Source: a virus. Taken from it: DNA of 64,000 nt. Positions 1 through 64,000 of the stretch are shown piece after piece. The stretch's first letter is position 1. Each line of letters opens with the position of its first letter. Position numbers and translations under genes: made by a program. Below the pieces are notes generated by a model. It did no database searches. It was not told the DNA's origin and was given only the letters and a program-made list of their open reading frames with translations. The stretch spans positions 40,428 through 104,427 of IMG/VR virus record IMGVR_UViG_3300029911_000010. One strand, 5' to 3'.

Positions 1-50
1 CTTTGGGTTGTTGGTTGGCGTAAACAGGCTGATCAAAGGTTTGTTTGTCA

Positions 51-248
51 CTAGATCACCAGATGAATCTTTGTTTGAGACAGATCGGCGGGAAGATCGC
101 ATTGCAAGTCGACGTGAAGGATCTGCCCGTCGTATTCCATGTCCTGAATTTTTACGTCGACGCCGTACAGCGTTTTAATCAAATGACAGCGCAGAATCAA
201 CCACAGGACAGCGTCGCCAACGGTAGCTTGAGGTTCTGATTCAAACAT
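51..248 (-). CDS. Small hypothetical protein
   Basis: 65-aa ORF on the dominant coding strand; no recognisable motif. Confidence 0.5.
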   Translation of the reverse strand: MFESEPQATVGDAVLWLILRCHLIKTLYGVDVKIQDMEYDGQILHVDLQCDLPADLSQTKIHLVI

Positions 249-328
249 AGCGATGAGTGTAACAAGACGGCGTCGCCAACGGTAGCTTGAGGTTCTGATT
301 CAAACATAGCGATGAGTGTAACAAGACG
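211..328. repeat. Perfect 59-bp tandem duplication
   Basis: 211-269 is identical to 270-328; it spans the start of ORF 51..248. Confidence 0.9.
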
Positions 329-356
329 GCGAGCCTGACCGAAGCCAGGCTCGCCG
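320..356 (-). terminator. Probable intrinsic terminator
   Basis: Minus-strand hairpin CGGCGAGCCUGGC-UUCG-GUCAGGCUCGCCG followed by UCUUGUU. Confidence 0.7.
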
Positions 357-431
357 GGTGCGTCCATGCACTATACAAGGCAGCGTCGTGCCGCCAGGCC
401 CTGGGCCGAAGCCCAAAGCTCTAAGCTTCCC

Positions 432-809
432 TTAAGCGGCCACTTGGACGTCGTCGCTGTCCGACGTGTCCCAGCAGGGGTTGGCCCCTGCCAGCGTGCC
501 GTTGTTGAGAGTCAGCATCTTACTGGCACCGCTGGTCAGGTCGACCATGATCGGTGTCGGTGTGCTGATGATGGTGATGTCTCCCCGATCGATCGCGTCG
601 GCGAATGCCTGGTGCTGCCGTCGAGCAGTCGAGCGGTCGGGACCCTGCCCGATGGCCTCAAGGATGTTGCCGAACACGCTGTACTGCTCGTTGTTGGCGA
701 GCTTGACGCCGTGCGGCGGAAGGAACCCGAAATTGCGTTCCTGGCCGCAGGTATTCTGTACCGTGCTGGTCAGGCAAGATTTGTCGAAATGTCCGGATCG
801 TTCACTCAT
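432..809 (-). CDS. Putative virion structural protein
   Basis: Start re-called at ATG 809 (AGGAG SD); beta-rich composition; near the capsid module. Confidence 0.55.
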   Translation of the reverse strand: MSERSGHFDKSCLTSTVQNTCGQERNFGFLPPHGVKLANNEQYSVFGNILEAIGQGPDRSTARRQHQAFADAIDRGDITIISTPTPIMVDLTSGASKMLTLNNGTLAGANPCWDTSDSDDVQVAA

Positions 810-895
810 TGTAATTCTCCTGATTTCAAAGTTCGCAGGCAACCACCGGCGGATAAATTTGAGCCCAAACTCCGCCGGCAGTCGCCATCGATTCG

Positions 896-1342
896 TTAAG
901 CCCGTGCAGCGGGCTGTTGATATTGCGTGGCTTGGGCTGCCTTGATCGTCAGGATCGAGTTGTAGAGCAGCGGGTTCTGCGCCAGACTGGCGGCAGCCTG
1001 CTTAACTGCAACGGCGTGCTCCTGGGTGGCGGCGGCCTTCGTCCGGCCATTCATGCCGTTGGCGCTCATGTAGCCGTCCAGCTCGGCGATCATCTTGCCG
1101 AACGGACTGGGATTGGCGGCAGCGGCTTGCTTCTGGTAGCGGGGGTCTTCTTCGATGGTTCGCAGGCGGGAAGCCAGGTCCAGGAGTTCCTGGGCCTGAA
1201 TCTGGTCAGCAGGGGCGATGCCGGCGCTGGCCAGCTTGCTGAAAAATACTTCAGCGCTGACGTTGGTGAAAAGAGTGTTGTAGGCCGTCTGGAAGTCGGG
1301 AAGGGCCGGGGTCGATGCTTGGGCTTGAGTTTGGGCAGACAC
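896..1342 (-). CDS. K-x-A-motif putative virion/head protein
   Basis: GTG start after GGAGG; KLAS, KQAA (x2), KAAA and KAAQ motifs. Confidence 0.6.
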   Translation of the reverse strand: MSAQTQAQASTPALPDFQTAYNTLFTNVSAEVFFSKLASAGIAPADQIQAQELLDLASRLRTIEEDPRYQKQAAAANPSPFGKMIAELDGYMSANGMNGRTKAAATQEHAVAVKQAAASLAQNPLLYNSILTIKAAQATQYQQPAARA

Positions 1343-1394
1343 GATAGTCCTCCGTGACAAGTTACAGGCCCGATCCTTTCAGGCCACTGCATGA

Positions 1395-1424
1395 ATATTA
1401 ACCGGCAGGGGGCAGGGGATGCAA
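1395..1424 (-). promoter_or_regulatory. Sigma70-like promoter
   Basis: TTGCAT-18-TAATAT upstream of 896..1342 and just downstream of a terminator. Confidence 0.5.
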
Positions 1425-1463
1425 GCGCCGATGGTTTACAAAGGTTGTTTTGCGATAGCTAAA

Positions 1464-1489
1464 GAAAAGCCGCCGGGTGGCGGCTTTTC
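1464..1489. terminator. Bidirectional intrinsic terminator
   Basis: GAAAAGCCGCC-GGGT-GGCGGCTTTTC. Confidence 0.75.
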
Positions 1490-1572
1490 GATGATGATCA
1501 CTTGTCAGGTGACGAATCTGTCGGATGGGATGAATCTGTCGGACGGGTGGCAGAGTCGACGACAACAAAAGG

Positions 1573-2190
1573 TCAGTCGTTTTCGACTTTCGTATCATCC
1601 AGCACGTCGCTTCCACATACCGGACATATATCGTCTTCAGCGCCAAGCGTGAAATCGCAAGACGTGCAAACCCTGCCGCCGTGCGATTTTGCCGCCGTAC
1701 GATTGAGTTCAGTGTCGGCAATGTATCTCTCGCGTGATCGTCTGTGCATCTCGTCGTAGCAGCTGCACGGTTCCAGCGCTGCGTACCTGTTTGCCGCGAT
1801 ACAGCCGGGACATCGGTAATAATGCAACGGCTCTGCACCGTAGGAGGATACACGTTGCAGTATCGATAAAATGCGCAACTGCGGAGTATCGACGCTGGTG
1901 ATCACGCTATTGAAGTAAGCTGATTTCACCAATCCTTCAATTTTCATCACTTCGTTGATCATCATCAGATAGAAAGCGACGCAGCATTCAGGCACGTTTG
2001 AATGCAAACCGCACGTCGCGTCGTGTACCGTCTTGGGATCGTTGGTTGATAGTCCGAGACGACGTACCAGATCGACGCCTTCGGGGGATGACTTGAAATC
2101 GAATTTATATTTCTTCACGGGAAACTCCAGGTTAGTAGTCTTTGTGGTCGCAAAGCCAGTCGACAACATGAGACGCGTGCAGACACTCAC
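1573..2190 (-). CDS. Cys-rich hypothetical protein (zinc-ribbon-like C-terminus); start uncertain
   Basis: CPGC, CSC, CTSC...CPVC motifs. Confidence 0.55.
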   Translation of the reverse strand: MSVCTRLMLSTGFATTKTTNLEFPVKKYKFDFKSSPEGVDLVRRLGLSTNDPKTVHDATCGLHSNVPECCVAFYLMMINEVMKIEGLVKSAYFNSVITSVDTPQLRILSILQRVSSYGAEPLHYYRCPGCIAANRYAALEPCSCYDEMHRRSRERYIADTELNRTAAKSHGGRVCTSCDFTLGAEDDICPVCGSDVLDDTKVEND

Positions 2191-2386
2191 AATCTACTAC
2201 TTCGCCACTGGTTCCGGAATAGATTGTGACATCACACATTTGGGTCTCGTAGTTTAATCTGACCGTGAACAAACACGGATGCTCACGCGGTGTGACAAAT
2301 GTTCCAGCCATGTCGCAAGCTACGTGTGAAAGCAAATCAAAATTAGGTTCTTGCATGATGCCTTTGGGTTGAATGACAGGGGTCAA
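2132..2386 (-). CDS. Hypothetical protein
   Basis: ATGA-coupled to the upstream ORF. Confidence 0.5.
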   Translation of the reverse strand: MTPVIQPKGIMQEPNFDLLSHVACDMAGTFVTPREHPCLFTVRLNYETQMCDVTIYSGTSGEVVDCECLHASHVVDWLCDHKDY

Positions 2387-2610
2387 TTGTTATCGTTTTC
2401 TGGTTCTGGTCCCCATTCCTCGGTGTCGGGGCCGATCAGTTCCAGGTTGGGGAGAGCGTCGAGGTTTTCCATCCGCTTGCCGGTTACCTCGCGGATGGCA
2501 TTGCGAAGTTTGCGGGCCAGCTGCCGGTAATGCTTGTAAGGCGGCTGCGACTCCAAGGATTTGATCAGCTCTTTCACAACCGGGCCGGGAATCTTGGCAT
2601 AGCTCTTCAT
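2383..2610 (-). CDS. Hypothetical protein
   Basis: AAGGAG SD; 75-aa helical protein. Confidence 0.6.
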   Translation of the reverse strand: MKSYAKIPGPVVKELIKSLESQPPYKHYRQLARKLRNAIREVTGKRMENLDALPNLELIGPDTEEWGPEPENDNN

Positions 2611-3194
2611 GAGGCTCCTTATTTTTTACGGCGCTCATTCATCCACTGATCCATCGTCTTACCGTCGAACACGTCTCGCTCGACTTCGTCCATGCTGTTC
2701 AAGATGAACATCCGTACGAGCAGCAGGACACAGAACAAAATAACAAGGCCAACGACCATCGTGCCGATAACTTCCATGTAGACTCCTGGTTAGCGGGTAA
2801 GAAAAATCCGCAGTCGACGCGATGGGATGAAAGTCTATACGACCAACCGCTGCGGAGCCGGCCGGAGTACGTGCAAGCTCTCTACGGAAGCTCGCAGTCC
2901 CGTCTAAACACAGCATTGGGGACCTGCCGCGTCATCGCTCACGTCAATCACGATTACGTTTCAATCATACGTCGCGGGGGCTTAGTTTCGTCAGATGCTT
3001 TTTGCAAAGCCACGATCGCATTCAAAGCAGCCGCCAACACGGACACGGATCGATAGGGGATTGTAACGCGGACAATTTCTGTGCCGCCAAGCAAGGGATC
3101 GGTTGTGATCACCAGCTGCGTTGCCGCTTCATTATCTTCAACACCTATGAATGGTTCCAGTGAAAGTCAACTCAGGTAAGGATGCGACGTTGAC

Positions 3195-3413
3195 TCAGTC
3201 GGCCAGCTTCAAGTTCAAATCGGCCAGCACGCGTTCGATTTCACGCAAGCTGACCCGACCGAAATTCTTGTAAGCCAGAAGGTCATCAGGCGTCTTTGCG
3301 ATAAGCTCTCTGATGGTGTTGACGTTGGCCTTGAACAAACATCTGCGGGCTCGATGTGATGACAAGTGCAACAGTTCGACGCTGCGATCGAGAACATTGA
3401 TTTCTTCTGACAT
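3195..3413 (-). CDS. Stand-alone RNA polymerase alpha-subunit C-terminal-domain-like protein
   Basis: LDRSVELLHLSSHRARRCL..ANVNTIRELI....DLL..KNFGRVSLREI matches the alpha-CTD pattern L.LS.R..NCL....I..I.EL.......LL...NFG.KSL.EI. Confidence 0.85.
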   Translation of the reverse strand: MSEEINVLDRSVELLHLSSHRARRCLFKANVNTIRELIAKTPDDLLAYKNFGRVSLREIERVLADLNLKLAD

Positions 3414-3501
3414 GGAAACTCCGGGTTAGAGGTCACTGGGTAGGGGAATGCCCGCGTGGGCTAAACTCTCTCATTTCTTTTGACGCATTTCAAGTTGAAA
3501 T

Positions 3502-4533
3502 TTACGTCGCAACCGCCTGAGCCGTAACATGCGGGCATTGGCCGTAGATATGCTTGGCTTTGTTACAGTTAGAACACAACAGTTGCCAATTGTCCTTCGG
3601 AAATCCGGCAGCTTTAAGCCGGCGGTAAAGCCTTAATCCGCCGCTGCCGTGTGCTCGACGATCATCAGCCCCCTTACCGTCGATGTGATCAATTTCTAGA
3701 AACTGCGGCAATGTTTCCGGACAACCAGGACACGAACATTTACTACCGTAGGCTTCGATGATTTCGGCGCGGAGTCGATCATGCTTGCGATTAGATTTTT
3801 TCCGACTCATTATCAAATGCCGCTCACACATTGTCTTGTCTTCGACTGCAAGTTGATCACAGTGCTGGGCAACACAAATCCCTTTGTCTTTCCGATTAGC
3901 GTAATCGTTCTTGTCTTCTTCTCGACAGTCGTCGCAATACCTATTGACTCCGTTGGTCGGTTTATCGCATTGCGTGCATTTGCCAGCCTGCTGTCGCTCC
4001 GCTGTTTTCTGCCGCCTTACTTCTCGGCACTGATCACATCGGACAGTCCCCGGTTCAACATAAGCCGGGCAGCTTTGACACAGACCGGCACGAAGACGAG
4101 CGTTGTAACGCGGAATATCTTCGATTCGTTCCAGCTGCAAAGCGTAACAGTACCGACAACGATCCTGCTCGGCATCAATGTAAAACGCGCCGCATTCGAT
4201 GCAAATCCCCTGAGCAAGCCGCTCAGCGGATTCGGTCTCTTTGATCGCTTGAGATTGCACGGCAAGTTCGGCAGCAGTCATAATCTGCCGGTTTCGTTGC
4301 TTTATAAGACACAGATCACAGTAAACTGAATCAACACCGGCCGGTTGTGTACAGCCAGTCGTCACGCATAAACCGGTCTGCTTGCGTCGAAGATATTTCT
4401 CGTGATCTTTTTGCTTAGCGACATCTGTGTGATACTGACATCTAGCTTTTCCCGGTAAAGCCGGTTGACTGCACGAACAACATAAACCCCGTTCACGCCG
4501 ACTTCGTTGTACATCTGCCGAATGAATCGCCAT
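3502..4533 (-). CDS. HNH endonuclease with N-terminal tandem Cys zinc-finger repeats (probable homing endonuclease)
   Basis: C-terminal EIDHIDG...QLLCSNCNKAKH; about six CxxC...CxxC/H repeats; lower GC than its neighbours. Confidence 0.8.
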   Translation of the reverse strand: MAIHSADVQRSRRERGLCCSCSQPALPGKARCQYHTDVAKQKDHEKYLRRKQTGLCVTTGCTQPAGVDSVYCDLCLIKQRNRQIMTAAELAVQSQAIKETESAERLAQGICIECGAFYIDAEQDRCRYCYALQLERIEDIPRYNARLRAGLCQSCPAYVEPGTVRCDQCREVRRQKTAERQQAGKCTQCDKPTNGVNRYCDDCREEDKNDYANRKDKGICVAQHCDQLAVEDKTMCERHLIMSRKKSNRKHDRLRAEIIEAYGSKCSCPGCPETLPQFLEIDHIDGKGADDRRAHGSGGLRLYRRLKAAGFPKDNWQLLCSNCNKAKHIYGQCPHVTAQAVAT

Positions 4534-4584
4534 GACGAACTCCTTAAAAACAGAGACCGTTCGAGAATTATCTCGAACGGTCTA

Positions 4585-4613
4585 AGTCTAGTCAGAGTTG
4601 TAAGCGAAGTCAA
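4585..4613 (-). promoter_or_regulatory. Sigma70-like promoter for the HNH gene
   Basis: TTGACT-17-TAGACT immediately after the capsid stop codon. Confidence 0.6.
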
Positions 4614-5552
4614 TCAGACAAAGTCCGCACGGGCCAGCCCTGACGTGAAGCCAATCGTGCCGCCCATGGTCTCATAGGCGAAAAATTCCAACATAAAGGC
4701 TTCGCGCCTAATGTACATAGTCGTGTCTTCAAGCACATAGGACTTGCCGATGAACTTGGGATCACTGAACATGTACATCGTGTTGGTCGGGACCAGACCC
4801 TTCTTGATCGTGATCACCCAGGTCTTGCCCATGAACTCCTGGAGCGTCCAGCCGTTCTTCATGATGTCCTGAGACAGGTCGCCACCCATCTCGTTGCGGC
4901 CGAACTTGCACACATCCTTGATCGTGATGTGGTTGATGAGGATCGTGTGGACCTCCAGCGAGCTGGGGGTGTTGGGCATGATCTTCATCGCATCTTCCAG
5001 CGTATCGCGGGTGATGCCACCGGCAATCACTTCGTACTGGACGACGCCGCTGGTCGGGACAACCAGGCCGGGGCCGACGATCGCGGTGTTGATGGCGCGG
5101 ATGAATTTAGAATCTTCCTCTGCCAACATGTCCTTGATCGCGTTATCACTGAGCACCTGGCGGATGTCCATGATCCAGGTCCGCAGCTCGTCCACGTCTT
5201 TGGTGAAACGGGGCGTGACGATACGGTCGAACATGACGCGGTAGCGGGGACCGCGAATGTACAGGTTCTGCGGCAAGGTCGCGAACGCGATGCTGATGGC
5301 AGCAGGCGAATTCGGTTCCTTGTCGACCACCTTGACCGGCTTGTCGGTGTCGACCTGGCGGTCCAGCTCATCGTTGCCGATGGGCGTGGCCGGCAGGATG
5401 CGGCGGTAAAAGCCGTCTTCACGCATCTTCGTACGCGTGAAGTCGTTGATGGAATCTTCGGCCTGTTTGATCAGGCCGTTATCACGAGAGCCAAGCTGCT
5501 GAAAAAGCGTTTGATTCAGCAGCTTAGTTTCTTCGGGGGAGAGCTGAACCAT
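4614..5552 (-). CDS. Major capsid protein (HK97 fold)
   Basis: 312 aa; DELRTWIMDIRQVLSDNAIKDMLAEED resembles the strand plus spine-helix pattern; strongly biased codons; order protease-scaffold-decoration-capsid. Confidence 0.8.
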   Translation of the reverse strand: MVQLSPEETKLLNQTLFQQLGSRDNGLIKQAEDSINDFTRTKMREDGFYRRILPATPIGNDELDRQVDTDKPVKVVDKEPNSPAAISIAFATLPQNLYIRGPRYRVMFDRIVTPRFTKDVDELRTWIMDIRQVLSDNAIKDMLAEEDSKFIRAINTAIVGPGLVVPTSGVVQYEVIAGGITRDTLEDAMKIMPNTPSSLEVHTILINHITIKDVCKFGRNEMGGDLSQDIMKNGWTLQEFMGKTWVITIKKGLVPTNTMYMFSDPKFIGKSYVLEDTTMYIRREAFMLEFFAYETMGGTIGFTSGLARADFV

Positions 5553-5557
5553 TTTTA

Positions 5558-5600
5558 GATCCTCCGTGATCAGTTAAAAGTCACCGCCATCCTTGGCGGC
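5558..5600 (-). promoter_or_regulatory. Two CsrA-type hairpins in the capsid leader
   Basis: GCCGCC-AAGGAU-GGCGGU (5583-5600) and GAUC-ACGGAG-GAUC over the SD (5558-5571). Confidence 0.7.
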
Positions 5601-5621
5601 ATGAAACACTCTGCCATCAGC

Positions 5622-6164
5622 TTAGGCGCTGGGGGGCAGATACACAGGCCAGAAGGCAACCGCCTCATAGCCATAACCGTTGTCGACCAATCCACGCGAC
5701 ACAACGCCGCAGATCGTGTTCGTGCCGAGCGTGCCCGGCGTGAGCATACCTGCCAGCACCGCACCGCTGTTGACCAGGGGGCTGGTCAGGTGGGTGTTGG
5801 GCGGGTAGGTCTGGGTGTCGTCGTAGTTGGTCGAAACCAACTCGTAGGCACCGACCGCGACCAGGAACATCAGCACGCCGGTCGGATTGATGGCAATGAA
5901 GACGTCCTTGGTGGTCGCAGCATCACCGCCGTCATTCTGCACGTCGGGGTCATCCGACGCCTGGAAATTGAACAGCGGCATGACCGGACTGTTACCCACG
6001 CCCAAGACCGCGTAGCCATTGGCATTCAGGGAGCAGCAAGCCCCCGGCGGCACACGAGTCTGGACGGACGGATCGAACTTGCCCTCGAAATCGAGAGCAT
6101 TGGGACGCGGCCAGCCCTTGAGGGGGTTGAGCGTCTGGGAAGTCATTTGACGAGGAGCAGCCAT
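5622..6164 (-). CDS. Capsid decoration/cement-like protein
   Basis: Start re-called at ATG 6164 (leader nearly identical to the capsid leader); beta-rich 180 aa immediately upstream of the capsid gene. Confidence 0.6.
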   Translation of the reverse strand: MAAPRQMTSQTLNPLKGWPRPNALDFEGKFDPSVQTRVPPGACCSLNANGYAVLGVGNSPVMPLFNFQASDDPDVQNDGGDAATTKDVFIAINPTGVLMFLVAVGAYELVSTNYDDTQTYPPNTHLTSPLVNSGAVLAGMLTPGTLGTNTICGVVSRGLVDNGYGYEAVAFWPVYLPPSA

Positions 6165-6169
6165 TTTAA

Positions 6170-6211
6170 GATCCTCCGTGATCAGTTGGAAACGAGCCAT
6201 CCATCCTTGGA
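6170..6211 (-). promoter_or_regulatory. Two CsrA-type hairpins in the decoration-gene leader
   Basis: UCC-AAGGAU-GGA (6200-6211) and GAUC-ACGGAG-GAUC (6170-6183). Confidence 0.65.
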
Positions 6212-6234
6212 GGCCCTAATTCGTTGGTGAAAAC

Positions 6235-6699
6235 TTATCCTTCTTTGTTGACGAGCCGTTCGAGACCAAGCCCGTTGAACAAACGACGATCGGAATCCAT
6301 CATGTTCGACGTGTGAGCGCCGACCACGACGGTGTTTGGAAGCTTTTCCAGCAACACCGAGCCGCCGTCAGATGCCTGCTTCTCGGCGGCACCCAGGCGA
6401 TCCTTGGGATGGGCGGATTTGAGCTGTGCCAGTTCGGCTTTGGCTTCCGCCAGCTTGGTAACGGCCGAACCGAGGATGGCCAGCGTTTCGTTGTGGCTGG
6501 CCAGCTTGGTGGTCATCGTGTCGGTTTGATTCTTGCCGAGAACGCCGGAATCGACCATCTGCTGGACGAGTCCGGGAATCCGCTCGGCGGCGGTCTTCTG
6601 TGCTCCGCGAATCTCCGTGACTTCGTCCACTGCACGCTTACCCAGCGCACTGGACACTTCTACGAAGCGGAGCATGTTGTTTGCGAGTTCGGGTTTCAT
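6235..6699 (-). CDS. Coiled-coil head assembly protein (K-x-A motifs)
   Basis: Start at ATG 6699 after GGAGG; KTAA, KLAS, KLAE, KSAH, KQAS. Confidence 0.6.
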   Translation of the reverse strand: MKPELANNMLRFVEVSSALGKRAVDEVTEIRGAQKTAAERIPGLVQQMVDSGVLGKNQTDTMTTKLASHNETLAILGSAVTKLAEAKAELAQLKSAHPKDRLGAAEKQASDGGSVLLEKLPNTVVVGAHTSNMMDSDRRLFNGLGLERLVNKEG

Positions 6700-6735
6700 T
6701 GTGACAGCCTCCATGCTGCTTGTTGGGTTGATTTC

Positions 6736-8064
6736 TTACCGGACAGCCGCTGCAGCGGCTTGCTTTTGACGGCTGCGGCCGATCACCTCAACGAGATAAG
6801 CTCGGGCCGCCTGCTTAACTTGTTCGCTGACACCGGCGTCAGCGGCTGCCACCTGCATGCCTGGAGGCGGGCCACCGGCTCCCGGAGGAGGGCCACCCAT
6901 GCCTGGAGGCGGGCCACCGGCTCCCGGAGGAGGGCCACCCATGCCCGGAGGGCCGCCAGCGCCTGGAGGCGGGCCACCGGCCCCCGGAGGGCCACCGGCA
7001 CCACCGCCGCCGGCCTGTTCTTCCTGGTAGGCCTGCATGAACTGCTCGGGCGTGATGCCCATCTGTTGCAGCATGGCCATGATTTGTTGAATATCGCCGC
7101 CACCGCCGCCAGAAGGGTCATCGCCGCCGGAGGGATCGCCGCCCGGAGGCGGGCCACCAGCGCCAGGGGGAGGGCCGCCCATGCCGGGAGGGGGAGCGCC
7201 GCCGCCTGCGGGATCTTCGTCACCGCCGGGAGGAGGAGCGCCGCCGCCGTCTTCGCCCTTGCCGTCGCCGCCGGCCTTCACCCGCTGCTGCACACGCTGC
7301 TGGCAGTAGTTAATGACGCGATCGGCATCGGATTCGGCTTCCTTGATGATTTCCACCAGGGTGTCCTGCACCATGCGGTCGGCGGCAGCCTTGTCCATCG
7401 TGCCGTCGATCAAGCCGGCCAGTTCCCAGCCTGCCTGGCGGCTGAGTTGAGGATTGACCGGTTGAGCCACCTGCTGGGCAGTCTGCTGGGGCTGGGCAGC
7501 TGCGCCTTCCTTGGTGACGTTGGTCTGCACTTCATTGGCGATCTGGGCACAGAGAAGCTCACCCAACGAAGAGATCTCGCCGGCCAGCTTCTGCAGCGGG
7601 TCATTGGCCAGATCGGTGGCGTACTTGCCGCCATTGAGTTCGCTGTTGTCGGTGCGGGCCGGATGGGTGGTGGGCTTCTTGTAGCCCTTGTCTTCCTTGG
7701 TGGTCTTGGTCTTGGGCACGTCCTCCCCGGTCGGCGTGGCTCGAAGCCCAATGTTGTACTGGTCGGCCTCGGCAGTCCCCGGCTCACCTACGCCACCGGA
7801 CTTGGCAGTGCCGGCTTCGGGTGTGGAGTCGACCGAGGGCTTGCCCTGGTCGGCCTTGACGTCCTTGGTGTTCTCGGCCGAGCGGAAGCCTTCTTTGGCT
7901 TTCTCGGTCCGGTCGTCGACCTTTTTCACGGGGTGAGTGGTTTCGCCGCCGATGCTTCCGGGTTCAGTGTGAGCCTCGGCAGTCTTGGCAATCGTTGAAG
8001 CGGCGCTGGATTCCACGCGAGCAAGATACGCTTCGATCGTGGAAAGCTGGTGTTGAGCAGACAT
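6736..8064 (-). CDS. Putative scaffold protein with Gly/Pro-rich tract
   Basis: Lies between protease and capsid genes; low complexity; many K-x-A motifs. Confidence 0.6.
   Translation of the reverse strand: MSAQHQLSTIEAYLARVESSAASTIAKTAEAHTEPGSIGGETTHPVKKVDDRTEKAKEGFRSAENTKDVKADQGKPSVDSTPEAGTAKSGGVGEPGTAEADQYNIGLRATPTGEDVPKTKTTKEDKGYKKPTTHPARTDNSELNGGKYATDLANDPLQKLAGEISSLGELLCAQIANEVQTNVTKEGAAAQPQQTAQQVAQPVNPQLSRQAGWELAGLIDGTMDKAAADRMVQDTLVEIIKEAESDADRVINYCQQRVQQRVKAGGDGKGEDGGGAPPPGGDEDPAGGGAPPPGMGGPPPGAGGPPPGGDPSGGDDPSGGGGGDIQQIMAMLQQMGITPEQFMQAYQEEQAGGGGAGGPPGAGGPPPGAGGPPGMGGPPPGAGGPPPGMGGPPPGAGGPPPGMQVAAADAGVSEQVKQAARAYLVEVIGRSRQKQAAAAAVR
6856..6939. repeat. 42-bp tandem repeat (GGPPPGAGGPPPGM), with degenerate copies to about 7240
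   Basis: 6856-6897 is identical to 6898-6939. Confidence 0.85.
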
Positions 8065-8110
8065 CCTTGTCTCCTAAAATTGCATCCTGCTGATCGGCCG
8101 AGGCTCGGCC

Positions 8111-9595
8111 TCACATCACCTTATTCTGCCCGATAGCAAGGGACGCTGTCAAATGGAAGTCGTGGTCACTGGCTGCCATTCTGTACAAGGCAGCCAGTTT
8201 GTAAAGACCGTAGTCCTCGGCAAGTTCGCCGGCACCGGGTACGTCCGAAGCCGACTTTTCTAAAGTTGATTTGCATTCCGGGGTCGGCAAATGCCGCAAT
8301 TCGCACCGCATGGCACGCTCGGCAGCCGCATCCTGGGTCAACCCGTGAGACCCCTGGAGGTTGCGAGCAAGGGCTCTGATCGGTGTCGTGGCGACAGCGT
8401 CGGAACACGCATATTTGTTGAACGATAACCGGGCGTCAAACTTGGGATTCTGCGCAATCGTCGTGAAAATACCCGGCAGGCAGACCGAAGCCGCCTTGAC
8501 AAGATCCGGTCGGCTGGTCCAACGGGCAAAGTCGGCCAGGGTCAACATCACCTTCTGATCAGCCAGGGCTCCCAATGACGCAGCAGCCTTTTCGCTGCCG
8601 GGCATGCCCAGCAAGGCCAGCTGCTCGTCGCTGATCGTTCCCTGCACGACAGGGTGGAAACTCTTGCGCACCGGCTCGGACGGCCGCATCCCTTGTTCCT
8701 GCCGGGCCAGCGCCATGGCCAGCTTGGTCTGCCCCATTAGCTTGGAATTCCAGTTGTAGGGAAAATCCTGGCTCAGACACACCGCCAGCGGCGCAGTGAC
8801 GTTAAGCATTTCAGCCATCTCGGCTCCGGGGATGAAATCCTGGTGACTGGCGGCTTTCTCCAGCCAGTCAGCCTTGGTGCCGTAGGCCGTGCGATCAGCC
8901 GGCCGAAACACGTCAGAAATGTCGAAAAACGATGGCGTCGGATTATCGACGTGCAGGATGTGTCCGTCGAAGGCGACCTTGGCCAGATTCTTGGAGCAGC
9001 CGCCGTACTTGCAGGTTCCCTCGGTGCAGTATTCCTCACGGGTGCGAGCCTTGTGCTGGCAGCCGCTGCAGACGTCAAAAGGCACCCGGCAAGCCATCGA
9101 GACTGCCAGGTCTTCGTCCTTAGCCAGCTTCTCCAGCTCTCGGCTGGCGACAAAGCCACCGTTGCGATCCGCCGCCGACTTCTCTCCGTTGAGCGCCGCC
9201 AGCAGCTCAACGCGGCTCATCGGCAGATTCATCGCCGACTTTTCCACCCGGCCGTAGCTTAGCCGTGGATCTTTGTTCTGGTGGTTGCGATACCAGCGGG
9301 CGTACTTCTCAAACGTATTGTGATAATCCTTGAGCGTCTGCTCGGTCCAACCGTCGCCGTTGCGATTAGGTCCCCACTTCTCGGTAGAGCCCATGGCCAG
9401 CAAGTGAACCGGCACTTCGTCCTTGGCAAACTTGATGGAGTCCAGGATGTCCAGGAACGCCGGAGCCGTAGCCCCGGCCAGCTTTATGAAGTCGCTGCGA
9501 TCGCTGCCGATCAGACCGCGACTGGAGACCTTGATCATCTGCGCAATGGGCTGGTCCCAATTCCATCCTGACGGGCTGAAAATCTTGATCATCAT
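8111..9595 (-). CDS. Prohead (capsid maturation) protease with Cys-rich insertion
   Basis: NRNGDGW, YRNHQNKD, VSMACRVPFDVCSGC, SFFDISDVFRPAD resemble HK97/herpes-type serine prohead protease motifs. Confidence 0.75.
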   Translation of the reverse strand: MMIKIFSPSGWNWDQPIAQMIKVSSRGLIGSDRSDFIKLAGATAPAFLDILDSIKFAKDEVPVHLLAMGSTEKWGPNRNGDGWTEQTLKDYHNTFEKYARWYRNHQNKDPRLSYGRVEKSAMNLPMSRVELLAALNGEKSAADRNGGFVASRELEKLAKDEDLAVSMACRVPFDVCSGCQHKARTREEYCTEGTCKYGGCSKNLAKVAFDGHILHVDNPTPSFFDISDVFRPADRTAYGTKADWLEKAASHQDFIPGAEMAEMLNVTAPLAVCLSQDFPYNWNSKLMGQTKLAMALARQEQGMRPSEPVRKSFHPVVQGTISDEQLALLGMPGSEKAAASLGALADQKVMLTLADFARWTSRPDLVKAASVCLPGIFTTIAQNPKFDARLSFNKYACSDAVATTPIRALARNLQGSHGLTQDAAAERAMRCELRHLPTPECKSTLEKSASDVPGAGELAEDYGLYKLAALYRMAASDHDFHLTASLAIGQNKVM

Positions 9596-9604
9596 CGACT
9601 CCTG

Positions 9605-11014
9605 CTATTGATGCTGACGGGCGGCGTGCAGCTTGTCCAGTATAGCCTGGGCTTCGGGATGTTCCTGCATGTACTGTTGATGTGACGCCAAAGTGGCATT
9701 GCGCTGTTGTACGTACGGATCGTAGCCTTTACCTAATAGCAACGGACCTGCCAGCGTCGCCGCAATCTGCGCTCCCGTACCGCCTCCACGACTCCACAGA
9801 CTGGGTTTCGCAAGACCACGGCCAGCTGATAAAACACCAGGCAGAGCTTCACCGTGAATACCGAGCGGCAGCTCGGCATTAACGTTTGCCATAATATCAG
9901 TCGGGAACGGGCTCTTGGGGTCGGCGGCCAAACGTTGCACGGTATTCAGAATGCCGGCTGACTGAGGCGTCGGCGCAGCCGGACCGGTAGCCATGTGGTC
10001 GTTGAACAGCCGGTGAAAAGCGTCTGCTCGGGTGGCGTAGTCTGGCATGTTCGATCCCGAACCAACGCCGCCTTGCTGTTCGTGATCATACAGATCACGG
10101 AGAAACTGCGTAGCACTGGCGACGTGGTTGGCCCGCGTCTGCCCAGTCGAGTTGGCCAGCATCGTTGATTTGGACATATCGCCCAGCCCGTGCGATGCAG
10201 CTGTGTCTTGCAGCAATTTGGTCTGCTCTGGCGTGAATTTAGAGTAGTCGCTCACCGGTGAGCTGGGATTCATGGCCCGAATTGCCGCAAGCTGCACGTT
10301 ACGACCGCCATCTACGAGCGTCTTATAAACGGCAGGCGGTACTTTGCCTTCAATACCTTTCATGAACGCGTCGGTGTTGACCATTGAGTCTATGCCGCCT
10401 CTTAGCCCCAGCCAGTCAACACCCTTATGCAAGTTGTTCATGGCCGCGTTGTAGGCCGGGCGACCGACTAGATTCCAGCTGGCAAGACCGCCGATACCTA
10501 AACCCACGTTAGATCCGGCGTTGCTGATCATGTCGTTAAGACCACGCGGAAAATCAGTCATTAGCTTGACGGCGTTGGAGTGCCCTTGCCAGGCTGCGTC
10601 CTGTTGTGCGTTGTTGAGTTCCTGGGCTTGCTGCAAATTCTTCGTGGCTGAACCATCCGGCGGGTTCATGTAATTGCCCAGCTGCTTCAAGCCGTAATGC
10701 AGACCGCCGCCGATGGCACCGCCGGCCAAAGCTCCGGTCAAGGCGCTGCGCCACGGATGCTTTTCGCGTCCGGGCTCGTCGTTCATGTAGTCGCTGGCCA
10801 TGCCAATGCCGCCGCCGATGCCGGCACCCGCCAGACCAGCCAGCAGTGAATCGCCACCGACAGCGTACGGATTTGCCGGTGCTGCCGGTGCTGCCGGTGC
10901 TGCCGCACCGGTCTTTTTCAGGCCGGCCTTTTTAACCATCCGGACGGCGCAGGCTCGCTTGGCCAGAATGTCGCTGGCTTCCTTGACGGTCATGTTTTTT
11001 AAGTCAAGCGGCAT
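9605..11014 (-). CDS. Glycine-zipper putative internal virion/ejection protein
   Basis: GLAGAGIGGGIG and GALAGGAIGGGL; N-terminal KEAS, KRAC, KKAG, KTG. Confidence 0.55.
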   Translation of the reverse strand: MPLDLKNMTVKEASDILAKRACAVRMVKKAGLKKTGAAAPAAPAAPANPYAVGGDSLLAGLAGAGIGGGIGMASDYMNDEPGREKHPWRSALTGALAGGAIGGGLHYGLKQLGNYMNPPDGSATKNLQQAQELNNAQQDAAWQGHSNAVKLMTDFPRGLNDMISNAGSNVGLGIGGLASWNLVGRPAYNAAMNNLHKGVDWLGLRGGIDSMVNTDAFMKGIEGKVPPAVYKTLVDGGRNVQLAAIRAMNPSSPVSDYSKFTPEQTKLLQDTAASHGLGDMSKSTMLANSTGQTRANHVASATQFLRDLYDHEQQGGVGSGSNMPDYATRADAFHRLFNDHMATGPAAPTPQSAGILNTVQRLAADPKSPFPTDIMANVNAELPLGIHGEALPGVLSAGRGLAKPSLWSRGGGTGAQIAATLAGPLLLGKGYDPYVQQRNATLASHQQYMQEHPEAQAILDKLHAARQHQ

Positions 11015-11020
11015 CTGATC

Positions 11021-12427
11021 CTACTTTTTGACGTTGCCCGGCTGCGGAGCTGCCGGCTTAGGCATCGGGTCAACAGGAGCCGGCTGGGTATCCTTGAGAC
11101 CTTTTTCAAGATCCAGCATCTGCCCGTGCTCGAACGGTTGGACGTTGCCCTGGAGATATCGCTGCAGATGCGAACGCATGAGCGCCGGCTGAGAAGCGGC
11201 ACGGGGCGTAAGCCGCGAGATCTCGTTATAGGCGTGCAGCACTTCGTCGGGTTCATGACCACCGATCACGGGATCATTCATCATGTCAGACAGCATCGAC
11301 TGTGTCTGAATCTGCTGCAGCTTGGCGGCATGCCTGGGATCTTCCAGTTCTTCATAGGGTCCGGCTACTGGATCACCGGACTCCTGCTTAAAAGGGTTGA
11401 GAACTTCTCCAAACAGATTCTTGGCGTCGCTGACCATGTCCATCAGCTTGATCGGCGTGGCTGCCGACTTAGTCAATAGATTGAACGACGCGTCCTTGAC
11501 TGGTCCGTGAATCAGCGGACCCAGGATATCCTGCTTGTGGATTTCGGCCGCCGTCTTGGCGGCGGCTTCCGCATTGCGAAACTGGATGACGTCCTTGGCC
11601 AGCTTGACGCAGCGGGTCAGCGCCGACCAGGGCATCTGTTGCGGCTCGACGGCGACGACCTGCTTGCCCCAGTTGACGCTGTCGCCTCGAAGCGAGTTCT
11701 CGGCCATCTTGTTACGAGTGAATACCCAGTCCATCACCGCCTGGCCGTTGGCACCGTGATAAACTTCGGCGGTTTTTTCCACCAGGGCGAAAGGCAAATG
11801 CCGCTCCGGCGACTGACGGAAGTAGTCACCTAGTTCGCCCATGGCTCCGATCAGCTTCTGGTAAGCGTCGCTGGCGTTGACGCGGGCGTCAGCCGCCTGC
11901 TTGGTCAACTTCTCGTCCAGACCCATCGCCAGCGACAATGCCGACTTCTTGGGACACGTGCAATGCTCCATCGGACGATGGCATTCTTTGCAGTGGTCAG
12001 CCGTCTTGAGCAGGCCGGCCACCTGGATTGAAGCCGCCTTGATCATCGACACGTTCGGCTGGCGGAGATTGTGATCAAGGAAGAACGCCGGGCCACTGCC
12101 ATACTCGTTTGACACGGTGGCGTAAGCCTCGTCGGCTGCCGTCTTGACCTGCTTGGGCCAGATGCGATCGATTACCTGGTCGGGATCTGCCAGGGGAAAG
12201 TCGGCGAACTTTTCCAGGGCATTGTCGTTCTCCTGCCGCTGGTAAGTCTGCCGCCCGGTGTTGTAGGCGTACGATGCAAAGCGAACCATGTCCGGACCCC
12301 AGCTGGAGTCGCGGGCGATCTTCTCGATCGCATCGACAGGAGACATCTCGTCTTCATCGACCAAGGTCACTGCTTGCTTGACGGCAAGAATGACTTTGTT
12401 TTCAGCTTCCTTGCTGAGCGTCTGCAT
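11021..12427 (-). CDS. K-x-A-rich putative virion protein
   Basis: More than 10 K-x-A motifs; SD in hairpin UGGUC-AGGAG-GACCA. Confidence 0.6.
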   Translation of the reverse strand: MQTLSKEAENKVILAVKQAVTLVDEDEMSPVDAIEKIARDSSWGPDMVRFASYAYNTGRQTYQRQENDNALEKFADFPLADPDQVIDRIWPKQVKTAADEAYATVSNEYGSGPAFFLDHNLRQPNVSMIKAASIQVAGLLKTADHCKECHRPMEHCTCPKKSALSLAMGLDEKLTKQAADARVNASDAYQKLIGAMGELGDYFRQSPERHLPFALVEKTAEVYHGANGQAVMDWVFTRNKMAENSLRGDSVNWGKQVVAVEPQQMPWSALTRCVKLAKDVIQFRNAEAAAKTAAEIHKQDILGPLIHGPVKDASFNLLTKSAATPIKLMDMVSDAKNLFGEVLNPFKQESGDPVAGPYEELEDPRHAAKLQQIQTQSMLSDMMNDPVIGGHEPDEVLHAYNEISRLTPRAASQPALMRSHLQRYLQGNVQPFEHGQMLDLEKGLKDTQPAPVDPMPKPAAPQPGNVKK

Positions 12428-13481
12428 GTTGGTCCTCCTGACCAGTCGGCTTTCTCGGCGCTGGCAATGCCAGTTTCTCGATGCCGTCCATTGTACGCGG
12501 TTTTCGCCCAGACGAAAGTTCGAGCATTTCGTGGGTACGCAGCTCTGCGGCCGCGTCGTCGTAACGTTCCACCGGTTTGCCAGTAATCAGCTTCCTGCCC
12601 TTTTCACCGACCGCCCAGTTCAATCCTTTGAGCGTGGCGGCGATGTTGCTGAGCAGCTGGCTTTGCGGCACACCGTCGCCAGCCGCCGCTTGTTCCATGG
12701 TCTTGATTTGTATATGCACCTGAAACAGATCCATGACATTGAAGCGATTGACTTCGAAATTCTGCGCAGCCATCGCTGAGCGGTGCTTCAAACGAGTAAA
12801 CGTATGATTGTCCAACCACGGAGCAACGTCGTCCTTGCCCTGGGCGATTACGCCTTTGTGGAATCCGCACTGCAGGATGTAGTCCAACACCGCAGGCCCG
12901 CCGAAGTAGGCGAACATTTTGGTCGTCGGGTCGAAAAACGGTTCACTCAGCGGCGAGCGGCTGAACGTCATCATCTGCGGATTGTCGGGGTCATTATTGT
13001 TGTTGCGCTGCGGCTGATTCATCGTTTGATCCAGCCCGGCGTTGATGGCGGCTTCGTACGCCGGCATCAGCACGCGGTCGACAATCCAGCCGGTGTTTTT
13101 CAACCGCCCACGCACGTCGAAGAACATGGCGGAATACCACCGAATCATCTCCGGTCGTGTACCCAGCTCGTCGGCGATGACCTGGTCGGTACAGCCGTTG
13201 AGAATGCGGGACTCGATGATAGTGATCATCCGGTTGTTGACCTGCTGCTCGGAGTACAGCTGGTAAGCCAGGAAGACCCCCAAGTCGCGCCAAGCCAGCT
13301 GCTCCCGCGTAGCCTGATCAGCCGAGCGGTATCGCAGCACGAATTCCCTGAACCGTCGGACGTACTCGTCGTCGCTCTTGACGCATCGCTTGACCGGCGT
13401 GTTGTCGATCATCTGCAACACACGATCAAACCGCCACCCTGGCGGTCGGAACGGACTGAATCTGTGAAACCTGACTTGCAC
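12402..13481 (-). CDS. Hypothetical protein (possible HTH segment)
   Basis: 359-aa ORF; DQVIADELGTRPEMIRWY. Confidence 0.6.
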   Translation of the reverse strand: MQVRFHRFSPFRPPGWRFDRVLQMIDNTPVKRCVKSDDEYVRRFREFVLRYRSADQATREQLAWRDLGVFLAYQLYSEQQVNNRMITIIESRILNGCTDQVIADELGTRPEMIRWYSAMFFDVRGRLKNTGWIVDRVLMPAYEAAINAGLDQTMNQPQRNNNNDPDNPQMMTFSRSPLSEPFFDPTTKMFAYFGGPAVLDYILQCGFHKGVIAQGKDDVAPWLDNHTFTRLKHRSAMAAQNFEVNRFNVMDLFQVHIQIKTMEQAAAGDGVPQSQLLSNIAATLKGLNWAVGEKGRKLITGKPVERYDDAAAELRTHEMLELSSGRKPRTMDGIEKLALPAPRKPTGQEDQHADAQQGS

Positions 13482-13492
13482 GATTTACCTTT

Positions 13493-13837
13493 CTACGGTT
13501 GTTCACGAAAACATTCAGGCAGAGGAGCATCGAAAACTTTGAGCTTCGTGTTGGCCTCACCGACCAAGCGATCGAGAACGTCGGCATCATCACCCGGATT
13601 GGTGCCATCAGGCAGCCCGATCATAAAACGCGGACCACCGGGACTGAATACGTTAATCGTCTTGACCTTGTTGCGTCGTATGATCCGACCAAAGTTCCAT
13701 TTCGAAGACGTCGGATCAGCTTCCAGCCATGTCATGATCTCCGGGGTGACTTCAACTTGTCGGTTGAACGGTTTGATAAAGTTTCCTTGTTCTGGAGCCA
13801 GTTCGCCACATTCGCGTGGGTCATTCCACCATTCCAT
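13493..13837 (-). CDS. Hypothetical protein
   Basis: GAGGAG SD; 114 aa. Confidence 0.55.
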   Translation of the reverse strand: MEWWNDPRECGELAPEQGNFIKPFNRQVEVTPEIMTWLEADPTSSKWNFGRIIRRNKVKTINVFSPGGPRFMIGLPDGTNPGDDADVLDRLVGEANTKLKVFDAPLPECFREQP

Positions 13838-13855
13838 GGAAAACTCCTCTTAGTC

Positions 13856-14464
13856 TTAAGCTCCGGTACCGATACTTTCATGTGAGCGCACGGCGATGCG
13901 GTACGTGCCGGTTGCGGCCAGCTTGACGTACAGTTTACGGTTTACGCCGATGTTGCGGTTGGGCAGAGCGTCCTGATTTTTGAATGTGATATCCAAATTG
14001 GCGTGCAGCGGGCTCGCACCGGTGATGGTTGCAAACACCCGGTACAGTTCCTGCTCAGCCGAAGGAATCTGTACTTGGGCAGTGCCGCCAACCGCGTCGG
14101 CCGTCCACGACTGGTCAGTGACGATGTTAAAGTCATCCACGACTTCCAACACCCGATGGCTGGTGTTGTAGCCGGACGTGGGGCTGCTGGCCACGACAAC
14201 CACATCGCCTACCTTACAAGCCAGGGCGCTGTTGGGATTCATTTCAACGTAGCAATAGCCGTTGCCGTCGTTGGTGATCAGGTACACCGGCACGGCCACC
14301 AGCGGCGACGCGAACGCCCGGCTAAACAAATCGGCGGTCACGGTTCCGCCGCCGATCAGAATGATCGTGATGTAGTCCAACGTGCAGCGGCCGGGGTAAG
14401 ACAAAGCCACGATCTGATTGGAGCCAACGGTGGTCACGGAAAATTCTTTTTCGTATGGCGTCAC
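13856..14464 (-). CDS. Beta-rich putative structural protein
   Basis: KVGDVVVVAS..GYN...RVLEVVD resembles small beta-barrel tail/decoration modules; GGAGG SD. Confidence 0.55.
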   Translation of the reverse strand: MTPYEKEFSVTTVGSNQIVALSYPGRCTLDYITIILIGGGTVTADLFSRAFASPLVAVPVYLITNDGNGYCYVEMNPNSALACKVGDVVVVASSPTSGYNTSHRVLEVVDDFNIVTDQSWTADAVGGTAQVQIPSAEQELYRVFATITGASPLHANLDITFKNQDALPNRNIGVNRKLYVKLAATGTYRIAVRSHESIGTGA

Positions 14465-14722
14465 TTGTGCTGGCCTCCGTGCCAGTGAAAGTAAAATGCG
14501 TCGGCAGCTTCGATAAGCGGGCCGCGAATTTCAGGGTGCAAATCCTTGAGTCGTTTAGACGACTTCTGACAGTTACAGGCTCGACACAACCGGACAGCGT
14601 TACCGGGTTTCAAGCCGTTTCCTCGCGATAACGGTCGAACGTGATCGGTACAGGTCGCGGTTGCTTTGACGTATGACGGTCAAACGGCTGTACCTATCGT
14701 TGAGCAGGTCTAGTGCTTGCAT
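14461..14722 (-). pseudogene. Internally deleted, frameshifted HNH homing endonuclease remnant
   Basis: Frame A gives MQALDLLNDRYSRLTVIRQ; a shifted frame gives DHVRPLSRGNGLKPGNAVRLCRACNCQKS through to a stop at 14461. Confidence 0.7.
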
Positions 14723-14724
14723 GA

Positions 14725-17451
14725 TCAGTCTCCAGATTCTTCCATATCTGGGTCTTGTATTTCGTCGAGTCGTGGCTCGATTGTCTTCTCCTTTAGGAAT
14801 AACACTATATCTGCGAGGCTTTCAAAGGCATTTCGCAGCGAATCTTCCATCTCCGGCAAAGAATTTTTGCCATACCGCTCCTTGAAATCATCTTGATGCC
14901 AGTAAAAAAGGAAGAGCAACCGGCCCAGCTTGTCGACGGCTTTCATCAGGTCAGGCAAGTGGCGGTCCACCAGCGAGTCCTGCCGCACCGACTTGAGCAT
15001 GCCGGAGATCATCGAAGTGTCGAACACCTCTTTCTGCCCTTCCTGGCCGGCTTGCTGGGCAGTCTGCACCGCCTTCTGGTCGGGCATCAGGAATGGATCA
15101 TAGATCCGAGGATCAGTCTGCGAGCTGTCCAACCCCGACACCGGCACATGCTCGCTCTGGGGATAGATGGCGTTGACTGAATTGTAGCCGACCTGTTCAC
15201 TACCGTACTCGGGAGCCGGCATGACTGGGGCGTAGGGGCCACCGGACTGCAGATCGCCGCTGGGATAGTAGCCTGCGGTCTTTTCTCGCGGATAGCTCTT
15301 GGCGTATACGACGCGGTACTGCACCGGCGATCCGCTCATGCCGTTGCTGTGAACCTGGGCTTGCTTGAGCATCGCGGCTGCTTCGCTTTCGCCGAGCCCG
15401 TGATCGCGAATCAGACAGAACAGACCATGCCGCCACGGCATGCGCTCGCAGCCTCGCTTGATGGTCTGAATGGACACTTCGCTGTGATCGCCCCACATCT
15501 TCATGGACGCGGTCTTGGTGGTGAACAGCAGTTGAATGTCACCGATGTCGCCGGGGACGATCGGCTTGGGGTCTGAGCCGTCTGAGTCCCAACCAACCGG
15601 GCCGCCGATACTGCTCTTGCTGGGACCGTCGCCGTCGTCTTTCTTGGGCTTGGGCGGATCTTTGAGCTTCATGAACTTGAAAGTATCGGGCACGTGCAAC
15701 GTGCCGGCAGCCGCCCGCAACTTGGTGCCGGGGCGGTCGTTGATCACTAGCAAAGCATCGTAGTTGCTGACATAGCCGCCGTCGCCGGAATAGGACGAAG
15801 GCTCAGTCACCTTGGGCAAACCGCTGGCACGCCCGGCTTTCCAGTCCTCGTAGCCCTTGAAGTCGACCTTGTAACGCTTGTCCTCGTAAACCTTGCTGAC
15901 AACAAACGGGACAGTGCCCTCTCCGGCCTGGTTGATCGCCAGGTAGGTGCCGCCCTTGGACAACGTCTCGGAGTTGCCCAGACCTTTGAACCATTCGCGG
16001 AAATCGTTCTCCGACTCGATTGTTTTGGTCCACAACGACGTGCGGTGACCGTTAAGCCACGACTTCTCGCCGTCGCCCAATCGCACCACCGTACAAAAGT
16101 TCTTTTGCCCGTCGTTGGCACTGGGGGCCTGGACCACCAGCATGCGGCCGAATTCGCCGGGCTTCTCCAGCACTTCGTAGATGCCGGTCTCGTGCGGATT
16201 TGTCAGTTCCGTTCGCACTTGAGTGTTGTACGCATGGCTGATTTCGTCGCCCTTGCGCTCGTCCTTGACCAGATAGCCGTGGTGCAGGAGCTTTTCTTTA
16301 TCCTTCTCGGGAAGTTCCTTGTTGACCGTGAGGCTGACATCCGGGTCAGTGAGAATCTTGACCTTGGGCTTCTTGTCATCTTCGGGCGGCTGGGCTTCCT
16401 TAAGCAGCGAAAAATCCAGTTCACTTCGCGGCTTGTTCGGCGCAATGCGGGTTTCCCACTCGGCTCCTTTGATCAGGCAGTTGGCGGCTTCCTCGGCTGC
16501 CTGCTTGATTCGCAGGCCGACGCGATGGAAGAAATCGCTGCCATAGAACTTATCGAAGGCGACCTTGATGCCGGGGTAGCGCTGGGAGATGTTGTAGGCT
16601 CCTTCCAGCAGGCTGACATCGGTCGCCAGGAAGTCTTCCAGCGACAGTGGGACGTCGGCTAAGGCCGCCTTGACGGGGCTGGCGGGCAGCTTGCTGACGT
16701 CAACTTTGCGATCGGCCGGGGCGTTGGGCCATAGGAAGTTGGCTTGCTTGGTGGCAATGGCCGCCAGCAACGGCAGCGCCGGCACCGCCCAACCGGCCAC
16801 GTCGCGATTGCCGACGCGGATGTAATCCGGCAGCGGTGATTCCGCAGACCGACCTTCGCGGGCGGCAGCAGCTTTGGCCTGTAGTCGCTCCAGAGCACTG
16901 CCGTATTTGTTGTGCGGCGGCGGATAGCTGAGACGTTCGATGTTGGGGGCAATGCCGCCCAGCTGCCAGGTATCCTTGGCCGAGCCTTCGCCCAGGACGT
17001 GCGGCTTGCGGCTGAGGATGTAGTTGACCCAGTTTTCCTTCATGGGCACGAAGGAGTCCTGATTCTTGATATACAAAAGCTCGTGGCCCTTGAGATCACC
17101 GTTGAGGAAGAAGATCGGGGCGTACAGCCACTGCTTGCCGATCTTGAAGCCGAACACGCCGACAGCCTTGGTGTTGTCGTCGTTGCGGTCGACCAGCTGG
17201 AAGCCGACGATGTAGTCGATCAGGCGGGGAGCCTTATCCTTGAGATAGGCATACCCAAGTGAAGAGAAGGATTGCTCAAAGCCCTGCTCCTGCTCGCCGC
17301 CGATGCTCGCCCATTTGATGCCGGGACCCTTGGCCAGTCCGCGAATGTGCATGACCAGCTGCAGCGGTGTCGCGTCGCTGGTGTAAAATTGACCGGCATC
17401 CGTAGCGTGCTTGATGAACGTAATGTGCTTCCGTGCAGTTGTAATTGCCAT
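14725..17451 (-). CDS. Large putative virion protein
   Basis: 908 aa with K-x-A motifs (KHAT, KWAS, KQAN, KAAL, KQAA, KGAE, KEAQ, KTAS, KTAG). Confidence 0.65.
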   Translation of the reverse strand: MAITTARKHITFIKHATDAGQFYTSDATPLQLVMHIRGLAKGPGIKWASIGGEQEQGFEQSFSSLGYAYLKDKAPRLIDYIVGFQLVDRNDDNTKAVGVFGFKIGKQWLYAPIFFLNGDLKGHELLYIKNQDSFVPMKENWVNYILSRKPHVLGEGSAKDTWQLGGIAPNIERLSYPPPHNKYGSALERLQAKAAAAREGRSAESPLPDYIRVGNRDVAGWAVPALPLLAAIATKQANFLWPNAPADRKVDVSKLPASPVKAALADVPLSLEDFLATDVSLLEGAYNISQRYPGIKVAFDKFYGSDFFHRVGLRIKQAAEEAANCLIKGAEWETRIAPNKPRSELDFSLLKEAQPPEDDKKPKVKILTDPDVSLTVNKELPEKDKEKLLHHGYLVKDERKGDEISHAYNTQVRTELTNPHETGIYEVLEKPGEFGRMLVVQAPSANDGQKNFCTVVRLGDGEKSWLNGHRTSLWTKTIESENDFREWFKGLGNSETLSKGGTYLAINQAGEGTVPFVVSKVYEDKRYKVDFKGYEDWKAGRASGLPKVTEPSSYSGDGGYVSNYDALLVINDRPGTKLRAAAGTLHVPDTFKFMKLKDPPKPKKDDGDGPSKSSIGGPVGWDSDGSDPKPIVPGDIGDIQLLFTTKTASMKMWGDHSEVSIQTIKRGCERMPWRHGLFCLIRDHGLGESEAAAMLKQAQVHSNGMSGSPVQYRVVYAKSYPREKTAGYYPSGDLQSGGPYAPVMPAPEYGSEQVGYNSVNAIYPQSEHVPVSGLDSSQTDPRIYDPFLMPDQKAVQTAQQAGQEGQKEVFDTSMISGMLKSVRQDSLVDRHLPDLMKAVDKLGRLLFLFYWHQDDFKERYGKNSLPEMEDSLRNAFESLADIVLFLKEKTIEPRLDEIQDPDMEESGD

Positions 17452-17487
17452 TGCTTTCCGTCCGTGAAAAGGGCATCAGTTTATTTC

Positions 17488-17517
17488 ACTATAACAACCT
17501 ACCGCCTAATGCTCCAA
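17488..17517 (-). promoter_or_regulatory. Sigma70-like promoter
   Basis: TTGGAG-18-TATAGT in the intergenic gap. Confidence 0.4.
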
Positions 17518-17520
17518 ATA

Positions 17521-20500
17521 TCACGGGTTGTTACTGGCGGCTGGGTTCGGACGAACGACTCGCCCAATTTGCTGCCCCATCGAGTTTTGAGCTGTCCAAT
17601 CGATCCAGGCCCCTGGTGTTTTAGCTGCCTGCTCTTCCAACTTGGCGACGCGAAATCGGTCAAAATCCCACAATGTCTTGCGGGCAGCCTGTTGCCCGGC
17701 TCCGTGATCCGCCGATGCGAACATGTCTCGCGGGTCGGTTCCCCCGGACCATCCGCCGGCCGTGTCTTGTTGTATGCGATCAGTGACGCGACGGGCTCCG
17801 CCGAATAACGCTTCGCCTAGACCGCCTCCGATAGTCTTGACGCCGGTTGTTCCAGTCGGCGTAACATTGGCCAGCGCTTTTACACCGGCAGGGATTTCAA
17901 CGACTGGATTAAACGAATGACGCGTAGGAGTCATTCGCTTACTCTCGTCGTTGATCTGCATACCGGTGCCGACTGCGTAGTTCACTCCCATGCGCAAAGG
18001 CATACCTTCGATCGACCCGTCCCAGTTGCTGACACCGGTATAGTCTGCTCCCCGATTCAACGCTACGCGGGCGTCTGTGCCGGCATCGCCGAAAACACGA
18101 GCAGGGATGAACGTCGTCGGCATGGCAGCTGTCATGCCAGTCATGCCCAAATTCATTCCATCACGCCAATTGAACTTGCTTGGATCTTTCCACGTCTCGT
18201 CGCTGATAGGATCGATCAATGAACGATTGACCTCCTCGTTGGCCGCCACCGCCCCTTCGGTCGAATTTATCTGGTTGACACCTTCCATAACCCACGGAAT
18301 ATACGGACTTAACTTGTTCAATGCAGCACCGGTACGTGAAACGCCTCTGGCGAAAGGCGTCATCTTGGCAAACTGTTCGACGTTTCTCGTAGCATTCCCT
18401 GTCCAGGCAAAACGACTCATCGGCATATATCCGCCGCTGGTGCCACGTGCCAGGTTGCTGCCTAACCGGTAAGTGTTGGCAGCTCCAGCCGCTGCCGGCG
18501 CTGCCATGCGATTCCATGCAACCAGACGAGCAGCGTCAACTGCGACAGGTGCCATCAATGTCATCCGACCGGCGTGCAACATTTGACTCGTGCGTTGATC
18601 GGATATACCGCGTTCACGCATCAGCTGATCGTATTTGGTAGACTTAGTCTGTTTCGTCAAATCCAGTAACTGCTCGGCCTGGTTTGTCGTCTGTGTAAGC
18701 TGATCCCACAGTTGTTTGCGTGTTTCGTAGTCAGCGCCGCTGGACTGGTTGTACTGCTGAATCAACTGATTTCGCTGTGCAACAGCGGCATTAAGCTGAT
18801 TGTCCATGGCGACGATCTGAGGATCGGCTTTCATCTGCTGAGTCACCTCAGCCATAATTTTGAGAGTGTCCGGCGACGGCTGCGACTCTTCGGCGGCAGG
18901 AGTCGGAGTTGACGGAGTCGTAGCTGCCGGAGCAGGCGGTCCCATGACCGGGGCCGCCGGCGTCGGGGCCGGAGCCGCCGGCGCTACCACCGCAGGCTGC
19001 GGGGCAGGAACTGCAGGGACTGGCGTCGCGGGCGGGGTCGGACTTGCAGGAGCAACTGATGTCGACAACGGAGGTAGCTGAGGCCGAGATGGCTGCTTTG
19101 CCAGACTGCCGAGCCAGCGCTCGGGATTGTCGAGGTGACCGTCTGTTTCACGTTGCTGTCCTCCGAATAGTCCTTTTGTCAGCGAACCCAGAGCGCTGTA
19201 GTCCAAATTGCCAAAGATCGCCGCCGGAGCCAGCGGTCCCAGTTTGTTGATCAGCGGGGCTTCCATGCCCAGCATCTTGCCCCCCATCAGCGAATTAGGG
19301 CTGTAGCTGTCAAAGAAGTGTTGCGGCTTGTACGGCTCGGGCTTCGGCGCTGCAGAAGCTAGCGGCGATGCTGGAGCGGTCGGAGCCGTAGGAGCTGAGA
19401 TCGATCCGCCAGCCGGCTTGCTGCCGTCCGTGGCAGATCCCCCGGAGCCGCCGCTTAACTCGGCGCTGACTTTGAGACCAGCCTCCGGCGTGTGAATCAA
19501 GCCCTGCCGCCCAAAGTCTACTGCCTTAGCCAGGCTGGGCACGAAGCTGGTGCCTTCTTCGTCGCTGACTGCGCCGCGATGGGCAGCGTCCAGCAACGAG
19601 CCCTTGAGACCCGATCCATACATACGGACCATCCAGTCCGGGTCTTGTGCCAGGTTAGCCATGCCCCGAACCATCTCGGCCTTGAAAGGCGGTGGCTTGT
19701 CGTGAACCTTGACCTTCTTGACGCCGAACTCCGCCAGATCCTTCTGCACGGACGGGCGGATCTTGGTGCCGATCGAGTAATGCAACACCGGCTTCTCAAG
19801 ATACTTGTCGCGGGCCAGCGACGGCTCTACATCCTGAGCGTCTTTGCGGGGTTCGTAGATGTGCTCCAGCGTTGAGTACGGCACCATGTCGTCGGGAACG
19901 TATTCGCCCATCTCATCCGTCAGTCGAACGTGATTGATCAGTCCACGGCTCAGCAGCTCGACGTTGCGGCGGTGAGCCTTGATGCCGGCGTTGCTCATTG
20001 CGTCGCCAAACACCTTGGTGAAGTACCGCCGGCCTTCGCCAATGCCCTTGTGTTCTACCACCTTGGCGGGATTGGGCCAGCCCTCGGAGATCACGTCTCC
20101 GGCTTCCACCCGGTCACCGGGGTTGACAGTGAGGTTATGACCAGCCGCAACGTAGTGTCGCTCGCCGCCGATCCAGGCGTACTTGCCGCCGGCCGGAGCA
20201 TCTTCGGATCGTCCCACTGGTCCGTCCACTTCACTGTGAGTGGCACCGCCCTTGAACACTTTAGGCACCTGGATCATCTGACTGATGGTATCAAAGCCGC
20301 TGACCGCCTTGCCCTCGCCGGCCACGCCGCCGGTGTGCTTGGAACTGAGCTGTGCCTGACTCAAAGGCTCGCTGAACGCCTGGACGGCGGCCAAGCCCGG
20401 CAACTCGCCCCTACCCGGCAGCGTACCGTTCTCCCGCACGCCGGCATCGCGGGCATAGATGCCACCTTCGATGCTGCCGCCAATGATCGGGCTACGCACC

Positions 20501-22488
20501 AGGATGCGACCCAGACCACGGTGTTTGAGGTCGGCGGCGATCTTGGGCGTGATAACCGTGTTGCGTTTATACGGCCCCGTGTCCTTGGCCAGCAGCGCTC
20601 CTTCATTGTCCGGATCTTCGGTGTCGACCGGCATCCCCCGCATGTTATCGCGGTTGTCGCCTTGATTCTCGTGATCATTGTCGACAACGACCAGCCGGTG
20701 AGCTACCTGGTTGAGCTGCTTAGAGTTCGAGACGATCGCCCCGTTGGCAAGGACGAACAGGTGGTCCGGGTGGTCTACTTCGATGTCGTAGGTTGGCACC
20801 ACGCCGACGTACTCCTTCTCGACGTAGGAGTAAACAAAGTCGTCTTGACGGGTCTGCGGTTCCATCCCTTGCAGCAAATCAGCCAACACCTGGGCTTTGC
20901 GACCGGGCAGCGGGATGTATCGGGCGAACTTGAGGATCGAGTCGCGGTTGTTGATGACGATGCACCACCCGTCATGGTTTCCCTTTTCGGCGACATCGAC
21001 CCGTCGTATCGGACAGGAGTGGATGCCGAACCGTAGGGCCAATAGATCGCGGACGGTATAGACCATGATCTCTGACGTCATCGTGAGGATGATCGCGGGG
21101 ACCGTCGAGTTATTGGTCAGCGTGACGCATCCGTCCGATTCATAGACGCCAGCGATCATCGCCGCGACGGATGGGTTGTCCCATCGGTACGCCTCGGACG
21201 GGACGCACTTCTCGTGGGCGAACTTGCCGAGCACACCCAGTTTCCGCAACCAAGTTCGCAGCCGGTTCCGCTGTCCGTGCCCGGTACGTTGCCGATCTAG
21301 GACGGCGTATTCGTAGGGGTGGCCTTCGCCTCGCCATCGCAGTTCCAAACCCAAGGTGATCAAGTAATCGCGTAGGTAGTCGACGAGGACCTGATCGGCG
21401 GTCGACAGGTAGACCGTACTGCCCGTCAGGCCACCGTCCCCTAGCAATAAGCCCAGGAGCAATGCGCGAGGCTCGGACGAGCCTATGGCCCGGTCGTAAC
21501 CGTCGGCAAGTCCTTGGATCGGAGTCAGGCGGAATCCGAATCCGGCCCGGCTCAAGGGTAGCTGCGTCGGCGTGAGAATCGAGTTCTTGTCACCATGTGT
21601 CGTGCCGGCCCGACCACGCCGCATTGTCGCCAAGACCTTATGGTTTTCGGTTGCCTCGACTGTGATAAATGAGTCACGGGCCTTGCCAACGCGGAAGCGA
21701 TAACGCCACACGTCCTTCGGCCCGTTGTCGAATGCGGCTGTGACCTTGACGGGGAACGTATGACCGGAGGCATCGGCCCCCAAGACGAAATCACCTGATT
21801 TGAGCTGCTCAATGTTACAGGACTCGCCATACGGTAGTCGCACCTGTGTGCCACGGGCCAAACACAGAAAGCCCGCGTCCTGGGTGGCAAACTTGACGTC
21901 TATGACGCCCTTACGGGCACCGTAGGAGCCGGCCCAGTATTCCCAGGGGCGAAGACCCTCGCTGTAGCTCCGCATGACCGGCACCGGAATGACGTTGCCC
22001 CGGTGATCGGCGTAAAGCATATCCGAGCCCAGGAGGCTGGACAGGTTCATCTTGTTGCCCCGGCCAGCGCCGGCCAGCTGGTGAGCCAGGGGATTGTCGT
22101 TGGCCTTGGCTTCGTTGAAGACGGCTTCCTGCTGCTCTTTCTGTCTGTCGCCGACCGTGCGGATCAACAACTGCTCACGCTTGTTATCGTCCAGCGTGTC
22201 GTCGTCTAGAATGCGATGGATCTTGGGTTCAATCTGATTGCGAAAGTCGGTTGATGCCTGGCTCTTGCGCAGATGCCTGAGACCAAACGAAAAGCCTCCC
22301 GTATCCTGGGCCACCTGCCGGCCGATGTTGGCAATCTTGTGGGAGATATCGCGATAGCGGTCCGGGTACCGGCGGGCTACGTCGCCAAGAAGCTTGCCCA
22401 GCGATTTTTTATCCAAGGTGCGATCGTAGTCTCGCATGTCCTCGGGAAGGGCATCGTTGACCAGAAGTTGTCCCAGGGTCGTCTGCAC
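17521..22488 (-). CDS. rpoC: Phage RNA polymerase beta-prime C-terminal subunit with intein and long C-terminal extension
   Basis: SYSEGL..EYW..SYGARKGVID..ATQDAGFL (bridge helix) and AVQAFSEPLSQAQLSSKHTGG (trigger loop). Confidence 0.85.
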   Translation of the reverse strand: MQTTLGQLLVNDALPEDMRDYDRTLDKKSLGKLLGDVARRYPDRYRDISHKIANIGRQVAQDTGGFSFGLRHLRKSQASTDFRNQIEPKIHRILDDDTLDDNKREQLLIRTVGDRQKEQQEAVFNEAKANDNPLAHQLAGAGRGNKMNLSSLLGSDMLYADHRGNVIPVPVMRSYSEGLRPWEYWAGSYGARKGVIDVKFATQDAGFLCLARGTQVRLPYGESCNIEQLKSGDFVLGADASGHTFPVKVTAAFDNGPKDVWRYRFRVGKARDSFITVEATENHKVLATMRRGRAGTTHGDKNSILTPTQLPLSRAGFGFRLTPIQGLADGYDRAIGSSEPRALLLGLLLGDGGLTGSTVYLSTADQVLVDYLRDYLITLGLELRWRGEGHPYEYAVLDRQRTGHGQRNRLRTWLRKLGVLGKFAHEKCVPSEAYRWDNPSVAAMIAGVYESDGCVTLTNNSTVPAIILTMTSEIMVYTVRDLLALRFGIHSCPIRRVDVAEKGNHDGWCIVINNRDSILKFARYIPLPGRKAQVLADLLQGMEPQTRQDDFVYSYVEKEYVGVVPTYDIEVDHPDHLFVLANGAIVSNSKQLNQVAHRLVVVDNDHENQGDNRDNMRGMPVDTEDPDNEGALLAKDTGPYKRNTVITPKIAADLKHRGLGRILVRSPIIGGSIEGGIYARDAGVRENGTLPGRGELPGLAAVQAFSEPLSQAQLSSKHTGGVAGEGKAVSGFDTISQMIQVPKVFKGGATHSEVDGPVGRSEDAPAGGKYAWIGGERHYVAAGHNLTVNPGDRVEAGDVISEGWPNPAKVVEHKGIGEGRRYFTKVFGDAMSNAGIKAHRRNVELLSRGLINHVRLTDEMGEYVPDDMVPYSTLEHIYEPRKDAQDVEPSLARDKYLEKPVLHYSIGTKIRPSVQKDLAEFGVKKVKVHDKPPPFKAEMVRGMANLAQDPDWMVRMYGSGLKGSLLDAAHRGAVSDEEGTSFVPSLAKAVDFGRQGLIHTPEAGLKVSAELSGGSGGSATDGSKPAGGSISAPTAPTAPASPLASAAPKPEPYKPQHFFDSYSPNSLMGGKMLGMEAPLINKLGPLAPAAIFGNLDYSALGSLTKGLFGGQQRETDGHLDNPERWLGSLAKQPSRPQLPPLSTSVAPASPTPPATPVPAVPAPQPAVVAPAAPAPTPAAPVMGPPAPAATTPSTPTPAAEESQPSPDTLKIMAEVTQQMKADPQIVAMDNQLNAAVAQRNQLIQQYNQSSGADYETRKQLWDQLTQTTNQAEQLLDLTKQTKSTKYDQLMRERGISDQRTSQMLHAGRMTLMAPVAVDAARLVAWNRMAAPAAAGAANTYRLGSNLARGTSGGYMPMSRFAWTGNATRNVEQFAKMTPFARGVSRTGAALNKLSPYIPWVMEGVNQINSTEGAVAANEEVNRSLIDPISDETWKDPSKFNWRDGMNLGMTGMTAAMPTTFIPARVFGDAGTDARVALNRGADYTGVSNWDGSIEGMPLRMGVNYAVGTGMQINDESKRMTPTRHSFNPVVEIPAGVKALANVTPTGTTGVKTIGGGLGEALFGGARRVTDRIQQDTAGGWSGGTDPRDMFASADHGAGQQAARKTLWDFDRFRVAKLEEQAAKTPGAWIDWTAQNSMGQQIGRVVRPNPAASNNP
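20725..21864 (-). mobile_element. Intein with LAGLIDADG endonuclease (380 aa) in the bridge helix
   Basis: AGFL|CLARGTQV...TYDIEV..DHLFVLANGAIVSN|SKQL; LLGLLLGDG and IAGVYESDG blocks. Confidence 0.9.
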
Positions 22489-22575
22489 CGTTCATTGCCT
22501 ACTCTGCAAAAATTGATTTGTAATAGGCGACCGCCGTCTGGAGTCCGGCGGCCGCCTCATGGATTCCCCCGCAAA

Positions 22576-23595
22576 TCATTTCTCGTCCATGTCATTGGAC
22601 AAATCAGCCAACGGATCGTGCCGTTCAACCGCAACCGGCTCGGCGGATTCAGCTTTGGCGGCCGCCACCACCGGATCTTCGTCTGCCGCCGACTGCGTGG
22701 GCACCGTCTGCACCTGCACGGTTTCTTTCTTGCCCTTGGGCCGCTTGCCGCCCTTGCCGATCGGGCCGTGGGGCCTTTCGCCCTCCAAACCCATCGCGTT
22801 GTGGGCTGCCGTCACTACCGGGTCCAGTGACCGGCCCGTGCTGACCGGCACTGAGTCGTCTTCGGCCATCCCCTCACCGCCCTTGACGAAGGAGGAAAAG
22901 TCGCCCAGCTGCACTGCCGACGAATCGGGCTCTTCGACAATCGGGGGCGGCCGCACCTTGCCGAACATCTGCCGGGCCAGGTCGGCTCCGTCCTTAACCG
23001 CCGGCACCAGCTTGATGCGCTGGGCCTGCTCTTCGGTGGCCCGACTGCGAGCGATGCCCAAATCGATCGCCGCCTGAATGCGGCGCTCGCACTCAGGCGT
23101 GAACACTTCCACATAGATCGGATGCGTGCCGCCGTCTGCTAAGGCCGCGAAGATCGCGTCAGCGGCTGCCGTAACGCCGCTCTTATCCTTCACGCGGATC
23201 GGCGTGACCACGTCACCAGCCCCGGCAGCCTGGTATACCTGTCCGGCAATACGAGGATCGCGACGGGAGTCGGCCGGCACCAAGGTGCCATCCCGCATGC
23301 GCTTGAGGGGTTCCATGGGAACGTCCACCGGACCTTTGGGCTGCCCCATCTGGCTACGGGCCGAGCCTCCCGAGCGGTAATACTGATCCGTGTTGGTATC
23401 GCCGGCCAGCTGCACCGGCGTTCGGGCAGTCTGCAACGGACCACCGGGTCGACCACGTCGGGTCATGGCGTTTCGGTTGTTGATTGCCGACGCTCCTCGG
23501 GGAGCGTAGTAGGCGGCATCCGCCGTCATGTTCGGATTGCGGGGTGCCCCCGAGTCGGCGACTTGCACGACAGATGGGGCTTGTTGCTTGGCCAT
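22576..23595 (-). CDS. Hypothetical low-complexity protein
   Basis: AAGGAG SD; 339 aa. Confidence 0.6.
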   Translation of the reverse strand: MAKQQAPSVVQVADSGAPRNPNMTADAAYYAPRGASAINNRNAMTRRGRPGGPLQTARTPVQLAGDTNTDQYYRSGGSARSQMGQPKGPVDVPMEPLKRMRDGTLVPADSRRDPRIAGQVYQAAGAGDVVTPIRVKDKSGVTAAADAIFAALADGGTHPIYVEVFTPECERRIQAAIDLGIARSRATEEQAQRIKLVPAVKDGADLARQMFGKVRPPPIVEEPDSSAVQLGDFSSFVKGGEGMAEDDSVPVSTGRSLDPVVTAAHNAMGLEGERPHGPIGKGGKRPKGKKETVQVQTVPTQSAADEDPVVAAAKAESAEPVAVERHDPLADLSNDMDEK

Positions 23596-23606
23596 GAATG
23601 AACTCC

Positions 23607-23921
23607 TTAAAAACCGCCAGGCTTGCTGATCAGCGAAGCCCCGGATGGCGGCTGCGGCAGCGACAAGCGGTCAACGATGACCTTGTGCCGTCCGTAACCT
23701 AGATTATGAAGCGTACGATTAAACTTTTCCTGGCCTTCACCGGCATGGCAGACGCTTATAGCGCCCTGCGTGCCGTACTCCGCTGCAACGACAATTGGCG
23801 TACCGTCGTCGTTGAACGCCAGGAACTGGGATGCGTCCAGCTCCAACGGAGGTTCACCGATTCTGGAAATGACGTGCAGCTTCATGCCTACGCCGCCGGC
23901 TTGGTGTTTCGAGCATTCCAA
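23607..23921 (-). CDS. Hypothetical protein; probable start at MKLH (23885)
   Basis: Fits the operon geometry. Confidence 0.5.
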   Translation of the reverse strand: MECSKHQAGGVGMKLHVISRIGEPPLELDASQFLAFNDDGTPIVVAAEYGTQGAISVCHAGEGQEKFNRTLHNLGYGRHKVIVDRLSLPQPPSGASLISKPGGF

Positions 23922-24601
23922 AAGGCACGAATAGCTGACGCCCGATTGCTGACCTGACCCAGCTTCTCGGTGTCAAACGCCTGACCTTCGGCCGCATAGG
24001 AAGCGCTCTTGCCGCCGGCCAGTTGTGGGCTTGCGCCCTGCATCGGCTGAATCGGCGAGATGGCACTGCCTGGGCCTGCGCCGCCAGCTCCGCCGGCCCC
24101 GCCAGCTGGACCACCAGCCGCGCCGGTCTGTTGCTGCATGCCGAAGTTGGTCAAATCGCTCTGGGTCGCCACCATCTCACTGGCGGGGATCTGGACGCCC
24201 AGCGTGTCGGCGATCTTGGCCAGAATCTTGAGGATCTGCAACAATGTCACGTTGACGTCGATCTTGGGCTTGATCGGCTCCATGCCGCCACCGCCGCCGC
24301 CCATGCCTCCTTGCGACTGGATCAGCTGCATGACCTGCTGGACGATTGCTCCCGTGTCGGGAGGCGGAGGCGGCGGAGGTGCCCCGCCACCACCACCGCC
24401 GGAGGGATCGCCGCCGGGAGGGGGAGCAGCGCCGGGAGGAGCGCCACCACCGCCACCGGGAGGAGCGCCAGCGCCGCCACCTGCCGCTGACGGGTCCATT
24501 GCCGGATCTCCGGCCGGGACAAACGCCTGCTTAGAAAAACCAGCCACAGCCTGAATGGCCATGGCGATTGCTTCGGGATTGACAAGATGCTGGTTGCTCA
24601 T
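23888..24601 (-). CDS. Gly/Pro-rich putative virion protein (scaffold-like)
   Basis: Start at ATG 24601; KQAF, KIAD, KSAS; PPGGDPSGG motif shared with 6736..8064. Confidence 0.6.
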   Translation of the reverse strand: MSNQHLVNPEAIAMAIQAVAGFSKQAFVPAGDPAMDPSAAGGGAGAPPGGGGGAPPGAAPPPGGDPSGGGGGGAPPPPPPPDTGAIVQQVMQLIQSQGGMGGGGGGMEPIKPKIDVNVTLLQILKILAKIADTLGVQIPASEMVATQSDLTNFGMQQQTGAAGGPAGGAGGAGGAGPGSAISPIQPMQGASPQLAGGKSASYAAEGQAFDTEKLGQVSNRASAIRAFWNARNTKPAA

Positions 24602-24643
24602 GATTCGCTTCCTTGCGAAAGTTACCGTCCGTGGACGTATTTT

Positions 24644-24672
24644 AGTGTAACCGGCTCGGCGCAATCCGCCAA
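24644..24672 (-). promoter_or_regulatory. Sigma70-like promoter
   Basis: TTGGCG-17-TACACT. Confidence 0.5.
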
Positions 24673-24678
24673 GCTCGT

Positions 24679-27600
24679 CTATTTTTGCTCTTCCAGAATG
24701 TGAACGGCGTCGCCGATTTCGATCTCTTTATTCAACCACGAGGCGATTGCATCCGCCTTGGACCGAAACGTGCGCTCAGGCCGTTTGCTCTTGTTGGTGC
24801 TGGCTGCGTAAATCCCGCCGACATACTCCTGACTGGGCACATGCACCGGCGACTTGAAATCCGCCGGGCTCAAAAGCGAATGGCTGGGCAGCATCCGTTC
24901 CAGGGCTTCGACGCGGGCGGCTTCGTCGGTGGGAACGTGATACTGCATGGCGTCGCCGTCGAAGTCGGCGTTGAATCCCTTAACCACCAGCGGAGAGATC
25001 TGCAGTGTGCTGCCTTTAGTCAGCCTGGGGCGAAACGCCATGATGCCAAAACGATGCAGCACCGGAGCCCGGTTGATGATGACCGGGCGTTCGCCCATTT
25101 CTTCTTCCAACGCCTTGCGGGCCAGCTTTCCTTTGTCCTTAATCTCCTGTAACGCTGCCATCATCGGCATGCCCTGTCGTTTGAGCCGCCGCACGACGAA
25201 CCGGCTGTAGACGTCAAAAGCCCGATCCTCGGGCAAGCCGACGCTGTCCATGTCCAGGTCCGGGTTGGGCGTTATGACAGCCCGACCAACGTTGTCCACC
25301 GTGCTGGAAATCAACTTGCGCTGGACAGTGCCGAACTTGGGGCTGGAGCCGAAGATGCTTCTGAGAATGCCGTGAACTTCTTTGTCCCTGCTCTGCTGTG
25401 TAATCGGCTCCCCCAGACCGGTGACTGCCTTGAAGGCGTTATAGACAGCCAGCCGCTCAGCGCCGACACCTTCGTCGCCGAGCTGCTGCTTCATCTCGCC
25501 CAGATTCTTGTCAGCCTCGTGCAGTTCCTTGTAGAGAAAATTGGGATCGTCCACCAGCGGCACGTTGCTGCCGCTCATCAGACTGACGGGGCGAAACTGC
25601 GGCGGCAGCACCGGCACGCGGCTCATCATCCAGTCCTTGGGATGAATGCCCAGCCTCTTGGCGCTCTTGAGATAGCCCAGCTTGCGAATCGCCGCGTCAC
25701 GACTGGATTTGCTGCCGTGCTCGATCGTCGCCCTGACCTTGGCCAGCTCGCTGTCGACGTTGACCTTGCCCAGCGCCTTGGCGATAGCCGAAGGTCCGGT
25801 CCCGTAGTCGGGCAGGGTGTGCTTGCCCGCCAGCGTGTCCTCGAATTCATTGCCGGTCAAACCCAGCACACGGCGGATGGGTTCTTCCATCACCGGGTTG
25901 GGCATCGCCTCGCTAAGCGGAACGGCTGCCCATTTAGTACCGTGATGGCCGCCGGTCAGCTCTGAGTCGAACAAGCCGCCTTCGATCGGTTCCAGTCCCT
26001 TGTCGAAATGCACCGTGTCGCCGTGCTTGAGGTTACGATCGCCGGCCAGAGTGTCGACGTCCTTGTCGGTCATCGCCATGACGTGCAGCTGCGAGCCGTC
26101 CCGCACGACGTTGATGCCGGAGGCTTTAAGCTGGGCGATGAACTTGTTGTACACCATCGGAACGCGGGGTTCCCTGGGCGTGAAGCCTTGCATGAACTGC
26201 AGCCAGTAGTCGTCGTTCTTCTGCCCGCGAATGGCCCCGGCGTCCCGCAGCACCTGTGTGGCCCCGTGGCTAAGCAATGCGTTGGAGTCCAGCAGGGAGA
26301 TACGCTTAGAGCCTGTTTCGCCGCCTTTGGCCGGCGTCTCATCAGACGAGTAAGCGCCGCCGCCACGCCCCTGGCCTTTACTTTCGGCGGTGTGGTGCAG
26401 CTTCATGAAAAACCGGTTGCCGGTGTAGACTCCGTGGATCGCCTTGCCGCTCTTGGGATCGATTACGTCCTCGGTGTCGGGCAAGCCGTGCTGCTGCATC
26501 AGCTTTTCAACCCAGGCGATGCGATCGGGGATGTTCGGGTCCCAATCCTCCGCCTTGAACGATCGGCCGGTCTTGGCGGCAATGGCTCCCAGCTTGGCTT
26601 CCGCCCACTGAGCGGGGTTGGTGTTGCCGGCGATCAGCATTTTCCCGTTACGACGGGTGACGACGTACCCGGTCGGTACAGTGGGGCAGTACACCGTACC
26701 GTCGTATTGAACCTTCTTCCAATTCTGTGCCTCCAGTACCCGATGCTTTTTCAGGTAGATGGCCGTACGCCACATACTCGACGCAGGCTGCAACGCCACG
26801 TTAGACGATACGCCTTGATAAATCAGCAACCGTTGAAGATCCGCCGCAAGACGAGGCGACATCGTCCCTGCGCCAGTATAATCACGAGCACGCTCTGAGC
26901 TATCCTTGCAGCCGTCGCCGGCCAGGTAGCCATCAAGAAACCGCTGCCGCGTGGCTGGACTCTGCTTGAACACCCACTCCGGGATGAACTTGTCGGCACA
27001 CAGTCCCAGTCCGAGCGACTTGATATAGTCACACAGCCGTTTTGAGGTAACGTGGAATTGCGTGTTATCTTCGTTGTAGTTCCACGCGAACGGCAGCCGC
27101 TTCAACAACTTGACGATGTGCCGGCAGTTAGCTGCATTAGCCGAATGACTTTGGGAGACGTGGACCTTGTCGTCGACGTTGCCCTCAGCGACGTACCATC
27201 CCAGGAACTCGGCCCAATCGCCGGGGTCGATCTCGATCAGGCTCCGGTCACTGCGGCTGTCCTTAGTTTGTCGGTCAATCTGCGGCAGCACGAACGGCTC
27301 GTCCGTGCCTTTGACCGGATTACCGGCAACGGGGACAACCCAGTCGTGGAACGCTATGCGGGAAGCGGGCACCTCTTGCCATGTTGCTCCAGGGTAGCCG
27401 CACTTGGCCCACATACGGTGGTTCGGCGTGACACAGAAGTCCATCAGCTTGTTCTGAAAACGTAACATCGGCCCCTTGTACGGGGCGGCGTGGAACGCCT
27501 CCAATTGGTCCAACAGGTAAAGATTGCCAGTCGGCGTGTGATAGCACGCGAACCGATCTGCGGTCGTGACGTCTTTCCCGAACACCCAGCCTCGTTCGGT

Positions 27601-27735
27601 AAGGAACTCCGTTTGGTCGTCGTAGCACCTGCTAATCACACCTAAAGGATTTAACAGAACCTCGTACGGCTTGCCGCCATTGTCGTGTGGCATCTGGGCG
27701 TCGGGGATGATCGAGGAGACGACACCTTTATCACC
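24679..27735 (-). CDS. RNA polymerase beta C-terminus fused to beta-prime N-terminal catalytic half (in-frame continuation after TGA at 27736-27738)
   Basis: DKGVVS, LNPLGVISR, MKLHH, PVLPPQFRP, NRAPVLH, and NADFDGD at 24952-24972. Confidence 0.9.
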   Translation of the reverse strand, partial: GDKGVVSSIIPDAQMPHDNGGKPYEVLLNPLGVISRCYDDQTEFLTERGWVFGKDVTTADRFACYHTPTGNLYLLDQLEAFHAAPYKGPMLRFQNKLMDFCVTPNHRMWAKCGYPGATWQEVPASRIAFHDWVVPVAGNPVKGTDEPFVLPQIDRQTKDSRSDRSLIEIDPGDWAEFLGWYVAEGNVDDKVHVSQSHSANAANCRHIVKLLKRLPFAWNYNEDNTQFHVTSKRLCDYIKSLGLGLCADKFIPEWVFKQSPATRQRFLDGYLAGDGCKDSSERARDYTGAGTMSPRLAADLQRLLIYQGVSSNVALQPASSMWRTAIYLKKHRVLEAQNWKKVQYDGTVYCPTVPTGYVVTRRNGKMLIAGNTNPAQWAEAKLGAIAAKTGRSFKAEDWDPNIPDRIAWVEKLMQQHGLPDTEDVIDPKSGKAIHGVYTGNRFFMKLHHTAESKGQGRGGGAYSSDETPAKGGETGSKRISLLDSNALLSHGATQVLRDAGAIRGQKNDDYWLQFMQGFTPREPRVPMVYNKFIAQLKASGINVVRDGSQLHVMAMTDKDVDTLAGDRNLKHGDTVHFDKGLEPIEGGLFDSELTGGHHGTKWAAVPLSEAMPNPVMEEPIRRVLGLTGNEFEDTLAGKHTLPDYGTGPSAIAKALGKVNVDSELAKVRATIEHGSKSSRDAAIRKLGYLKSAKRLGIHPKDWMMSRVPVLPPQFRPVSLMSGSNVPLVDDPNFLYKELHEADKNLGEMKQQLGDEGVGAERLAVYNAFKAVTGLGEPITQQSRDKEVHGILRSIFGSSPKFGTVQRKLISSTVDNVGRAVITPNPDLDMDSVGLPEDRAFDVYSRFVVRRLKRQGMPMMAALQEIKDKGKLARKALEEEMGERPVIINRAPVLHRFGIMAFRPRLTKGSTLQISPLVVKGFNADFDGDAMQYHVPTDEAARVEALERMLPSHSLLSPADFKSPVHVPSQEYVGGIYAASTNKSKRPERTFRSKADAIASWLNKEIEIGDAVHILEEQK
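26623..27627 (-). mobile_element. Intein with LAGLIDADG endonuclease (335 aa)
   Basis: VISR|CYDDQTEFLT...VYCPTVPTGYVVTRRNGKMLIAGN|TNP; FLGWYVAEG and FLDGYLAGDG. Confidence 0.9.
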
Positions 27736-30700
27736 TCAGCCGTACCGGCCGCTATTTTGCGACCAGTACGTTTTGTCCCTCCTTTCCACGTAAAGGGTGT
27801 GATTCGGAACAGTGACGCAATACACCATGCCGTCATAAGCGACGACGGTCTCTTCGACACTCTCGTAAGTGTTAGCCTTGCCTTTCTTCCACCACGGTCG
27901 CAAGTGTCGACGGTTGATCCGGGCTCGCCAGTGCCGTTCTTTGGCCCAGTTGTCAGTCCGTGTGACTTCCTTGACGGACGCGCACCAGCCGAGCTTCAAG
28001 CAGATCAACTGCATGTCGTACGCTAAACGCTCGGACGACGTGCTGTATTCCCAGCAGTCACCTTTGTGCCCATCGCCTGCCAGGTAAGCGTCGAAGAAAA
28101 CACCAAGCTGCCGTGGTGGAAGCTCTTGAACGTATTCAGGCACTCGCTCGGTGTAACTGTCGCCCAGCGGTGCGAGTTGTGCAGCCAGCCAGGCATTGCC
28201 GAGTTCAAAACGCTGGTCACCTTCGTTGTAGTAGAACGGTAAACCGAGTCGGTCGATGACATCACGAATCGCAGTAAAGTGCGGCGACTCACGAAACTGT
28301 GCAATCTTGACATAATTACCGACGCACCAGCCTTCGGCGATGTAGTAGCCTAAAAACTCCAGCCAGTCATCCATCGCAACGCGATCGAGTACGACGCGAT
28401 CACTACGGTGCTTCACGTCAACGATGGGGAACGCGTAGAACGGCTGATCTTGTCCGACCCAAGCGCAGTCCTTCTTAAACTGCCATTCGCCCTTGGACGC
28501 ATAAAACTCGCGGGCCGTCACCGCGCTGTATGGCTCGCCTGGACGTGACACCCACAAACGGTGGTCCATCGTCACCAGCATGTCAAGATGTTTGGTGACG
28601 AGCTTGTACATCTCACCTTTGTGCTCGTACGCCCAAACGTGTGTCGGTCGCTGCCACTCCAATTGTTCGGACGCGTTCAGCGTGGCTACCCAGTCATCGA
28701 CCGTCACATCCGCCACGGAAACAAATCCACGGTTTTTCGTCAGCACTCGTGTCTCGGTGTCGAAGCACATCTTGTCACCGACCTGCGTCGGGTGCTTGCT
28801 CTTGACCACCACCACCGGGCCGTCCTTGCCGTCGACCACGTCGGTGACGACACCCTCGTCGTGATGATCCCAGGTGATGCTGGCGTCGGCGAAAGGAGCC
28901 TGCCGCTTCTTGTGAATCTTGTTGGCCGAGTGCTCGCGTTGTTCGGCGGCAATGATTAACGGATCGCCGTGTTTTACCGTGGTGCCGACCTTGATCACAC
29001 CGCGATCGTCCATGTTGTCCAGTGTCTTGCGATCATAACGGCCGGGAAACAATGAGATGTAGTTGCTCTTGCCGATCTTGTGCTGGTCGCTGATTTCCAG
29101 ACCGTGTTGATACATGTGCTCGGAGGTCATCCGCTTGGCCATCGACTCGCTGATGACCGTGGCATCCTCAAAGTTTTGCCCGCCCCACGGCAGATACGCC
29201 ACACGGGCGTTAAGCCCCAACGCCGAAGCACCCTTCTTGTCGGTGAAGTTGGAGTGGGCCATCAACTGACCCTGCGAAAACCGGTCACCGGGTTTTACAG
29301 TCGGCGTCTGGTGGATGAACGTCTTGCGGTTGTACGGATGATTGTTGTACAGCTCCAGCGTGGCCGTCGTGCCATCGTCGTGCTTGACCTTTATGCCTTC
29401 GGGCGTCACGTCCAGCACCCGGCCGCCCTTGTCGGCGAACATGGCACCCATGTGCTTGCCGTACTCATCCTCGTAGCTGCGATTGCCGTTGCTGCCGGGC
29501 ACGGCGTTCTGCACCAGCGGCGACTCAGCGCCAATCACCGGCAGGGCCTGAGTGCTCATACGGCTGGCCATGCTGGCACGTTGCCCCTTGAGCATGCTCT
29601 TGAGCGGAATGAAATGGTCCAGTGGGCTGAACGCATGCTCAAACTGCGGCAACGTCAACGTTACGTCGCGTTTCTTGACCCAGGTCAGCCGGCCGCCCTG
29701 CATGGCCGGAATGCGCTTGTAAGGCAAACCCATGGCTCCAGGAAACGTGACGGTGGTATCGGCAATCTCCTGCGGCGTTTTGTAGACCGTCTTGCCGGTG
29801 TTGACGTCAGTAAAGCTGCCGTACAGCTTGCCGTCTGAACCTTTGCGGGCATTGCCGGCCAGATAGGTGTCTACACCAGCCTTAAAACTTTCCGGGGTCC
29901 GCAAAGGATCGATAAATCCGTAGTGGCTGGGCTGCACCGACCGGGCTTCGTCCGGGATGGCGTCGTAGCTGGGAATGCCGCCTTCGCCCATGCGGCTGAC
30001 CTGGGTGTTCTTGTCCAGGATCTCGGCGGGGTTGATTTCTTCCAGCGACCGGCCGAGCCCCGAGTCCAGCAGCGCCGAATCCAGTTGACCCTGCAGCGGG
30101 CGAGTCGGCATGGATTGCAGATCACCTTTGAAGCCGGCCTTGTATAGCAGCTGCCGCTGCACGCCGGCCCGATCCTTAGCCAACCGCTCGCGGAACAGAT
30201 CCTCGGGGCCGAGAAACCGCTGGTAAGCCAGGTGATCGCGATCGTCGGGAGGTGATTCGCCGCGACTGACCGCCAACAGCCTGCGAGTAATCGACAGCAT
30301 CGCATCTTTGTTGAGATTCTGATGCGGATGATCGAGTGTGTGCTTGGTGACCTCCGGGTCAAGCGTCATTCCTTCGAACGCTTTTCGGATGGCATCATCC
30401 AGCGAGCCTTCGACTTTGCCGCCCAGTACCTTGTCCTTGAGCTTGTGCAGCGCCTGCTCGTCCTTGCCCACGACAGAGTTGGTCTGATGCAGTTCCGGTC
30501 CCCAGGCATCACGAATTTCCTTGTCGCTGGCCCCCATGGTCTTAAGCAACGGCATCAATGGGATGTTGGCGTTGCCCATCTTAATGAAAAAGCGGCCCTT
30601 TTCCGGGTCCAGCCAATACCGATGGCTGGGTCCACCGGCCAACACGTTGGTGTGCGTCTCGATCTCGCCGTTTTCCTTGGTGCGAGTGAACGGGCCGGAC

Positions 30701-31158
30701 AGCAGTCGCGACTGATGCACCAGGGCGTATTCGTTGCCCTTGTTGACGAACGTGCCGCCCTCAGTCAAATGCGGCACCTTAAACAATGTCATGGGCCGCC
30801 TGTCCATCTCCTTGCCGCTGTTGTTGTCGGTCAACACCCAGGTGCCCCGCAGACGACGTCCCAGCGTGTCACCTCGCAAGCTGGCTTCCTTGCGATCCTT
30901 TTTGCTGAACGTATCGCCATCCATCCACTGGACGTCTCGCAACGACAGCGTGTGCTTGAGATTGGACACTGGCTTGAGATTGAGAGCCGCGTCGTAGACG
31001 TTGTCGTATATCGCTTTGCGGGTGGCGTCGATGTCTCCGAAGTTCCGCAAGCCCGCCGGCTCCTTGGGCTTGGGCGATGCTGCCGGCGGCGCAATCGGCC
31101 CAGGTCCGCTAAGCAGATCGGGTTCACTGGGCATGAGGTTGTAAGGAGAATCATCCAT
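27736..31158 (-). CDS. rpoB: Phage RNA polymerase beta subunit (main part) with intein
   Basis: RSVQPSHYGFIDPLRTPES, RASMASRMSTQA, GLNARVAYLPWGGQNFEDA, VGDKM. Confidence 0.9.
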   Translation of the reverse strand: MDDSPYNLMPSEPDLLSGPGPIAPPAASPKPKEPAGLRNFGDIDATRKAIYDNVYDAALNLKPVSNLKHTLSLRDVQWMDGDTFSKKDRKEASLRGDTLGRRLRGTWVLTDNNSGKEMDRRPMTLFKVPHLTEGGTFVNKGNEYALVHQSRLLSGPFTRTKENGEIETHTNVLAGGPSHRYWLDPEKGRFFIKMGNANIPLMPLLKTMGASDKEIRDAWGPELHQTNSVVGKDEQALHKLKDKVLGGKVEGSLDDAIRKAFEGMTLDPEVTKHTLDHPHQNLNKDAMLSITRRLLAVSRGESPPDDRDHLAYQRFLGPEDLFRERLAKDRAGVQRQLLYKAGFKGDLQSMPTRPLQGQLDSALLDSGLGRSLEEINPAEILDKNTQVSRMGEGGIPSYDAIPDEARSVQPSHYGFIDPLRTPESFKAGVDTYLAGNARKGSDGKLYGSFTDVNTGKTVYKTPQEIADTTVTFPGAMGLPYKRIPAMQGGRLTWVKKRDVTLTLPQFEHAFSPLDHFIPLKSMLKGQRASMASRMSTQALPVIGAESPLVQNAVPGSNGNRSYEDEYGKHMGAMFADKGGRVLDVTPEGIKVKHDDGTTATLELYNNHPYNRKTFIHQTPTVKPGDRFSQGQLMAHSNFTDKKGASALGLNARVAYLPWGGQNFEDATVISESMAKRMTSEHMYQHGLEISDQHKIGKSNYISLFPGRYDRKTLDNMDDRGVIKVGTTVKHGDPLIIAAEQREHSANKIHKKRQAPFADASITWDHHDEGVVTDVVDGKDGPVVVVKSKHPTQVGDKMCFDTETRVLTKNRGFVSVADVTVDDWVATLNASEQLEWQRPTHVWAYEHKGEMYKLVTKHLDMLVTMDHRLWVSRPGEPYSAVTAREFYASKGEWQFKKDCAWVGQDQPFYAFPIVDVKHRSDRVVLDRVAMDDWLEFLGYYIAEGWCVGNYVKIAQFRESPHFTAIRDVIDRLGLPFYYNEGDQRFELGNAWLAAQLAPLGDSYTERVPEYVQELPPRQLGVFFDAYLAGDGHKGDCWEYSTSSERLAYDMQLICLKLGWCASVKEVTRTDNWAKERHWRARINRRHLRPWWKKGKANTYESVEETVVAYDGMVYCVTVPNHTLYVERRDKTYWSQNSGRYG
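27754..28767 (-). mobile_element. Intein with LAGLIDADG endonuclease (338 aa)
   Basis: GDKM|CFDTETRVLT...VYCVTVPNHTLYVERRDKTYWSQN|SGRYG; FLGYYIAEG and FDAYLAGDG. Confidence 0.9.
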
Positions 31159-31160
31159 GG

Positions 31161-32105
31161 CTAGTGAAACAAGTCGCCGATCGAATTGCGCACGTGTCCC
31201 AGCAACGACTTCTCGGACGGGTCGGCCTCGGCTTGCATGTCACGGTCAGCACCGCCGCCGGGCGACATGAAGTTTTCCGACACTGGAACGGGCTTGGGCA
31301 TGGCCATGACTTCGCTGGGCCGCTGGGAATACATCCGGCGATTACGGCGATCAATTGCCTTCTGCAACACCTTTGGTCCACTCTGCTTCGTCTCCGCGTC
31401 GTACATCGCCTTGCCGGCGAGACCGCCGCTGCCCAGGCCGTATAACAGATAAAGCTGAGCCACGCGCTGGGTCATGTTGGGATCAGCCAGCCCGCCGAAA
31501 TTCCAGCTCGCCAGACCGCTGGCCTGTTTCTCCTGCAGCTTGTCGTACAGGGCGTCCAGGGCGCTGCCCAGCTGCAAAGCCGTGTCCTGTTGATCTCCGG
31601 CCAGCTTTCCCGCATCAATAGACGTCACACCATGCGGCTTTCTCGCCTTGGGGTAGCTTTCCACCAGAGACCGCTCAAAATCCTGCCGGGCATCTTCCAC
31701 ATCCTGCTCGTTGGCGTCCTGCCGTCGTTTGGACAACAACGCATCCACGCCTTTCCAGCCGCCGTACAAACCCAAACCGCCGGCCACTGCCAGCGTCGGC
31801 GCGTAAGACCAGTGATTTTGGTAGCTGTCGACCATTCCGGCCTTGCCCATGGCCCCCGCCTCTACGGGGATGGGCACGCTGGTGAGCATGGCTCCGGGAT
31901 ACGGATTCTTCTTGCGCCTGGCCGTGGTGTTGTACAAGCCGGTCAGCCCGCGAGCGCCGGCTCCAATACCGAGACCCGCCAGGCCGAGTCCAGCTGCATC
32001 ACGCAGGACTGCTTCCATGTTCAACTGGTTGACGGCATTGACCGCCGTGTTGTCTACTGCGGTCTTGGCCAACCGCGATGCCGTGGCAAAAGGATCAATC
32101 GTCAT
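31161..32105 (-). CDS. Glycine-zipper putative internal virion protein
   Basis: Start at ATG 32105; KTAV, KLAG, KQAS; GLGLAGLGIGAG and other hydrophobic Gly-rich helices. Confidence 0.55.
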   Translation of the reverse strand: MTIDPFATASRLAKTAVDNTAVNAVNQLNMEAVLRDAAGLGLAGLGIGAGARGLTGLYNTTARRKKNPYPGAMLTSVPIPVEAGAMGKAGMVDSYQNHWSYAPTLAVAGGLGLYGGWKGVDALLSKRRQDANEQDVEDARQDFERSLVESYPKARKPHGVTSIDAGKLAGDQQDTALQLGSALDALYDKLQEKQASGLASWNFGGLADPNMTQRVAQLYLLYGLGSGGLAGKAMYDAETKQSGPKVLQKAIDRRNRRMYSQRPSEVMAMPKPVPVSENFMSPGGGADRDMQAEADPSEKSLLGHVRNSIGDLFH

Positions 32106-32514
32106 TGGGTCTCCCAACATAAGGCCGCTGGGCCAGGTTCGGTTTTCCGTCTTCCATGTAATACTCAGACCATTCCACATAGATTATCACCCGCAGGCGG
32201 GTTCGGACAATTCCATCGGTTCCCTTGATCTTTTCCACCAGATGTTCGTGATGGCGGTGCAGGCACTGTGCCCAGCCATTGGTGATCTTGTCCATGACCG
32301 CCATGTACTCTTTGTTCTCGCGGGGGTCACTGGTGTCAAAGATGCGATTGTGCGAGTCGCTGACGCGGGTCAGCCGCTGCTCAAGCTCTTCGGCTGTGCC
32401 GGTAATCGGAAAATGCCCACGATAAGGAGCCCCGTCCACGTCGGCGCGGTTCCAATGCAGGCGGCCACGCTCGCCGCCGTCGACCTGATTCATGAACTTG
32501 ATGAGTGAAGACAC
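32095..32514 (-). CDS. Hypothetical protein
   Basis: 139-aa ORF within the operon. Confidence 0.55.
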   Translation of the reverse strand: MSSLIKFMNQVDGGERGRLHWNRADVDGAPYRGHFPITGTAEELEQRLTRVSDSHNRIFDTSDPRENKEYMAVMDKITNGWAQCLHRHHEHLVEKIKGTDGIVRTRLRVIIYVEWSEYYMEDGKPNLAQRPYVGRPNDD

Positions 32515-32525
32515 GATCGCCTCGG

Positions 32526-32945
32526 TTAGAACATCGGACGCCCGGTGATCGATTTGGGTTTCGTCTGACGACGAATCACGCCTTCTCTGCGGGATCGTGC
32601 GGCTTCGCGGCCGTAAGCCTCGATCAACTCGTTGTTCTTGGCTTCGTCGACGTCCTGGTCGCTAATGTCCTGCGCCTTGGCCGCCAGATGACCAATGCCG
32701 GCTCCGAGCAGCGGCGGTGCCGCCAGGGCGAGCGGGATGCCCCATGACAATGCCGTATTGGCCAGACCGGTGGCACCGTTCCAGGCACTGCCCAACATCG
32801 GCATAAGACCCTCAGCCTGCTTGACCGGTGCGTCCAGGGCGGCTTCCGCCTGCTTGACCGCAGTCAGCATCTCGCCCGGCGTGGTCAGTCCATTGTCGAT
32901 GCACTTGAGCATGAAGCCGAACTTGAAAGCTTGTCTGTCGTCCAT
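32526..32945 (-). CDS. Small putative internal virion protein
   Basis: Start at ATG 32945 (AAGGAG); FKFGFMLKC; KQAE x2; hydrophobic helix. Confidence 0.55.
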   Translation of the reverse strand: MDDRQAFKFGFMLKCIDNGLTTPGEMLTAVKQAEAALDAPVKQAEGLMPMLGSAWNGATGLANTALSWGIPLALAAPPLLGAGIGHLAAKAQDISDQDVDEAKNNELIEAYGREAARSRREGVIRRQTKPKSITGRPMF

Positions 32946-32955
32946 GTGAATCTCC

Positions 32956-33366
32956 TTACCAGGCAATGTCCTTGAGGCCGGGAACAACGGTGCGGCTGCT
33001 GCGCTTTTCCCGAATCTCCCTGACCATCTGCTTAACGTGCCGCTTGTCGTCAGGCATGCCCTGACGCTTGGCCTTTTCGCACAATGCGATCATAGCGTCA
33101 ATGTAGCCGCGATACGCGGTCATCTCGCTGGGATGGTTCCATCCCTTGCCGGTGCGATGATTGCCGATCATGTCGTTGATGCCTTTCAATCGAATCAGGC
33201 AATCCTGGACGGTCATCGAGCCGTACTTTTCATCGTCCCGACCGGTGGCGTCCAGATCGTTCCAGTGAATCAACCCGCCCTCAGCCCACCACAAGTGCAT
33301 GTGAGCGTTTTCCTTGCATGGGTCCTTGAAACGAACCGCATCCGAACTAAGCAAAATGGCCGACAT
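32956..33366 (-). CDS. Hypothetical protein
   Basis: GGAG SD; 136 aa. Confidence 0.55.
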   Translation of the reverse strand: MSAILLSSDAVRFKDPCKENAHMHLWWAEGGLIHWNDLDATGRDDEKYGSMTVQDCLIRLKGINDMIGNHRTGKGWNHPSEMTAYRGYIDAMIALCEKAKRQGMPDDKRHVKQMVREIREKRSSRTVVPGLKDIAW

Positions 33367-33408
33367 GGCTTCTCCATGAACGTTTAGAAAAGTTCTTTTG
33401 TAAACCCG

Positions 33409-33720
33409 TTAAAGTGCCAGCTTAAACTCATCGGCGTCCCAGACCACCGGGCAGCCAAACAAATCCTGAGCGAATCCTTTTTGCCGCAGACTGCTAACGT
33501 GGATGTCCTGACTGCGAGCCAGGTCGACGACGATAGCTGCTTCGACGGACCGGGGCATGTACAACAGTCGCGGACTGACCCGGTGATACTGCTTAAACGC
33601 AAGCAGCGCCTGCTTGACCAGATAGTGGACAACAAACTCACAGGCGTCGATTCCCGTTGCCTGCTCGCGAATTCGAGCTTTGACTGTAAGACCAGTTTTC
33701 GCTGCTTCCTTAACGGCCAT
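33409..33720 (-). CDS. Hypothetical protein, weakly capsid A-domain-like
   Basis: AGGAG SD; PRLLYM...DLFGCPVVWD. Confidence 0.5.
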   Translation of the reverse strand: MAVKEAAKTGLTVKARIREQATGIDACEFVVHYLVKQALLAFKQYHRVSPRLLYMPRSVEAAIVVDLARSQDIHVSSLRQKGFAQDLFGCPVVWDADEFKLAL

Positions 33721-33729
33721 TGCTGTCTC

Positions 33730-34899
33730 CTATCCAAACAACCTGGGTAGAACGGCTTTTACGATACCGAGGTAAACCCCGGTTTGCTTCAAGACATCCT
33801 GTGCGGACTCGGGCATGCCGGTCAACAACCCAAGCGTATTGCCGACCAGTGCGCCAGAAACGTATCCAGCGCCCATGTGCGCAGCTAAATTCGCCATCTG
33901 TACTGGAGTAACCCAGCTTGATCCTTCTTCTCCGCTTCTGCCGCCAGGCATCTGCCGAGCCGCCATCAAAGCCCCCATCGTCGCCCCGGCCAGCTGTGGG
34001 CTGGCCCCGATATCCCACAAAGTCTGCCCCAGTGAGTTGATGTTCACGTCCATGGGCGTCGGTCCCGGACGCGTGGCTGCTTCCCAGGGCATTGTCAGCG
34101 TGTCAAACGCCTCCTTGATGTGCTGCGTCGGCCAGGTAGCCTGCAGGTACGCCGCCACTGCCTGCTTATGCCATTGTCCGGGCTCAGGCAAAAGATCAAT
34201 GTCGGATGCTGCTTTCCAGTTAATGTCAGGCGGGCCGCCTGGTGGAGCATACAACAGCGAATTGTCGTTTAGAGGCTTGCCGGCCGCATGGTTGGCTGCC
34301 ATCCAGGCACCACCGGGAACGGCTCCGGCCAGCCCGCCGACTGCCGCCAGCGTATTTTTCAAACGTCCGCGACGCCAACTGTCAGGCAGGCGGGATTCAA
34401 TCAGCGAGCCGGCACCGTAGCCCAGGCCAGCGCCGACCAGGCCGCTGGTGAGCATTGCCCGCACCGGGCTGGGGTTCATGCCGGTGAACTGCATCTTATC
34501 GGCATCGAAATGCGGGAAGAATCCCGCCCATTCGCCAGCAGTGCGCAGCGCCGGGCTGTAAGCAATCTTGACCCAGCCTTCATCTTCGAGCACCAGTCCG
34601 CTTTTCATCGTCGGCGACCAGACAAATCCCTCATCCGGCACGTCAGCTACGTCGGCCATGGCGGATTTGAGCAATGCAACGTCACGCGCCGGTGATTCAT
34701 CCGGCACATAGAAAGCCACCTTGTGTGTGTCCGGATGCAGGTAGATGCCGATCGGCATGGAAGTATAAACGCCGGAAATGGCACCGCGAATGCCGTCAGC
34801 TTCCGCCGCCAGCTTCTCAGCCGTCGCAATCGCGTCACGGCCGACGCGATACCACGCTGTCATTTGTTCCACGGTGAGAAGAGGTTGTTCGACCTCCAT
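33730..34899 (-). CDS. Glycine-zipper putative internal virion protein
   Basis: KLAA, KSAM, KIAY, KAAS, KQAV, KEAF; several GxxxG helices. Confidence 0.55.
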   Translation of the reverse strand: MEVEQPLLTVEQMTAWYRVGRDAIATAEKLAAEADGIRGAISGVYTSMPIGIYLHPDTHKVAFYVPDESPARDVALLKSAMADVADVPDEGFVWSPTMKSGLVLEDEGWVKIAYSPALRTAGEWAGFFPHFDADKMQFTGMNPSPVRAMLTSGLVGAGLGYGAGSLIESRLPDSWRRGRLKNTLAAVGGLAGAVPGGAWMAANHAAGKPLNDNSLLYAPPGGPPDINWKAASDIDLLPEPGQWHKQAVAAYLQATWPTQHIKEAFDTLTMPWEAATRPGPTPMDVNINSLGQTLWDIGASPQLAGATMGALMAARQMPGGRSGEEGSSWVTPVQMANLAAHMGAGYVSGALVGNTLGLLTGMPESAQDVLKQTGVYLGIVKAVLPRLFG

Positions 34900-34926
34900 G
34901 TCGTCTCCAGCTGTTCAGTTACGTGA

Positions 34927-34956
34927 ATTTTAGCTCATAATGCACTCTGATTACAA
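34927..34956 (-). promoter_or_regulatory. Sigma70-like promoter heading the virion-protein/RNAP operon
   Basis: TTGTAA-18-TAAAAT just downstream of the terminator. Confidence 0.55.
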
Positions 34957-34983
34957 ATAGACATGAAATACACACCCTTAGCG

Positions 34984-35022
34984 CATAGAAAAGCGTCCGG
35001 TTTTGCCGGACGCTTTTCTATG
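34984..35022. terminator. Bidirectional intrinsic terminator after nrdJ
   Basis: 17-bp perfect inverted repeat CATAGAAAAGCGTCCGG-TTTTG-CCGGACGCTTTTCTATG. Confidence 0.8.
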
Positions 35023-35051
35023 TTAATTTCAGCCTCAATTCAACTTCGTGG

Positions 35052-38000
35052 TCACATGATACAGGAATCGCCGCTGCAAGCCAGCTCCTTGCGGACATTG
35101 GTGTGGTCGATGCCGTGCTCGTATCGCGGAAGCTTCTCCCACTCAATCTTGGGGAAGTTCGCGGTGAAGTCGGCAAACTGCTCAGGTGTCAACGGCGTGA
35201 AGGGAGCCTGGGGGTAAACGCCGCCATCAAGCGGCAGGAAAGCCAGGCCACCAACATCTTCCCAGTGAGCGTATACCCATCCGGCCACCTGCGGCCATTC
35301 GTCATCGCCGACGTAAATGGTCACGGACGGATTGTGCTCGGTGTAATGCTTCTTGAACGCCAGCCAGTCTTCCAGCTGACACATGGCGCTGCGGCGGCTC
35401 TTGGTCGCTACCACCTTGCCGCTGACATCAGTCACCAGATCGCTGACCACCATCGAGCCCTCGGGGGCTTTAAGCGGAAAGCTGAAAATAGTCGTGCCCG
35501 GATCACGGTAGCAGACTTCGTGCGGCACGCCCTGATCCTTAAGGAAGCGGCACATGGGGTTGATGTTGCCTACTTCGACGTTGCGGATCATGTGCTGAGC
35601 CAGCCAGCCGCCCATGCTCTGACCGACGCCGTAGCGGGCACCGGAGTTGCCACCAGGCTTGATGCAGGTGACAGCGTTGGACGGGTTGATGCCCAACCGC
35701 TTGGCCCACACACGGTTCTCCGACAGCGCTGTCTGCTTGAGGTGTTCCAACAGACGATGACGATCGGGATTGGAATCACGCAGCAGAGGAGAATCCAAAG
35801 CGCCCAGCAAGTCGACACCCAGCAGTCGCTCGGCTTCGCAGTTTTCCTTCCAGCGAGGCCGCAGATAACTGAAATCAGTCATGGTCGACTGAATGGTGCC
35901 GAAGATGGCAGCCAGCCGCACCTTGCGTTCCAGGATTACTCCGGTGTCCGTAGGCCGCACGATGGGAATCGACAGGTTACAGAACTGCCCATCGGGATGC
36001 AGGATGACTTCACCGCAATTCGACACCAGCATTCCGCCAGTCCAATAGGTGTGCTCGTCGGCGGCGACTGTGATGTCCCACACCGGCTGCGAACCCTCAT
36101 CCGAGATACTGATAATTTCGAAGCTGTGTTTTCTGGTCGGCTGCTCGGTAAGCGCAGCTTGATTCGCCTTTTCCTGTTTGTAGCCCTGCACGAACCCGAT
36201 CATCGTGGCGAACCTGCCCTTGCCCGTCGTGATGTTCAGATCGTAGCTCTCGCGGCATTCGTAAGTGCCGTTGTCAAAACGAACCGCTTTGGCAGCTTTG
36301 GGCGTGTAGTACGACGGGATGCCAAGACCAGACAGCATCTCCTGTACATCAGAGATTATCTTAAAAGACGTCGCCTTGAGTATGACTCGTCCCCCACACA
36401 CCGATCCATTGGCCGAATACAAGCCACGGAGAAATCCACGGATCTTTAATTCGTCGCCGTGTTTGAATCGGGCCGGTACAGATCGCAGGTAGGTATAGGG
36501 CAGCTCGGCGGCCGTTACCGTCGCATCTTCTCCGATCGCGTAAGCGTGACTGCGAATACCCGGACGGTGCGAGAGGTGACTCGGAAAGCGGTCAAGTACG
36601 TCGCCATCATTTTCCCCGACGCAGAGATAAATGAGGTTGTCAGAAGCGGCGTGGACCGAGCCGTCGCCAATCAGTAGACCATCCAGCACGTCGCGGTCGC
36701 ACGGCAGGGATTGCAATCCTAAGTAGCTGGCATCGTCCCGAGTGATGGGACCGACGCAGCGGTCGATCGTCTCAGCATCCTGTGCCTCGATCTTTTCACC
36801 GTGGCTGACAACGCGGTGGTTTTCAGTCCCGAGGAAGAATCCGGCCGTGGTCTGGTAGCGGAATACCGGCTTGACCCCGGTGTAGACCTTACGAGTCACT
36901 TCTGACCAGTGTTTACCTGTCCAGATCACGTCTCCTGTTTTCAGCTCGCCCATCGTGCGAATGCCGTCACGAGTCAATACCGTTGCATTGGCAGGCTGAC
37001 AGGGATTGGTGCCCCAGAGAACGTCAAAGAATGAATCCCCGTACTGGTCGATACGTCGCTGGGGCATCTGCCGAGCCAACCCGCCTCGGTTAAAGATCCC
37101 ACGTTCGCCGCTCTTGGATATCACCAGCGACAACCATTCAGCCAGAAAGACGTGAGCCTCGGGCTTCTCGTCGTACACCGCCGAGTTGTTGGACATGGCC
37201 CGTTGAACGTACAGCGGGTTCTCCCAGTATTTGCCGAACTTGGCTTCCCGCATCAACTGGCTTTTGAGATTGGACAGGCTGATCAGCGCTGCCCGCCGCA
37301 CCCCGCCTAGCTGCCCCACCTGGCCGATGTAGCACATCGAATCATGCACGTCGATGTCACGCAGACGTTTGCCCTCGCGAGCCCGGAAGAGACGGCGGAT
37401 GGCCGTATGCAAATCCGACAGCGGCTTGGGTCCGCTGGCCCGCCCGCCCTTGGTCATCAGCCGAGAACCCTCGGGGCGAATCTCGTGATACTTGATGTCC
37501 AGATCGTAGCCCTCGTAAAGCCGGTACATCAGATGCTTAACGCTGTCACACCAACCCTCAGTAGCGTCGGGCACCACGAACACGTCGGGTACGCTGTTAC
37601 GACGCCGGCGCTGAATACGCGGTAGCTGCTCGACGAATTCACTCTCACACGAGAAACCGCAGCCGGCCCCGGCCATGGAGATGTACAGGTTCTCGGCGAA
37701 GTAGTCGACATCCCTGATACCGGAGTAGCTGCAGTTGTAGATGCCGACGTTGCAGCGGGTCGCCGCCGGCCCGGCCATCTGCATCAACCGCATGCTGGGG
37801 GTGGCTTCCTCGTTGATGATGGAATCCCGCAGCATCTGATAGTCCCCCGCTTCCAATGTGGGCATGCCGTGCTTGCGCAGGTGATACTGGATGAAACCCA
37901 TCACGCGGTCGGTAGATTCGGGATAAGTCTCACGCCGCTTGAAGTCGTCGTTGAAGCGAGCGTACTTGTCGTAGTGCTGGAATCGCTGCAGATCGGTGGT

Positions 38001-38405
38001 GCCCCTGGTTTCGCACAGCCGGGTTTCCTCGCGGATCGCCTCGACCGCCTCGTCGGTGACGCCGGCCAGCGCCGACGCCTCGCGGATCTTACGCCGCTCA
38101 TCACGGAAGAGAACGTACTTGCGTCCCGCGTCGGCTTCGCCAACGGCAAACAACGCCTCTTCCACGAAATTCTGAATTGCCTCGACAGCAATAGTTCCTC
38201 CGATAGATGCGATCAACCGTTCGACACGATCGGTTACCTTCGCGGCCAGCGCCCTCGTGTCGTCATCGAGCGCTCGACCACAATCGTTGACCAGACAAAG
38301 CATGACCACCTGGGTGATCTTACTGCGTTGGTATGTGACCAAATTGCCGGAACGTTTGCGTACCTGTAAAGCTGCAGGCACAACAGTAGAAATGCCAGTC
38401 GACAT
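35052..38405 (-). CDS. nrdJ: Class II (adenosylcobalamin-dependent) ribonucleotide reductase with ATP cone and intein
   Basis: VRKRSG ATP cone, PSMR, NCSY, GGVRRAALISL, GTNP|CGE, TCIKPGG, EHNPSVT, C-terminal CSGDSC; start re-called at ATG 38405. Confidence 0.9.
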   Translation of the reverse strand: MSTGISTVVPAALQVRKRSGNLVTYQRSKITQVVMLCLVNDCGRALDDDTRALAAKVTDRVERLIASIGGTIAVEAIQNFVEEALFAVGEADAGRKYVLFRDERRKIREASALAGVTDEAVEAIREETRLCETRGTTDLQRFQHYDKYARFNDDFKRRETYPESTDRVMGFIQYHLRKHGMPTLEAGDYQMLRDSIINEEATPSMRLMQMAGPAATRCNVGIYNCSYSGIRDVDYFAENLYISMAGAGCGFSCESEFVEQLPRIQRRRRNSVPDVFVVPDATEGWCDSVKHLMYRLYEGYDLDIKYHEIRPEGSRLMTKGGRASGPKPLSDLHTAIRRLFRAREGKRLRDIDVHDSMCYIGQVGQLGGVRRAALISLSNLKSQLMREAKFGKYWENPLYVQRAMSNNSAVYDEKPEAHVFLAEWLSLVISKSGERGIFNRGGLARQMPQRRIDQYGDSFFDVLWGTNPCQPANATVLTRDGIRTMGELKTGDVIWTGKHWSEVTRKVYTGVKPVFRYQTTAGFFLGTENHRVVSHGEKIEAQDAETIDRCVGPITRDDASYLGLQSLPCDRDVLDGLLIGDGSVHAASDNLIYLCVGENDGDVLDRFPSHLSHRPGIRSHAYAIGEDATVTAAELPYTYLRSVPARFKHGDELKIRGFLRGLYSANGSVCGGRVILKATSFKIISDVQEMLSGLGIPSYYTPKAAKAVRFDNGTYECRESYDLNITTGKGRFATMIGFVQGYKQEKANQAALTEQPTRKHSFEIISISDEGSQPVWDITVAADEHTYWTGGMLVSNCGEVILHPDGQFCNLSIPIVRPTDTGVILERKVRLAAIFGTIQSTMTDFSYLRPRWKENCEAERLLGVDLLGALDSPLLRDSNPDRHRLLEHLKQTALSENRVWAKRLGINPSNAVTCIKPGGNSGARYGVGQSMGGWLAQHMIRNVEVGNINPMCRFLKDQGVPHEVCYRDPGTTIFSFPLKAPEGSMVVSDLVTDVSGKVVATKSRRSAMCQLEDWLAFKKHYTEHNPSVTIYVGDDEWPQVAGWVYAHWEDVGGLAFLPLDGGVYPQAPFTPLTPEQFADFTANFPKIEWEKLPRYEHGIDHTNVRKELACSGDSCIM
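36018..37001 (-). mobile_element. Intein with LAGLIDADG endonuclease (328 aa) at the catalytic Cys
   Basis: GTNP|CQPANATVLT...VWDITV..EHTYWTGGMLVSN|CGEV; LDGLLIGDG and FLRGLYSANG. Confidence 0.9.
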
Positions 38406-38557
38406 GGACTGTCTCCAAAACGTCAAACTATATGTGCTCCCGCCAAACAGAAGCATCGTTTGCCGGGATGCAACTGTCTGAGCACACTAACCTAAGTGTG
38501 CATCCCTATTTTCGTATAATTCGTTTTCAAAATCAATACCTGAAAATTCGCTGAAAA

Positions 38558-38887
38558 TCAGGGCCTTCCTATCGGCTGACCTATAGTTGCTCCGACTGCT
38601 TTTCTTAGTTTGAAAAAAGTATCGACCGTCCGTTTCATTGCAGGTGGGATGTCGGGAATGGGCTTGCGCATCTTGACCAAGTCAATGATGGCTGCAGCGG
38701 GAATCGGATCGCCGCCGGCCACTTTCTTTGGTGTCTTGGGTGTCTTGCTTGGCTTGCTTTGAATGGTGCTCGAACTGGTGTCGTCGGTAATCCGCTCGAC
38801 TTCTTGCGGAATGTCGATCGACACGGCCATGCCGCTGGTAACGTTGGATGTCGCAAACCGCCGGACCTGACTGCCGCTCAGTGACAT
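38558..38887 (-). CDS. Hypothetical protein
   Basis: AGGAG SD; KVAG motif. Confidence 0.55.
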   Translation of the reverse strand: MSLSGSQVRRFATSNVTSGMAVSIDIPQEVERITDDTSSSTIQSKPSKTPKTPKKVAGGDPIPAAAIIDLVKMRKPIPDIPPAMKRTVDTFFKLRKAVGATIGQPIGRP

Positions 38888-38901
38888 GACTGTCTCCTAT
38901 C

Positions 38902-41532
38902 TTAGATGTCCTCGTGGCGAGCTAAAAAAGAGGGGGCACGCAACGCCCCGCTGGCTAGTTGTTCCTGGGCACGAACGCGGGCGACACGGCCAATCCAGTC
39001 ATCTGGATTAGCTGCCATGTCAGCCAGAGTCGCGTCGTCAAAGCCAGTGCCGACCTTGCCGACCGGTTCACCACCAGGCTGCAAGCTGTACTGAAATCCG
39101 CCGACCGTGCTGGCCCGCCGGCCTTCGCCAGGGAAAAAACTGTGAATGTGAACATCGTGGTCCTCGGTCAGCTTGCTCTTCATCGGCTTGCCGTGCGTCG
39201 GATGGATCACCACACCTTCACGGGTCAGGGGATTCTTGCCACCGGCGATGTCCTGCCACATCTGCATCGCCTTGCCCGGCTCAGCCTCCTGGCTCAGGTG
39301 GAATCGCCCCGGAGCTGCTGCTTCAAGAAGCGGCAGAATCTCGCCCAGCATAGCACGACGCTCAGCGTAAGACGTTTGATCAAAGTCAACCGGATGCTTC
39401 CCGACTTGCTGGACGTCAAAGAGGGCGTTTCGCAGTTGTATTTTCCGATCTCTTTGCTGGGCAATGGCATTCGCGGGAGTGGCATTGAGGATGCCACCGA
39501 GTTCGGACGGGTGTATGGCTGTTTGCACAGTGTCGGATAGTAATGGGTCTCCCGGATTATCTGCCCCAGCTTCTCCGCCACCGGGCTTGTCGCCTTGTCT
39601 AACGCCGTAAAGTTCACCCCTGAGGACTGATCCAACCAGATTCGGCGGGGTTTGTATTGCTGGTCTGCCATGAAAGAACCTCTCCGTGTGTAAAATGGGC
39701 CGGCCTGTCTGCTTGCTCTGTCGGTAACTGGTCAGCTCCACGCCATCCTTGAGCAACTTGATCAAACTAGAAGCCCCGTCAATCTTAGCCTGCACGCTGG
39801 CAGCCGGATCTAACTTGGACAACGTCTGCTCGATCTGGTCGGCGGGGATCTTGGTGTAGTGAATCTTCTGATACGGCAGTGACTGCGACGGCGTGGTGTT
39901 GATCATCAGCCAATCACGGTCACGCTGGCCGTGCCACTTGGTCAGCATGAAGCGCTCGGGGTGCTTCTTGTCCATCCGCGTGAAGTGAATCTCACCGGGG
40001 GACACCTTGGTCAACATGATCTGGCCGCTGTCGTGTTTCTTAACAGAGCCGCCGCCGTAGCGCCCCAGGGGAATGTCGCCCTCGAAGTCCTTGTAGCCGT
40101 AGCGATGCACGGGCTGCTGCACCGCCAGGATGCGCTGGCCCGGCTCTGGAAGCTCATTGCGGGTCGCCCACGAGTACAAGCCGGTATCCGGGGTGCCGAA
40201 GCGAAAGTCGTAATGCGGGCCAGCCTTCTGCGCCAGGTGATGCTGGATAACCAAGTCGTGGTTCTGACCCGGCTGCAAGGCGTCCCAGTCGCCAAAGTTC
40301 TGCCGGCTGGGCAGGCCGGGAGCGGCGTCGGCTTTCTTCTCGTGCTTTTCTTCGTCGTCCGGCTCGTCTTCCTCCAGCTTGACGTCAGCCTCACGTCGCA
40401 TGATATCCGGCACGGGCGTCTTGGCCGGTACGTAGGGCTTGAATCCCAGCGACGTGTAGAACGCTGCTAACTCTGACGTGCCCAGCGCCTTGTCTTTGTA
40501 CGGGCCGACGTGCAGCTCCAGCGGCTTGTGGCCGTAGGCGTCCAGAACGTGTTCCATCAGCTTGCGAGCCAGTCCCTTTTCACGATGACGCGGCGAAACG
40601 TACAAACCCCTGATCCATCCGGCGTCGTGGCCGGGGACGTCCATTACAGCGACACCGCCGATCTCCCGTCCGTTGCGGGTGATGTCAAACCGGTGCTCGG
40701 GTCCGTGCTGAGCGAAGTTGTCCCGGTAGTCTCCGAAGCGATATTCTTCCGCAAAAGTTGATTTGCTTTTGTCAGCAGCCACTTTCTGGTTTCCGGCGTC
40801 GGCGAAATCTTCAAGGTCGAAAAGATCTGATCCGCCATCGGTTCCAGCTGGTCCACACTGCCTGCCATATCCGCTATCACCTGAGGGATGTACATCTGCA
40901 GCCTTCTTCCTGTATTTGGCGAACATGCCGTCTTCGATTTCACGCGTCGTGTCGGCGTGCTCCAGCCACCATTTGAACTGCGGCATCGTCAGTGAGTAGA
41001 TCGAACCCAGCCCCTTCCAGCCGTCCTCGTAGTTCTCCAAGTACAACCGGCGGGCCTGGTCCTCGTTGATAGCGCCGAAGATAACCTTGTGCTCGTCGAA
41101 GTCTTTGGTGCCGGGGTCAACCTGGTTGACGACGAACACCAGCTCGCAATGCGGGTGCTGATCGCCGATGAACACGTCGACATGATCCTTGTCCCGCCCC
41201 TCAGTGCCCAGGATGTAGCCATAGTGGCTTTTCATCTCCTGAGACCATTCCTTGCCGTCTCGGCTCTTGCCGCTGCGGGTGGAGCCCTTGGGATTTTCAA
41301 TGGAGATGGTCAGCCCGTGAATGTTGAGCTTGCCCTTGGCGTAGTTGCCCGCCTCACGCTGAGCTTCGGTAGGCTCGGTGTCAGTCTTGGCAGCGGCCCG
41401 GTCGATGCGATCCAGGTAATCCGCCAGCTCGCGATTGGCGTGCTGGGCCTGGTCCACCGTGGTATCGGGCACAACCGTTACGCGAATAATACGATGTGAA
41501 ACGCTCAGAATGCTGGTCGGCGAATCTTCCAT
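38902..41532 (-). CDS. Polyvalent protein: InPase-like + GNAT + LigD-type phosphoesterase + ATP-dependent DNA ligase
   Basis: GNY.KG...IENPKGS.R...YGYI..T.G.D.DHVDVFIG...DEHK; GLYVSPRHREKGLA; QHH.A...HYDFR..SWA..H..Y.FEG; KIDG, GELY, FDV, EGVV, GKVGTGF, LRAPSF. Confidence 0.85.
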   Translation of the reverse strand: MEDSPTSILSVSHRIIRVTVVPDTTVDQAQHANRELADYLDRIDRAAAKTDTEPTEAQREAGNYAKGKLNIHGLTISIENPKGSTRSGKSRDGKEWSQEMKSHYGYILGTEGRDKDHVDVFIGDQHPHCELVFVVNQVDPGTKDFDEHKVIFGAINEDQARRLYLENYEDGWKGLGSIYSLTMPQFKWWLEHADTTREIEDGMFAKYRKKAADVHPSGDSGYGRQCGPAGTDGGSDLFDLEDFADAGNQKVAADKSKSTFAEEYRFGDYRDNFAQHGPEHRFDITRNGREIGGVAVMDVPGHDAGWIRGLYVSPRHREKGLARKLMEHVLDAYGHKPLELHVGPYKDKALGTSELAAFYTSLGFKPYVPAKTPVPDIMRREADVKLEEDEPDDEEKHEKKADAAPGLPSRQNFGDWDALQPGQNHDLVIQHHLAQKAGPHYDFRFGTPDTGLYSWATRNELPEPGQRILAVQQPVHRYGYKDFEGDIPLGRYGGGSVKKHDSGQIMLTKVSPGEIHFTRMDKKHPERFMLTKWHGQRDRDWLMINTTPSQSLPYQKIHYTKIPADQIEQTLSKLDPAASVQAKIDGASSLIKLLKDGVELTSYRQSKQTGRPILHTERFFHGRPAIQTPPNLVGSVLRGELYGVRQGDKPGGGEAGADNPGDPLLSDTVQTAIHPSELGGILNATPANAIAQQRDRKIQLRNALFDVQQVGKHPVDFDQTSYAERRAMLGEILPLLEAAAPGRFHLSQEAEPGKAMQMWQDIAGGKNPLTREGVVIHPTHGKPMKSKLTEDHDVHIHSFFPGEGRRASTVGGFQYSLQPGGEPVGKVGTGFDDATLADMAANPDDWIGRVARVRAQEQLASGALRAPSFLARHEDI

Positions 41533-41553
41533 GACTAAATCATCCAGCTCACC

Positions 41554-41581
41554 TTGACTTCACCTGTTCGGGTGATATCAT
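41554..41581 (+). promoter_or_regulatory. Sigma70-like promoter of csrA with palindromic operator in the spacer
   Basis: TTGACT-TCACCTGTTCGGGTGA-TATCAT (TGn extended -10). Confidence 0.65.
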
Positions 41582-41626
41582 ACTGACCGTTCATCGAAGT
41601 CAAACCTCTATCGAAAGGAGTCGATC

Positions 41627-42055
41627 ATGCTAGTTCTCAGTCGCAAGCGTGACCAGGCCGTCCGAATCGGAAAAGACATTCGCGTCATGGTCACCGACAT
41701 TCGCGGTGACAAAGTTCGTATCGGTACGAACGCTCCACCGTGCTACAGAGTGTACCGCAAAGAGATCTACGATGGAATCCTCAGGGAAATCGCAGCCGGC
41801 GGCAGCCCTCCGGAAGAGCGGATCAAGTCCGGCGCTGGCCAATTGGTGCTAAGCCGCCAGCGTGACGAAAAGCTGTACGTCATCGATCCGGCCGACTGGA
41901 ATAAGCCCCTGGTCAGCATCACGGTAGTGGATATTCGCGGCGATAAGATACGTCTCGGCTTTGAGGCAGACAGATCGCTTGACGTGGACCGCGAGGAGGT
42001 CTATAAGTTGAAATCAGCCGGAGCCGATGCGAAAGCAGGCCAAACGGCGGTCTGA
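41627..42055 (+). CDS. csrA: Tandem two-domain CsrA/RsmA translational regulator
   Basis: MLVLSRK...IG.DI.V.V..IRGDKVRIG..AP....V.R.EI, then a second QLVLSRQ...ITVVDIRGDKIRLGFEA.....V.REEV; AAGGAG SD. Confidence 0.92.
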   Translation: MLVLSRKRDQAVRIGKDIRVMVTDIRGDKVRIGTNAPPCYRVYRKEIYDGILREIAAGGSPPEERIKSGAGQLVLSRQRDEKLYVIDPADWNKPLVSITVVDIRGDKIRLGFEADRSLDVDREEVYKLKSAGADAKAGQTAV

Positions 42056-42080
42056 GTCATTTGTACTACTCCAAGCAGAT

Positions 42081-42115
42081 CACCCTGGCGCTTACAACGC
42101 CAGGGTGGTTTGTTT
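42081..42115 (+). terminator. Intrinsic terminator after csrA
   Basis: CACCCTGGCG-CTTACAA-CGCCAGGGTG followed by GTTTGTTT. Confidence 0.75.
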
Positions 42116-42205
42116 ATGTAGACAGCTGCACAACCGTAAAGCCTCTGTCAATCCATTCTCCTTCGAGTCTTTCAAGGGGCTGAAATGGTGAAAAATCCCC
42201 GCCGG

Positions 42206-42757
42206 TCATGCAGCCGTCGTATCCTTGGCTGTATCCGTACGCCCCAGCACGCCCCTCTTCCTTATCGCAACTGTCACATGAAAATCGTATTTCCCCTCGT
42301 TAGGCAAACTGCTTAAGCCGTAGCTGCGCCGCAACTCCTGCAACTCCGGTGAATGCACCCGCAGTATCCAGCACTTAGCCACATCAGGCCAGCCAGCCGG
42401 CTCCAGCTCCATTAGACGGCCGATGGTGTAGGTGAACGTCTTGCCGCGATCGTTGAGCAGCTTGTCAGTCCCGCCGATGATGGAGATATCCTCGGGGCGG
42501 AACACAGTGATGTGGGCGTCCAGCTTGCCTTCGTGCAGCGGCAGCTCGATGCCGGTTTCGTCCATGGCATCAAAGATGCCGCGAACCATGGCATTGGGCA
42601 CCGACAGCAGGCCGTAGGGCTTATCGCGGTGCTGGGCGACGTACAACCGGCCTGACAGGTTGTAGGCCGGCACCTGGTCATTGGCAATCTTCTCGCCCAG
42701 GCGGTACGCCTGGTTGTGCCAGTAACTGAAATTGTCGATGGGGCTCAGAACGCTCAT
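42206..42757 (-). CDS. 2H phosphoesterase family protein
   Basis: Two HxT motifs, AHITVF and FHVTVA. Confidence 0.8.
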   Translation of the reverse strand: MSVLSPIDNFSYWHNQAYRLGEKIANDQVPAYNLSGRLYVAQHRDKPYGLLSVPNAMVRGIFDAMDETGIELPLHEGKLDAHITVFRPEDISIIGGTDKLLNDRGKTFTYTIGRLMELEPAGWPDVAKCWILRVHSPELQELRRSYGLSSLPNEGKYDFHVTVAIRKRGVLGRTDTAKDTTAA

Positions 42758-42912
42758 TGCACTGCAGGTCCGAAAACGTGATAGCCGAGCAACGCAAGCA
42801 GGATGAAAACCACAAGCCAGGCGCTTGATCGCCGTTCAAACGGCCATAAGACTACGCCGCTGAAAACGACGGAAATCACGAAAATGATCCAAAACCAATT
42901 TCCAGCATTCAT
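42754..42912 (-). CDS. 52-aa two-helix membrane protein (absent from the ORF track)
   Basis: MNAGNWFWIIFVISVVFSGVVLWPFERRSSAWLVVFILLALLGYHVFGPAVQ; GGAG SD; ATGA coupling. Confidence 0.7.
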   Translation of the reverse strand: MNAGNWFWIIFVISVVFSGVVLWPFERRSSAWLVVFILLALLGYHVFGPAVQ

Positions 42913-42961
42913 GGTAACTCTCCGGTGAAATTACTTGCCGCCAGTTCGACGCCTATCCTGT

Positions 42962-43351
42962 TCACTTCTGATCCATCGATAAGCGAGGATCGGGTCTGTC
43001 AGCCGACTGAACCTGACGAACCATGCGCTGACGAGTTTGCTGCACGTCAGGATTGCCGGCAATGGCAACCAGCTGGGCCGCTACCTCCGGGGGCAGCATC
43101 TGGTTAGCCATGTTGACCATGTTGGTGTTGTGTTCCTGCATGGCGGCTTGCAGCTGCTCGATGGACTTGCCGTGAGCATCGACCACGGGATTACCCCGTA
43201 TCGCCTGGATGACCATGACAGCCACCTGACCGATGATCCATATCAAGATGGCGACGTTGGAAAGCGACCACTCACTGCCGCCAGTAGACGGAGGCAGCTG
43301 GCCGAGAACGACGAAGTATCCGAGGGGAATAAGAGAAAGAAGGAAAGCCAT
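42962..43351 (-). CDS. Membrane protein
   Basis: Two N-terminal hydrophobic segments then a coiled region; AAGGAG SD. Confidence 0.55.
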   Translation of the reverse strand: MAFLLSLIPLGYFVVLGQLPPSTGGSEWSLSNVAILIWIIGQVAVMVIQAIRGNPVVDAHGKSIEQLQAAMQEHNTNMVNMANQMLPPEVAAQLVAIAGNPDVQQTRQRMVRQVQSADRPDPRLSMDQK

Positions 43352-43398
43352 GGTCACTCCTTTGACCCAACCTCAGTTTGTACCCTGTCTTAGATTGC

Positions 43399-43427
43399 AT
43401 AATACTCGACGATAGTCACTGGTACAA
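43399..43427 (-). promoter_or_regulatory. Sigma70-like promoter
   Basis: TTGTAC-17-TATTAT. Confidence 0.5.
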
Positions 43428-43697
43428 ACGATACCCCTCGTACTGATCTCCCCTGTGATAGTTTGCCGGGCAGTCGCATGCTTCGGTCAACAGCGCCAGC
43501 GCCGCCCGCACGCTGGCTTGCGAATGGCCCCAAACAGGCCCGATCCTCTTGCCCGACGCCCGGCACTCCACCACGACGCAGGCTTGCTTCTTACTGACCT
43601 TGGGGTTTATCGCCGATCCAAAGTAAACCGTGGCTCCGGCAGTCTTGGAGCTGCCACCTCGGCTGGATGTGCGCTGGCGGGGACGACGCATGGACAT
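43416..43697 (-). CDS. Basic hypothetical protein
   Basis: 93-aa ORF in the operon. Confidence 0.5.
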   Translation of the reverse strand: MSMRRPRQRTSSRGGSSKTAGATVYFGSAINPKVSKKQACVVVECRASGKRIGPVWGHSQASVRAALALLTEACDCPANYHRGDQYEGYRLYQ

Positions 43698-43698
43698 A

Positions 43699-44559
43699 TT
43701 ATTGCTGCTCGCCGGATTTTCTCAGCTTGGTAATCCGTCGCTTGGGCCGGCGACTTAGCTTGTCAGCAAACGCCTTTCGCGGGTCAGGGTCATCAACAGG
43801 TTTGCTTTCGCTGGCATTGCCCAGCGCCAGAATCTTCTCGGCACCGGGAATCAGCTTGGCAATGATCAGTACGCTTCGCGGGTGCATCGGCGTGCCGCTC
43901 TTACTGTAAGCTTCCAGTTGGTCGTACACCTGCTGGGCCGTGGCGGCGATGGTGCCGGCTGGCATTTCCTGGAAGTCCGGGTCGACCGCCAGCTTGAGAC
44001 GGATCTCGCTGACCGTGATACTGATCATGTGACCGGCAGCAACCGCCTGGCCGTCGCCCGGCGGAACGATCATGTTGTTCTGGGCTGCCCAGTTGGCGAC
44101 GTTCCTGCTGAGCACAAGCCGGGGCATGGCGTTGTGTGCGCCGGGCACCAGGGCACATAGCTCCTGGATTCGCAGCAAGATGTCTTTCTCCAGGGCTTCC
44201 ACCCGGCTGGTCTGCCCAGCCATCGACGCCGCATCCCGCTTGCGATACAGGGATGTCAGGTGATCCTCCAACGTCTTTTGCATCGTCGTCCGCTCGTGAG
44301 CCGACAAGCCGCCGACTGGCATGGGCGAATGGCCGGTTTCACGCCTGGACATCTCGCGGGCGAAATTGCTGGCAAAGAACCGGTCAACCCGGCAACCACA
44401 CGGGTAAAGCCGCCAGATCTGCTGGGCGGGCACCGTCGAGGCATCACAGCCGGAGAAGCCCTGCACCGGCCTTTGACAGCTAGGGCAGGGAGTCTCCAAC
44501 TGCGAAGTCAGCGACTTGGAGTAGATCTGGGGCCTGTTGTACGGCGAGGTGTCGCTCAT
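43699..44559 (-). CDS. Hypothetical protein with N-terminal zinc ribbon
   Basis: CPSC...PCGC; basic C-terminal motif. Confidence 0.6.
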   Translation of the reverse strand: MSDTSPYNRPQIYSKSLTSQLETPCPSCQRPVQGFSGCDASTVPAQQIWRLYPCGCRVDRFFASNFAREMSRRETGHSPMPVGGLSAHERTTMQKTLEDHLTSLYRKRDAASMAGQTSRVEALEKDILLRIQELCALVPGAHNAMPRLVLSRNVANWAAQNNMIVPPGDGQAVAAGHMISITVSEIRLKLAVDPDFQEMPAGTIAATAQQVYDQLEAYSKSGTPMHPRSVLIIAKLIPGAEKILALGNASESKPVDDPDPRKAFADKLSRRPKRRITKLRKSGEQQ

Positions 44560-45725
44560 GGTAACAGTTTAGCGTTCTTCATCGCCGGGACCATCACGCG
44601 GTTGACCTGCATGTCCAGGCGTCCGTTCATCTGTATCAGTCGGCGGATGGAGGCTTCGGCTGCCAGAAGCCGGGTCATGGGATCGTCAGCTGACAACGGC
44701 GCTGGATTGTCGGCCGGATGATTGACCACTTCCTGGGTCTTGACCTCCAGCGGGCCAAAGCAGCCGCCCAGCGCCTGCTGGGGAAGCGTAGTCCAGTTGA
44801 CCGCCGCCTTGAACGTGCCGCTGGACGTAGACCAGCAGGCGGCACGCACTGACGGATTTCCGGAGTCCAACGGTTGGTAGATCGCCTTGTGATAGCCCGA
44901 CGCCCAGCGGGCCACCGCGCAGTTGGCCTGCTCCATGGCATTGATCACGTCGGCCGGCACCAGGTCGTAGCTGACGCCCTGGTTGTTGGTGTCGTTGCAG
45001 TAGACTATGCCTCGAAGGCCGGCCGTCACCGCCAGCCAGACCTGGGCGTTGATTTCGGCCGCCGTGGCGTAACGACGATCGACTGCCCAGTTGTTGAACT
45101 GGTTGCCCAGGCCGATGCAGCCGATCTTGGGCTTGTTGGACCACTGATTCATGACCGACAGCACGTGGGTGACAATCTCCAGGCTGGAGCTGGCCGACCA
45201 GCCTGCCAGCGGATAAATGTCGTTGCCCAGCCAGTCAGCCGCCTTGATGTAGTGCTGGTAGATGGCCGGGGCCTGTCCGTTGGGCCAGCTCATCACGTAG
45301 TTGTTGCTGAACATGACGGCCACCGGCAGCTTGGGCGCTACCGTTTTCATCGTCGAGTAAGCCAGCTGTAACGTGTTGGGATCGATCTTGGACGAATCCG
45401 GCTCGTCGCCGTGCAGCCACGCCAGCAAGCCAACCGTCAAGGCATCCCGCGACAAGCCGGCCTGGTCGGTGAACTCAGCCAGGGGAGCCCGCATCTGCCA
45501 CAATTCGTTGACAGTAGCCTCGGACGACCAGTGATTAACGTTGTAGCCCTGGGGGATCTCGACGACGGTGTTGATGCCGCGTCGCTTCCAACGGACAAAA
45601 TCCTCGCTGGACGGCTGCCACACGCCAATCGGGAAGTACGGCGGCGTTGAGAGGGTGATTTGGGGCACGACTGTCTCGACGGCCAGTGTCGAAACATCTG
45701 GTCTCGTCGCAGATCCGGTTGTCAT
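44556..45725 (-). CDS. Putative glycoside hydrolase-like TIM-barrel protein
   Basis: FPIGVWQ, GINTV, AWLHGDEPD, DIYP, GLRGIVY resemble clan GH-A-like barrels. Confidence 0.55.
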   Translation of the reverse strand: MTTGSATRPDVSTLAVETVVPQITLSTPPYFPIGVWQPSSEDFVRWKRRGINTVVEIPQGYNVNHWSSEATVNELWQMRAPLAEFTDQAGLSRDALTVGLLAWLHGDEPDSSKIDPNTLQLAYSTMKTVAPKLPVAVMFSNNYVMSWPNGQAPAIYQHYIKAADWLGNDIYPLAGWSASSSLEIVTHVLSVMNQWSNKPKIGCIGLGNQFNNWAVDRRYATAAEINAQVWLAVTAGLRGIVYCNDTNNQGVSYDLVPADVINAMEQANCAVARWASGYHKAIYQPLDSGNPSVRAACWSTSSGTFKAAVNWTTLPQQALGGCFGPLEVKTQEVVNHPADNPAPLSADDPMTRLLAAEASIRRLIQMNGRLDMQVNRVMVPAMKNAKLLP

Positions 45726-45753
45726 GAATTCTCCTGTAAAACAACTTTTACGG

Positions 45754-46245
45754 TTAGTCCTCGTTCGTTTCCAGCTGACTCAAAACGTCGTTGCCGTTCA
45801 TGTTGGCCCGCTCCTTGATGGCAGCTGCGTCCCAGCGGTCGCAGTCGCTCAAAGCCTCAATCACGGCGTCCTGGGCCTGCTCGGCGCTCTGCCCGGCGGC
45901 ATAGCCTTGAGAGTCGGGTCGCAGCGAACGCCAGATCGCCAGCAGGTTGGCCCGAACGTAGCGATTAAAGTTGACCTGGCTGCGTCCGGGGCCGGCGCTG
46001 GGCTGCTTCTTGGTGTGCCCGGCCACATTCAGCAACTGTTGAGCTTGCGATACGTAGACAAAGGCGTTGACGACGGAGTACAGGTGAGGCGAGTAGCTGC
46101 TGATCATGCACGGATACTCAGCCGGCTTACTCTTCCATTCGATCTGCTGCCATCCCCTTTCTTCCTCGTATTGGCGGCAGTACGACTCCCAGGCTTGCTC
46201 GGACGGGATGATTGTCCATCCCGATCCTGTTTCTTTTGTGTCCAT
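45754..46245 (-). CDS. Hypothetical protein
   Basis: 163-aa ORF in the operon. Confidence 0.55.
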   Translation of the reverse strand: MDTKETGSGWTIIPSEQAWESYCRQYEEERGWQQIEWKSKPAEYPCMISSYSPHLYSVVNAFVYVSQAQQLLNVAGHTKKQPSAGPGRSQVNFNRYVRANLLAIWRSLRPDSQGYAAGQSAEQAQDAVIEALSDCDRWDAAAIKERANMNGNDVLSQLETNED

Positions 46246-46246
46246 G

Positions 46247-46495
46247 TCAATTGTTTCCGTTAAGGCGTTTTTGTTCTTTGACCAGCCATCTCTGGTTGCG
46301 ATCGGCCCAGGCAGTCAGCAATGACTTTCGCCGGTAGCCGGTCTTGTCCCGCAGACGTTTGAGAATAGAGCGGATGGTCTCCGTGGGAATATCCAGCTCA
46401 ATGCTCATCTCAATGCAGGTCGAGCCGACCGGCAGACGCATTGCCACGACAATTTCTTTGTAGCTAAGCTCCGGCTTTTCCGTCATCGTTATCAT
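46247..46495 (-). CDS. LuxR-type HTH protein
   Basis: LSYKE...EMSIELDIPTETIRSILKRLRDKTG. Confidence 0.65.
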   Translation of the reverse strand: MITMTEKPELSYKEIVVAMRLPVGSTCIEMSIELDIPTETIRSILKRLRDKTGYRRKSLLTAWADRNQRWLVKEQKRLNGNN

Positions 46496-47358
46496 AGATT
46501 CTCCACGACTTGTTCAACTTCGCTGTTGTCTCCGATGGCGGGAATCTGCGGATAGTGCTGTTGCGTCGGGTTGTAGACAAATGCCCTGCCGTCGTGTCCG
46601 CAGACGTCGACCGGCCCATCCCAGATATACCTGTCCAAATTAGTCTCAATGAACGATAGGCGGCGTAGAAGCGTCAGCGATGATACGCACTGCGCGGTGT
46701 TGCCGGTCTTGCGACGAAGATTTTCGTACCCCTGCAAATTGTCGCCCCGGATGCCGACCTTCATCCACCACCACTCGTACGGGCAGTTGTACAGGTGTTT
46801 TTGCTTGTCCATCAAGCTGCGACCGATGGCGGCCGCCGGCTGGGTCTTACGCCGCAGCGCCCGAGGCAGATCCAACGCCCGCAGATCATCGGCATAGGCC
46901 ACCATGCTGGTCTCGACAATCCGCGTCCACATATCCCTGTACCGCTCCTCATAGTCGATGGTGAACAGCTCGTTGCTGTCGAAGTAGTGATACATCGCCC
47001 CGCTTAGATAACACGGCGACAGCGGCATGCAGCCGCTGATCTGTCTGACCAGCCGGTCGGGATGGCTGACATCGTCGTCGTCCCAGAACATGACGTACTT
47101 GCCGCAATCCAGTGCCGCACGCAAACCGACAATTACCATGTCATGCAGGCTGACAGGCTGATGAACCATAAGCAAGGCGGCATTGCTCATGTCGTTTCTG
47201 GTGACGATTTCCCTCTCGTAGTTTTCGTCGTTGATGATGATCAACAGCTTTTTATTCAAATAGGTCTGGGCATTGAACGACCGGATCGATCGGCAGAGAA
47301 GCCCAAGCCGATCCGGACGGCTGATGCAGATCCCGATGATTGTTCCCGAGTCAGACAT
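46492..47358 (-). CDS. Glycosyltransferase, GT2-like
   Basis: SFNAQTY.NKKLLII, FWDDDDVSHPDRL; start at ATG 47358. Confidence 0.75.
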   Translation of the reverse strand: MSDSGTIIGICISRPDRLGLLCRSIRSFNAQTYLNKKLLIIINDENYEREIVTRNDMSNAALLMVHQPVSLHDMVIVGLRAALDCGKYVMFWDDDDVSHPDRLVRQISGCMPLSPCYLSGAMYHYFDSNELFTIDYEERYRDMWTRIVETSMVAYADDLRALDLPRALRRKTQPAAAIGRSLMDKQKHLYNCPYEWWWMKVGIRGDNLQGYENLRRKTGNTAQCVSSLTLLRRLSFIETNLDRYIWDGPVDVCGHDGRAFVYNPTQQHYPQIPAIGDNSEVEQVVENL

Positions 47359-47366
47359 GGCTGTCC

Positions 47367-48251
47367 TTATTTGTTGATAGTGATAACGACGGGGCACTGG
47401 TCGATCCAAGGCCGCATGTTAAAGACGTCGGAAGGCATAGTCCCACCGAAGCCTATCTGCACGCTGGTCGGCTCGATGTGCAGCCGGGTAACCTGATCCA
47501 GCGTAAAATATTTACGTCGAATTGCCTGCACGCCGCAACGATAACAAGTTTCCGCGTGCGTAGTGATGATTCCCTCATCCTCCCAGCTTCTAAGTTCTGA
47601 CGTGTCGTTGATGCGTGCCGGAAAAACCTGCATGTTGTCATTCAACACGAATGAAGCGCTGGCCTGCCAACAACTCGGACACGATCGCACACAAACAATT
47701 CGAGAATCCAGCCACGGTTTAAGCAACGGCAAGTCGACCTTAATCCACCCACGCAACGTTGCTTCGATCATGTTGCAGCCGCCGTGATGGACGACGGTCT
47801 TGGTCATCTCGTACGGCAGCATATACTGCTGGCCGTCGACCCAGGCGTAACACACGGACGGCTGACCATCCAGATGTCCGGTGATCTCCACGTTGGCCAT
47901 CTTCGGCGAAATATTAGTGTGAATTGACGGGTTACCGCCCAAGGCAATCAGCGTGAAATATGTGTCGTGTAAATCGGCAGCATCGTGCTTGGTCAGGTCA
48001 ACTTTAGCCTCGGTACATATCAAACCGATGTGCTCATCTGCACCGACCTTCAAGCGCATCTTGCTCTTGGCAGCTGTGAAGTCGGTGGTTAGCTCCACCC
48101 TGGCGGTTACGATCGGCTGCGCCCCGTGATGCTCGCTCCACGAACCTGACATGGCAGACATGGCAGTAGTATCATCCGGCAGCGACAGCAAGGCAGAAGG
48201 AGCGGCGGCAGAACCCAGGGCTAAACGCAGGAAATCTCGACGTGTGGACAC
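47367..48251 (-). CDS. Hypothetical protein with twin-arginine-like N-terminus
   Basis: MSTRRDFLRLALGSAAA; GGAGG SD. Confidence 0.6.
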   Translation of the reverse strand: MSTRRDFLRLALGSAAAPSALLSLPDDTTAMSAMSGSWSEHHGAQPIVTARVELTTDFTAAKSKMRLKVGADEHIGLICTEAKVDLTKHDAADLHDTYFTLIALGGNPSIHTNISPKMANVEITGHLDGQPSVCYAWVDGQQYMLPYEMTKTVVHHGGCNMIEATLRGWIKVDLPLLKPWLDSRIVCVRSCPSCWQASASFVLNDNMQVFPARINDTSELRSWEDEGIITTHAETCYRCGVQAIRRKYFTLDQVTRLHIEPTSVQIGFGGTMPSDVFNMRPWIDQCPVVITINK

Positions 48252-48316
48252 GGTAAAACCTCCGATGAACTTAAGTGCTCGTCGGAGGTTTTACCCGAAA
48301 GGGTGAGCCAGCTCAA
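48252..48316 (-). promoter_or_regulatory. SD-sequestering hairpin overlapping a promoter and operator
   Basis: 14-bp perfect IR 48252-48265/48282-48295; TTGAGC-17-TAAAAC; operator 48291-48306. Confidence 0.6.
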
Positions 48317-48319
48317 GAG

Positions 48320-48625
48320 TTAAGCCATCTCGACTAGACAATGTGTCGGGTCGATAAAAGGCTCTGCGACTAATAGACGGCAAGTGGGCGTCCCGTCGTT
48401 GACGGGCTCGGTGGGGTCCAAGTCAACGGCAATACGCCGCACGAAAGCTTCGTTGGGGATCATCTCGGAGAGATAAAACCCCAGTCCTCGAAGCTCGCGA
48501 GCGGTGATGTGCCGCCGCCGGCTGTAGGGCTGTTCCTGGTCGTTCTTCATTGGCGGGAACCTGCATGATACCGTTGGCCTCCATACCGTTTGCTGTATCC
48601 TGGATGCAATTAGGGTTGTACGCAA
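48320..48625 (-). CDS. Hypothetical protein; start uncertain
   Basis: ORF track; possible start at MKND. Confidence 0.4.
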   Translation of the reverse strand: MRTTLIASRIQQTVWRPTVSCRFPPMKNDQEQPYSRRRHITARELRGLGFYLSEMIPNEAFVRRIAVDLDPTEPVNDGTPTCRLLVAEPFIDPTHCLVEMA

Positions 48626-48698
48626 TCGGTGTACCGTGAAAGATACTACCCAGACTACCGGGGGCAGGTAAAGAGAATTCTAGAAAAATCCACCAGGA

Positions 48699-49067
48699 TC
48701 AGGCCATCGGGATGCTGATCGGCGGAATCAGGGCTCCGCCGCCGGGGATCAATACGTTGGCGGCGAACTTCAAGGCAAAGTTGAGAATCACCGGGACGAC
48801 TGCCGCGAAGATAGCGTCGGCGTTGGCGGCAATCCGCAGCCGGTTGGCTTCCAGCAGCGCCAAAGCTTGATCATTAACCTGGTCGAGCGTGTCCTGGTCA
48901 CCGGCAGCGCCGGCGTCGATAGCAATGCCGACGATGTTCAAGGCGTAGGTCTGCAGATCACTTTCGGCACCCTGGATGATCGGAGCCAAAGCCTCAGACA
49001 ACGTCTGGGCGGTGATGGTCTTGAGATCGGTAATTCCGGCTGGGGTGATACGATAAAGCTGCATCAT
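48699..49067 (-). CDS. Helical protein with hydrophobic C-terminus
   Basis: Start re-called at MMQLY; follows the lipoprotein gene. Confidence 0.5.
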   Translation of the reverse strand: MMQLYRITPAGITDLKTITAQTLSEALAPIIQGAESDLQTYALNIVGIAIDAGAAGDQDTLDQVNDQALALLEANRLRIAANADAIFAAVVPVILNFALKFAANVLIPGGGALIPPISIPMA

Positions 49068-49104
49068 GGATTTTGCCCGCAGAAGAACCCACAGAAGAAC
49101 ACAG

Positions 49105-49509
49105 TTAGTTGGTCGCCGGCTTGGCTCCGCCAGCGGTGAGCACTTCACGTAGGATCTTGGTGTCGTTGAGGTTGGCTTGCAGCTTATAAGACGGCAGCTT
49201 GGCGTTGGCGTGGTCGTAAACGTCGGTGCGATTGCACACGTCGTTGAGCGGCGCTGAAATAGTGCTGGCCTGCACCGTGGGGTTGACCAGCTCACTGCGG
49301 ACAAAGGACGACTGGCCCAGGTCGTGCGTCCGAGTAGCCATGTCCAGCGTAGTATCGGCGTTGATGTAGGCGTCGTGACGGTTCAGCACGCGGGTGGTAG
49401 TGCCGGAGATCTTGGTGGTGTCGATCTGGGTGCTCAAGACCGAGCAGCCGGCCAGCAAGCCGATACAGAGCAGTTGAAGTACGCGAAACGATGACTTGGC
49501 ATGACGCAT
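49105..49509 (-). CDS. Lipoprotein
   Basis: Signal peptide with lipobox LLAG|C; AAGGAG SD. Confidence 0.7.
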   Translation of the reverse strand: MRHAKSSFRVLQLLCIGLLAGCSVLSTQIDTTKISGTTTRVLNRHDAYINADTTLDMATRTHDLGQSSFVRSELVNPTVQASTISAPLNDVCNRTDVYDHANAKLPSYKLQANLNDTKILREVLTAGGAKPATN

Positions 49510-49725
49510 GGCCGGCTCCTTGAACAACTGAGGTTAGTCTGACGGGGCAAGCGTCCATTCTTGCCTGCGGCTCAGCCACGTTCTTCCGTCAGAAAACCCT
49601 CAGCCGACATCGCCGTGGCGCAAAACAACTTTTGTCATCCTTAACTTCTTCCGCCACACGGCGGGCAACGGAAGAACGGCAGCGCTTGAAAATCTAAATT
49701 AGCAGCTCACAGTTGTCAATAGCTT

Positions 49726-50445
49726 TCACTTGAGCACCGGGGTTTGTCTGCCGTCCATAATGTACCGGCGGCACCATTTGACCACGGCCGAGCGATGCTG
49801 CCCGTGAGCCTTGAACCTCGTGCTGATTGCCTGGGGATTGCCCCGGTCTTCGTTGGAGTACGCCAGCTTGTAGGTCCGGTTCAGCCGACCGCTTTCGGCC
49901 ATCGCCGTGTAAGACAGGACGATGTCTTCGCCGTTGCCCGTGGGCACGCCGGGCAGCTCGCGGATGTGCTTGGTGCCCCAGGCCACCGCACGGCCGCACA
50001 GCCACGGGCTGGTGATCAGAGCACGAGTCAGGACGATCTCACACGGGCCAACCACCAGATGGGGCGTGTAGTTGCCGTCCAGCGTCGGCTGGCGTCCAAT
50101 CAAGCCGTGAATCGTCAGCGGATCTTTCTTGTGATAATCGTGCAGCGCGTCAATGGTTGAAGCCGGCAACAGCAGGTCGTCGTCGACGATCATCACCGAG
50201 TTGCCTTCGGCGGCAGCGCCCATCATGTAGCGGGGGTACAGGCCAAAATCGTGATGAGACCTGACGTAATGCACCTTGTCCTTCAAGTCGTCGAACACGC
50301 CTGGCGGCAAAGGGCTGGCAACGCTGGCGTCCCAGACGATGATCTCGCCGATGTTGTGGCAGCCGTGATACTGCTTGACAAAACGGATCACGTTGGCGGA
50401 TCTGGCCCAGTTCATGATCACCACGGAAATGCGGTCTGTTCTCAC
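49726..50445 (-). CDS. Glycosyltransferase, GT64/exostosin-like GT-A fold
   Basis: SVVIMNWAR, EIIVWD, IVDDDLL, NGEDIVLS; GTG start after AGGAG. Confidence 0.7.
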   Translation of the reverse strand: MRTDRISVVIMNWARSANVIRFVKQYHGCHNIGEIIVWDASVASPLPPGVFDDLKDKVHYVRSHHDFGLYPRYMMGAAAEGNSVMIVDDDLLLPASTIDALHDYHKKDPLTIHGLIGRQPTLDGNYTPHLVVGPCEIVLTRALITSPWLCGRAVAWGTKHIRELPGVPTGNGEDIVLSYTAMAESGRLNRTYKLAYSNEDRGNPQAISTRFKAHGQHRSAVVKWCRRYIMDGRQTPVLK

Positions 50446-50447
50446 GA

Positions 50448-51218
50448 TTAACTCCTGGCAACGGTCATCGGCATGAAGACAGTGTGGTCCTGCCAGTCGA
50501 TCAGGGTTGCCTTGCCCCAGTCGCTGCCGTTGGGATTGATGCGATTGTGAAGAAGATTGTCGTTGCCGATGCAAATGTGGATCGCCCTGGACTTGCCGAT
50601 AGTCGTGTCGACGTCCTGCTGGCCGGCCTCGCTGGGGCCGCAGTTAGGCAACACGCACCTGTGGTCGAGATTGACAAAACTGCACTTGATGTTCACGGCT
50701 TTCTCAGCCCGGAATATCAGATCGCAGTCCTCGTAGCCCCAGCCGGCGTTCATGTGCTCGTCATAGCCACCCAGCTGCGCCATCGCCGCCGCCGATGCAG
50801 CAATGCGGCCATTGCCGCCAGGGGAGGATATGACGCCCAACACGGCCTGAGGGTTACCGGGCAGGACGTGCCGCAAATTGCCCAGCTGCGACAGGTAGTC
50901 TTGATCCAGCAGACTGTCGGCATCGACGTTGACGATAATGTCGGCTTGCTCGGCCATCGCCAGGCGGATCGCCACGTTCTTGGCGTGCGACATGATGAAT
51001 CGGGGGGCGGCGAACTCACGGTAAACCTTGACGATGCCGGCATGGATGTTGTTGACCATCGTGCGGCGCACCCAATCGAACGATCCCTGACTGCAGTTGT
51101 AGTCCAGGACGATAAACACGTAGTTGTCCTCGGGACGCGTCATCGCCACATTGTTCAGCAACGTAGTCTGCAGATTGGCCAGCCGGTCCCGGCACGTTGT
51201 GACAAAGGCAGTCTTCAT
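50448..51218 (-). CDS. Glycosyltransferase, GT2/GT7-like
   Basis: VLDYNCS, AKNVA, VDAD, LGGYDE..GWGYEDCD. Confidence 0.8.
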   Translation of the reverse strand: MKTAFVTTCRDRLANLQTTLLNNVAMTRPEDNYVFIVLDYNCSQGSFDWVRRTMVNNIHAGIVKVYREFAAPRFIMSHAKNVAIRLAMAEQADIIVNVDADSLLDQDYLSQLGNLRHVLPGNPQAVLGVISSPGGNGRIAASAAAMAQLGGYDEHMNAGWGYEDCDLIFRAEKAVNIKCSFVNLDHRCVLPNCGPSEAGQQDVDTTIGKSRAIHICIGNDNLLHNRINPNGSDWGKATLIDWQDHTVFMPMTVARS

Positions 51219-51480
51219 GACAAAACCAGGTAGGACAGGCTCACTGACCGGGGTTATGCCCCGGCTTTCCTGAGCGTGTAAACAGGAGCGTTCGCAAAGA
51301 TGCAAGGGCCGGGTTACCGGGGTATCTTTTACCCTTGAGTGAATCAAAGATCCACAAGTCATCCCTGCCAGCCTGTCCAGAAGACGTCGTTACGGGTTTT
51401 TTCCCCGGCATCTTCCACTGTTTATCGTGCCGGCTCATGAGACGTCATGACACGTCACCCGCTTCCGGCACGACCCTGAT

Positions 51481-54400
51481 TTAACTCTTAGGAGCTGGGG
51501 TTGGACCCCACGGATTGCCTCCATGCCAGATGTCCCACTGTTTGCCACCGTACTCCGGTGCCAGCGCTGCGCTCAAGCCCAAGGCTCCAGCGCCGCCCAG
51601 TGCTCCGCCGATGCCCGGCGCTCCGCCGGCACCGAACGCCAGTCCGGCTAATGACATGATCAAACCTAACACTGCGGTGATCTTTTGTGCCGGCTCCCAA
51701 CTGTTATTCTTATTGAAGCCAAGTTGCTTTAACATCGGGTCCAGAAAACTCATCAATCCGACAATAGCTGTCGCCCCGCCTGCACCGCCGGTCATTGCCT
51801 TCGCCATCAACTGCGTCATTTTCGGATCACTCTTGATGATGTTGGTAATTCGCTCTCCGGCTGCATCATCTCCACCACGATAAGCTGCAAGCTCTTTGCC
51901 TAAACTGGCGACAACCGGATCACTGCCTCCGGCAGATGCCATAATCTGAGGAGCTAGTTGTTTGACTAGCGAACTATTGGCGAGCCGTTTAATAGCTTCG
52001 GGGTCATTCTGTTGAGCTGCTGAAATATCGCTGGCCATCTGTCGTTTGGCTGGATCGGTGGCTAACGACCAGATATTCTTTACTCCGCTCATAAAATCAC
52101 CAGCAGTCGGCTTGACCTTATCGAACGCATCGAACGCCGGACCGCCTGCCGCCTCTGTCATCCGAATCGGACCGTACGCCTGGTTGCGCACCGCCGTGGC
52201 AGCAGCATTGGGGTCTTCGCCGGGCAACGGCTTACCTTGCAAGGCGGTCTGCTGATCCTGTGCGTTTCGCCGTGCTGCCTCTAGCAGCTTGTTCGGATCG
52301 CCGTTGGCTTGCTGAATATCACCTGGCGTAAGCATGCCGCTGCTCATCGCCACTTGCGTCTTCATCTCGGGATTGACGCCAGGCCCGGAAGCGTTCTGAA
52401 TATTTCCCAGCTGCTGAGTTACACTGTCGTTCCACTGTGCCGCTGACATGCCGTGCTGCTTGGCTACCTCGACAGCTCGTGCTGCTCGCTGATGCAAATC
52501 GTAAGCGCTGCCGACGCCAGTGGCCGTTAATGCAGCCAGGTTGGTGCCACGACCGAGGTTTCTCATCAAGCTGGTAGGCGTGCCTGCTTCCATTCCGCCA
52601 GTGCCAGCCCGAACCCAGTCCAATGTCTTAGCGACCGGACCTTCCGCCCCGATCGCCTTAGTGAAACCACTGTTTGGAGCAACTGCCTTACTGATCTGAC
52701 CTAGTCCTCCTCGCAAACGGTTGGCGGAGCCGGCCAGTGTGGATGCAACTTCGGCCGGGTTGGTGTAGCCGAGCGTAGACCCCATCGCAAAGTCGTGTGT
52801 GGCCTGATTAAAACTCTGCAGCGCCTTATTTTCCGGCGCAAGCGCCCGCAGACCACTGGTGCCGGCACCGACCGCCAATCCGCCCAGCGTCATCGCCTTT
52901 TGTGCATTGCCGCCGGTCTGGTTGGGAAACAGCTTGTCCAGACTGCTGCCGGTAAAATTGCTGAGCATGGCTGTGTTGGCCGTGCGCAAATAAGGATTGG
53001 TCAGCATGCGACGTAATCCGCTCGCACCAGCTGCACCTTCCATCTGCCGGCCCACCGCCGGATTGAAAGCCGCCGCACCAGTCAAACCGCCCAGCCCTCG
53101 CCACATCAATTCGTGCTGCAGCTGTCCGGTGTTGGGATCGACGTCGCCGAAGTCCTTGCCCAGCTCAGCGCCAGTGCTCTGTCCGGCGTAACCGCCAAAC
53201 AGCGTCTGGGCTGCAGACATGCCGACGTTGCCGACCTGCTTGGCCCGCTGCATTGCAGTCATTGGCGGCTTGACTGGCGTGCCGGGAGCGGGAGCCGGCG
53301 TTTCGCCGGCCGGCGTCGCTGCTGCCGCTGTTTCGCCGGCAGGAGCTGGAGCTGGAGCAGGAGCTGGAGCAGGCGGTGAACCCGGACTCGGTGGCAACTC
53401 TGCTTCACCAGGCATGCCCAGCCGGCCCGTGGAAGGCGCTGAGGGCCTGGATGGAGCAGGCATGACAGACTCAGCAACCGGTCGCGGCTGAGGCGAAGGT
53501 TGAGGCCGCATTCGCGGAGGCGTATACAATCCTCTGGAAGGTGCGACCGGTGGCTCAAGATTCATCTTGGGCAGCGGGTTGGCCCCGTATAACATTGAAG
53601 CCGGCGGCCGCGTTTTCAGCGCCTCCTGCATCCCGCTCGCCATACCCTTGCCGGCTTCGCCCATGCCGCCCAAGCCCTTGGTTTCCTCACCAGCGCCGAA
53701 CAAGCCCTTGGCGCCTTCGACCAGCGCAGGGCCTTCCTTGGCAATTGCGCCGAACTCGCTGGCTGCCTTCTCCAGCTGCTCCAAGCCGTCAAGCAGCTCG
53801 TCGATGGCCGAGGGCTCCATCACGGCAGCCAGCTTGACGATCGTGTCGGCAGTCTGGTGCAGGCTCATGCCCCGCTCAAAACAGCCGTGCAGGAAGCCGG
53901 CGGCAAACGGGGACAGCGCAAAAGCTGATTTGCGATGCTCGGGCCACGGCTTGCCGCAGCGGTTGCAATTTCCGTCGTCGCCCCGTTCCATTGATGCCCC
54001 GCAATGCGGGCAATTCTCCCCCTCATGGCCGCCTGTCTTGAATCGGCTGGTCATCGCCGTGTCGAGCATCCGCTCATTGTCCAGATCACGCTTGGTCGAT
54101 CCCGGTGGCATACGACGCATAACCTCAGTCAAATCGTCGTTCTTGTGGTGTTGGTCGAGATATCCTGTGCCCAGGCCGTACAAGCCGCCCAGGCCGCCGC
54201 CAATGGCAGCGCCAGCCCCGGTATGCCCGCCAGCGATGTTTCCGCCCAGGGCTCCCACGCCAGCGCCCAGGCCGCCCATCAGCAAAGCTTTGAGCAACCC
54301 CTGCTTGCCCGGACTGGCCATCATATTGGGAATGGGAGTGGCGTCGTCCTGGATGATATCCGGCATCCAGTTGCTCTGCCCCTGCTCAACGCGGGCCTTC

Positions 54401-54573
54401 TCCCACGGCTCCAGATCCTCGCGGCGGTCGCCAATGGGCACAAACGACCGCAGCAGGCGTCCGGGAATGCCGGGGCTTGCGCCGGCGGCGGCCTTGGCCA
54501 GGGTGTCGTATGACTTCTTGTACTGATGGCGTGGCAGCCGTGCAATGCGGACAGCCTGGCTGGTCTCGGGCAT
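51481..54573 (-). CDS. Large glycine-zipper putative ejection/internal virion protein
   Basis: Start at ATG 54573; several GxxxG helices, a small Zn ribbon, a Pro-rich tract, K-x-A motifs. Confidence 0.6.
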   Translation of the reverse strand: MPETSQAVRIARLPRHQYKKSYDTLAKAAAGASPGIPGRLLRSFVPIGDRREDLEPWEKARVEQGQSNWMPDIIQDDATPIPNMMASPGKQGLLKALLMGGLGAGVGALGGNIAGGHTGAGAAIGGGLGGLYGLGTGYLDQHHKNDDLTEVMRRMPPGSTKRDLDNERMLDTAMTSRFKTGGHEGENCPHCGASMERGDDGNCNRCGKPWPEHRKSAFALSPFAAGFLHGCFERGMSLHQTADTIVKLAAVMEPSAIDELLDGLEQLEKAASEFGAIAKEGPALVEGAKGLFGAGEETKGLGGMGEAGKGMASGMQEALKTRPPASMLYGANPLPKMNLEPPVAPSRGLYTPPRMRPQPSPQPRPVAESVMPAPSRPSAPSTGRLGMPGEAELPPSPGSPPAPAPAPAPAPAGETAAAATPAGETPAPAPGTPVKPPMTAMQRAKQVGNVGMSAAQTLFGGYAGQSTGAELGKDFGDVDPNTGQLQHELMWRGLGGLTGAAAFNPAVGRQMEGAAGASGLRRMLTNPYLRTANTAMLSNFTGSSLDKLFPNQTGGNAQKAMTLGGLAVGAGTSGLRALAPENKALQSFNQATHDFAMGSTLGYTNPAEVASTLAGSANRLRGGLGQISKAVAPNSGFTKAIGAEGPVAKTLDWVRAGTGGMEAGTPTSLMRNLGRGTNLAALTATGVGSAYDLHQRAARAVEVAKQHGMSAAQWNDSVTQQLGNIQNASGPGVNPEMKTQVAMSSGMLTPGDIQQANGDPNKLLEAARRNAQDQQTALQGKPLPGEDPNAAATAVRNQAYGPIRMTEAAGGPAFDAFDKVKPTAGDFMSGVKNIWSLATDPAKRQMASDISAAQQNDPEAIKRLANSSLVKQLAPQIMASAGGSDPVVASLGKELAAYRGGDDAAGERITNIIKSDPKMTQLMAKAMTGGAGGATAIVGLMSFLDPMLKQLGFNKNNSWEPAQKITAVLGLIMSLAGLAFGAGGAPGIGGALGGAGALGLSAALAPEYGGKQWDIWHGGNPWGPTPAPKS

Positions 54574-54585
54574 CCTTGCTCCTTT

Positions 54586-54641
54586 GCCGCCCATCCATGA
54601 GCGACACAGACCATATTACTCCCCAGACGGTTTCTCGACAA
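54586..54641 (-). promoter_or_regulatory. Promoter plus CsrA-hairpin cassette, copy 1
   Basis: TTGTCG-17-TAATAT then GUCGCUC-AUGGAU-GGGCGGC. Confidence 0.55.
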
Positions 54642-55083
54642 TCACAGGACACGACACGGCGATTTGACTCGGTAGTTGATTATCGCCGGTCCGACGTATT
54701 ACTGCTTGCGCATGCAACCCGAACTTCGGAATGGTCATAGCACTCAGTTTTACTTCGACGGGAAACGTATGCCCCTTGCGGTGTCGTCCGCGCAACGGAA
54801 GACCACTGCCCATTTCACGCACACGCGGCTCGTTCATGTAGCCGTCACGCAAAAGCGGATGACGCTTTTTAACGTCGTCGGGAATGAGAATCTCAATCTT
54901 CTCGCCGATAACTTCCGAGCGGGCATAACCGAACAAAAATTCGGCCTGGGCATTGAACACGACGATTTGTCCGTCGTCAGCGATGACCACAATGGCGTCG
55001 GCGCTGGCCTCCAATGCCTTAAGGTAAATCTGTTCGAGCGCTTCGACGGAATAGTACAGCTTGTTTCTTTGTTCATTGTCCAT
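54616..55083 (-). CDS. Stand-alone PAS domain protein (FixL-like)
   Basis: DAIVVI..DGQIVVFNAQAEFLFGY...EVIG.KIEILIP....RH.....Y...RKGHTFPVEV. Confidence 0.85.
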   Translation of the reverse strand: MDNEQRNKLYYSVEALEQIYLKALEASADAIVVIADDGQIVVFNAQAEFLFGYARSEVIGEKIEILIPDDVKKRHPLLRDGYMNEPRVREMGSGLPLRGRHRKGHTFPVEVKLSAMTIPKFGLHAQAVIRRTGDNQLPSQIAVSCPVIVEKPSGE

Positions 55084-55555
55084 ATGCCGCCTCTTGTCCG
55101 TGTGCAGCCTCAGCGTGACCTTCCGAAGCCACGGCGATGGCGGCTTCGATACATGATCCGGCTATCAACCCGTAAGGCACGCAAACGTTCTCCAGAATCC
55201 ACGGACCGAAACGATGGTCTATCTCAAGAAACAATTCTTTGTTAGTAAAACTATGTCCAACCGTCCGGTAGAACTCACGCAGCTCATCGGCCTTGTCGCG
55301 GTACCACTGTTTCACTTCTTCGGTCAGTTGTAACGGTGACTCGTACTTACCCATGTGTCGCTGTAACACTTCGCTCTGGGCACGGCGCATCATGTAGTCC
55401 AGCATTTTATCGATTCGCTTATCGTGCTGGTGGACTAACGTCTCCAACACTCCGAACTTAGCCGCTTGCCGTACTAGAAACAATATAACGAGTACGAATC
55501 CAGCGAAAACCGAACCAGCCATACCGATAATTGTCAGACCGACTTCTATCGTCAT
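55073..55555 (-). CDS. Single-TM membrane protein
   Basis: N-terminal TM helix; start at ATG 55555 after AAGGAG. Confidence 0.6.
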   Translation of the reverse strand: MTIEVGLTIIGMAGSVFAGFVLVILFLVRQAAKFGVLETLVHQHDKRIDKMLDYMMRRAQSEVLQRHMGKYESPLQLTEEVKQWYRDKADELREFYRTVGHSFTNKELFLEIDHRFGPWILENVCVPYGLIAGSCIEAAIAVASEGHAEAAHGQEAAYGQ

Positions 55556-55588
55556 TTCTGTACTCCTTTGCTTGCTGCTCGTCATTTT

Positions 55589-55646
55589 TGCTGCTCGTCC
55601 GTGAGCGGCACAGATCGATATTACTCCGCAGAAGGTTTATCGACCA
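55589..55646 (-). promoter_or_regulatory. Promoter plus CsrA-hairpin cassette, copy 2
   Basis: TGGTCG-17-TAATAT then GCUC-ACGGAC-GAGC; similar in sequence to copy 1. Confidence 0.55.
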
Positions 55647-55813
55647 GCGATCATGATTTGCGGTAGAAATGCTTGACCGGATCGCGGACTTCGATCATCC
55701 ACCAGCGGTAGGCGACAAACCAGAAGGCCGTCATCGACCAGCCGAATATCGGCTCGCCGCATCCGCTCCAAATACGGCTGAGAAACCGCCGGCTCAGTCA
55801 GATGGACACCCAT

Positions 55814-56104
55814 TCAACCATTTGCTCGATCATCTTTTTTCTCGACAAATACAGGAACGTAGTCGCCTCCTGTCCTGAGGCTCTGATCAAACTTCCGGCA
55901 GTTGCTGGCAAACTGTTCCGGGTCGGCGATCAGTTGCGGGCAGAATTCGATCCCGACGAGCTTGGCCAGATCCGTGTATATGTCACGCCAGCACAAATCG
56001 TCGGCTCGTCGGGTCACTACTTTGCGGATAGCGTGATGGAGCTTCAATATTTCGGCTTTAAGCTCCTGGTTGTTCATCGCGTCGATGTCTAAGTCTTTGC
56101 TCAT
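55814..56104 (-). CDS. Hypothetical protein
   Basis: ATGA-coupled small ORF. Confidence 0.55.
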   Translation of the reverse strand: MSKDLDIDAMNNQELKAEILKLHHAIRKVVTRRADDLCWRDIYTDLAKLVGIEFCPQLIADPEQFASNCRKFDQSLRTGGDYVPVFVEKKDDRANG

Positions 56105-56415
56105 AGGTTTATCTCCGCCGGCTTAGCCTTCTTGATTACATCCCTGAATAACGTCAGCTCGTACTTCTCGAACACAGAGTATTCGCCGTCGACGGGCATG
56201 TGGAATGGATCGCCGGGCTCGTACTGATCGACCCGGTACAGTGATTCATCAAAGTCACGAGATCCAGCCATGACGCGAAAGCGGAAGAAGATGTCCGGGC
56301 CGCCTTTGTATTCCGGGTACGACTCGACCTTCATGAACAGGCCGGCCTTGCTCTTCTCAGTGAACAGCACGCCGTTCGGCTGGTTGACCAGTTCGTAGAA
56401 ACTCAGCTTGAGCAT
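56101..56415 (-). CDS. Hypothetical protein
   Basis: Part of a tightly packed small-ORF array. Confidence 0.55.
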   Translation of the reverse strand: MLKLSFYELVNQPNGVLFTEKSKAGLFMKVESYPEYKGGPDIFFRFRVMAGSRDFDESLYRVDQYEPGDPFHMPVDGEYSVFEKYELTLFRDVIKKAKPAEINL

Positions 56416-56421
56416 GATGCC

Positions 56422-56628
56422 TCACGTCAGGGTGCCAACAATGTTCTCCAGTTCGACGGCGACAGCCCGGTAGATCACCGACCGTGTTTCCTGCTGAGGA
56501 ATTGACAGCGCATCGTTGGGAGTATCGGCCGACTCGCGGATAGCCTGGGCCAGCAACGCCAACACCAATCCTGGGCCGTGCTGATTTACGACACCAATCA
56601 GCACGTTCTTTAATTCCGCCGTGGTCAT
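56422..56628 (-). CDS. Hypothetical protein
   Basis: ATGA-coupled. Confidence 0.5.
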   Translation of the reverse strand: MTTAELKNVLIGVVNQHGPGLVLALLAQAIRESADTPNDALSIPQQETRSVIYRAVAVELENIVGTLT

Positions 56629-56837
56629 GTCAGTATCTCCTTTTCGCGAATGAAATGCTTGCAGACCTTGCCGCAGCCGTCATGATCACCTAACACGTCG
56701 CGAAAAATGAGGTCGCACTTGCCGCAGCGCTCACACCAACCGCCCGGCATGGACCAGCAATGCAACCCCAGCCAGCAAGGCGACCAGGGATGATGACCGG
56801 CAATGAACAGGTACAGCTGGTGAAACAGGTATCGCAT
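56625..56837 (-). CDS. Small Cys/His-rich protein
   Basis: C..GLH.W....CERCG. Confidence 0.5.
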   Translation of the reverse strand: MRYLFHQLYLFIAGHHPWSPCWLGLHCWSMPGGWCERCGKCDLIFRDVLGDHDGCGKVCKHFIREKEILT

Positions 56838-56845
56838 GGCTCACA

Positions 56846-57799
56846 TCATACAGCGGGCACGGCTGCCTGCCCATTACCGTTGTAACTTGGTGTTCCAGTA
56901 TATCCCTCGGACAGCTTTGATCGTTGAAACGCAGAATCGGTCTTGCGCCGGTTAATCATCGCATCCCGCATCCTCTGTCGTCGCTCGGGAGTCCAGGAAG
57001 CCCGCTGCTTGGCCCGGCCGGCTTCCTTACGAGCTTGCTTATCCGCTGTCTCCTGCGCTGTTGGGTCACGCCGGGGTGATTCAGGCTCGGTCTCAGACTC
57101 ACGCTCACGCGGAATAGGCGGCGAACGATACGGCAAATCAGGATGGGCCAGATGCCCGTTGATGGTGACCTGCCCGACCGACAGGTGCTTGCGGCTTCGC
57201 CCCAGCGCCAGCTCGTCAACCAGGGCGTCGTCGGCTTCCTGTCCGATACTGCCGGCTGCCTTCTCTATAGCCTGCTGTGCGCTGACCATCAGGCCGCGAT
57301 CTTGAGGTGAGACCACCAGACGCTCCAGCAGGCAACTCAACACCTGCAAGCCGCCGTTGATCACCCGCAGAACGTTGGCCCCGGTCAGGCGAGTCAGCTC
57401 CAGTTGCGACCCGTCGTGGTAGTATCGCACGAGCATGTTGACGTCCAGCGGGATGTCGCCACGCTCGTCCGTGTAAGGCGGGGCTTCCAGCACCAGCTTG
57501 GCAGGCTCGGGCTCGTCCACCGCCTTTACCTCCACGGCAGCCGGCGGGTTGTACGGTGCAGCCAGCGGGTGGATTTCGCCCTTGGGCAAGGGAACCACGG
57601 CGGGAACCGGGGAACCGACAGGGAAGAAAGGGAACATCAGCGGCTCGTTGCGCTGGTTCTCTCGGGCAAAGCCGTGCAGCTCATTGACAAACTGCATCCA
57701 CAGCGCTGCCAGCTGCATGGGCACCTGGCAGTCCACCTTCTGCATCAAGATGGTATAGGTGGCAATGACGTCTTCCAGCGTTTGATCTTCCTTGACCAT
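56846..57799 (-). CDS. Hypothetical protein with NUMOD-like basic tail
   Basis: WTPERRQRMRDAM. Confidence 0.55.
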   Translation of the reverse strand: MVKEDQTLEDVIATYTILMQKVDCQVPMQLAALWMQFVNELHGFARENQRNEPLMFPFFPVGSPVPAVVPLPKGEIHPLAAPYNPPAAVEVKAVDEPEPAKLVLEAPPYTDERGDIPLDVNMLVRYYHDGSQLELTRLTGANVLRVINGGLQVLSCLLERLVVSPQDRGLMVSAQQAIEKAAGSIGQEADDALVDELALGRSRKHLSVGQVTINGHLAHPDLPYRSPPIPRERESETEPESPRRDPTAQETADKQARKEAGRAKQRASWTPERRQRMRDAMINRRKTDSAFQRSKLSEGYTGTPSYNGNGQAAVPAV

Positions 57800-57815
57800 G
57801 ACGATCTTCCTTGCG

Positions 57816-58106
57816 TTACTGCCCGTTGGGCTGCATGGGGGTTGTCGGAATCAGCTCGAACGTGACATAGCGGCCCTGACTCGCGACATTCCACTGCACT
57901 TTCCAGTGCTCACTGTACGCCTTGGTGATCCGGTCCTGCAAGCACAAGTTGGGCACGATGCCGCACCGGACAATATCAAGAGTTCCGCTCAACGCTGGAA
58001 TGGGATGATTGTCATCCTCGTTGAACAAGGCGTCCAGCTGAATGTCGATGAAGTTGGTGATGTGCTCGAAGGCGTCATCACCGGTGCATTGAAGTGGCGT
58101 GATCAT
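57816..58106 (-). CDS. Hypothetical protein
   Basis: AGGA SD. Confidence 0.5.
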   Translation of the reverse strand: MITPLQCTGDDAFEHITNFIDIQLDALFNEDDNHPIPALSGTLDIVRCGIVPNLCLQDRITKAYSEHWKVQWNVASQGRYVTFELIPTTPMQPNGQ

Positions 58107-58126
58107 GTTGTTCCTGATTAAACTGG

Positions 58127-59428
58127 TTAAGACTGCAAAAGAGGTTTAGAACTTACGGGTATCAGCTTGGTGACCTTGCGAACCGGCCGGCGGCGCAGCT
58201 CCTCGCTCAACGTGGGCTTTAGCTCGGCGGCAAGCTTGGTCACGCCGCCGGGCAGCAGATCGTTTAACACCGCTGCGACTATTTCCGGGGTAAGGTCATG
58301 GGCTTCGTCAAATAAAAGACTAACCCTATGGTTCAGCGGGTTCGACTGCTGATAATGACGCAAAACATCGGTCAGAGTAGCGCCGGCATCACCCAGGCTA
58401 TCGTTGGATTCTACCGGCGGCGCGGGATTGGCGTCTGCATCGGCCACGGCGTCAGGCAGGGCAGCCGGCGGCATGATCGGCGGCACCCAGCTGTCTTCAC
58501 GCATCCGGGCACGGGTGAAGTCATTGACTATCTGGTCTGCGGCGGCAGCCATGGAATCCTGCTCGGCCACCATCTCACGTATTTCTTGCGCTGGGTCGAT
58601 GCCCATACTGTGCAGGATAGCTTGCTCGTTGTACTGCCGAAGGCGATCCACGTACTCCCGCGACGCTGCTCCGCCGTCGCGGTTAGGCATCCCGAGATAT
58701 TCACGTACGAACGCATCGCCGTTTCGATTGATGTACGGCGTGCCGATATGGCTACCCTGACCGGTCGTTGAGACACCAACTGAACCCTCGGGACCTTGCG
58801 GGCCTGGATCTCCCGGCGGCGGCTCAATGTACGCAGTCGGCGATATTGACGAAAACGGGATAATCGTCTGTTCGGGTCTTGGCCGCATGCGAGTGGTCAT
58901 CGTGCGGATGGCTGCCCCGCTGACGCCGTCGATGGCGTACTGGCGGATCTCGTTGAGAATGCTGCGGTAGTAGCCGGCGTAGTAGCTCACGTCGTCGGTG
59001 TCGACGCCGCTGTCCTGAACGCCGCAGCCTCGGGGAAGGTAAACCTGACGTCCACTGTCAGGCCGATCGTCGTTCTCCAGTGACATTGTCGCCGCCCGCC
59101 AGGGCAGCCAGTAATGCCGGTAGATCGGGCCGTTAGCCGACAGGTTGCAGTTGAACGCAGGACGCCACAGACGCGGCAGATCACGCGGCCCCCACAGCAG
59201 CTCGTGAAAGTTGCCGTTGAACCACAGATCAGGCACGCCCATCAGGTTGGTCATGGCCTGGTACAAGTTGGAAGCCGAGCCCGGCGCAACCGTTCGCAGA
59301 CCCCACCACGGATTGAGATACAGATCATGGCCGACCTGGTTGCTGTACTCCGTAAGCGAGTCGTGTGTTTCAGACCGATACAGCAACGACTGAGCTGGTG
59401 ATTGTCGAGCTGGGGGTGCTTCGCTCAT
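58127..59428 (-). CDS. Mosaic hypothetical protein containing a capsid-like fragment
   Basis: NDFTRARMRED versus capsid NDFTRTKMRED; GGAGG SD. Confidence 0.65.
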   Translation of the reverse strand: MSEAPPARQSPAQSLLYRSETHDSLTEYSNQVGHDLYLNPWWGLRTVAPGSASNLYQAMTNLMGVPDLWFNGNFHELLWGPRDLPRLWRPAFNCNLSANGPIYRHYWLPWRAATMSLENDDRPDSGRQVYLPRGCGVQDSGVDTDDVSYYAGYYRSILNEIRQYAIDGVSGAAIRTMTTRMRPRPEQTIIPFSSISPTAYIEPPPGDPGPQGPEGSVGVSTTGQGSHIGTPYINRNGDAFVREYLGMPNRDGGAASREYVDRLRQYNEQAILHSMGIDPAQEIREMVAEQDSMAAAADQIVNDFTRARMREDSWVPPIMPPAALPDAVADADANPAPPVESNDSLGDAGATLTDVLRHYQQSNPLNHRVSLLFDEAHDLTPEIVAAVLNDLLPGGVTKLAAELKPTLSEELRRRPVRKVTKLIPVSSKPLLQS

Positions 59429-59445
59429 ACATCCTCCATGATAAC

Positions 59446-59546
59446 TACATCCGGCAGGAGTCGAACCTGCGAACCCCTCGGTCTCGCCCTGCAGGGGGCA
59501 CCTCGGGGTTTACCTGCGTACCATTAAGCCACTCTGGCACGGACGT
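59446..59546 (-). ncRNA. tRNA-like RNA with aberrant anticodon arm
   Basis: Acceptor ACGUCCG/CGGAUGU, D arm CCAGAGUGGCUUAAUGG, T arm GCAGG-UUCGACU-CCUGC; no canonical anticodon stem-loop. Confidence 0.75.
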
Positions 59547-59549
59547 ACG

Positions 59550-59840
59550 TCATTCGCTTTCGGCCACCCGGATATTCTTGATCTCGTGCAGTGGCTGTTG
59601 GATGGTTGTCCCGTGATAGTCAAAGACCGCCACCGGGATCACACTGACCACCTCGGACTTGCGGCCCATGTCGCTGACCGTCTCGGTTACTATCTTGCTG
59701 GAGATCTTCACAGTTTGTTCGTGCCCGTCCGGAAACTTAACCAGCAGCTTGCCACTCTTAGGTATTTTGAACTCTACGCTGCCGACAAACACCTTGCGGC
59801 TGCCCCAGTCGTTCTCGTATTTAATCTTGGCCCATTTCAT
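59550..59840 (-). CDS. Hypothetical protein
   Basis: GGGAG SD; 96 aa. Confidence 0.6.
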   Translation of the reverse strand: MKWAKIKYENDWGSRKVFVGSVEFKIPKSGKLLVKFPDGHEQTVKISSKIVTETVSDMGRKSEVVSVIPVAVFDYHGTTIQQPLHEIKNIRVAESE

Positions 59841-59849
59841 TGCTTCTCC

Positions 59850-60359
59850 CTAGCTTTGATATCCGGCGGGAATCACACACTTGAGAGCATACCGTTCGGT
59901 AGTTCCAGGGATCAGCTCGATACCAATAACCGTTACCGTCTTACCGGCGATCGTCCGCTGGTGGCCGATCGCCCCTTCCCAGATCCTTATATTGCTATTG
60001 CCGTCAACTTGCCAGCTCACGTATCTGGCCTCCGGCACCGGCCCAGGATCGGCGGTGGGAATCAGCTTGAAAATCTCCTCTTGATCCCGTTTGACCAGCA
60101 ACTGCACCCGCGCGGGGTCTCGCCACGGGATAGCCTGAAAGGTCTTGTAAAAATCATCCAGGTTGGCGCAGTTCTTGGCCGCCACGTACACGGAGCACTC
60201 CATGTACTTGGTGCCGCCGGCCAGGTAATCGACGCGGACAAGGTCCACGCCGCTTTCCCTGGACAGCCGCTTGACCAACTCGTGAGGCTCGCCCTGCTTC
60301 TCGTTGCCGTCATCCTCGCTGCAGCTGAGGATTAGAACAAAGTTGGTGACCACGCTCAT
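59850..60359 (-). CDS. Hypothetical protein
   Basis: GGGAG SD; 169 aa. Confidence 0.6.
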   Translation of the reverse strand: MSVVTNFVLILSCSEDDGNEKQGEPHELVKRLSRESGVDLVRVDYLAGGTKYMECSVYVAAKNCANLDDFYKTFQAIPWRDPARVQLLVKRDQEEIFKLIPTADPGPVPEARYVSWQVDGNSNIRIWEGAIGHQRTIAGKTVTVIGIELIPGTTERYALKCVIPAGYQS

Positions 60360-60528
60360 CGCTTCTCCCTTCGCGGGATTCGCAGCACCCGCAGAAACCA
60401 GTGAAACATCATCTCAAATACACCCCGGACCCGACCCATGTCCTGAGTCGGCCGGCCGCACCGGGGACAGAAGTTGGCTCTCTGCCGCACCTCGCAGCAG
60501 ACCGGGCACCAGCGGACGTAGATCTTGT

Positions 60529-60819
60529 TCATGTGCTACCCCTTATGCCGAGGTATTGCCAGTAAGTCCTTTCGTCTTCGTCCATCATGTCCTTGATGGC
60601 GTTGTCGCTGAGCACTGCCCGGATATCCATTTTCCAGGTCCTCAACTCGTCGACGTCCTTGGTGAACCTGGGCGTCATGAGCTTGTGCCAAACCCGGCGA
60701 GGCTGGCACCACTTGCTCAGCCAGGCAAGACAGCGCTCCAAAAGCCCCGGCGTGGCAGCTAGCGGAGCCAAGGGCACAGCAACGAAGAAACGACTGAGGA
60801 ATTGACGACGGCTAAGCAT
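60529..60819 (-). CDS. Twin-arginine N-terminus fused to a 30-aa major-capsid fragment
   Basis: MLSRRQFL; 28/30 aa identity to capsid residues encoded at 5127-5216. Confidence 0.75.
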   Translation of the reverse strand: MLSRRQFLSRFFVAVPLAPLAATPGLLERCLAWLSKWCQPRRVWHKLMTPRFTKDVDELRTWKMDIRAVLSDNAIKDMMDEDERTYWQYLGIRGST

Positions 60820-61006
60820 GACTGGCCTTCTGATAACTCTCTACAACGGCTAGAAGCTGTATGTACAGCGTCTCCTCGTCAGTCTGTTCTACTCTATCCA
60901 TCACGTCCAGCACGAACTGACGGATGGACTCTATACGATCAACGGGCTCGGCGTCATCAAGACCGTCGACATATTCGTTGCGAAGTTGTCCAAGAGGAAG
61001 TTCCAT
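60812..61006 (-). CDS. Small acidic hypothetical protein
   Basis: 64 aa; operon geometry. Confidence 0.5.
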   Translation of the reverse strand: MELPLGQLRNEYVDGLDDAEPVDRIESIRQFVLDVMDRVEQTDEETLYIQLLAVVESYQKASHA

Positions 61007-61008
61007 GG

Positions 61009-61260
61009 CTACTCTGCTTTCTGTTCTTCCATCGCCGCGATCGCCGTCTTCTCCGCTTCCAGCTGCCCAATCCGCCGTTGCAGATACCAGACAGCCTTCT
61101 GTAGATCTTCCGACGTGTCAGCCGCCTTCTTGCCGGCCCTGGAAATGTATTTGACTGCGTTGCCCAGGCAAAAGTCCAAATCCCACGCCTCGATCACTTT
61201 GATCGCCTCGTAAGGATTGTCCTTGCCGCCGTAATGTGCCGGGTGGTTGACTCTGCTCAT
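61009..61260 (-). CDS. DUF3310 family protein (T7 gp1.7-like)
   Basis: VNHPAHY...EAI..I....FCLGNAVKYISRAGKK...EDLQKAVWYL. Confidence 0.88.
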   Translation of the reverse strand: MSRVNHPAHYGGKDNPYEAIKVIEAWDLDFCLGNAVKYISRAGKKAADTSEDLQKAVWYLQRRIGQLEAEKTAIAAMEEQKAE

Positions 61261-61262
61261 GA

Positions 61263-61994
61263 TCAGGCTCCCGCGTCTCCGAATTCCTGTTTCAGCTTCA
61301 AGTACGTCTGGCGGCGAACTTCCAGCCGCTCCGCCTCCTCGGCCTTCGCTGCCTCGGCCTCTTCCTTCTCACGCACGGCGGTGAGGTTGAGCGTATGGCT
61401 GGCAGCTTTGACGAAGATGGTGGCCGTCTGCACGGACGGTCCAATACTGTCCTCGCTGGTGCCGCCGTGCGACTGGATGATCTCCATAGCCTCCTGGATT
61501 GCCGCCTGCGTGACCGTTGTGCAGTCGGGATGCTTGGCCCTGGTCTGCATCGGCACCAGCTTCTCGCCGCAGCTGATCGAATAGTCGCAGCCCTGGCCGA
61601 ACTGCTTCATGTACAGGAAGAAGTCGGCCGACACGGCTTCTTCCTTGCGCTTCTCTTCCTGTGTAGGCGGGGCTTCCAGCCCGTGATGTCTTCGCCCGTA
61701 TTGATCCACCTGATCGTTGACCACGATGAGGTTGGCCACGGCAGTACAGTTGACCACGATGAGGTTGGCCACGGCAGTACAGTCGGAGACCACCGAGGTG
61801 ACCTTGCCTAACACGGACGGGTCGTAGACTTCCACCTTGCCGGTCAGCGAGCCGTCTGCCTCGCGGTCGATCCTGACAACGGCTTGATCCTTGGCGATAC
61901 CGGCCAGCCGCAGCGCCGTGGTGATCTCCCGGCGGGCGTCCTCGGGTGTCTTGCCGTCGCCGGTCATGTCGATGGTCTTGTCGGTTTTGAGCAT
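61263..61994 (-). CDS. Hypothetical protein
   Basis: Start re-called at ATG 61994 after AAGGA; internal 11-aa duplication. Confidence 0.55.
   Translation of the reverse strand: MLKTDKTIDMTGDGKTPEDARREITTALRLAGIAKDQAVVRIDREADGSLTGKVEVYDPSVLGKVTSVVSDCTAVANLIVVNCTAVANLIVVNDQVDQYGRRHHGLEAPPTQEEKRKEEAVSADFFLYMKQFGQGCDYSISCGEKLVPMQTRAKHPDCTTVTQAAIQEAMEIIQSHGGTSEDSIGPSVQTATIFVKAASHTLNLTAVREKEEAEAAKAEEAERLEVRRQTYLKLKQEFGDAGA
61716..61781. repeat. 33-bp perfect tandem duplication (CTAVANLIVVN x2)
   Basis: 61716-61748 is identical to 61749-61781. Confidence 0.9.
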
Positions 61995-62019
61995 ATCTTT
62001 CCTTTCAGTTGTGCCTGCT

Positions 62020-62047
62020 ATTTTGCCCTGTTCGGGTGAAAGGTCAA
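62020..62047 (-). promoter_or_regulatory. Promoter with palindromic operator in the spacer
   Basis: TTGACC-TT-TCACCCGAACAGGGCA-AAAT; weak -10. Confidence 0.5.
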
Positions 62048-62053
62048 GAGCCG

Positions 62054-62082
62054 ATAAAATGAGCCGGCGGCGGGCCGGCTCA
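62054..62082 (-). terminator. Intrinsic terminator
   Basis: UGAGCCGGC-CCGCC-GCCGGCUCA followed by UUUUAU. Confidence 0.7.
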
Positions 62083-62120
62083 GGAGCGTTACAAATCAAC
62101 TTTTGCGGTGAAGCCAACTT

Positions 62121-63890
62121 CTAAGGCTTGGGTATCGGACGGCTGACTGGCTGAGTGGCGGCCACCGACCGGGCTCCAGCCGTGACACCGTCATAATGCA
62201 GTAAATAACCTGTCTTGGGCAACGACAAATCTGTGAACTTGTCGTTGCGGACATTGAACAGGCTGTCCCACGACTGCGTAGTCATGAATCCGACTTTAGA
62301 CAGATAGTTGACCGCGTTGGGAGACGGTGATCCCCTGTGTGTTCCGGGCCAGATGTTATGCACAATCAGGGAAAAACCCTTCGTGTCCACGGCGTTGATC
62401 CATACCGCAGAGTCCCAGCCGTAGCCAATGCGCAAATTAGGAGCCAGATAGGCATTGCTGGACAACAGGATGCTGCCCGCCGGAGCCGATCCAAAGACAT
62501 TGATGAAATTACCGTCCGTGCCGGTGTTGATCCCGGTGTTATTGAAGATCATCAAATCTTCAATCGTACCGAACGGCCCGCTGGGCGTGACTGCGATCTG
62601 GCCGGTGCCGCTGATGTTAAACACATTGTCGCGAATCATGACGTGGTGGCCGACCTCGTCGATCACCAGCTGTGCGCCATCAACATAGTTGTTAGCGTAA
62701 ACCACCCAAGTCGCCTGCTGATCCGGAGTCTGTCCGGGGCTGGGCGAGATTGCGAACGTGCTGGAATGCAGCAGGTTGTTGGTGACATAAACGAAATGCC
62801 CGATCCGGGTGTCGACCGTGGTCTTCTGTGCCTCCGCCTCATCGTCGTCCGGATACTGCTTGGTCAGATCATTGCCCGACACCAGAACGCCCACGACATC
62901 GTCATCGTTGATCCGTACACAATGCGCCCGAGTGGTGTTGGTCATCTGGTTGCCGGTGATGGTCCAGCCGCTGCCGTCCACCCAGGTCAAGTAGCCCCTC
63001 ACGCCTTTAAGCAACGGAGCCTGGTTGTTCTCCACCACTACGCCTTGCGGCTGCAGGGTGCCGTTGATCGCGTCGCCGACATTAAGGAAGGTATTGCGCC
63101 GGACCACCAGGTTGGAGCCGCCCGCCCAGACCGCATAGCTGTTCAAGTCATCCGCCGGCCCGGCGGTCACTGCGTTGGGCGAATCAAACGCCAGGTCCTG
63201 TATCGTGATGTTCCAGCAGTCGGTGCCGACAAACAAAATGGCCTGTGAGCCATCGACGGGAGCAAACATCAAACTGGGAGCCGTGCCGACGCCGTAAGCG
63301 CCCAGCAGCTGATCGTGACCATTGAACCACAACGTCGTGGTCACCGGGTAAACCTGGTTACGGCAAAGAAAGATCTCGGTGTTGCTGCCGAACAACGAGA
63401 ACCCCTTGTCGACAGTTTTCAACGGATGATCAGGTGATATGCCTGAATTGGCGTCCGATCCGTTGATTCCGTCCACGTAGTAGGCGACACGGGTGTCCGC
63501 AGCGATCGTGGCCTGGGTGGTGGCCGTGGATATCGCCCCATTGTCATCAGTTAGAGTCATGGTGATCGTGTAAATGCCGGCCTGGTCGTAAACATGCCCG
63601 GCGTTGAAACCGATCAGTGAATTATGTTGGCCGGCCGGGTCGCCAAAGTCCCAGCGGTAATCTGCGGTCAGCGGCGAGCCGTGATTGAGCGTGGACTGGA
63701 TGGCGCTGACGTTAATCGCCTCGCCGGTTGTAACGCTAGTCTGCATGGCAGTCAGCACCGCCTTAGTCGGCTGAGCCAACATCCAGGCAGCCGGTCGGGT
63801 TGCCGGCCGGGTAGCAGTAGGTAAAGGTTTCGGAGCGGCCAAGACCATGACGGACATGAGCGATACGAGGATCGCAGATAGACAACGCAT
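62121..63890 (-). CDS. Secreted PKD-domain plus right-handed beta-helix protein
   Basis: Signal peptide; YRWDFGD...HVY..AG.YTIT.T.TD (PKD); YYVD...GSDANSG....PLKT then parallel beta-helix repeats; start ATG 63890. Confidence 0.8.
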   Translation of the reverse strand: MRCLSAILVSLMSVMVLAAPKPLPTATRPATRPAAWMLAQPTKAVLTAMQTSVTTGEAINVSAIQSTLNHGSPLTADYRWDFGDPAGQHNSLIGFNAGHVYDQAGIYTITMTLTDDNGAISTATTQATIAADTRVAYYVDGINGSDANSGISPDHPLKTVDKGFSLFGSNTEIFLCRNQVYPVTTTLWFNGHDQLLGAYGVGTAPSLMFAPVDGSQAILFVGTDCWNITIQDLAFDSPNAVTAGPADDLNSYAVWAGGSNLVVRRNTFLNVGDAINGTLQPQGVVVENNQAPLLKGVRGYLTWVDGSGWTITGNQMTNTTRAHCVRINDDDVVGVLVSGNDLTKQYPDDDEAEAQKTTVDTRIGHFVYVTNNLLHSSTFAISPSPGQTPDQQATWVVYANNYVDGAQLVIDEVGHHVMIRDNVFNISGTGQIAVTPSGPFGTIEDLMIFNNTGINTGTDGNFINVFGSAPAGSILLSSNAYLAPNLRIGYGWDSAVWINAVDTKGFSLIVHNIWPGTHRGSPSPNAVNYLSKVGFMTTQSWDSLFNVRNDKFTDLSLPKTGYLLHYDGVTAGARSVAATQPVSRPIPKP

Positions 63891-64000
63891 AGGAAACTCC
63901 TTGAACGTAAACGGCCTCCGGCCCGGAATGTTGGCAGTGAGGATGCCCCAGGCAGGCAGGTAAGTCAAACAAATAGATATATCCGGCTCGTTGGCGAGCC

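Follow-up and report, generated by a model that had tools for sequence, protein, structure and literature searches.

A single-chain tandem CsrA in a large phage and candidate GGA-loop hairpin targets on the phage's own mRNAs

Descriptions of CsrA, a textbook example of a global regulator, have always shown a symmetric homodimer. The window considered here, the whole 64,000-nucleotide stretch of viral DNA that was analysed, encodes a natural single-chain form, which indicates that this symmetry can be broken and raises the question of why a phage would carry such a protein and which RNAs it would read. What csrA does in phages has received hardly any study. A catalogue of phage and plasmid csrA genes exists (Sobrero and Valverde 2020, PMC7366521), and knock-down of the phage csrA gene PTXU04_00028 led to smaller plaques (Adler et al. 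2025, PMC11879866), a single phenotype from authors who describe the role of CsrA in phage life cycles as previously untested. In full-text literature searches, no paper turned up that describes CsrA as a tandem or single chain, or that connects a phage CsrA with hairpins or a regulon on phage virion genes. The answer that we consider most likely, and hold with moderate confidence, is a translational circuit internal to the phage and operated by the single-chain CsrA. Because conserved candidate targets accompany the gene, the idea that a phage CsrA controls translation of virion proteins is directly testable, and purified protein with a few synthetic leaders would suffice, though phage and host are uncultured. 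The protein also lends itself to dissecting the contribution of each RNA-binding face, since one face can be mutated with the other left intact.

Domain content and predicted fold of the tandem protein

The tandem csrA gene is an uninterrupted open reading frame on the plus strand (41627-42055, stop codon included) that encodes 142 aa. Pfam family PF02599 matches the protein twice (whole-protein E = 3e-32), and in a search of the record's DNA the two halves scored 69.4 bits (aa 1-51) and 45.7 bits (aa ~73-127), both above the curated cut-off of 27 bits. Domain 1 (aa 1-56; 41627-41794, plus strand) comprises strands beta1 to beta5 and a helix, and is joined by a linker (aa 57-69; 41795-41833, plus strand) to domain 2 (aa 70-139; 41834-42043, plus strand), which has an insertion of 8-9 residues between beta2 and beta3 that is common to the tandem proteins P0002, P0003, P0006 and P0008. 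Mutagenesis in E. coli has placed the RNA contacts of CsrA at L2, L4 and R6 of beta1 and at V42, R44 and I47 of beta5. The phage protein has beta1 MLVLSRKR and beta5 RVYRKEIY in domain 1, and beta1 QLVLSRQR and beta5 DVDREEVY in domain 2; L2, L4, R6, V42, R44, E46 and I/V47 are kept in both halves. His43 has been swapped for Tyr in domain 1 and for Asp in domain 2, and the two domains are 42% identical.

An AlphaFold2 model, computed from a 30-sequence alignment, is a single compact body with a mean pLDDT of 91.5 and a pTM of 0.82. Confidence is lower in the linker (67 over residues 61-70), as it is at the C-terminal end, and domain 2 is modelled at pLDDT 92-96. DSSP assigns strands 2-5, 11-14, 18-26, 29-35 and 41-44 and helix 45-56 to domain 1, and this order of five strands plus a helix occurs twice in the model, with the 13-residue linker between. 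VIA-align fitted Pseudomonas aeruginosa RsmA (1vpz_A; 57 residues, its whole chain) to model residues 68-133 with an rmsd of 1.1 Å and also recovered 5dmb_D; both of these fit domain 2 only, and generic beta-sandwich folds align across model residues 1-128. A Foldseek search of the model against single PDB chains gave no significant match, its top rows being the RsmN/RsmF structures 4KJI and 4K59. This null result is expected, because CsrA chains are extended and swapped, and the fold comes about only when two of them interleave. The model supports packing of the two halves as an intramolecular pseudo-dimer resembling the CsrA dimer, although a monomer prediction is also compatible with chain-swapped oligomers. 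The preliminary description of this DNA had proposed two diverged, fused CsrA domains, each with L-x-LSR in beta1 and the arginine of V-x-R-x-E, which could give a pre-formed asymmetric dimer, and had called for structure prediction of an intramolecular dimer. The sequence part of that proposal is borne out by both domain scores, and the structural part agrees with the model, in which the halves form one confident body and domain 2 is predicted to take the CsrA fold.

Sequence and predicted fold place the protein in the CsrA/RsmA family. Each half belongs to the same family as the canonical CsrA, RsmA and RsmE homodimers (PF02599; 1Y00, 1VPZ, 2JPP, 1T3O, 5DMB), with the same order of strands and helix and the same RNA-contact residues in beta1 and beta5; the best solved relatives by sequence are the CsrAs of Geobacillus and B. 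subtilis. Whereas the canonical regulator consists of two identical chains of ~60-80 aa, here there is one chain with unequal halves, an architecture that departs from the textbook form. The linker, the insertion in domain 2, the double replacement of His43 and the location on a phage also set it apart. RsmN/RsmF (4KJI, 4K59) offers a precedent for changed chain architecture within the CsrA fold, but RsmN is still a homodimer in which a helix has moved inside the chain, whereas the tandem protein repeats the canonical topology twice. The single-domain CsrAs of mobile elements (PHROG 9500, PMC7366521, PTXU04_00028) share with it the carriage of csrA on such an element; as single domains they must dimerise, whereas the dimer of the tandem protein is predicted to be hard-wired.

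The same architecture was found elsewhere when tandem CsrA was surveyed with HMMER over 1.84 billion cluster representatives (clusters at 50% identity), as the preliminary description had suggested for phages and hosts. Two CsrA domains were present in 73 of the best 150 hits, and thus in at least 73 clusters, some of them bacterial, so that on these sequences the architecture is rare but recurrent. Two tandem genes lie in plainly bacterial contexts, one beside gyrB and greA and the other beside cysS and yidC. In many tandem proteins the two halves of one protein are more alike than the same half compared across proteins, which indicates repeated duplication. Within the clade of the window protein (P0002, P0003, P0004, P0006) the halves are orthologous and old. 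In one bacterial contig two tandem-CsrA genes adjoin each other (L182:4740-5080 and 5418-5897), close to cysS, yidC and an amidase, so that four CsrA domains fall within ~1.2 kb.

Lineage and transcription unit of the gene

The source record (G000; IMG/VR, 104,427 bp) has a CheckV completeness of 47% and encodes pieces of a multisubunit RNA polymerase, ribonucleotide reductase, a polyvalent protein and a major head protein. Its relative with a tandem csrA, G001, is a complete phage of 224,418 bp with terminal repeats. There the tandem gene is syntenic, ~50% identical, on the minority strand, between the same two flanking genes, and the sole CsrA of the phage. The capsid protein defines a lineage of at least 108 IMG/VR contigs, mostly of 150-235 kb, and csrA is carried by 23 of its 26 near-complete genomes. 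A CsrA domain was not detected in three complete phages of the lineage (G014, G044, G047). Apart from the tandem genes of G000 and G001 all of these csrA genes are single-domain, which makes the fusion a derived state of the G000/G001 branch; judged from this distribution, csrA is ancestral and single-domain in this lineage of ~200-kb phages. In close relatives the single-domain gene also lies, judging by the strands listed, on the strand opposite the capsid gene, and it shares the Shine-Dalgarno (SD) hairpin discussed below. The major capsid protein itself (4614-5552, minus strand) is 87% identical between G000 and G001, where most other shared proteins are 30-60% identical, and is 61-87% identical throughout the lineage.

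A crude codon-usage gene call yielded 83 minus-strand and four plus-strand genes. The three plus-strand calls other than csrA are low-scoring or overlap minus-strand open reading frames, among them 48867-49139 and 49744-50160, which have homologues in G001. Tandem csrA is thus effectively the sole plus-strand gene of the 104-kb record. Its neighbours, both on the minus strand, encode an 876-aa polyvalent protein (38902-41532) with InPase, GNAT, LigD 3'-phosphoesterase and DNA ligase parts, and a 183-aa 2H phosphoesterase (42206-42757; PF22547). The setting resembles that in phage PTXU04, in which a few genes separate a csrA homologue from the gene of a polyvalent protein (PMC11879866).

Because both neighbours are encoded on the opposite strand, csrA forms a transcription unit of its own. 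A candidate sigma-70-like promoter, TTGACT-N16-(TG)TATCAT, lies upstream (41554-41581, plus strand) and scores 10/12; only five sites in the whole 104 kb, both strands included, score 10/12 or better. The matching place in G001 reads TTGTGT-N17-TAGTAT. Downstream, between the convergent csrA and 2H-phosphoesterase genes, a palindromic terminator hairpin (42073-42115; -36.2 kcal/mol, z = -8.1) is followed on the plus strand by a U-rich tail. The spacer of the csrA promoter contains an inverted repeat, TCACC-tgttcg-GGTGA (41562-41577, plus strand), and its counterpart in G001, CCCCC-gttc-GGGGG (L003 ~9900-9915), differs in sequence and keeps the pairing. The repeat could serve as an operator, or as a hairpin at the 5' end of the divergently transcribed polyvalent-protein mRNA.

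The SD sequence of csrA is presented in the hexaloop of a leader hairpin, atcga-AAGGAG-tcgat (41610-41625, plus strand), whose GGAG ends 6 nt ahead of the ATG, and which is a candidate autoregulatory CsrA site. Taken alone the hairpin is weak (-3.2 kcal/mol, no better than shuffled sequences), with an A-U rather than a C-G closing pair, and the leader contains a single GGA. The 22-nt block that holds it is identical in G001; across 42 orthologous upstream regions no identical block is longer (median 7 nt), and the second and third longest are GGA-loop hairpins too. In the viral contigs searched, the exact 20-nt leader is shared only by G001. Among single-domain csrA genes of the lineage, G002 has tcga-AAGGAG-tcga and G003 tgga-AAGGAG-tcca, the latter with a compensatory change. 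Several csrA genes of Planctomycetota likewise carry cagg-AAGGAG-cctg over the SD. Conservation of the hairpin in G001, G002 and G003, together with its likeness in Planctomycetota, makes autoregulation of csrA through this candidate site plausible. The features that had first drawn attention to the locus, namely a lone plus-strand gene with its own promoter and terminator and an SD within AUCGA-AAGGAG-UCGAU, have all held up at the level of sequence.

GGA-loop hairpins on phage mRNAs

CsrA and RsmE recognise hairpins with the consensus (A/U)CANGGANG(U/A), derived from RsmE bound to hcnA, and the candidate target hairpins of the phage match it. Hairpins were defined here as a hexaloop NNGGAN on a stem of at least 4 bp, a definition that undercounts variants. 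On the transcribed strand of G000, 34 of 437 loops beginning with A (7.8%) lie on such a stem, against 22 of 1313 others (1.7%; P = 8e-9). The corresponding numbers for G001 are 72/962 (7.5%) and 73/3456 (2.1%; P = 5e-14), and the background rate at any hexaloop position is 2.2%. A C-G pair closes the loop in 26 of the 34 hairpins in G000 and in 56 of the 72 in G001. Together, the enrichment of A-first loops and the C-G closing pair define the motif as C-ANGGAN-G. No enrichment was found on the opposite strands of G000 and G001, nor in 79 other csrA-bearing viral loci that were pooled.

Many of the hairpins sit at translation starts. By crude gene calls, 14 in G000 and 25 in G001 are no more than a few bases away from a start codon, with the GGA inside the SD, 5-11 nt ahead of the start. 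In addition, three leaders in G000 and eleven in G001 have paired hairpins 22-56 nt apart, the downstream one of which covers the SD. Among the genes concerned are the major capsid gene and several whose codon bias is strongest. The sets of the two phages overlap: among orthologous genes, seven have hairpins in both, none in G000 only, six in G001 only and 29 in neither (Fisher P = 6e-5), and the stems of orthologous hairpins in G000 and G001 are unlike. A cluster of three or more GGA hairpins, as a sponge RNA, was also sought, and only pairs were found. Presentation of the SD was considered as the whole explanation of the hairpins and was rejected as such, given the second hairpins 22-56 nt upstream, the specificity for A-first loops and the C-G closing pair. 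The SD contains GGA in any case, and the signal at start sites is in part not independent of ribosome binding.

The capsid gene provides the clearest example. It matches a PHROG family of major head proteins, and its two-hairpin leader (5558-5601, minus strand) consists of an upstream hairpin, tgccgcc-AAGGAT-ggcggtg (5582-5601), and a hairpin that overlies the SD, gatc-ACGGAG-gatc (5558-5571). The leader in G001 is built in the same way from cgcctc-AGGGAT-gaggcg and cgatc-ACGGAG-gatcg. Throughout the lineage the SD hairpin of the capsid gene is kept with at least six different stems (ggaac/gttcc, gcac/gtgc, gaagac/gtcttt, gatc/gatc, tttc/gaaa and others) around a constant CA(C/U)GGAGG. Further SD hairpins on the minus strand are ctggc-ACGGAG-gccag (14470-14485), ahead of the gene at 13856-14464, whose G001 orthologue has hairpins with different stems; cttttc-ACGGAC-ggaaag (17454-17471), ahead of 14725-17451, where the orthologue has ttcc-ACGGAT-ggaa; and gctc-ACGGAC-gagc (55593-55606), ahead of 55073-55585. 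The hairpin ggtca-AAGGAG-tgacc (43352-43367, minus strand) lies at the start of the gene at 42962-43357. PHROGs assigned no function to most of the hairpin-bearing genes, so that the term virion gene is secured for the capsid gene only.

On a few genes the loop is AUGGAG or AUGGAA and its AUG is the start codon (34890-34903, 6704-6719 and 41523-41536, all on the minus strand), so that a bound protein would cover the start codon and not the SD. The last of these, agtc-ATGGAA-gatt at the start of the polyvalent-protein gene, is weak, with a 4-bp stem that includes one G-U pair.

Proposed circuit and competing readings

The phage-internal circuit would operate as follows. Tandem duplication and fusion of the single-domain csrA of the lineage would have given a chain that folds on itself, its halves interleaving in the beta-sandwich known from the CsrA dimer. 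Such a protein would have two non-identical RNA-binding faces, each formed by beta1 of one half and beta5 of the other. Its likeliest targets are the C-ANGGAN-G hairpins over the ribosome-binding sites of phage genes, the major capsid gene included, and its own SD hairpin is probably a target as well. Bound to SD hairpins the protein would block the ribosome, leading to repression of phage genes and to autoregulation. The gene is probably expressed early and independently of main-strand transcription, since it stands alone on the opposite strand behind a host-type promoter; in G001, main-strand transcription would run antisense through it. RNA binding, repression as the direction of regulation, and the timing are what we infer from fold, hairpins and gene layout.

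A more specific version of the circuit is possible, but is put forward tentatively. The fusion would be an insulated, asymmetric reader of two-part leaders within a single molecule, with one face tuned to the loops of SD hairpins, which end in G (ACGGAG or AAGGAG), and the other to the loops of upstream hairpins, which end in U or C (ACGGAU, AAGGAU, AAGGAC). It would be closed to subunit exchange with host CsrA and to silencing by FliW. In combination with its own SD site and the lone antisense position of its gene, it would act as a self-contained viral timer, holding back the synthesis of virion proteins until late mRNAs outnumber the protein.

The alternative that ranks second, though it is rather unlikely, is that the tandem CsrA acts mainly on host mRNAs, those of flagellin and the host CsrA regulon, so that host translation is shut off or rewired by a protein immune to FliW, and that the hairpins on phage mRNAs are read by host CsrA. 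The host group is likely to be Planctomycetota, the source of the nearest single-domain CsrAs among the matches listed. In these bacteria the gene order is fliW-csrA-flagellin, the flagellin SD lies in caatc-ANGGAG-gattg and a similar hairpin occurs on fliW. The phage hairpin is thus also the hairpin of flagellin, fliW and csrA in the likely host group, as a take-over of host mRNAs would have it, and mobile-element CsrAs have indeed been proposed to manipulate their hosts (PMC7366521, PMC11879866). The arrangement recalls the Hag-FliW-CsrA switch of flagellated bacteria, known in B. subtilis and matched by the fliW-csrA-flagellin gene order of Planctomycetota, in which, as in the phage, an SD hairpin with a GGA loop is accompanied by a second site upstream. 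It differs in that the phages have no FliW (none was found in G000 or G001) and in that the candidate targets are virion genes, not flagellin.

A further difference from that switch lies in the protein itself and bears on the same alternative. Asn55 is reported to be invariant in CsrAs partnered with FliW and to be required for FliW binding (bioRxiv 10.1101/2020.07.02.184341). Domain 1 has Ile at this position and domain 2 has Ala, so that the FliW-docking Asn is lost from both halves. It is present in 56 of 81 Planctomycetota CsrAs, in 7 of 82 viral single-domain CsrAs and, for the tandem proteins with both halves considered, in 5 of 92. With Asn55 missing, and with a polyvalent protein and a 2H phosphoesterase as neighbours, the phage protein falls outside the FliW-antagonised subfamily. 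Because both halves are without Asn55, host FliW is probably unable to switch the protein off; the loss speaks for take-over of host mRNAs and for the circuit alike. The suggestion in the preliminary description that the protein could evade its antagonists receives indirect support from the lost residue; escape from FliW is a probable consequence that we infer from this one position.

Which CsrA reads the hairpins may be judged from their distribution in the lineage. They are densest in the two phages with the tandem gene, G000 and G001, and their enrichment is absent from two complete relatives in which csrA was not detected (G014, G047), a pattern that speaks against host CsrA as their only reader. 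Among phages with a single-domain csrA, enrichment is strong in G041, modest in G023 and absent under the strict hairpin definition in G045. The third complete phage in which csrA was not detected, G044, shows weak enrichment and keeps the capsid SD hairpin gcac-ACGGAG-gtgc, as would be expected if host CsrA reads it. With this imperfect co-occurrence (G045, G044), the link between hairpin density and the phage's own csrA is a suggestive, not a tight one, and host CsrA may read the sites as well. Action on host mRNAs would by itself leave more than 30 conserved sites on phage mRNAs unexplained, and the candidate site in the phage's own csrA leader also points to targets within the phage; the two roles are, moreover, compatible with one another.

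CsrA can activate or stabilise some of its targets. This property opens a third reading, which we consider improbable, in which the tandem protein recognises the same hairpins as a positive or protective factor, stabilising the mRNA or displacing host CsrA, with more translation of virion proteins as the outcome. The presence of hairpins on the most codon-biased genes, presumably those most highly expressed, would suit such a factor, and the change of His43 in both halves could alter binding. The position of GGA within the SD, 5-11 nt ahead of the start codon, is nevertheless the classical geometry of ribosome occlusion, and argues for repression as assumed in the phage-internal circuit. Finally, an assembly or annotation artefact, or a decaying duplicate with an inert second domain, is highly improbable: domain 2 does score lower, has an insertion and carries Asp for His43, but the frame is unbroken, a syntenic gene in a complete phage keeps both domains at ~50% identity, the two-domain architecture recurs in at least 73 clusters, and domain 2 is modelled with high confidence.

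One further RNA element adjoins csrA. Rfam family CyVA-1 (RF02965) gives a full-length match at 42131-42208 on the minus strand, with 47 bits against a gathering score of 41.4; a corresponding match is absent from G001. The match extends from the 2H-phosphoesterase stop codon to shortly before the shared terminator. Its large loop, GAAGGAGAAUGGAU, contains two A-N-GGA motifs, and the element could be a CsrA-binding 3' UTR RNA.

Follow-up and report, generated by a model that had tools for sequence, protein, structure and literature searches.

An uncultured soil jumbo phage of roughly 200 kb carries a 96-aa accessory ORF in which a 30-residue block, identical at 28 positions to part of the phage's own major capsid protein, lies behind a twin-arginine-like leader. 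The explanation that best accounts for the whole, to which we assign a probability of roughly 0.4, is that the ORF encodes a selected mimic of the capsid block within a lineage-specific accessory gene. The core of the block is conserved in amino acid sequence while its synonymous sites are saturated relative to every capsid gene sampled, the residues flanking it have strongly diverged, and other pieces of the capsid protein occur in further accessory proteins of this phage and its relatives.

Structure of the 96-aa ORF

The record analysed (IMGVR_UViG_3300029911_000010) is a 104-kb linear IMG/VR entry judged to be 47% complete, and the window, meaning the whole stretch of DNA studied here, is its last 64 kb. 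All of the long genes in the window lie on the minus strand. The ORF, which the earlier note had reported at 60529-60819, was present there as a 96-aa frame on the minus strand, and its parts are as follows:

60529..60819, minus strand: accessory ORF of 96 aa, composed of a signal-like leader, a linker, a capsid-derived block, and a short tail
60826..60830, minus strand: Shine-Dalgarno-like GAAGG, 6 nt 5' of the ATG, read from the sequence
60793..60813, minus strand: twin-arginine-type motif S-R-R-Q-F-L-S, ORF residues 3-9, assigned by motif match
60754..60789, minus strand: uncharged hydrophobic stretch, ORF residues 11-22, with L-A-A at its C-terminal end (mean Kyte-Doolittle value, 2.1)
60586..60675, minus strand: capsid-derived core of 30 residues, ORF residues 49-78, with 28/30 residues identical to the capsid protein
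60562..60699, minus strand: whole detectable capsid-similar span, ORF residues 41-86, with strongly diverged flanks, delimited by protein comparison

The ORF overlaps both of its neighbors: its ATG and the stop codon of the 64-aa ORF upstream lie in an 8-nt overlap, and its TGA and the ATG of the 58-aa zinc-ribbon ORF downstream lie in one of 4 nt. A consensus scan of the coding strand between the genes flanking the 96-aa ORF found no promoter- or terminator-like sites. The GC content at codon positions 1, 2, and 3 (0.53, 0.46, and 0.72) resembles that of the phage's long genes, and the best codon score among the six frames at the locus was that of the ORF's own frame. Seventeen public contigs, of which the longest measures 183.5 kb, encode an exactly identical 96-aa protein, and two variants were found with one residue changed in each (F7V and P50R). 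One gene caller chose the internal Met 48 as the start (P0030), upstream of which no Shine-Dalgarno-like sequence could be read. No Pfam domain was found in the ORF, and its sequence contains no K-x-A that might serve as a protease site. The best explanation of these sequence features is that the 96-aa ORF is probably a genuine accessory gene specific to this lineage, within an operon of closely overlapping frames.

The capsid gene and the copied block

The source family of the block is that of the capsid gene, which lies at the other end of the window:

4614..5552, minus strand: major capsid protein gene, HK97 fold, 312 aa, identified by profile and fold matches
5127..5216, minus strand: counterpart of the copied block, capsid residues 113-142, overlapping the 30-residue window with the highest conservation in the family (118-147)

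The product of 4614..5552 is the major capsid protein and has the HK97 fold. The 312-aa protein matched PHROG 2522, 'major head protein', with an E-value of 4e-9 and the NCBIfam HK97-fold capsid model NF042927 with an E-value of 7e-12, a match that falls under the model's cut-off. A profile of 39 capsid family members matched PDB entry 6wkk, 'Gp27 major capsid protein', with an E-value of 6e-9. The top fold matches of the capsid model were all HK97-fold capsids (lambda, HK97, PhiTE, and ICP1-related), with E-values that were weak because the capsid model is poor. No Pfam family, PF07068 included, was reported for either the capsid protein or the 96-aa ORF. In IMG/VR, 80 capsid homologues were found at 61-87% identity, and the gene upstream of the capsid gene is conserved in 82 loci.

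When the locus 60529..60819 was compared with the window by blastn, it matched the capsid gene over 77/94 nt (82%, E 4e-21) and gave no other significant match. Weaker protein similarity, detected at the genome level, extends more widely than the core, with ORF residues 41-86 aligning to capsid residues 105-150 at 65% identity (E 2e-17). For the core itself (60586-60675), our recount agreed exactly with the count reported previously, namely 28/30 identical residues with 10 synonymous and 2 non-synonymous codon differences. A complete HK97 fold (N-arm, E-loop, P-domain, and A-domain) was not found in the 96-aa ORF, in which 46/312 capsid residues align. Rather than being a capsid protein, the ORF carries a single capsid block and is unable to form the fold.

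As aligned by profile to 6wkk, the block lies immediately past the strand returning from the E-loop and extends into the long helix, which at this position of HK97-type capsids we take to be the spine helix. Most of the block is helical in both AlphaFold models, which are of low confidence (pLDDT of 59 for the capsid protein, poor over residues 64-143, and of 53 for the ORF). The name 'spine-helix region' given to the block in the earlier note is therefore a fair label in view of the 6wkk alignment and the helical models, and the position is not firmly mapped at this level of model confidence. Among the 39 capsids, the 30-residue window of lowest entropy was 118-147, so the copy takes in the stretch that this family conserves most strongly. 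In these capsids, conservation is about as high in the eight residues adjoining each end of the block as within it.

Divergence of the block from capsid genes

The homologous 46 codons were taken from 128 capsid genes (IMG/VR and JGI metagenomes). Over the 90 nt of the core, the ORF shares 76 nt (84%) with the closest of the 128 capsids and 74 nt with the phage's own capsid gene, and the phage's own capsid gene shares 82 nt with its nearest capsids. Capsid pairs sharing at least 28/30 core residues had a median identity of 72/90 nt. These identities indicate that the synonymous sites of the ORF core are about as scrambled as those between unrelated members of the capsid family, and because they are saturated relative to all 128 capsid genes, none of the sampled capsids can be named as the donor. 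As judged from nucleotide identity, the core was not duplicated recently from the resident capsid gene, nor was it captured recently from any of the capsids sampled.

By the Nei-Gojobori method, comparison with the phage's own capsid gene gave a dN of 0.065 and a dS of 1.39 for the core, and a dN of 0.95 and a dS of 1.01 for the flanks. Residues differing from the capsid protein numbered 2/30 in the core versus 14/16 in the flanks (Fisher p 5e-8). The divergence of the flanks, unlike that of the core, far exceeds any found between capsids. Both of the core substitutions, I to K and Q to A, required changes at more than one base, and the five non-synonymous base changes are confined to these two codons, leaving 28 codons without an amino acid change. 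The substituted Q is near-invariant in capsids, and none of the sampled capsids was seen with A at this position.

The earlier note offered two alternatives, selection on the peptide or its capture from a capsid gene of a related phage. The data lean to the former, as saturated synonymous sites and a conserved core beside diverged flanks would be explained best by long-term purifying selection on the peptide. Capture is the less favored source, although a short, precisely bounded patch taken from an unsampled capsid lineage would be expected to give the same core statistics. The 96-aa gene's own family consists of three variants differing by single residues, so selection is not measurable inside that family.

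Genome setting and distribution

The closest complete relative, G004 (224 kb, with terminal repeats), was compared with the window gene by gene. Synteny with G004 extended across window positions 1-51.4 kb, and no homologue was found in G004 for any gene of window positions 51481-64000, a 12.5-kb arm whose start adjoins the point matching the end of the G004 genome. Since 51.5-64 kb is without G004 homologues, the 96-aa ORF sits in a lineage-specific accessory arm. The arm also contains a 1037-aa orphan and several further orphans, together with three proteins with recognizable domains:

54616-55083, in the 12.5-kb arm: stand-alone PAS-domain protein
61009-61260, in the 12.5-kb arm: DUF3310 protein
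62121-63968, in the 12.5-kb arm: PKD-domain protein

Whole records of 53 related phages, 19 of them at least 90% complete, were queried with the 96-aa ORF, and a second copy of the block outside the capsid gene was found in none of them; related IMG/VR loci queried in the same way returned full capsid genes only. Homologues of the whole ORF were limited to near-identical copies and capsid fragments, and a search for look-alikes in the ESM Atlas gave nothing usable. Genes combining a Tat motif with a capsid fragment, which the earlier note had suggested seeking in other phages, were absent from the 50 to 53 related phages searched. Capsid-fragment genes without a twin-arginine leader do recur in the family.

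Other capsid pieces in this phage and its relatives

An all-against-all comparison of the 111 called proteins of the genome yielded only four paralogue pairs, two of which join the capsid protein to proteins of the 12.5-kb arm, namely the 96-aa ORF and a 433-aa protein. Genome-wide, the only short partial matches to another gene involved the capsid gene and not random genes. The second of the two arm proteins is located as follows:

58127..59428, minus strand: accessory orphan of 433 aa, 1.1 kb downstream of the 96-aa ORF, with a second capsid-like piece (pairwise E 2e-6)

Residues 283-344 of this protein (62 residues) resemble the capsid N-arm region 17-78, and within its gene, an 11-residue core at 58493-58525 shares 9/11 residues and 27/33 nt with the capsid N-arm motif. 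The 433-aa protein also contains a collagen-like G-x-y run. It was found on 12 contigs, with one variant carrying a 4-residue insertion just N-terminal to the capsid motif. The plus strand gave a third match resembling the capsid, at 59422-59517, which with an E-value of 0.47 was taken as chance.

When whole records were searched with the full capsid protein, extra capsid-like pieces were found in about 7 of 50 relatives. Recent and old copies, judged against the same phage's capsid gene, were the following:

L242:985-1173, minus strand: 62-aa ORF with capsid residues 240-276, identical at 103/111 nt to that phage's own capsid gene, a recent copy
L245:1065-2066, minus strand: 333-aa ORF whose last 25 residues correspond to capsid residues 85-108, identical at 71/75 nt to its own capsid gene, a recent copy
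L243:658-1233 and L246:575-1273, minus strand: homologous pair of 191 and 232 aa, with dS above 1.2 relative to their own capsids, old copies

In the N-terminal part of the homologous pair, the capsid E-loop strand is joined directly to the C-terminal strands and is followed by a helical domain that the two proteins share. The relatives also encode a 156-aa ORF with the N-arm block of the capsid, a 92-aa ORF that begins with a transmembrane-like segment and carries the C-terminus of the capsid protein, and two larger patchwork proteins with capsid pieces. A twin-arginine start was found in none of the relatives' capsid-piece ORFs. The presence of both recent and old pieces indicates that copying into other genes is ongoing in the family and that some copies are long-lived. 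The data also indicate that at least some copied capsid fragments in this phage family are retained under what appears to be constraint.

A collection of 5.8 billion proteins yielded the small proteins P0008, P0028, P0034, and P0038, which have the spine-region block with unrelated ends; some may be artefactual, having arisen from broken capsid genes. P0008 (81 aa, JGI, two contigs) has only seven residues N-terminal to the block, and the central six residues of its block are replaced by a 30-residue insert. A metagenome scan with P0008 returned capsid genes only.

These comparisons bear on the alternative that survives best, which we nevertheless consider unlikely: a capsid patch of about 94 nt from an unsampled relative could have been pasted into the locus by illegitimate recombination and persisted as neutral mosaic debris, in which case the open frame and the leader would be incidental and the synonymous excess would have been inherited from the donor. 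The restriction of the 96-aa gene to one phage lineage, the orphan status of the leader, and the continued copying of capsid pieces into other ORFs of relatives, some of it very recent, would be consistent with such a process. It is harder to reconcile with the 128 capsid cores, none of which is close at the nucleotide level, and with the absence among sampled capsids of A in place of the near-invariant Q. The packing of five base changes into two codons beside 28 codons without amino acid change, the placement of the patch exactly in frame within a translationally coupled small gene of gene-like codon use, and the fact that short partial matches across the genome involve the capsid rather than random genes also argue against debris.

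A possible mimic of the capsid block

If the ORF does encode a selected mimic, an ancient copying event would have placed about 46 codons of an HK97-fold capsid gene in a small gene of the variable arm. The donor would most likely have been the lineage's own capsid gene, as the recent copies in relatives stem from their own capsid genes. Thirty residues, comprising the strand after the E-loop and the first part of the spine helix, would then have been held nearly unchanged by purifying selection, while the flanks drifted or adapted and the core I and near-invariant Q were replaced with K and A, respectively, by multi-base changes. The protein might display the capsid block as a molecular mimic and thereby occupy whatever recognizes this block on the real capsid, the most likely target being a capsid-sensing protein of host immunity. 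With the two substitutions, the mimic might bind the sensor without triggering it, and its hydrophobic leader of twin-arginine type would keep it at the membrane or the Tat machinery. Beyond the sequence statistics, we infer every step of this scheme, including expression, export or anchoring, the binding partner, and the anti-immunity role.

Bacterial defences recognizing conserved capsid regions are now well documented, and the Lit protease is triggered via the Gol peptide of T4 gp23. CapRel SJ46 is a bacterial immunity system that is activated by the major capsid protein (PMC9712102). The recognition of short conserved capsid regions by some host defences provides the rationale for a capsid-peptide mimic. 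In contrast to the CapRel and Lit cases, no defence gene of this kind has been linked to the phage studied here, and the resemblance to Gol is conceptual only, the capsid here not being of the gp23 type (no PF07068 match). Full-text literature searches found no phage-encoded capsid-fragment inhibitor of capsid-sensing defences, nor any report of a Tat-type leader on a capsid fragment or of the function of such genes.

The nearest published idea that we found concerns Bodo saltans virus, whose ankyrin-repeat proteins contain fragments of essential viral genes and have been proposed to act as decoys that draw off antiviral factors of the host (Deeg et al. 2018, PMC5871332). In both cases, an accessory protein encoded in a variable part of the genome contains a piece of one of the virus's own essential proteins. 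However, Bodo saltans virus is a giant eukaryotic virus in which fragments of catalytic domains are combined with ankyrin repeats, and its decoy role is likewise only proposed, whereas the 96-aa ORF belongs to a virus of a bacterial host and combines a 30-residue capsid block with a signal-like leader as the partner module, without ankyrin repeats.

If these proteins are mimics, the 96-aa gene and the capsid-piece genes of its relatives would represent a new kind of phage accessory protein, and the copied block would mark a capsid surface relevant to whatever is mimicked against. Even if the function differs, capsid fragments have been repeatedly copied into new genes in this phage family. With 96 residues, a sharply bounded block, and two substitutions setting the copy apart from the capsid, the ORF offers a directly testable case.

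A further alternative is interference with, or control of, capsid assembly, a role that ranks after debris and that we regard as doubtful. The block would bind the capsid or a partner (protease-scaffold, decoration protein, or chaperone), either poisoning the heads of co-infecting relatives or timing the phage's own assembly. Being the most conserved part of the family, it would fit the capsid of any relative, and related phages with the same block are abundant across many environments; what relatives have copied are likewise core elements of the capsid (N-arm, E-loop strand, and C-terminal strands). However, the phage's own capsid has the same block, so self-poisoning would need to be avoided. 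In HK97-fold proteins, the spine helix is buried within its own subunit, and a segment that packs in this way is not an exposed docking site. An assembly factor acting in the cytoplasm would also not be expected to have a signal-like leader. Additional genes that descend from the major capsid protein are known, such as T4 gp24 relative to gp23 and the capsid homologues of phage satellites, which retain the complete HK97 fold and assemble or remodel shells. The 96-aa ORF resembles these paralogues and redirectors in being derived from a major capsid protein, but differs from them in keeping 46/312 residues.

The twin-arginine-like leader

The Tat consensus near the N-terminus of exported proteins is S/T-R-R-x-F-L-K. 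The start of the ORF, S-R-R-Q-F-L-S, fits this consensus and is followed by 12 uncharged hydrophobic residues (11-22). A twin-arginine-type motif with a hydrophobic start was found in 2/724 six-frame ORFs of the genome, both on the coding strand, and in 0/1274 ORFs of the relative G004; the combination of motif and hydrophobic stretch is rare by chance. Nothing was reported for the 96-aa ORF with the Tat profiles PF10518 (Pfam, E up to 1) and TIGR01409 (NCBIfam, E up to 10), in searches where HMMER filters are able to drop matches as short as the leader. At the end of the hydrophobic stretch, L-A-A precedes T-P-G; as a candidate A-x-A signal peptidase site, this is permitted but atypical. Comparison of the leader alone with 1.84 billion representative proteins gave no real homologue, the two matches being junk repetitive translations.

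Like Tat signal peptides, then, the ORF has S-R-R-x-F-L at residues 3-8, an uncharged hydrophobic stretch, and small residues (L-A-A) ahead of a possible cleavage site. Unlike the signal peptides described by PF10518 and TIGR01409, its leader is not scored by the profiles and has an n-region of only two residues, and unlike Tat substrates, its cargo is a 70-residue helical peptide without a cofactor domain. Of the twin-arginine leader that had been claimed, the motif and the hydrophobic stretch stand, and a Tat profile match and a homologue among the 1.84 billion representatives are lacking. On its sequence, the leader is best called twin-arginine-like, and export is putative. The second twin-arginine-type N-terminus mentioned in the earlier note, at 48251, proved to be the other of the 2/724 ORFs:

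47367..48251, minus strand: 294-aa ORF with a twin-arginine-type N-terminus of textbook appearance and sub-threshold matches to PF10518 and TIGR01409

No capsid piece was found in this ORF, nor was a homologue in G004 or a paralogue in the genome.

The leader raises the alternative of an envelope protein with an exapted helix, which we consider improbable and place behind the assembly role. The leader would send the protein to, or anchor it on, the periplasmic side, for example in superinfection exclusion or lysis control, and the capsid segment would serve as a stable helix only. This is consistent with the fit of the start to the twin-arginine consensus, followed by the 12-residue hydrophobic stretch and L-A-A, and with the second such leader in the same phage (47367..48251). 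One relative's capsid-piece ORF has a transmembrane-like N-terminus, and two cysteines lie within the presumed mature part of the 96-aa protein. However, a segment serving only as a generic helix would have no need to match the capsid at 28/30 residues when synonymous divergence is saturated, the capsid pieces in neighboring and related accessory proteins would be left unexplained, and the Tat profiles do not score the leader.

The leader also bears on the capsid-block mimic. Real export would take the capsid-like part out of the cytoplasm, where known capsid sensors act, and a copy of a trigger peptide could activate a sensor just as well as block it; both points count against mimicry. If the leader truly exports, a cytoplasmic decoy becomes harder to sustain, and the envelope reading gains. 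A more specific form of the mimic, in which the leader-tagged protein would bind a cytoplasmic sensor of the capsid block and remove or sequester it at the membrane by Tat 'hitch-hiking', as one member of a wide class of phage self-mimic anti-immunity proteins not yet described, is in our view a long shot.

A nucleic-acid element common to the capsid gene and the ORF locus (RNA structure, protein-binding site, or packaging signal), to which the 82% nucleotide identity over 94 nt between the two loci might have pointed, is effectively refuted, because the differences fall at synonymous positions and capsids encoding the same peptide share only about 72/90 nt, which indicates conservation at the protein level.

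Other features of the window

No tRNA or tmRNA gene was found anywhere in the window by ARAGORN. Directly 3' of the capsid gene lies a segment of about 3.2 kb with an HNH endonuclease gene (window 1398-4533, minus strand; HNH ORF at 3502-4533), which is missing at that spot in the closest relative. A homing-related origin of the copied block via this endonuclease was considered and rejected: the endonuclease is sporadic among relatives, but nothing connects it to the block. Of 83 related loci, only 5 have divergent HNH genes at this position, a distribution that fits a mobile free-standing endonuclease.
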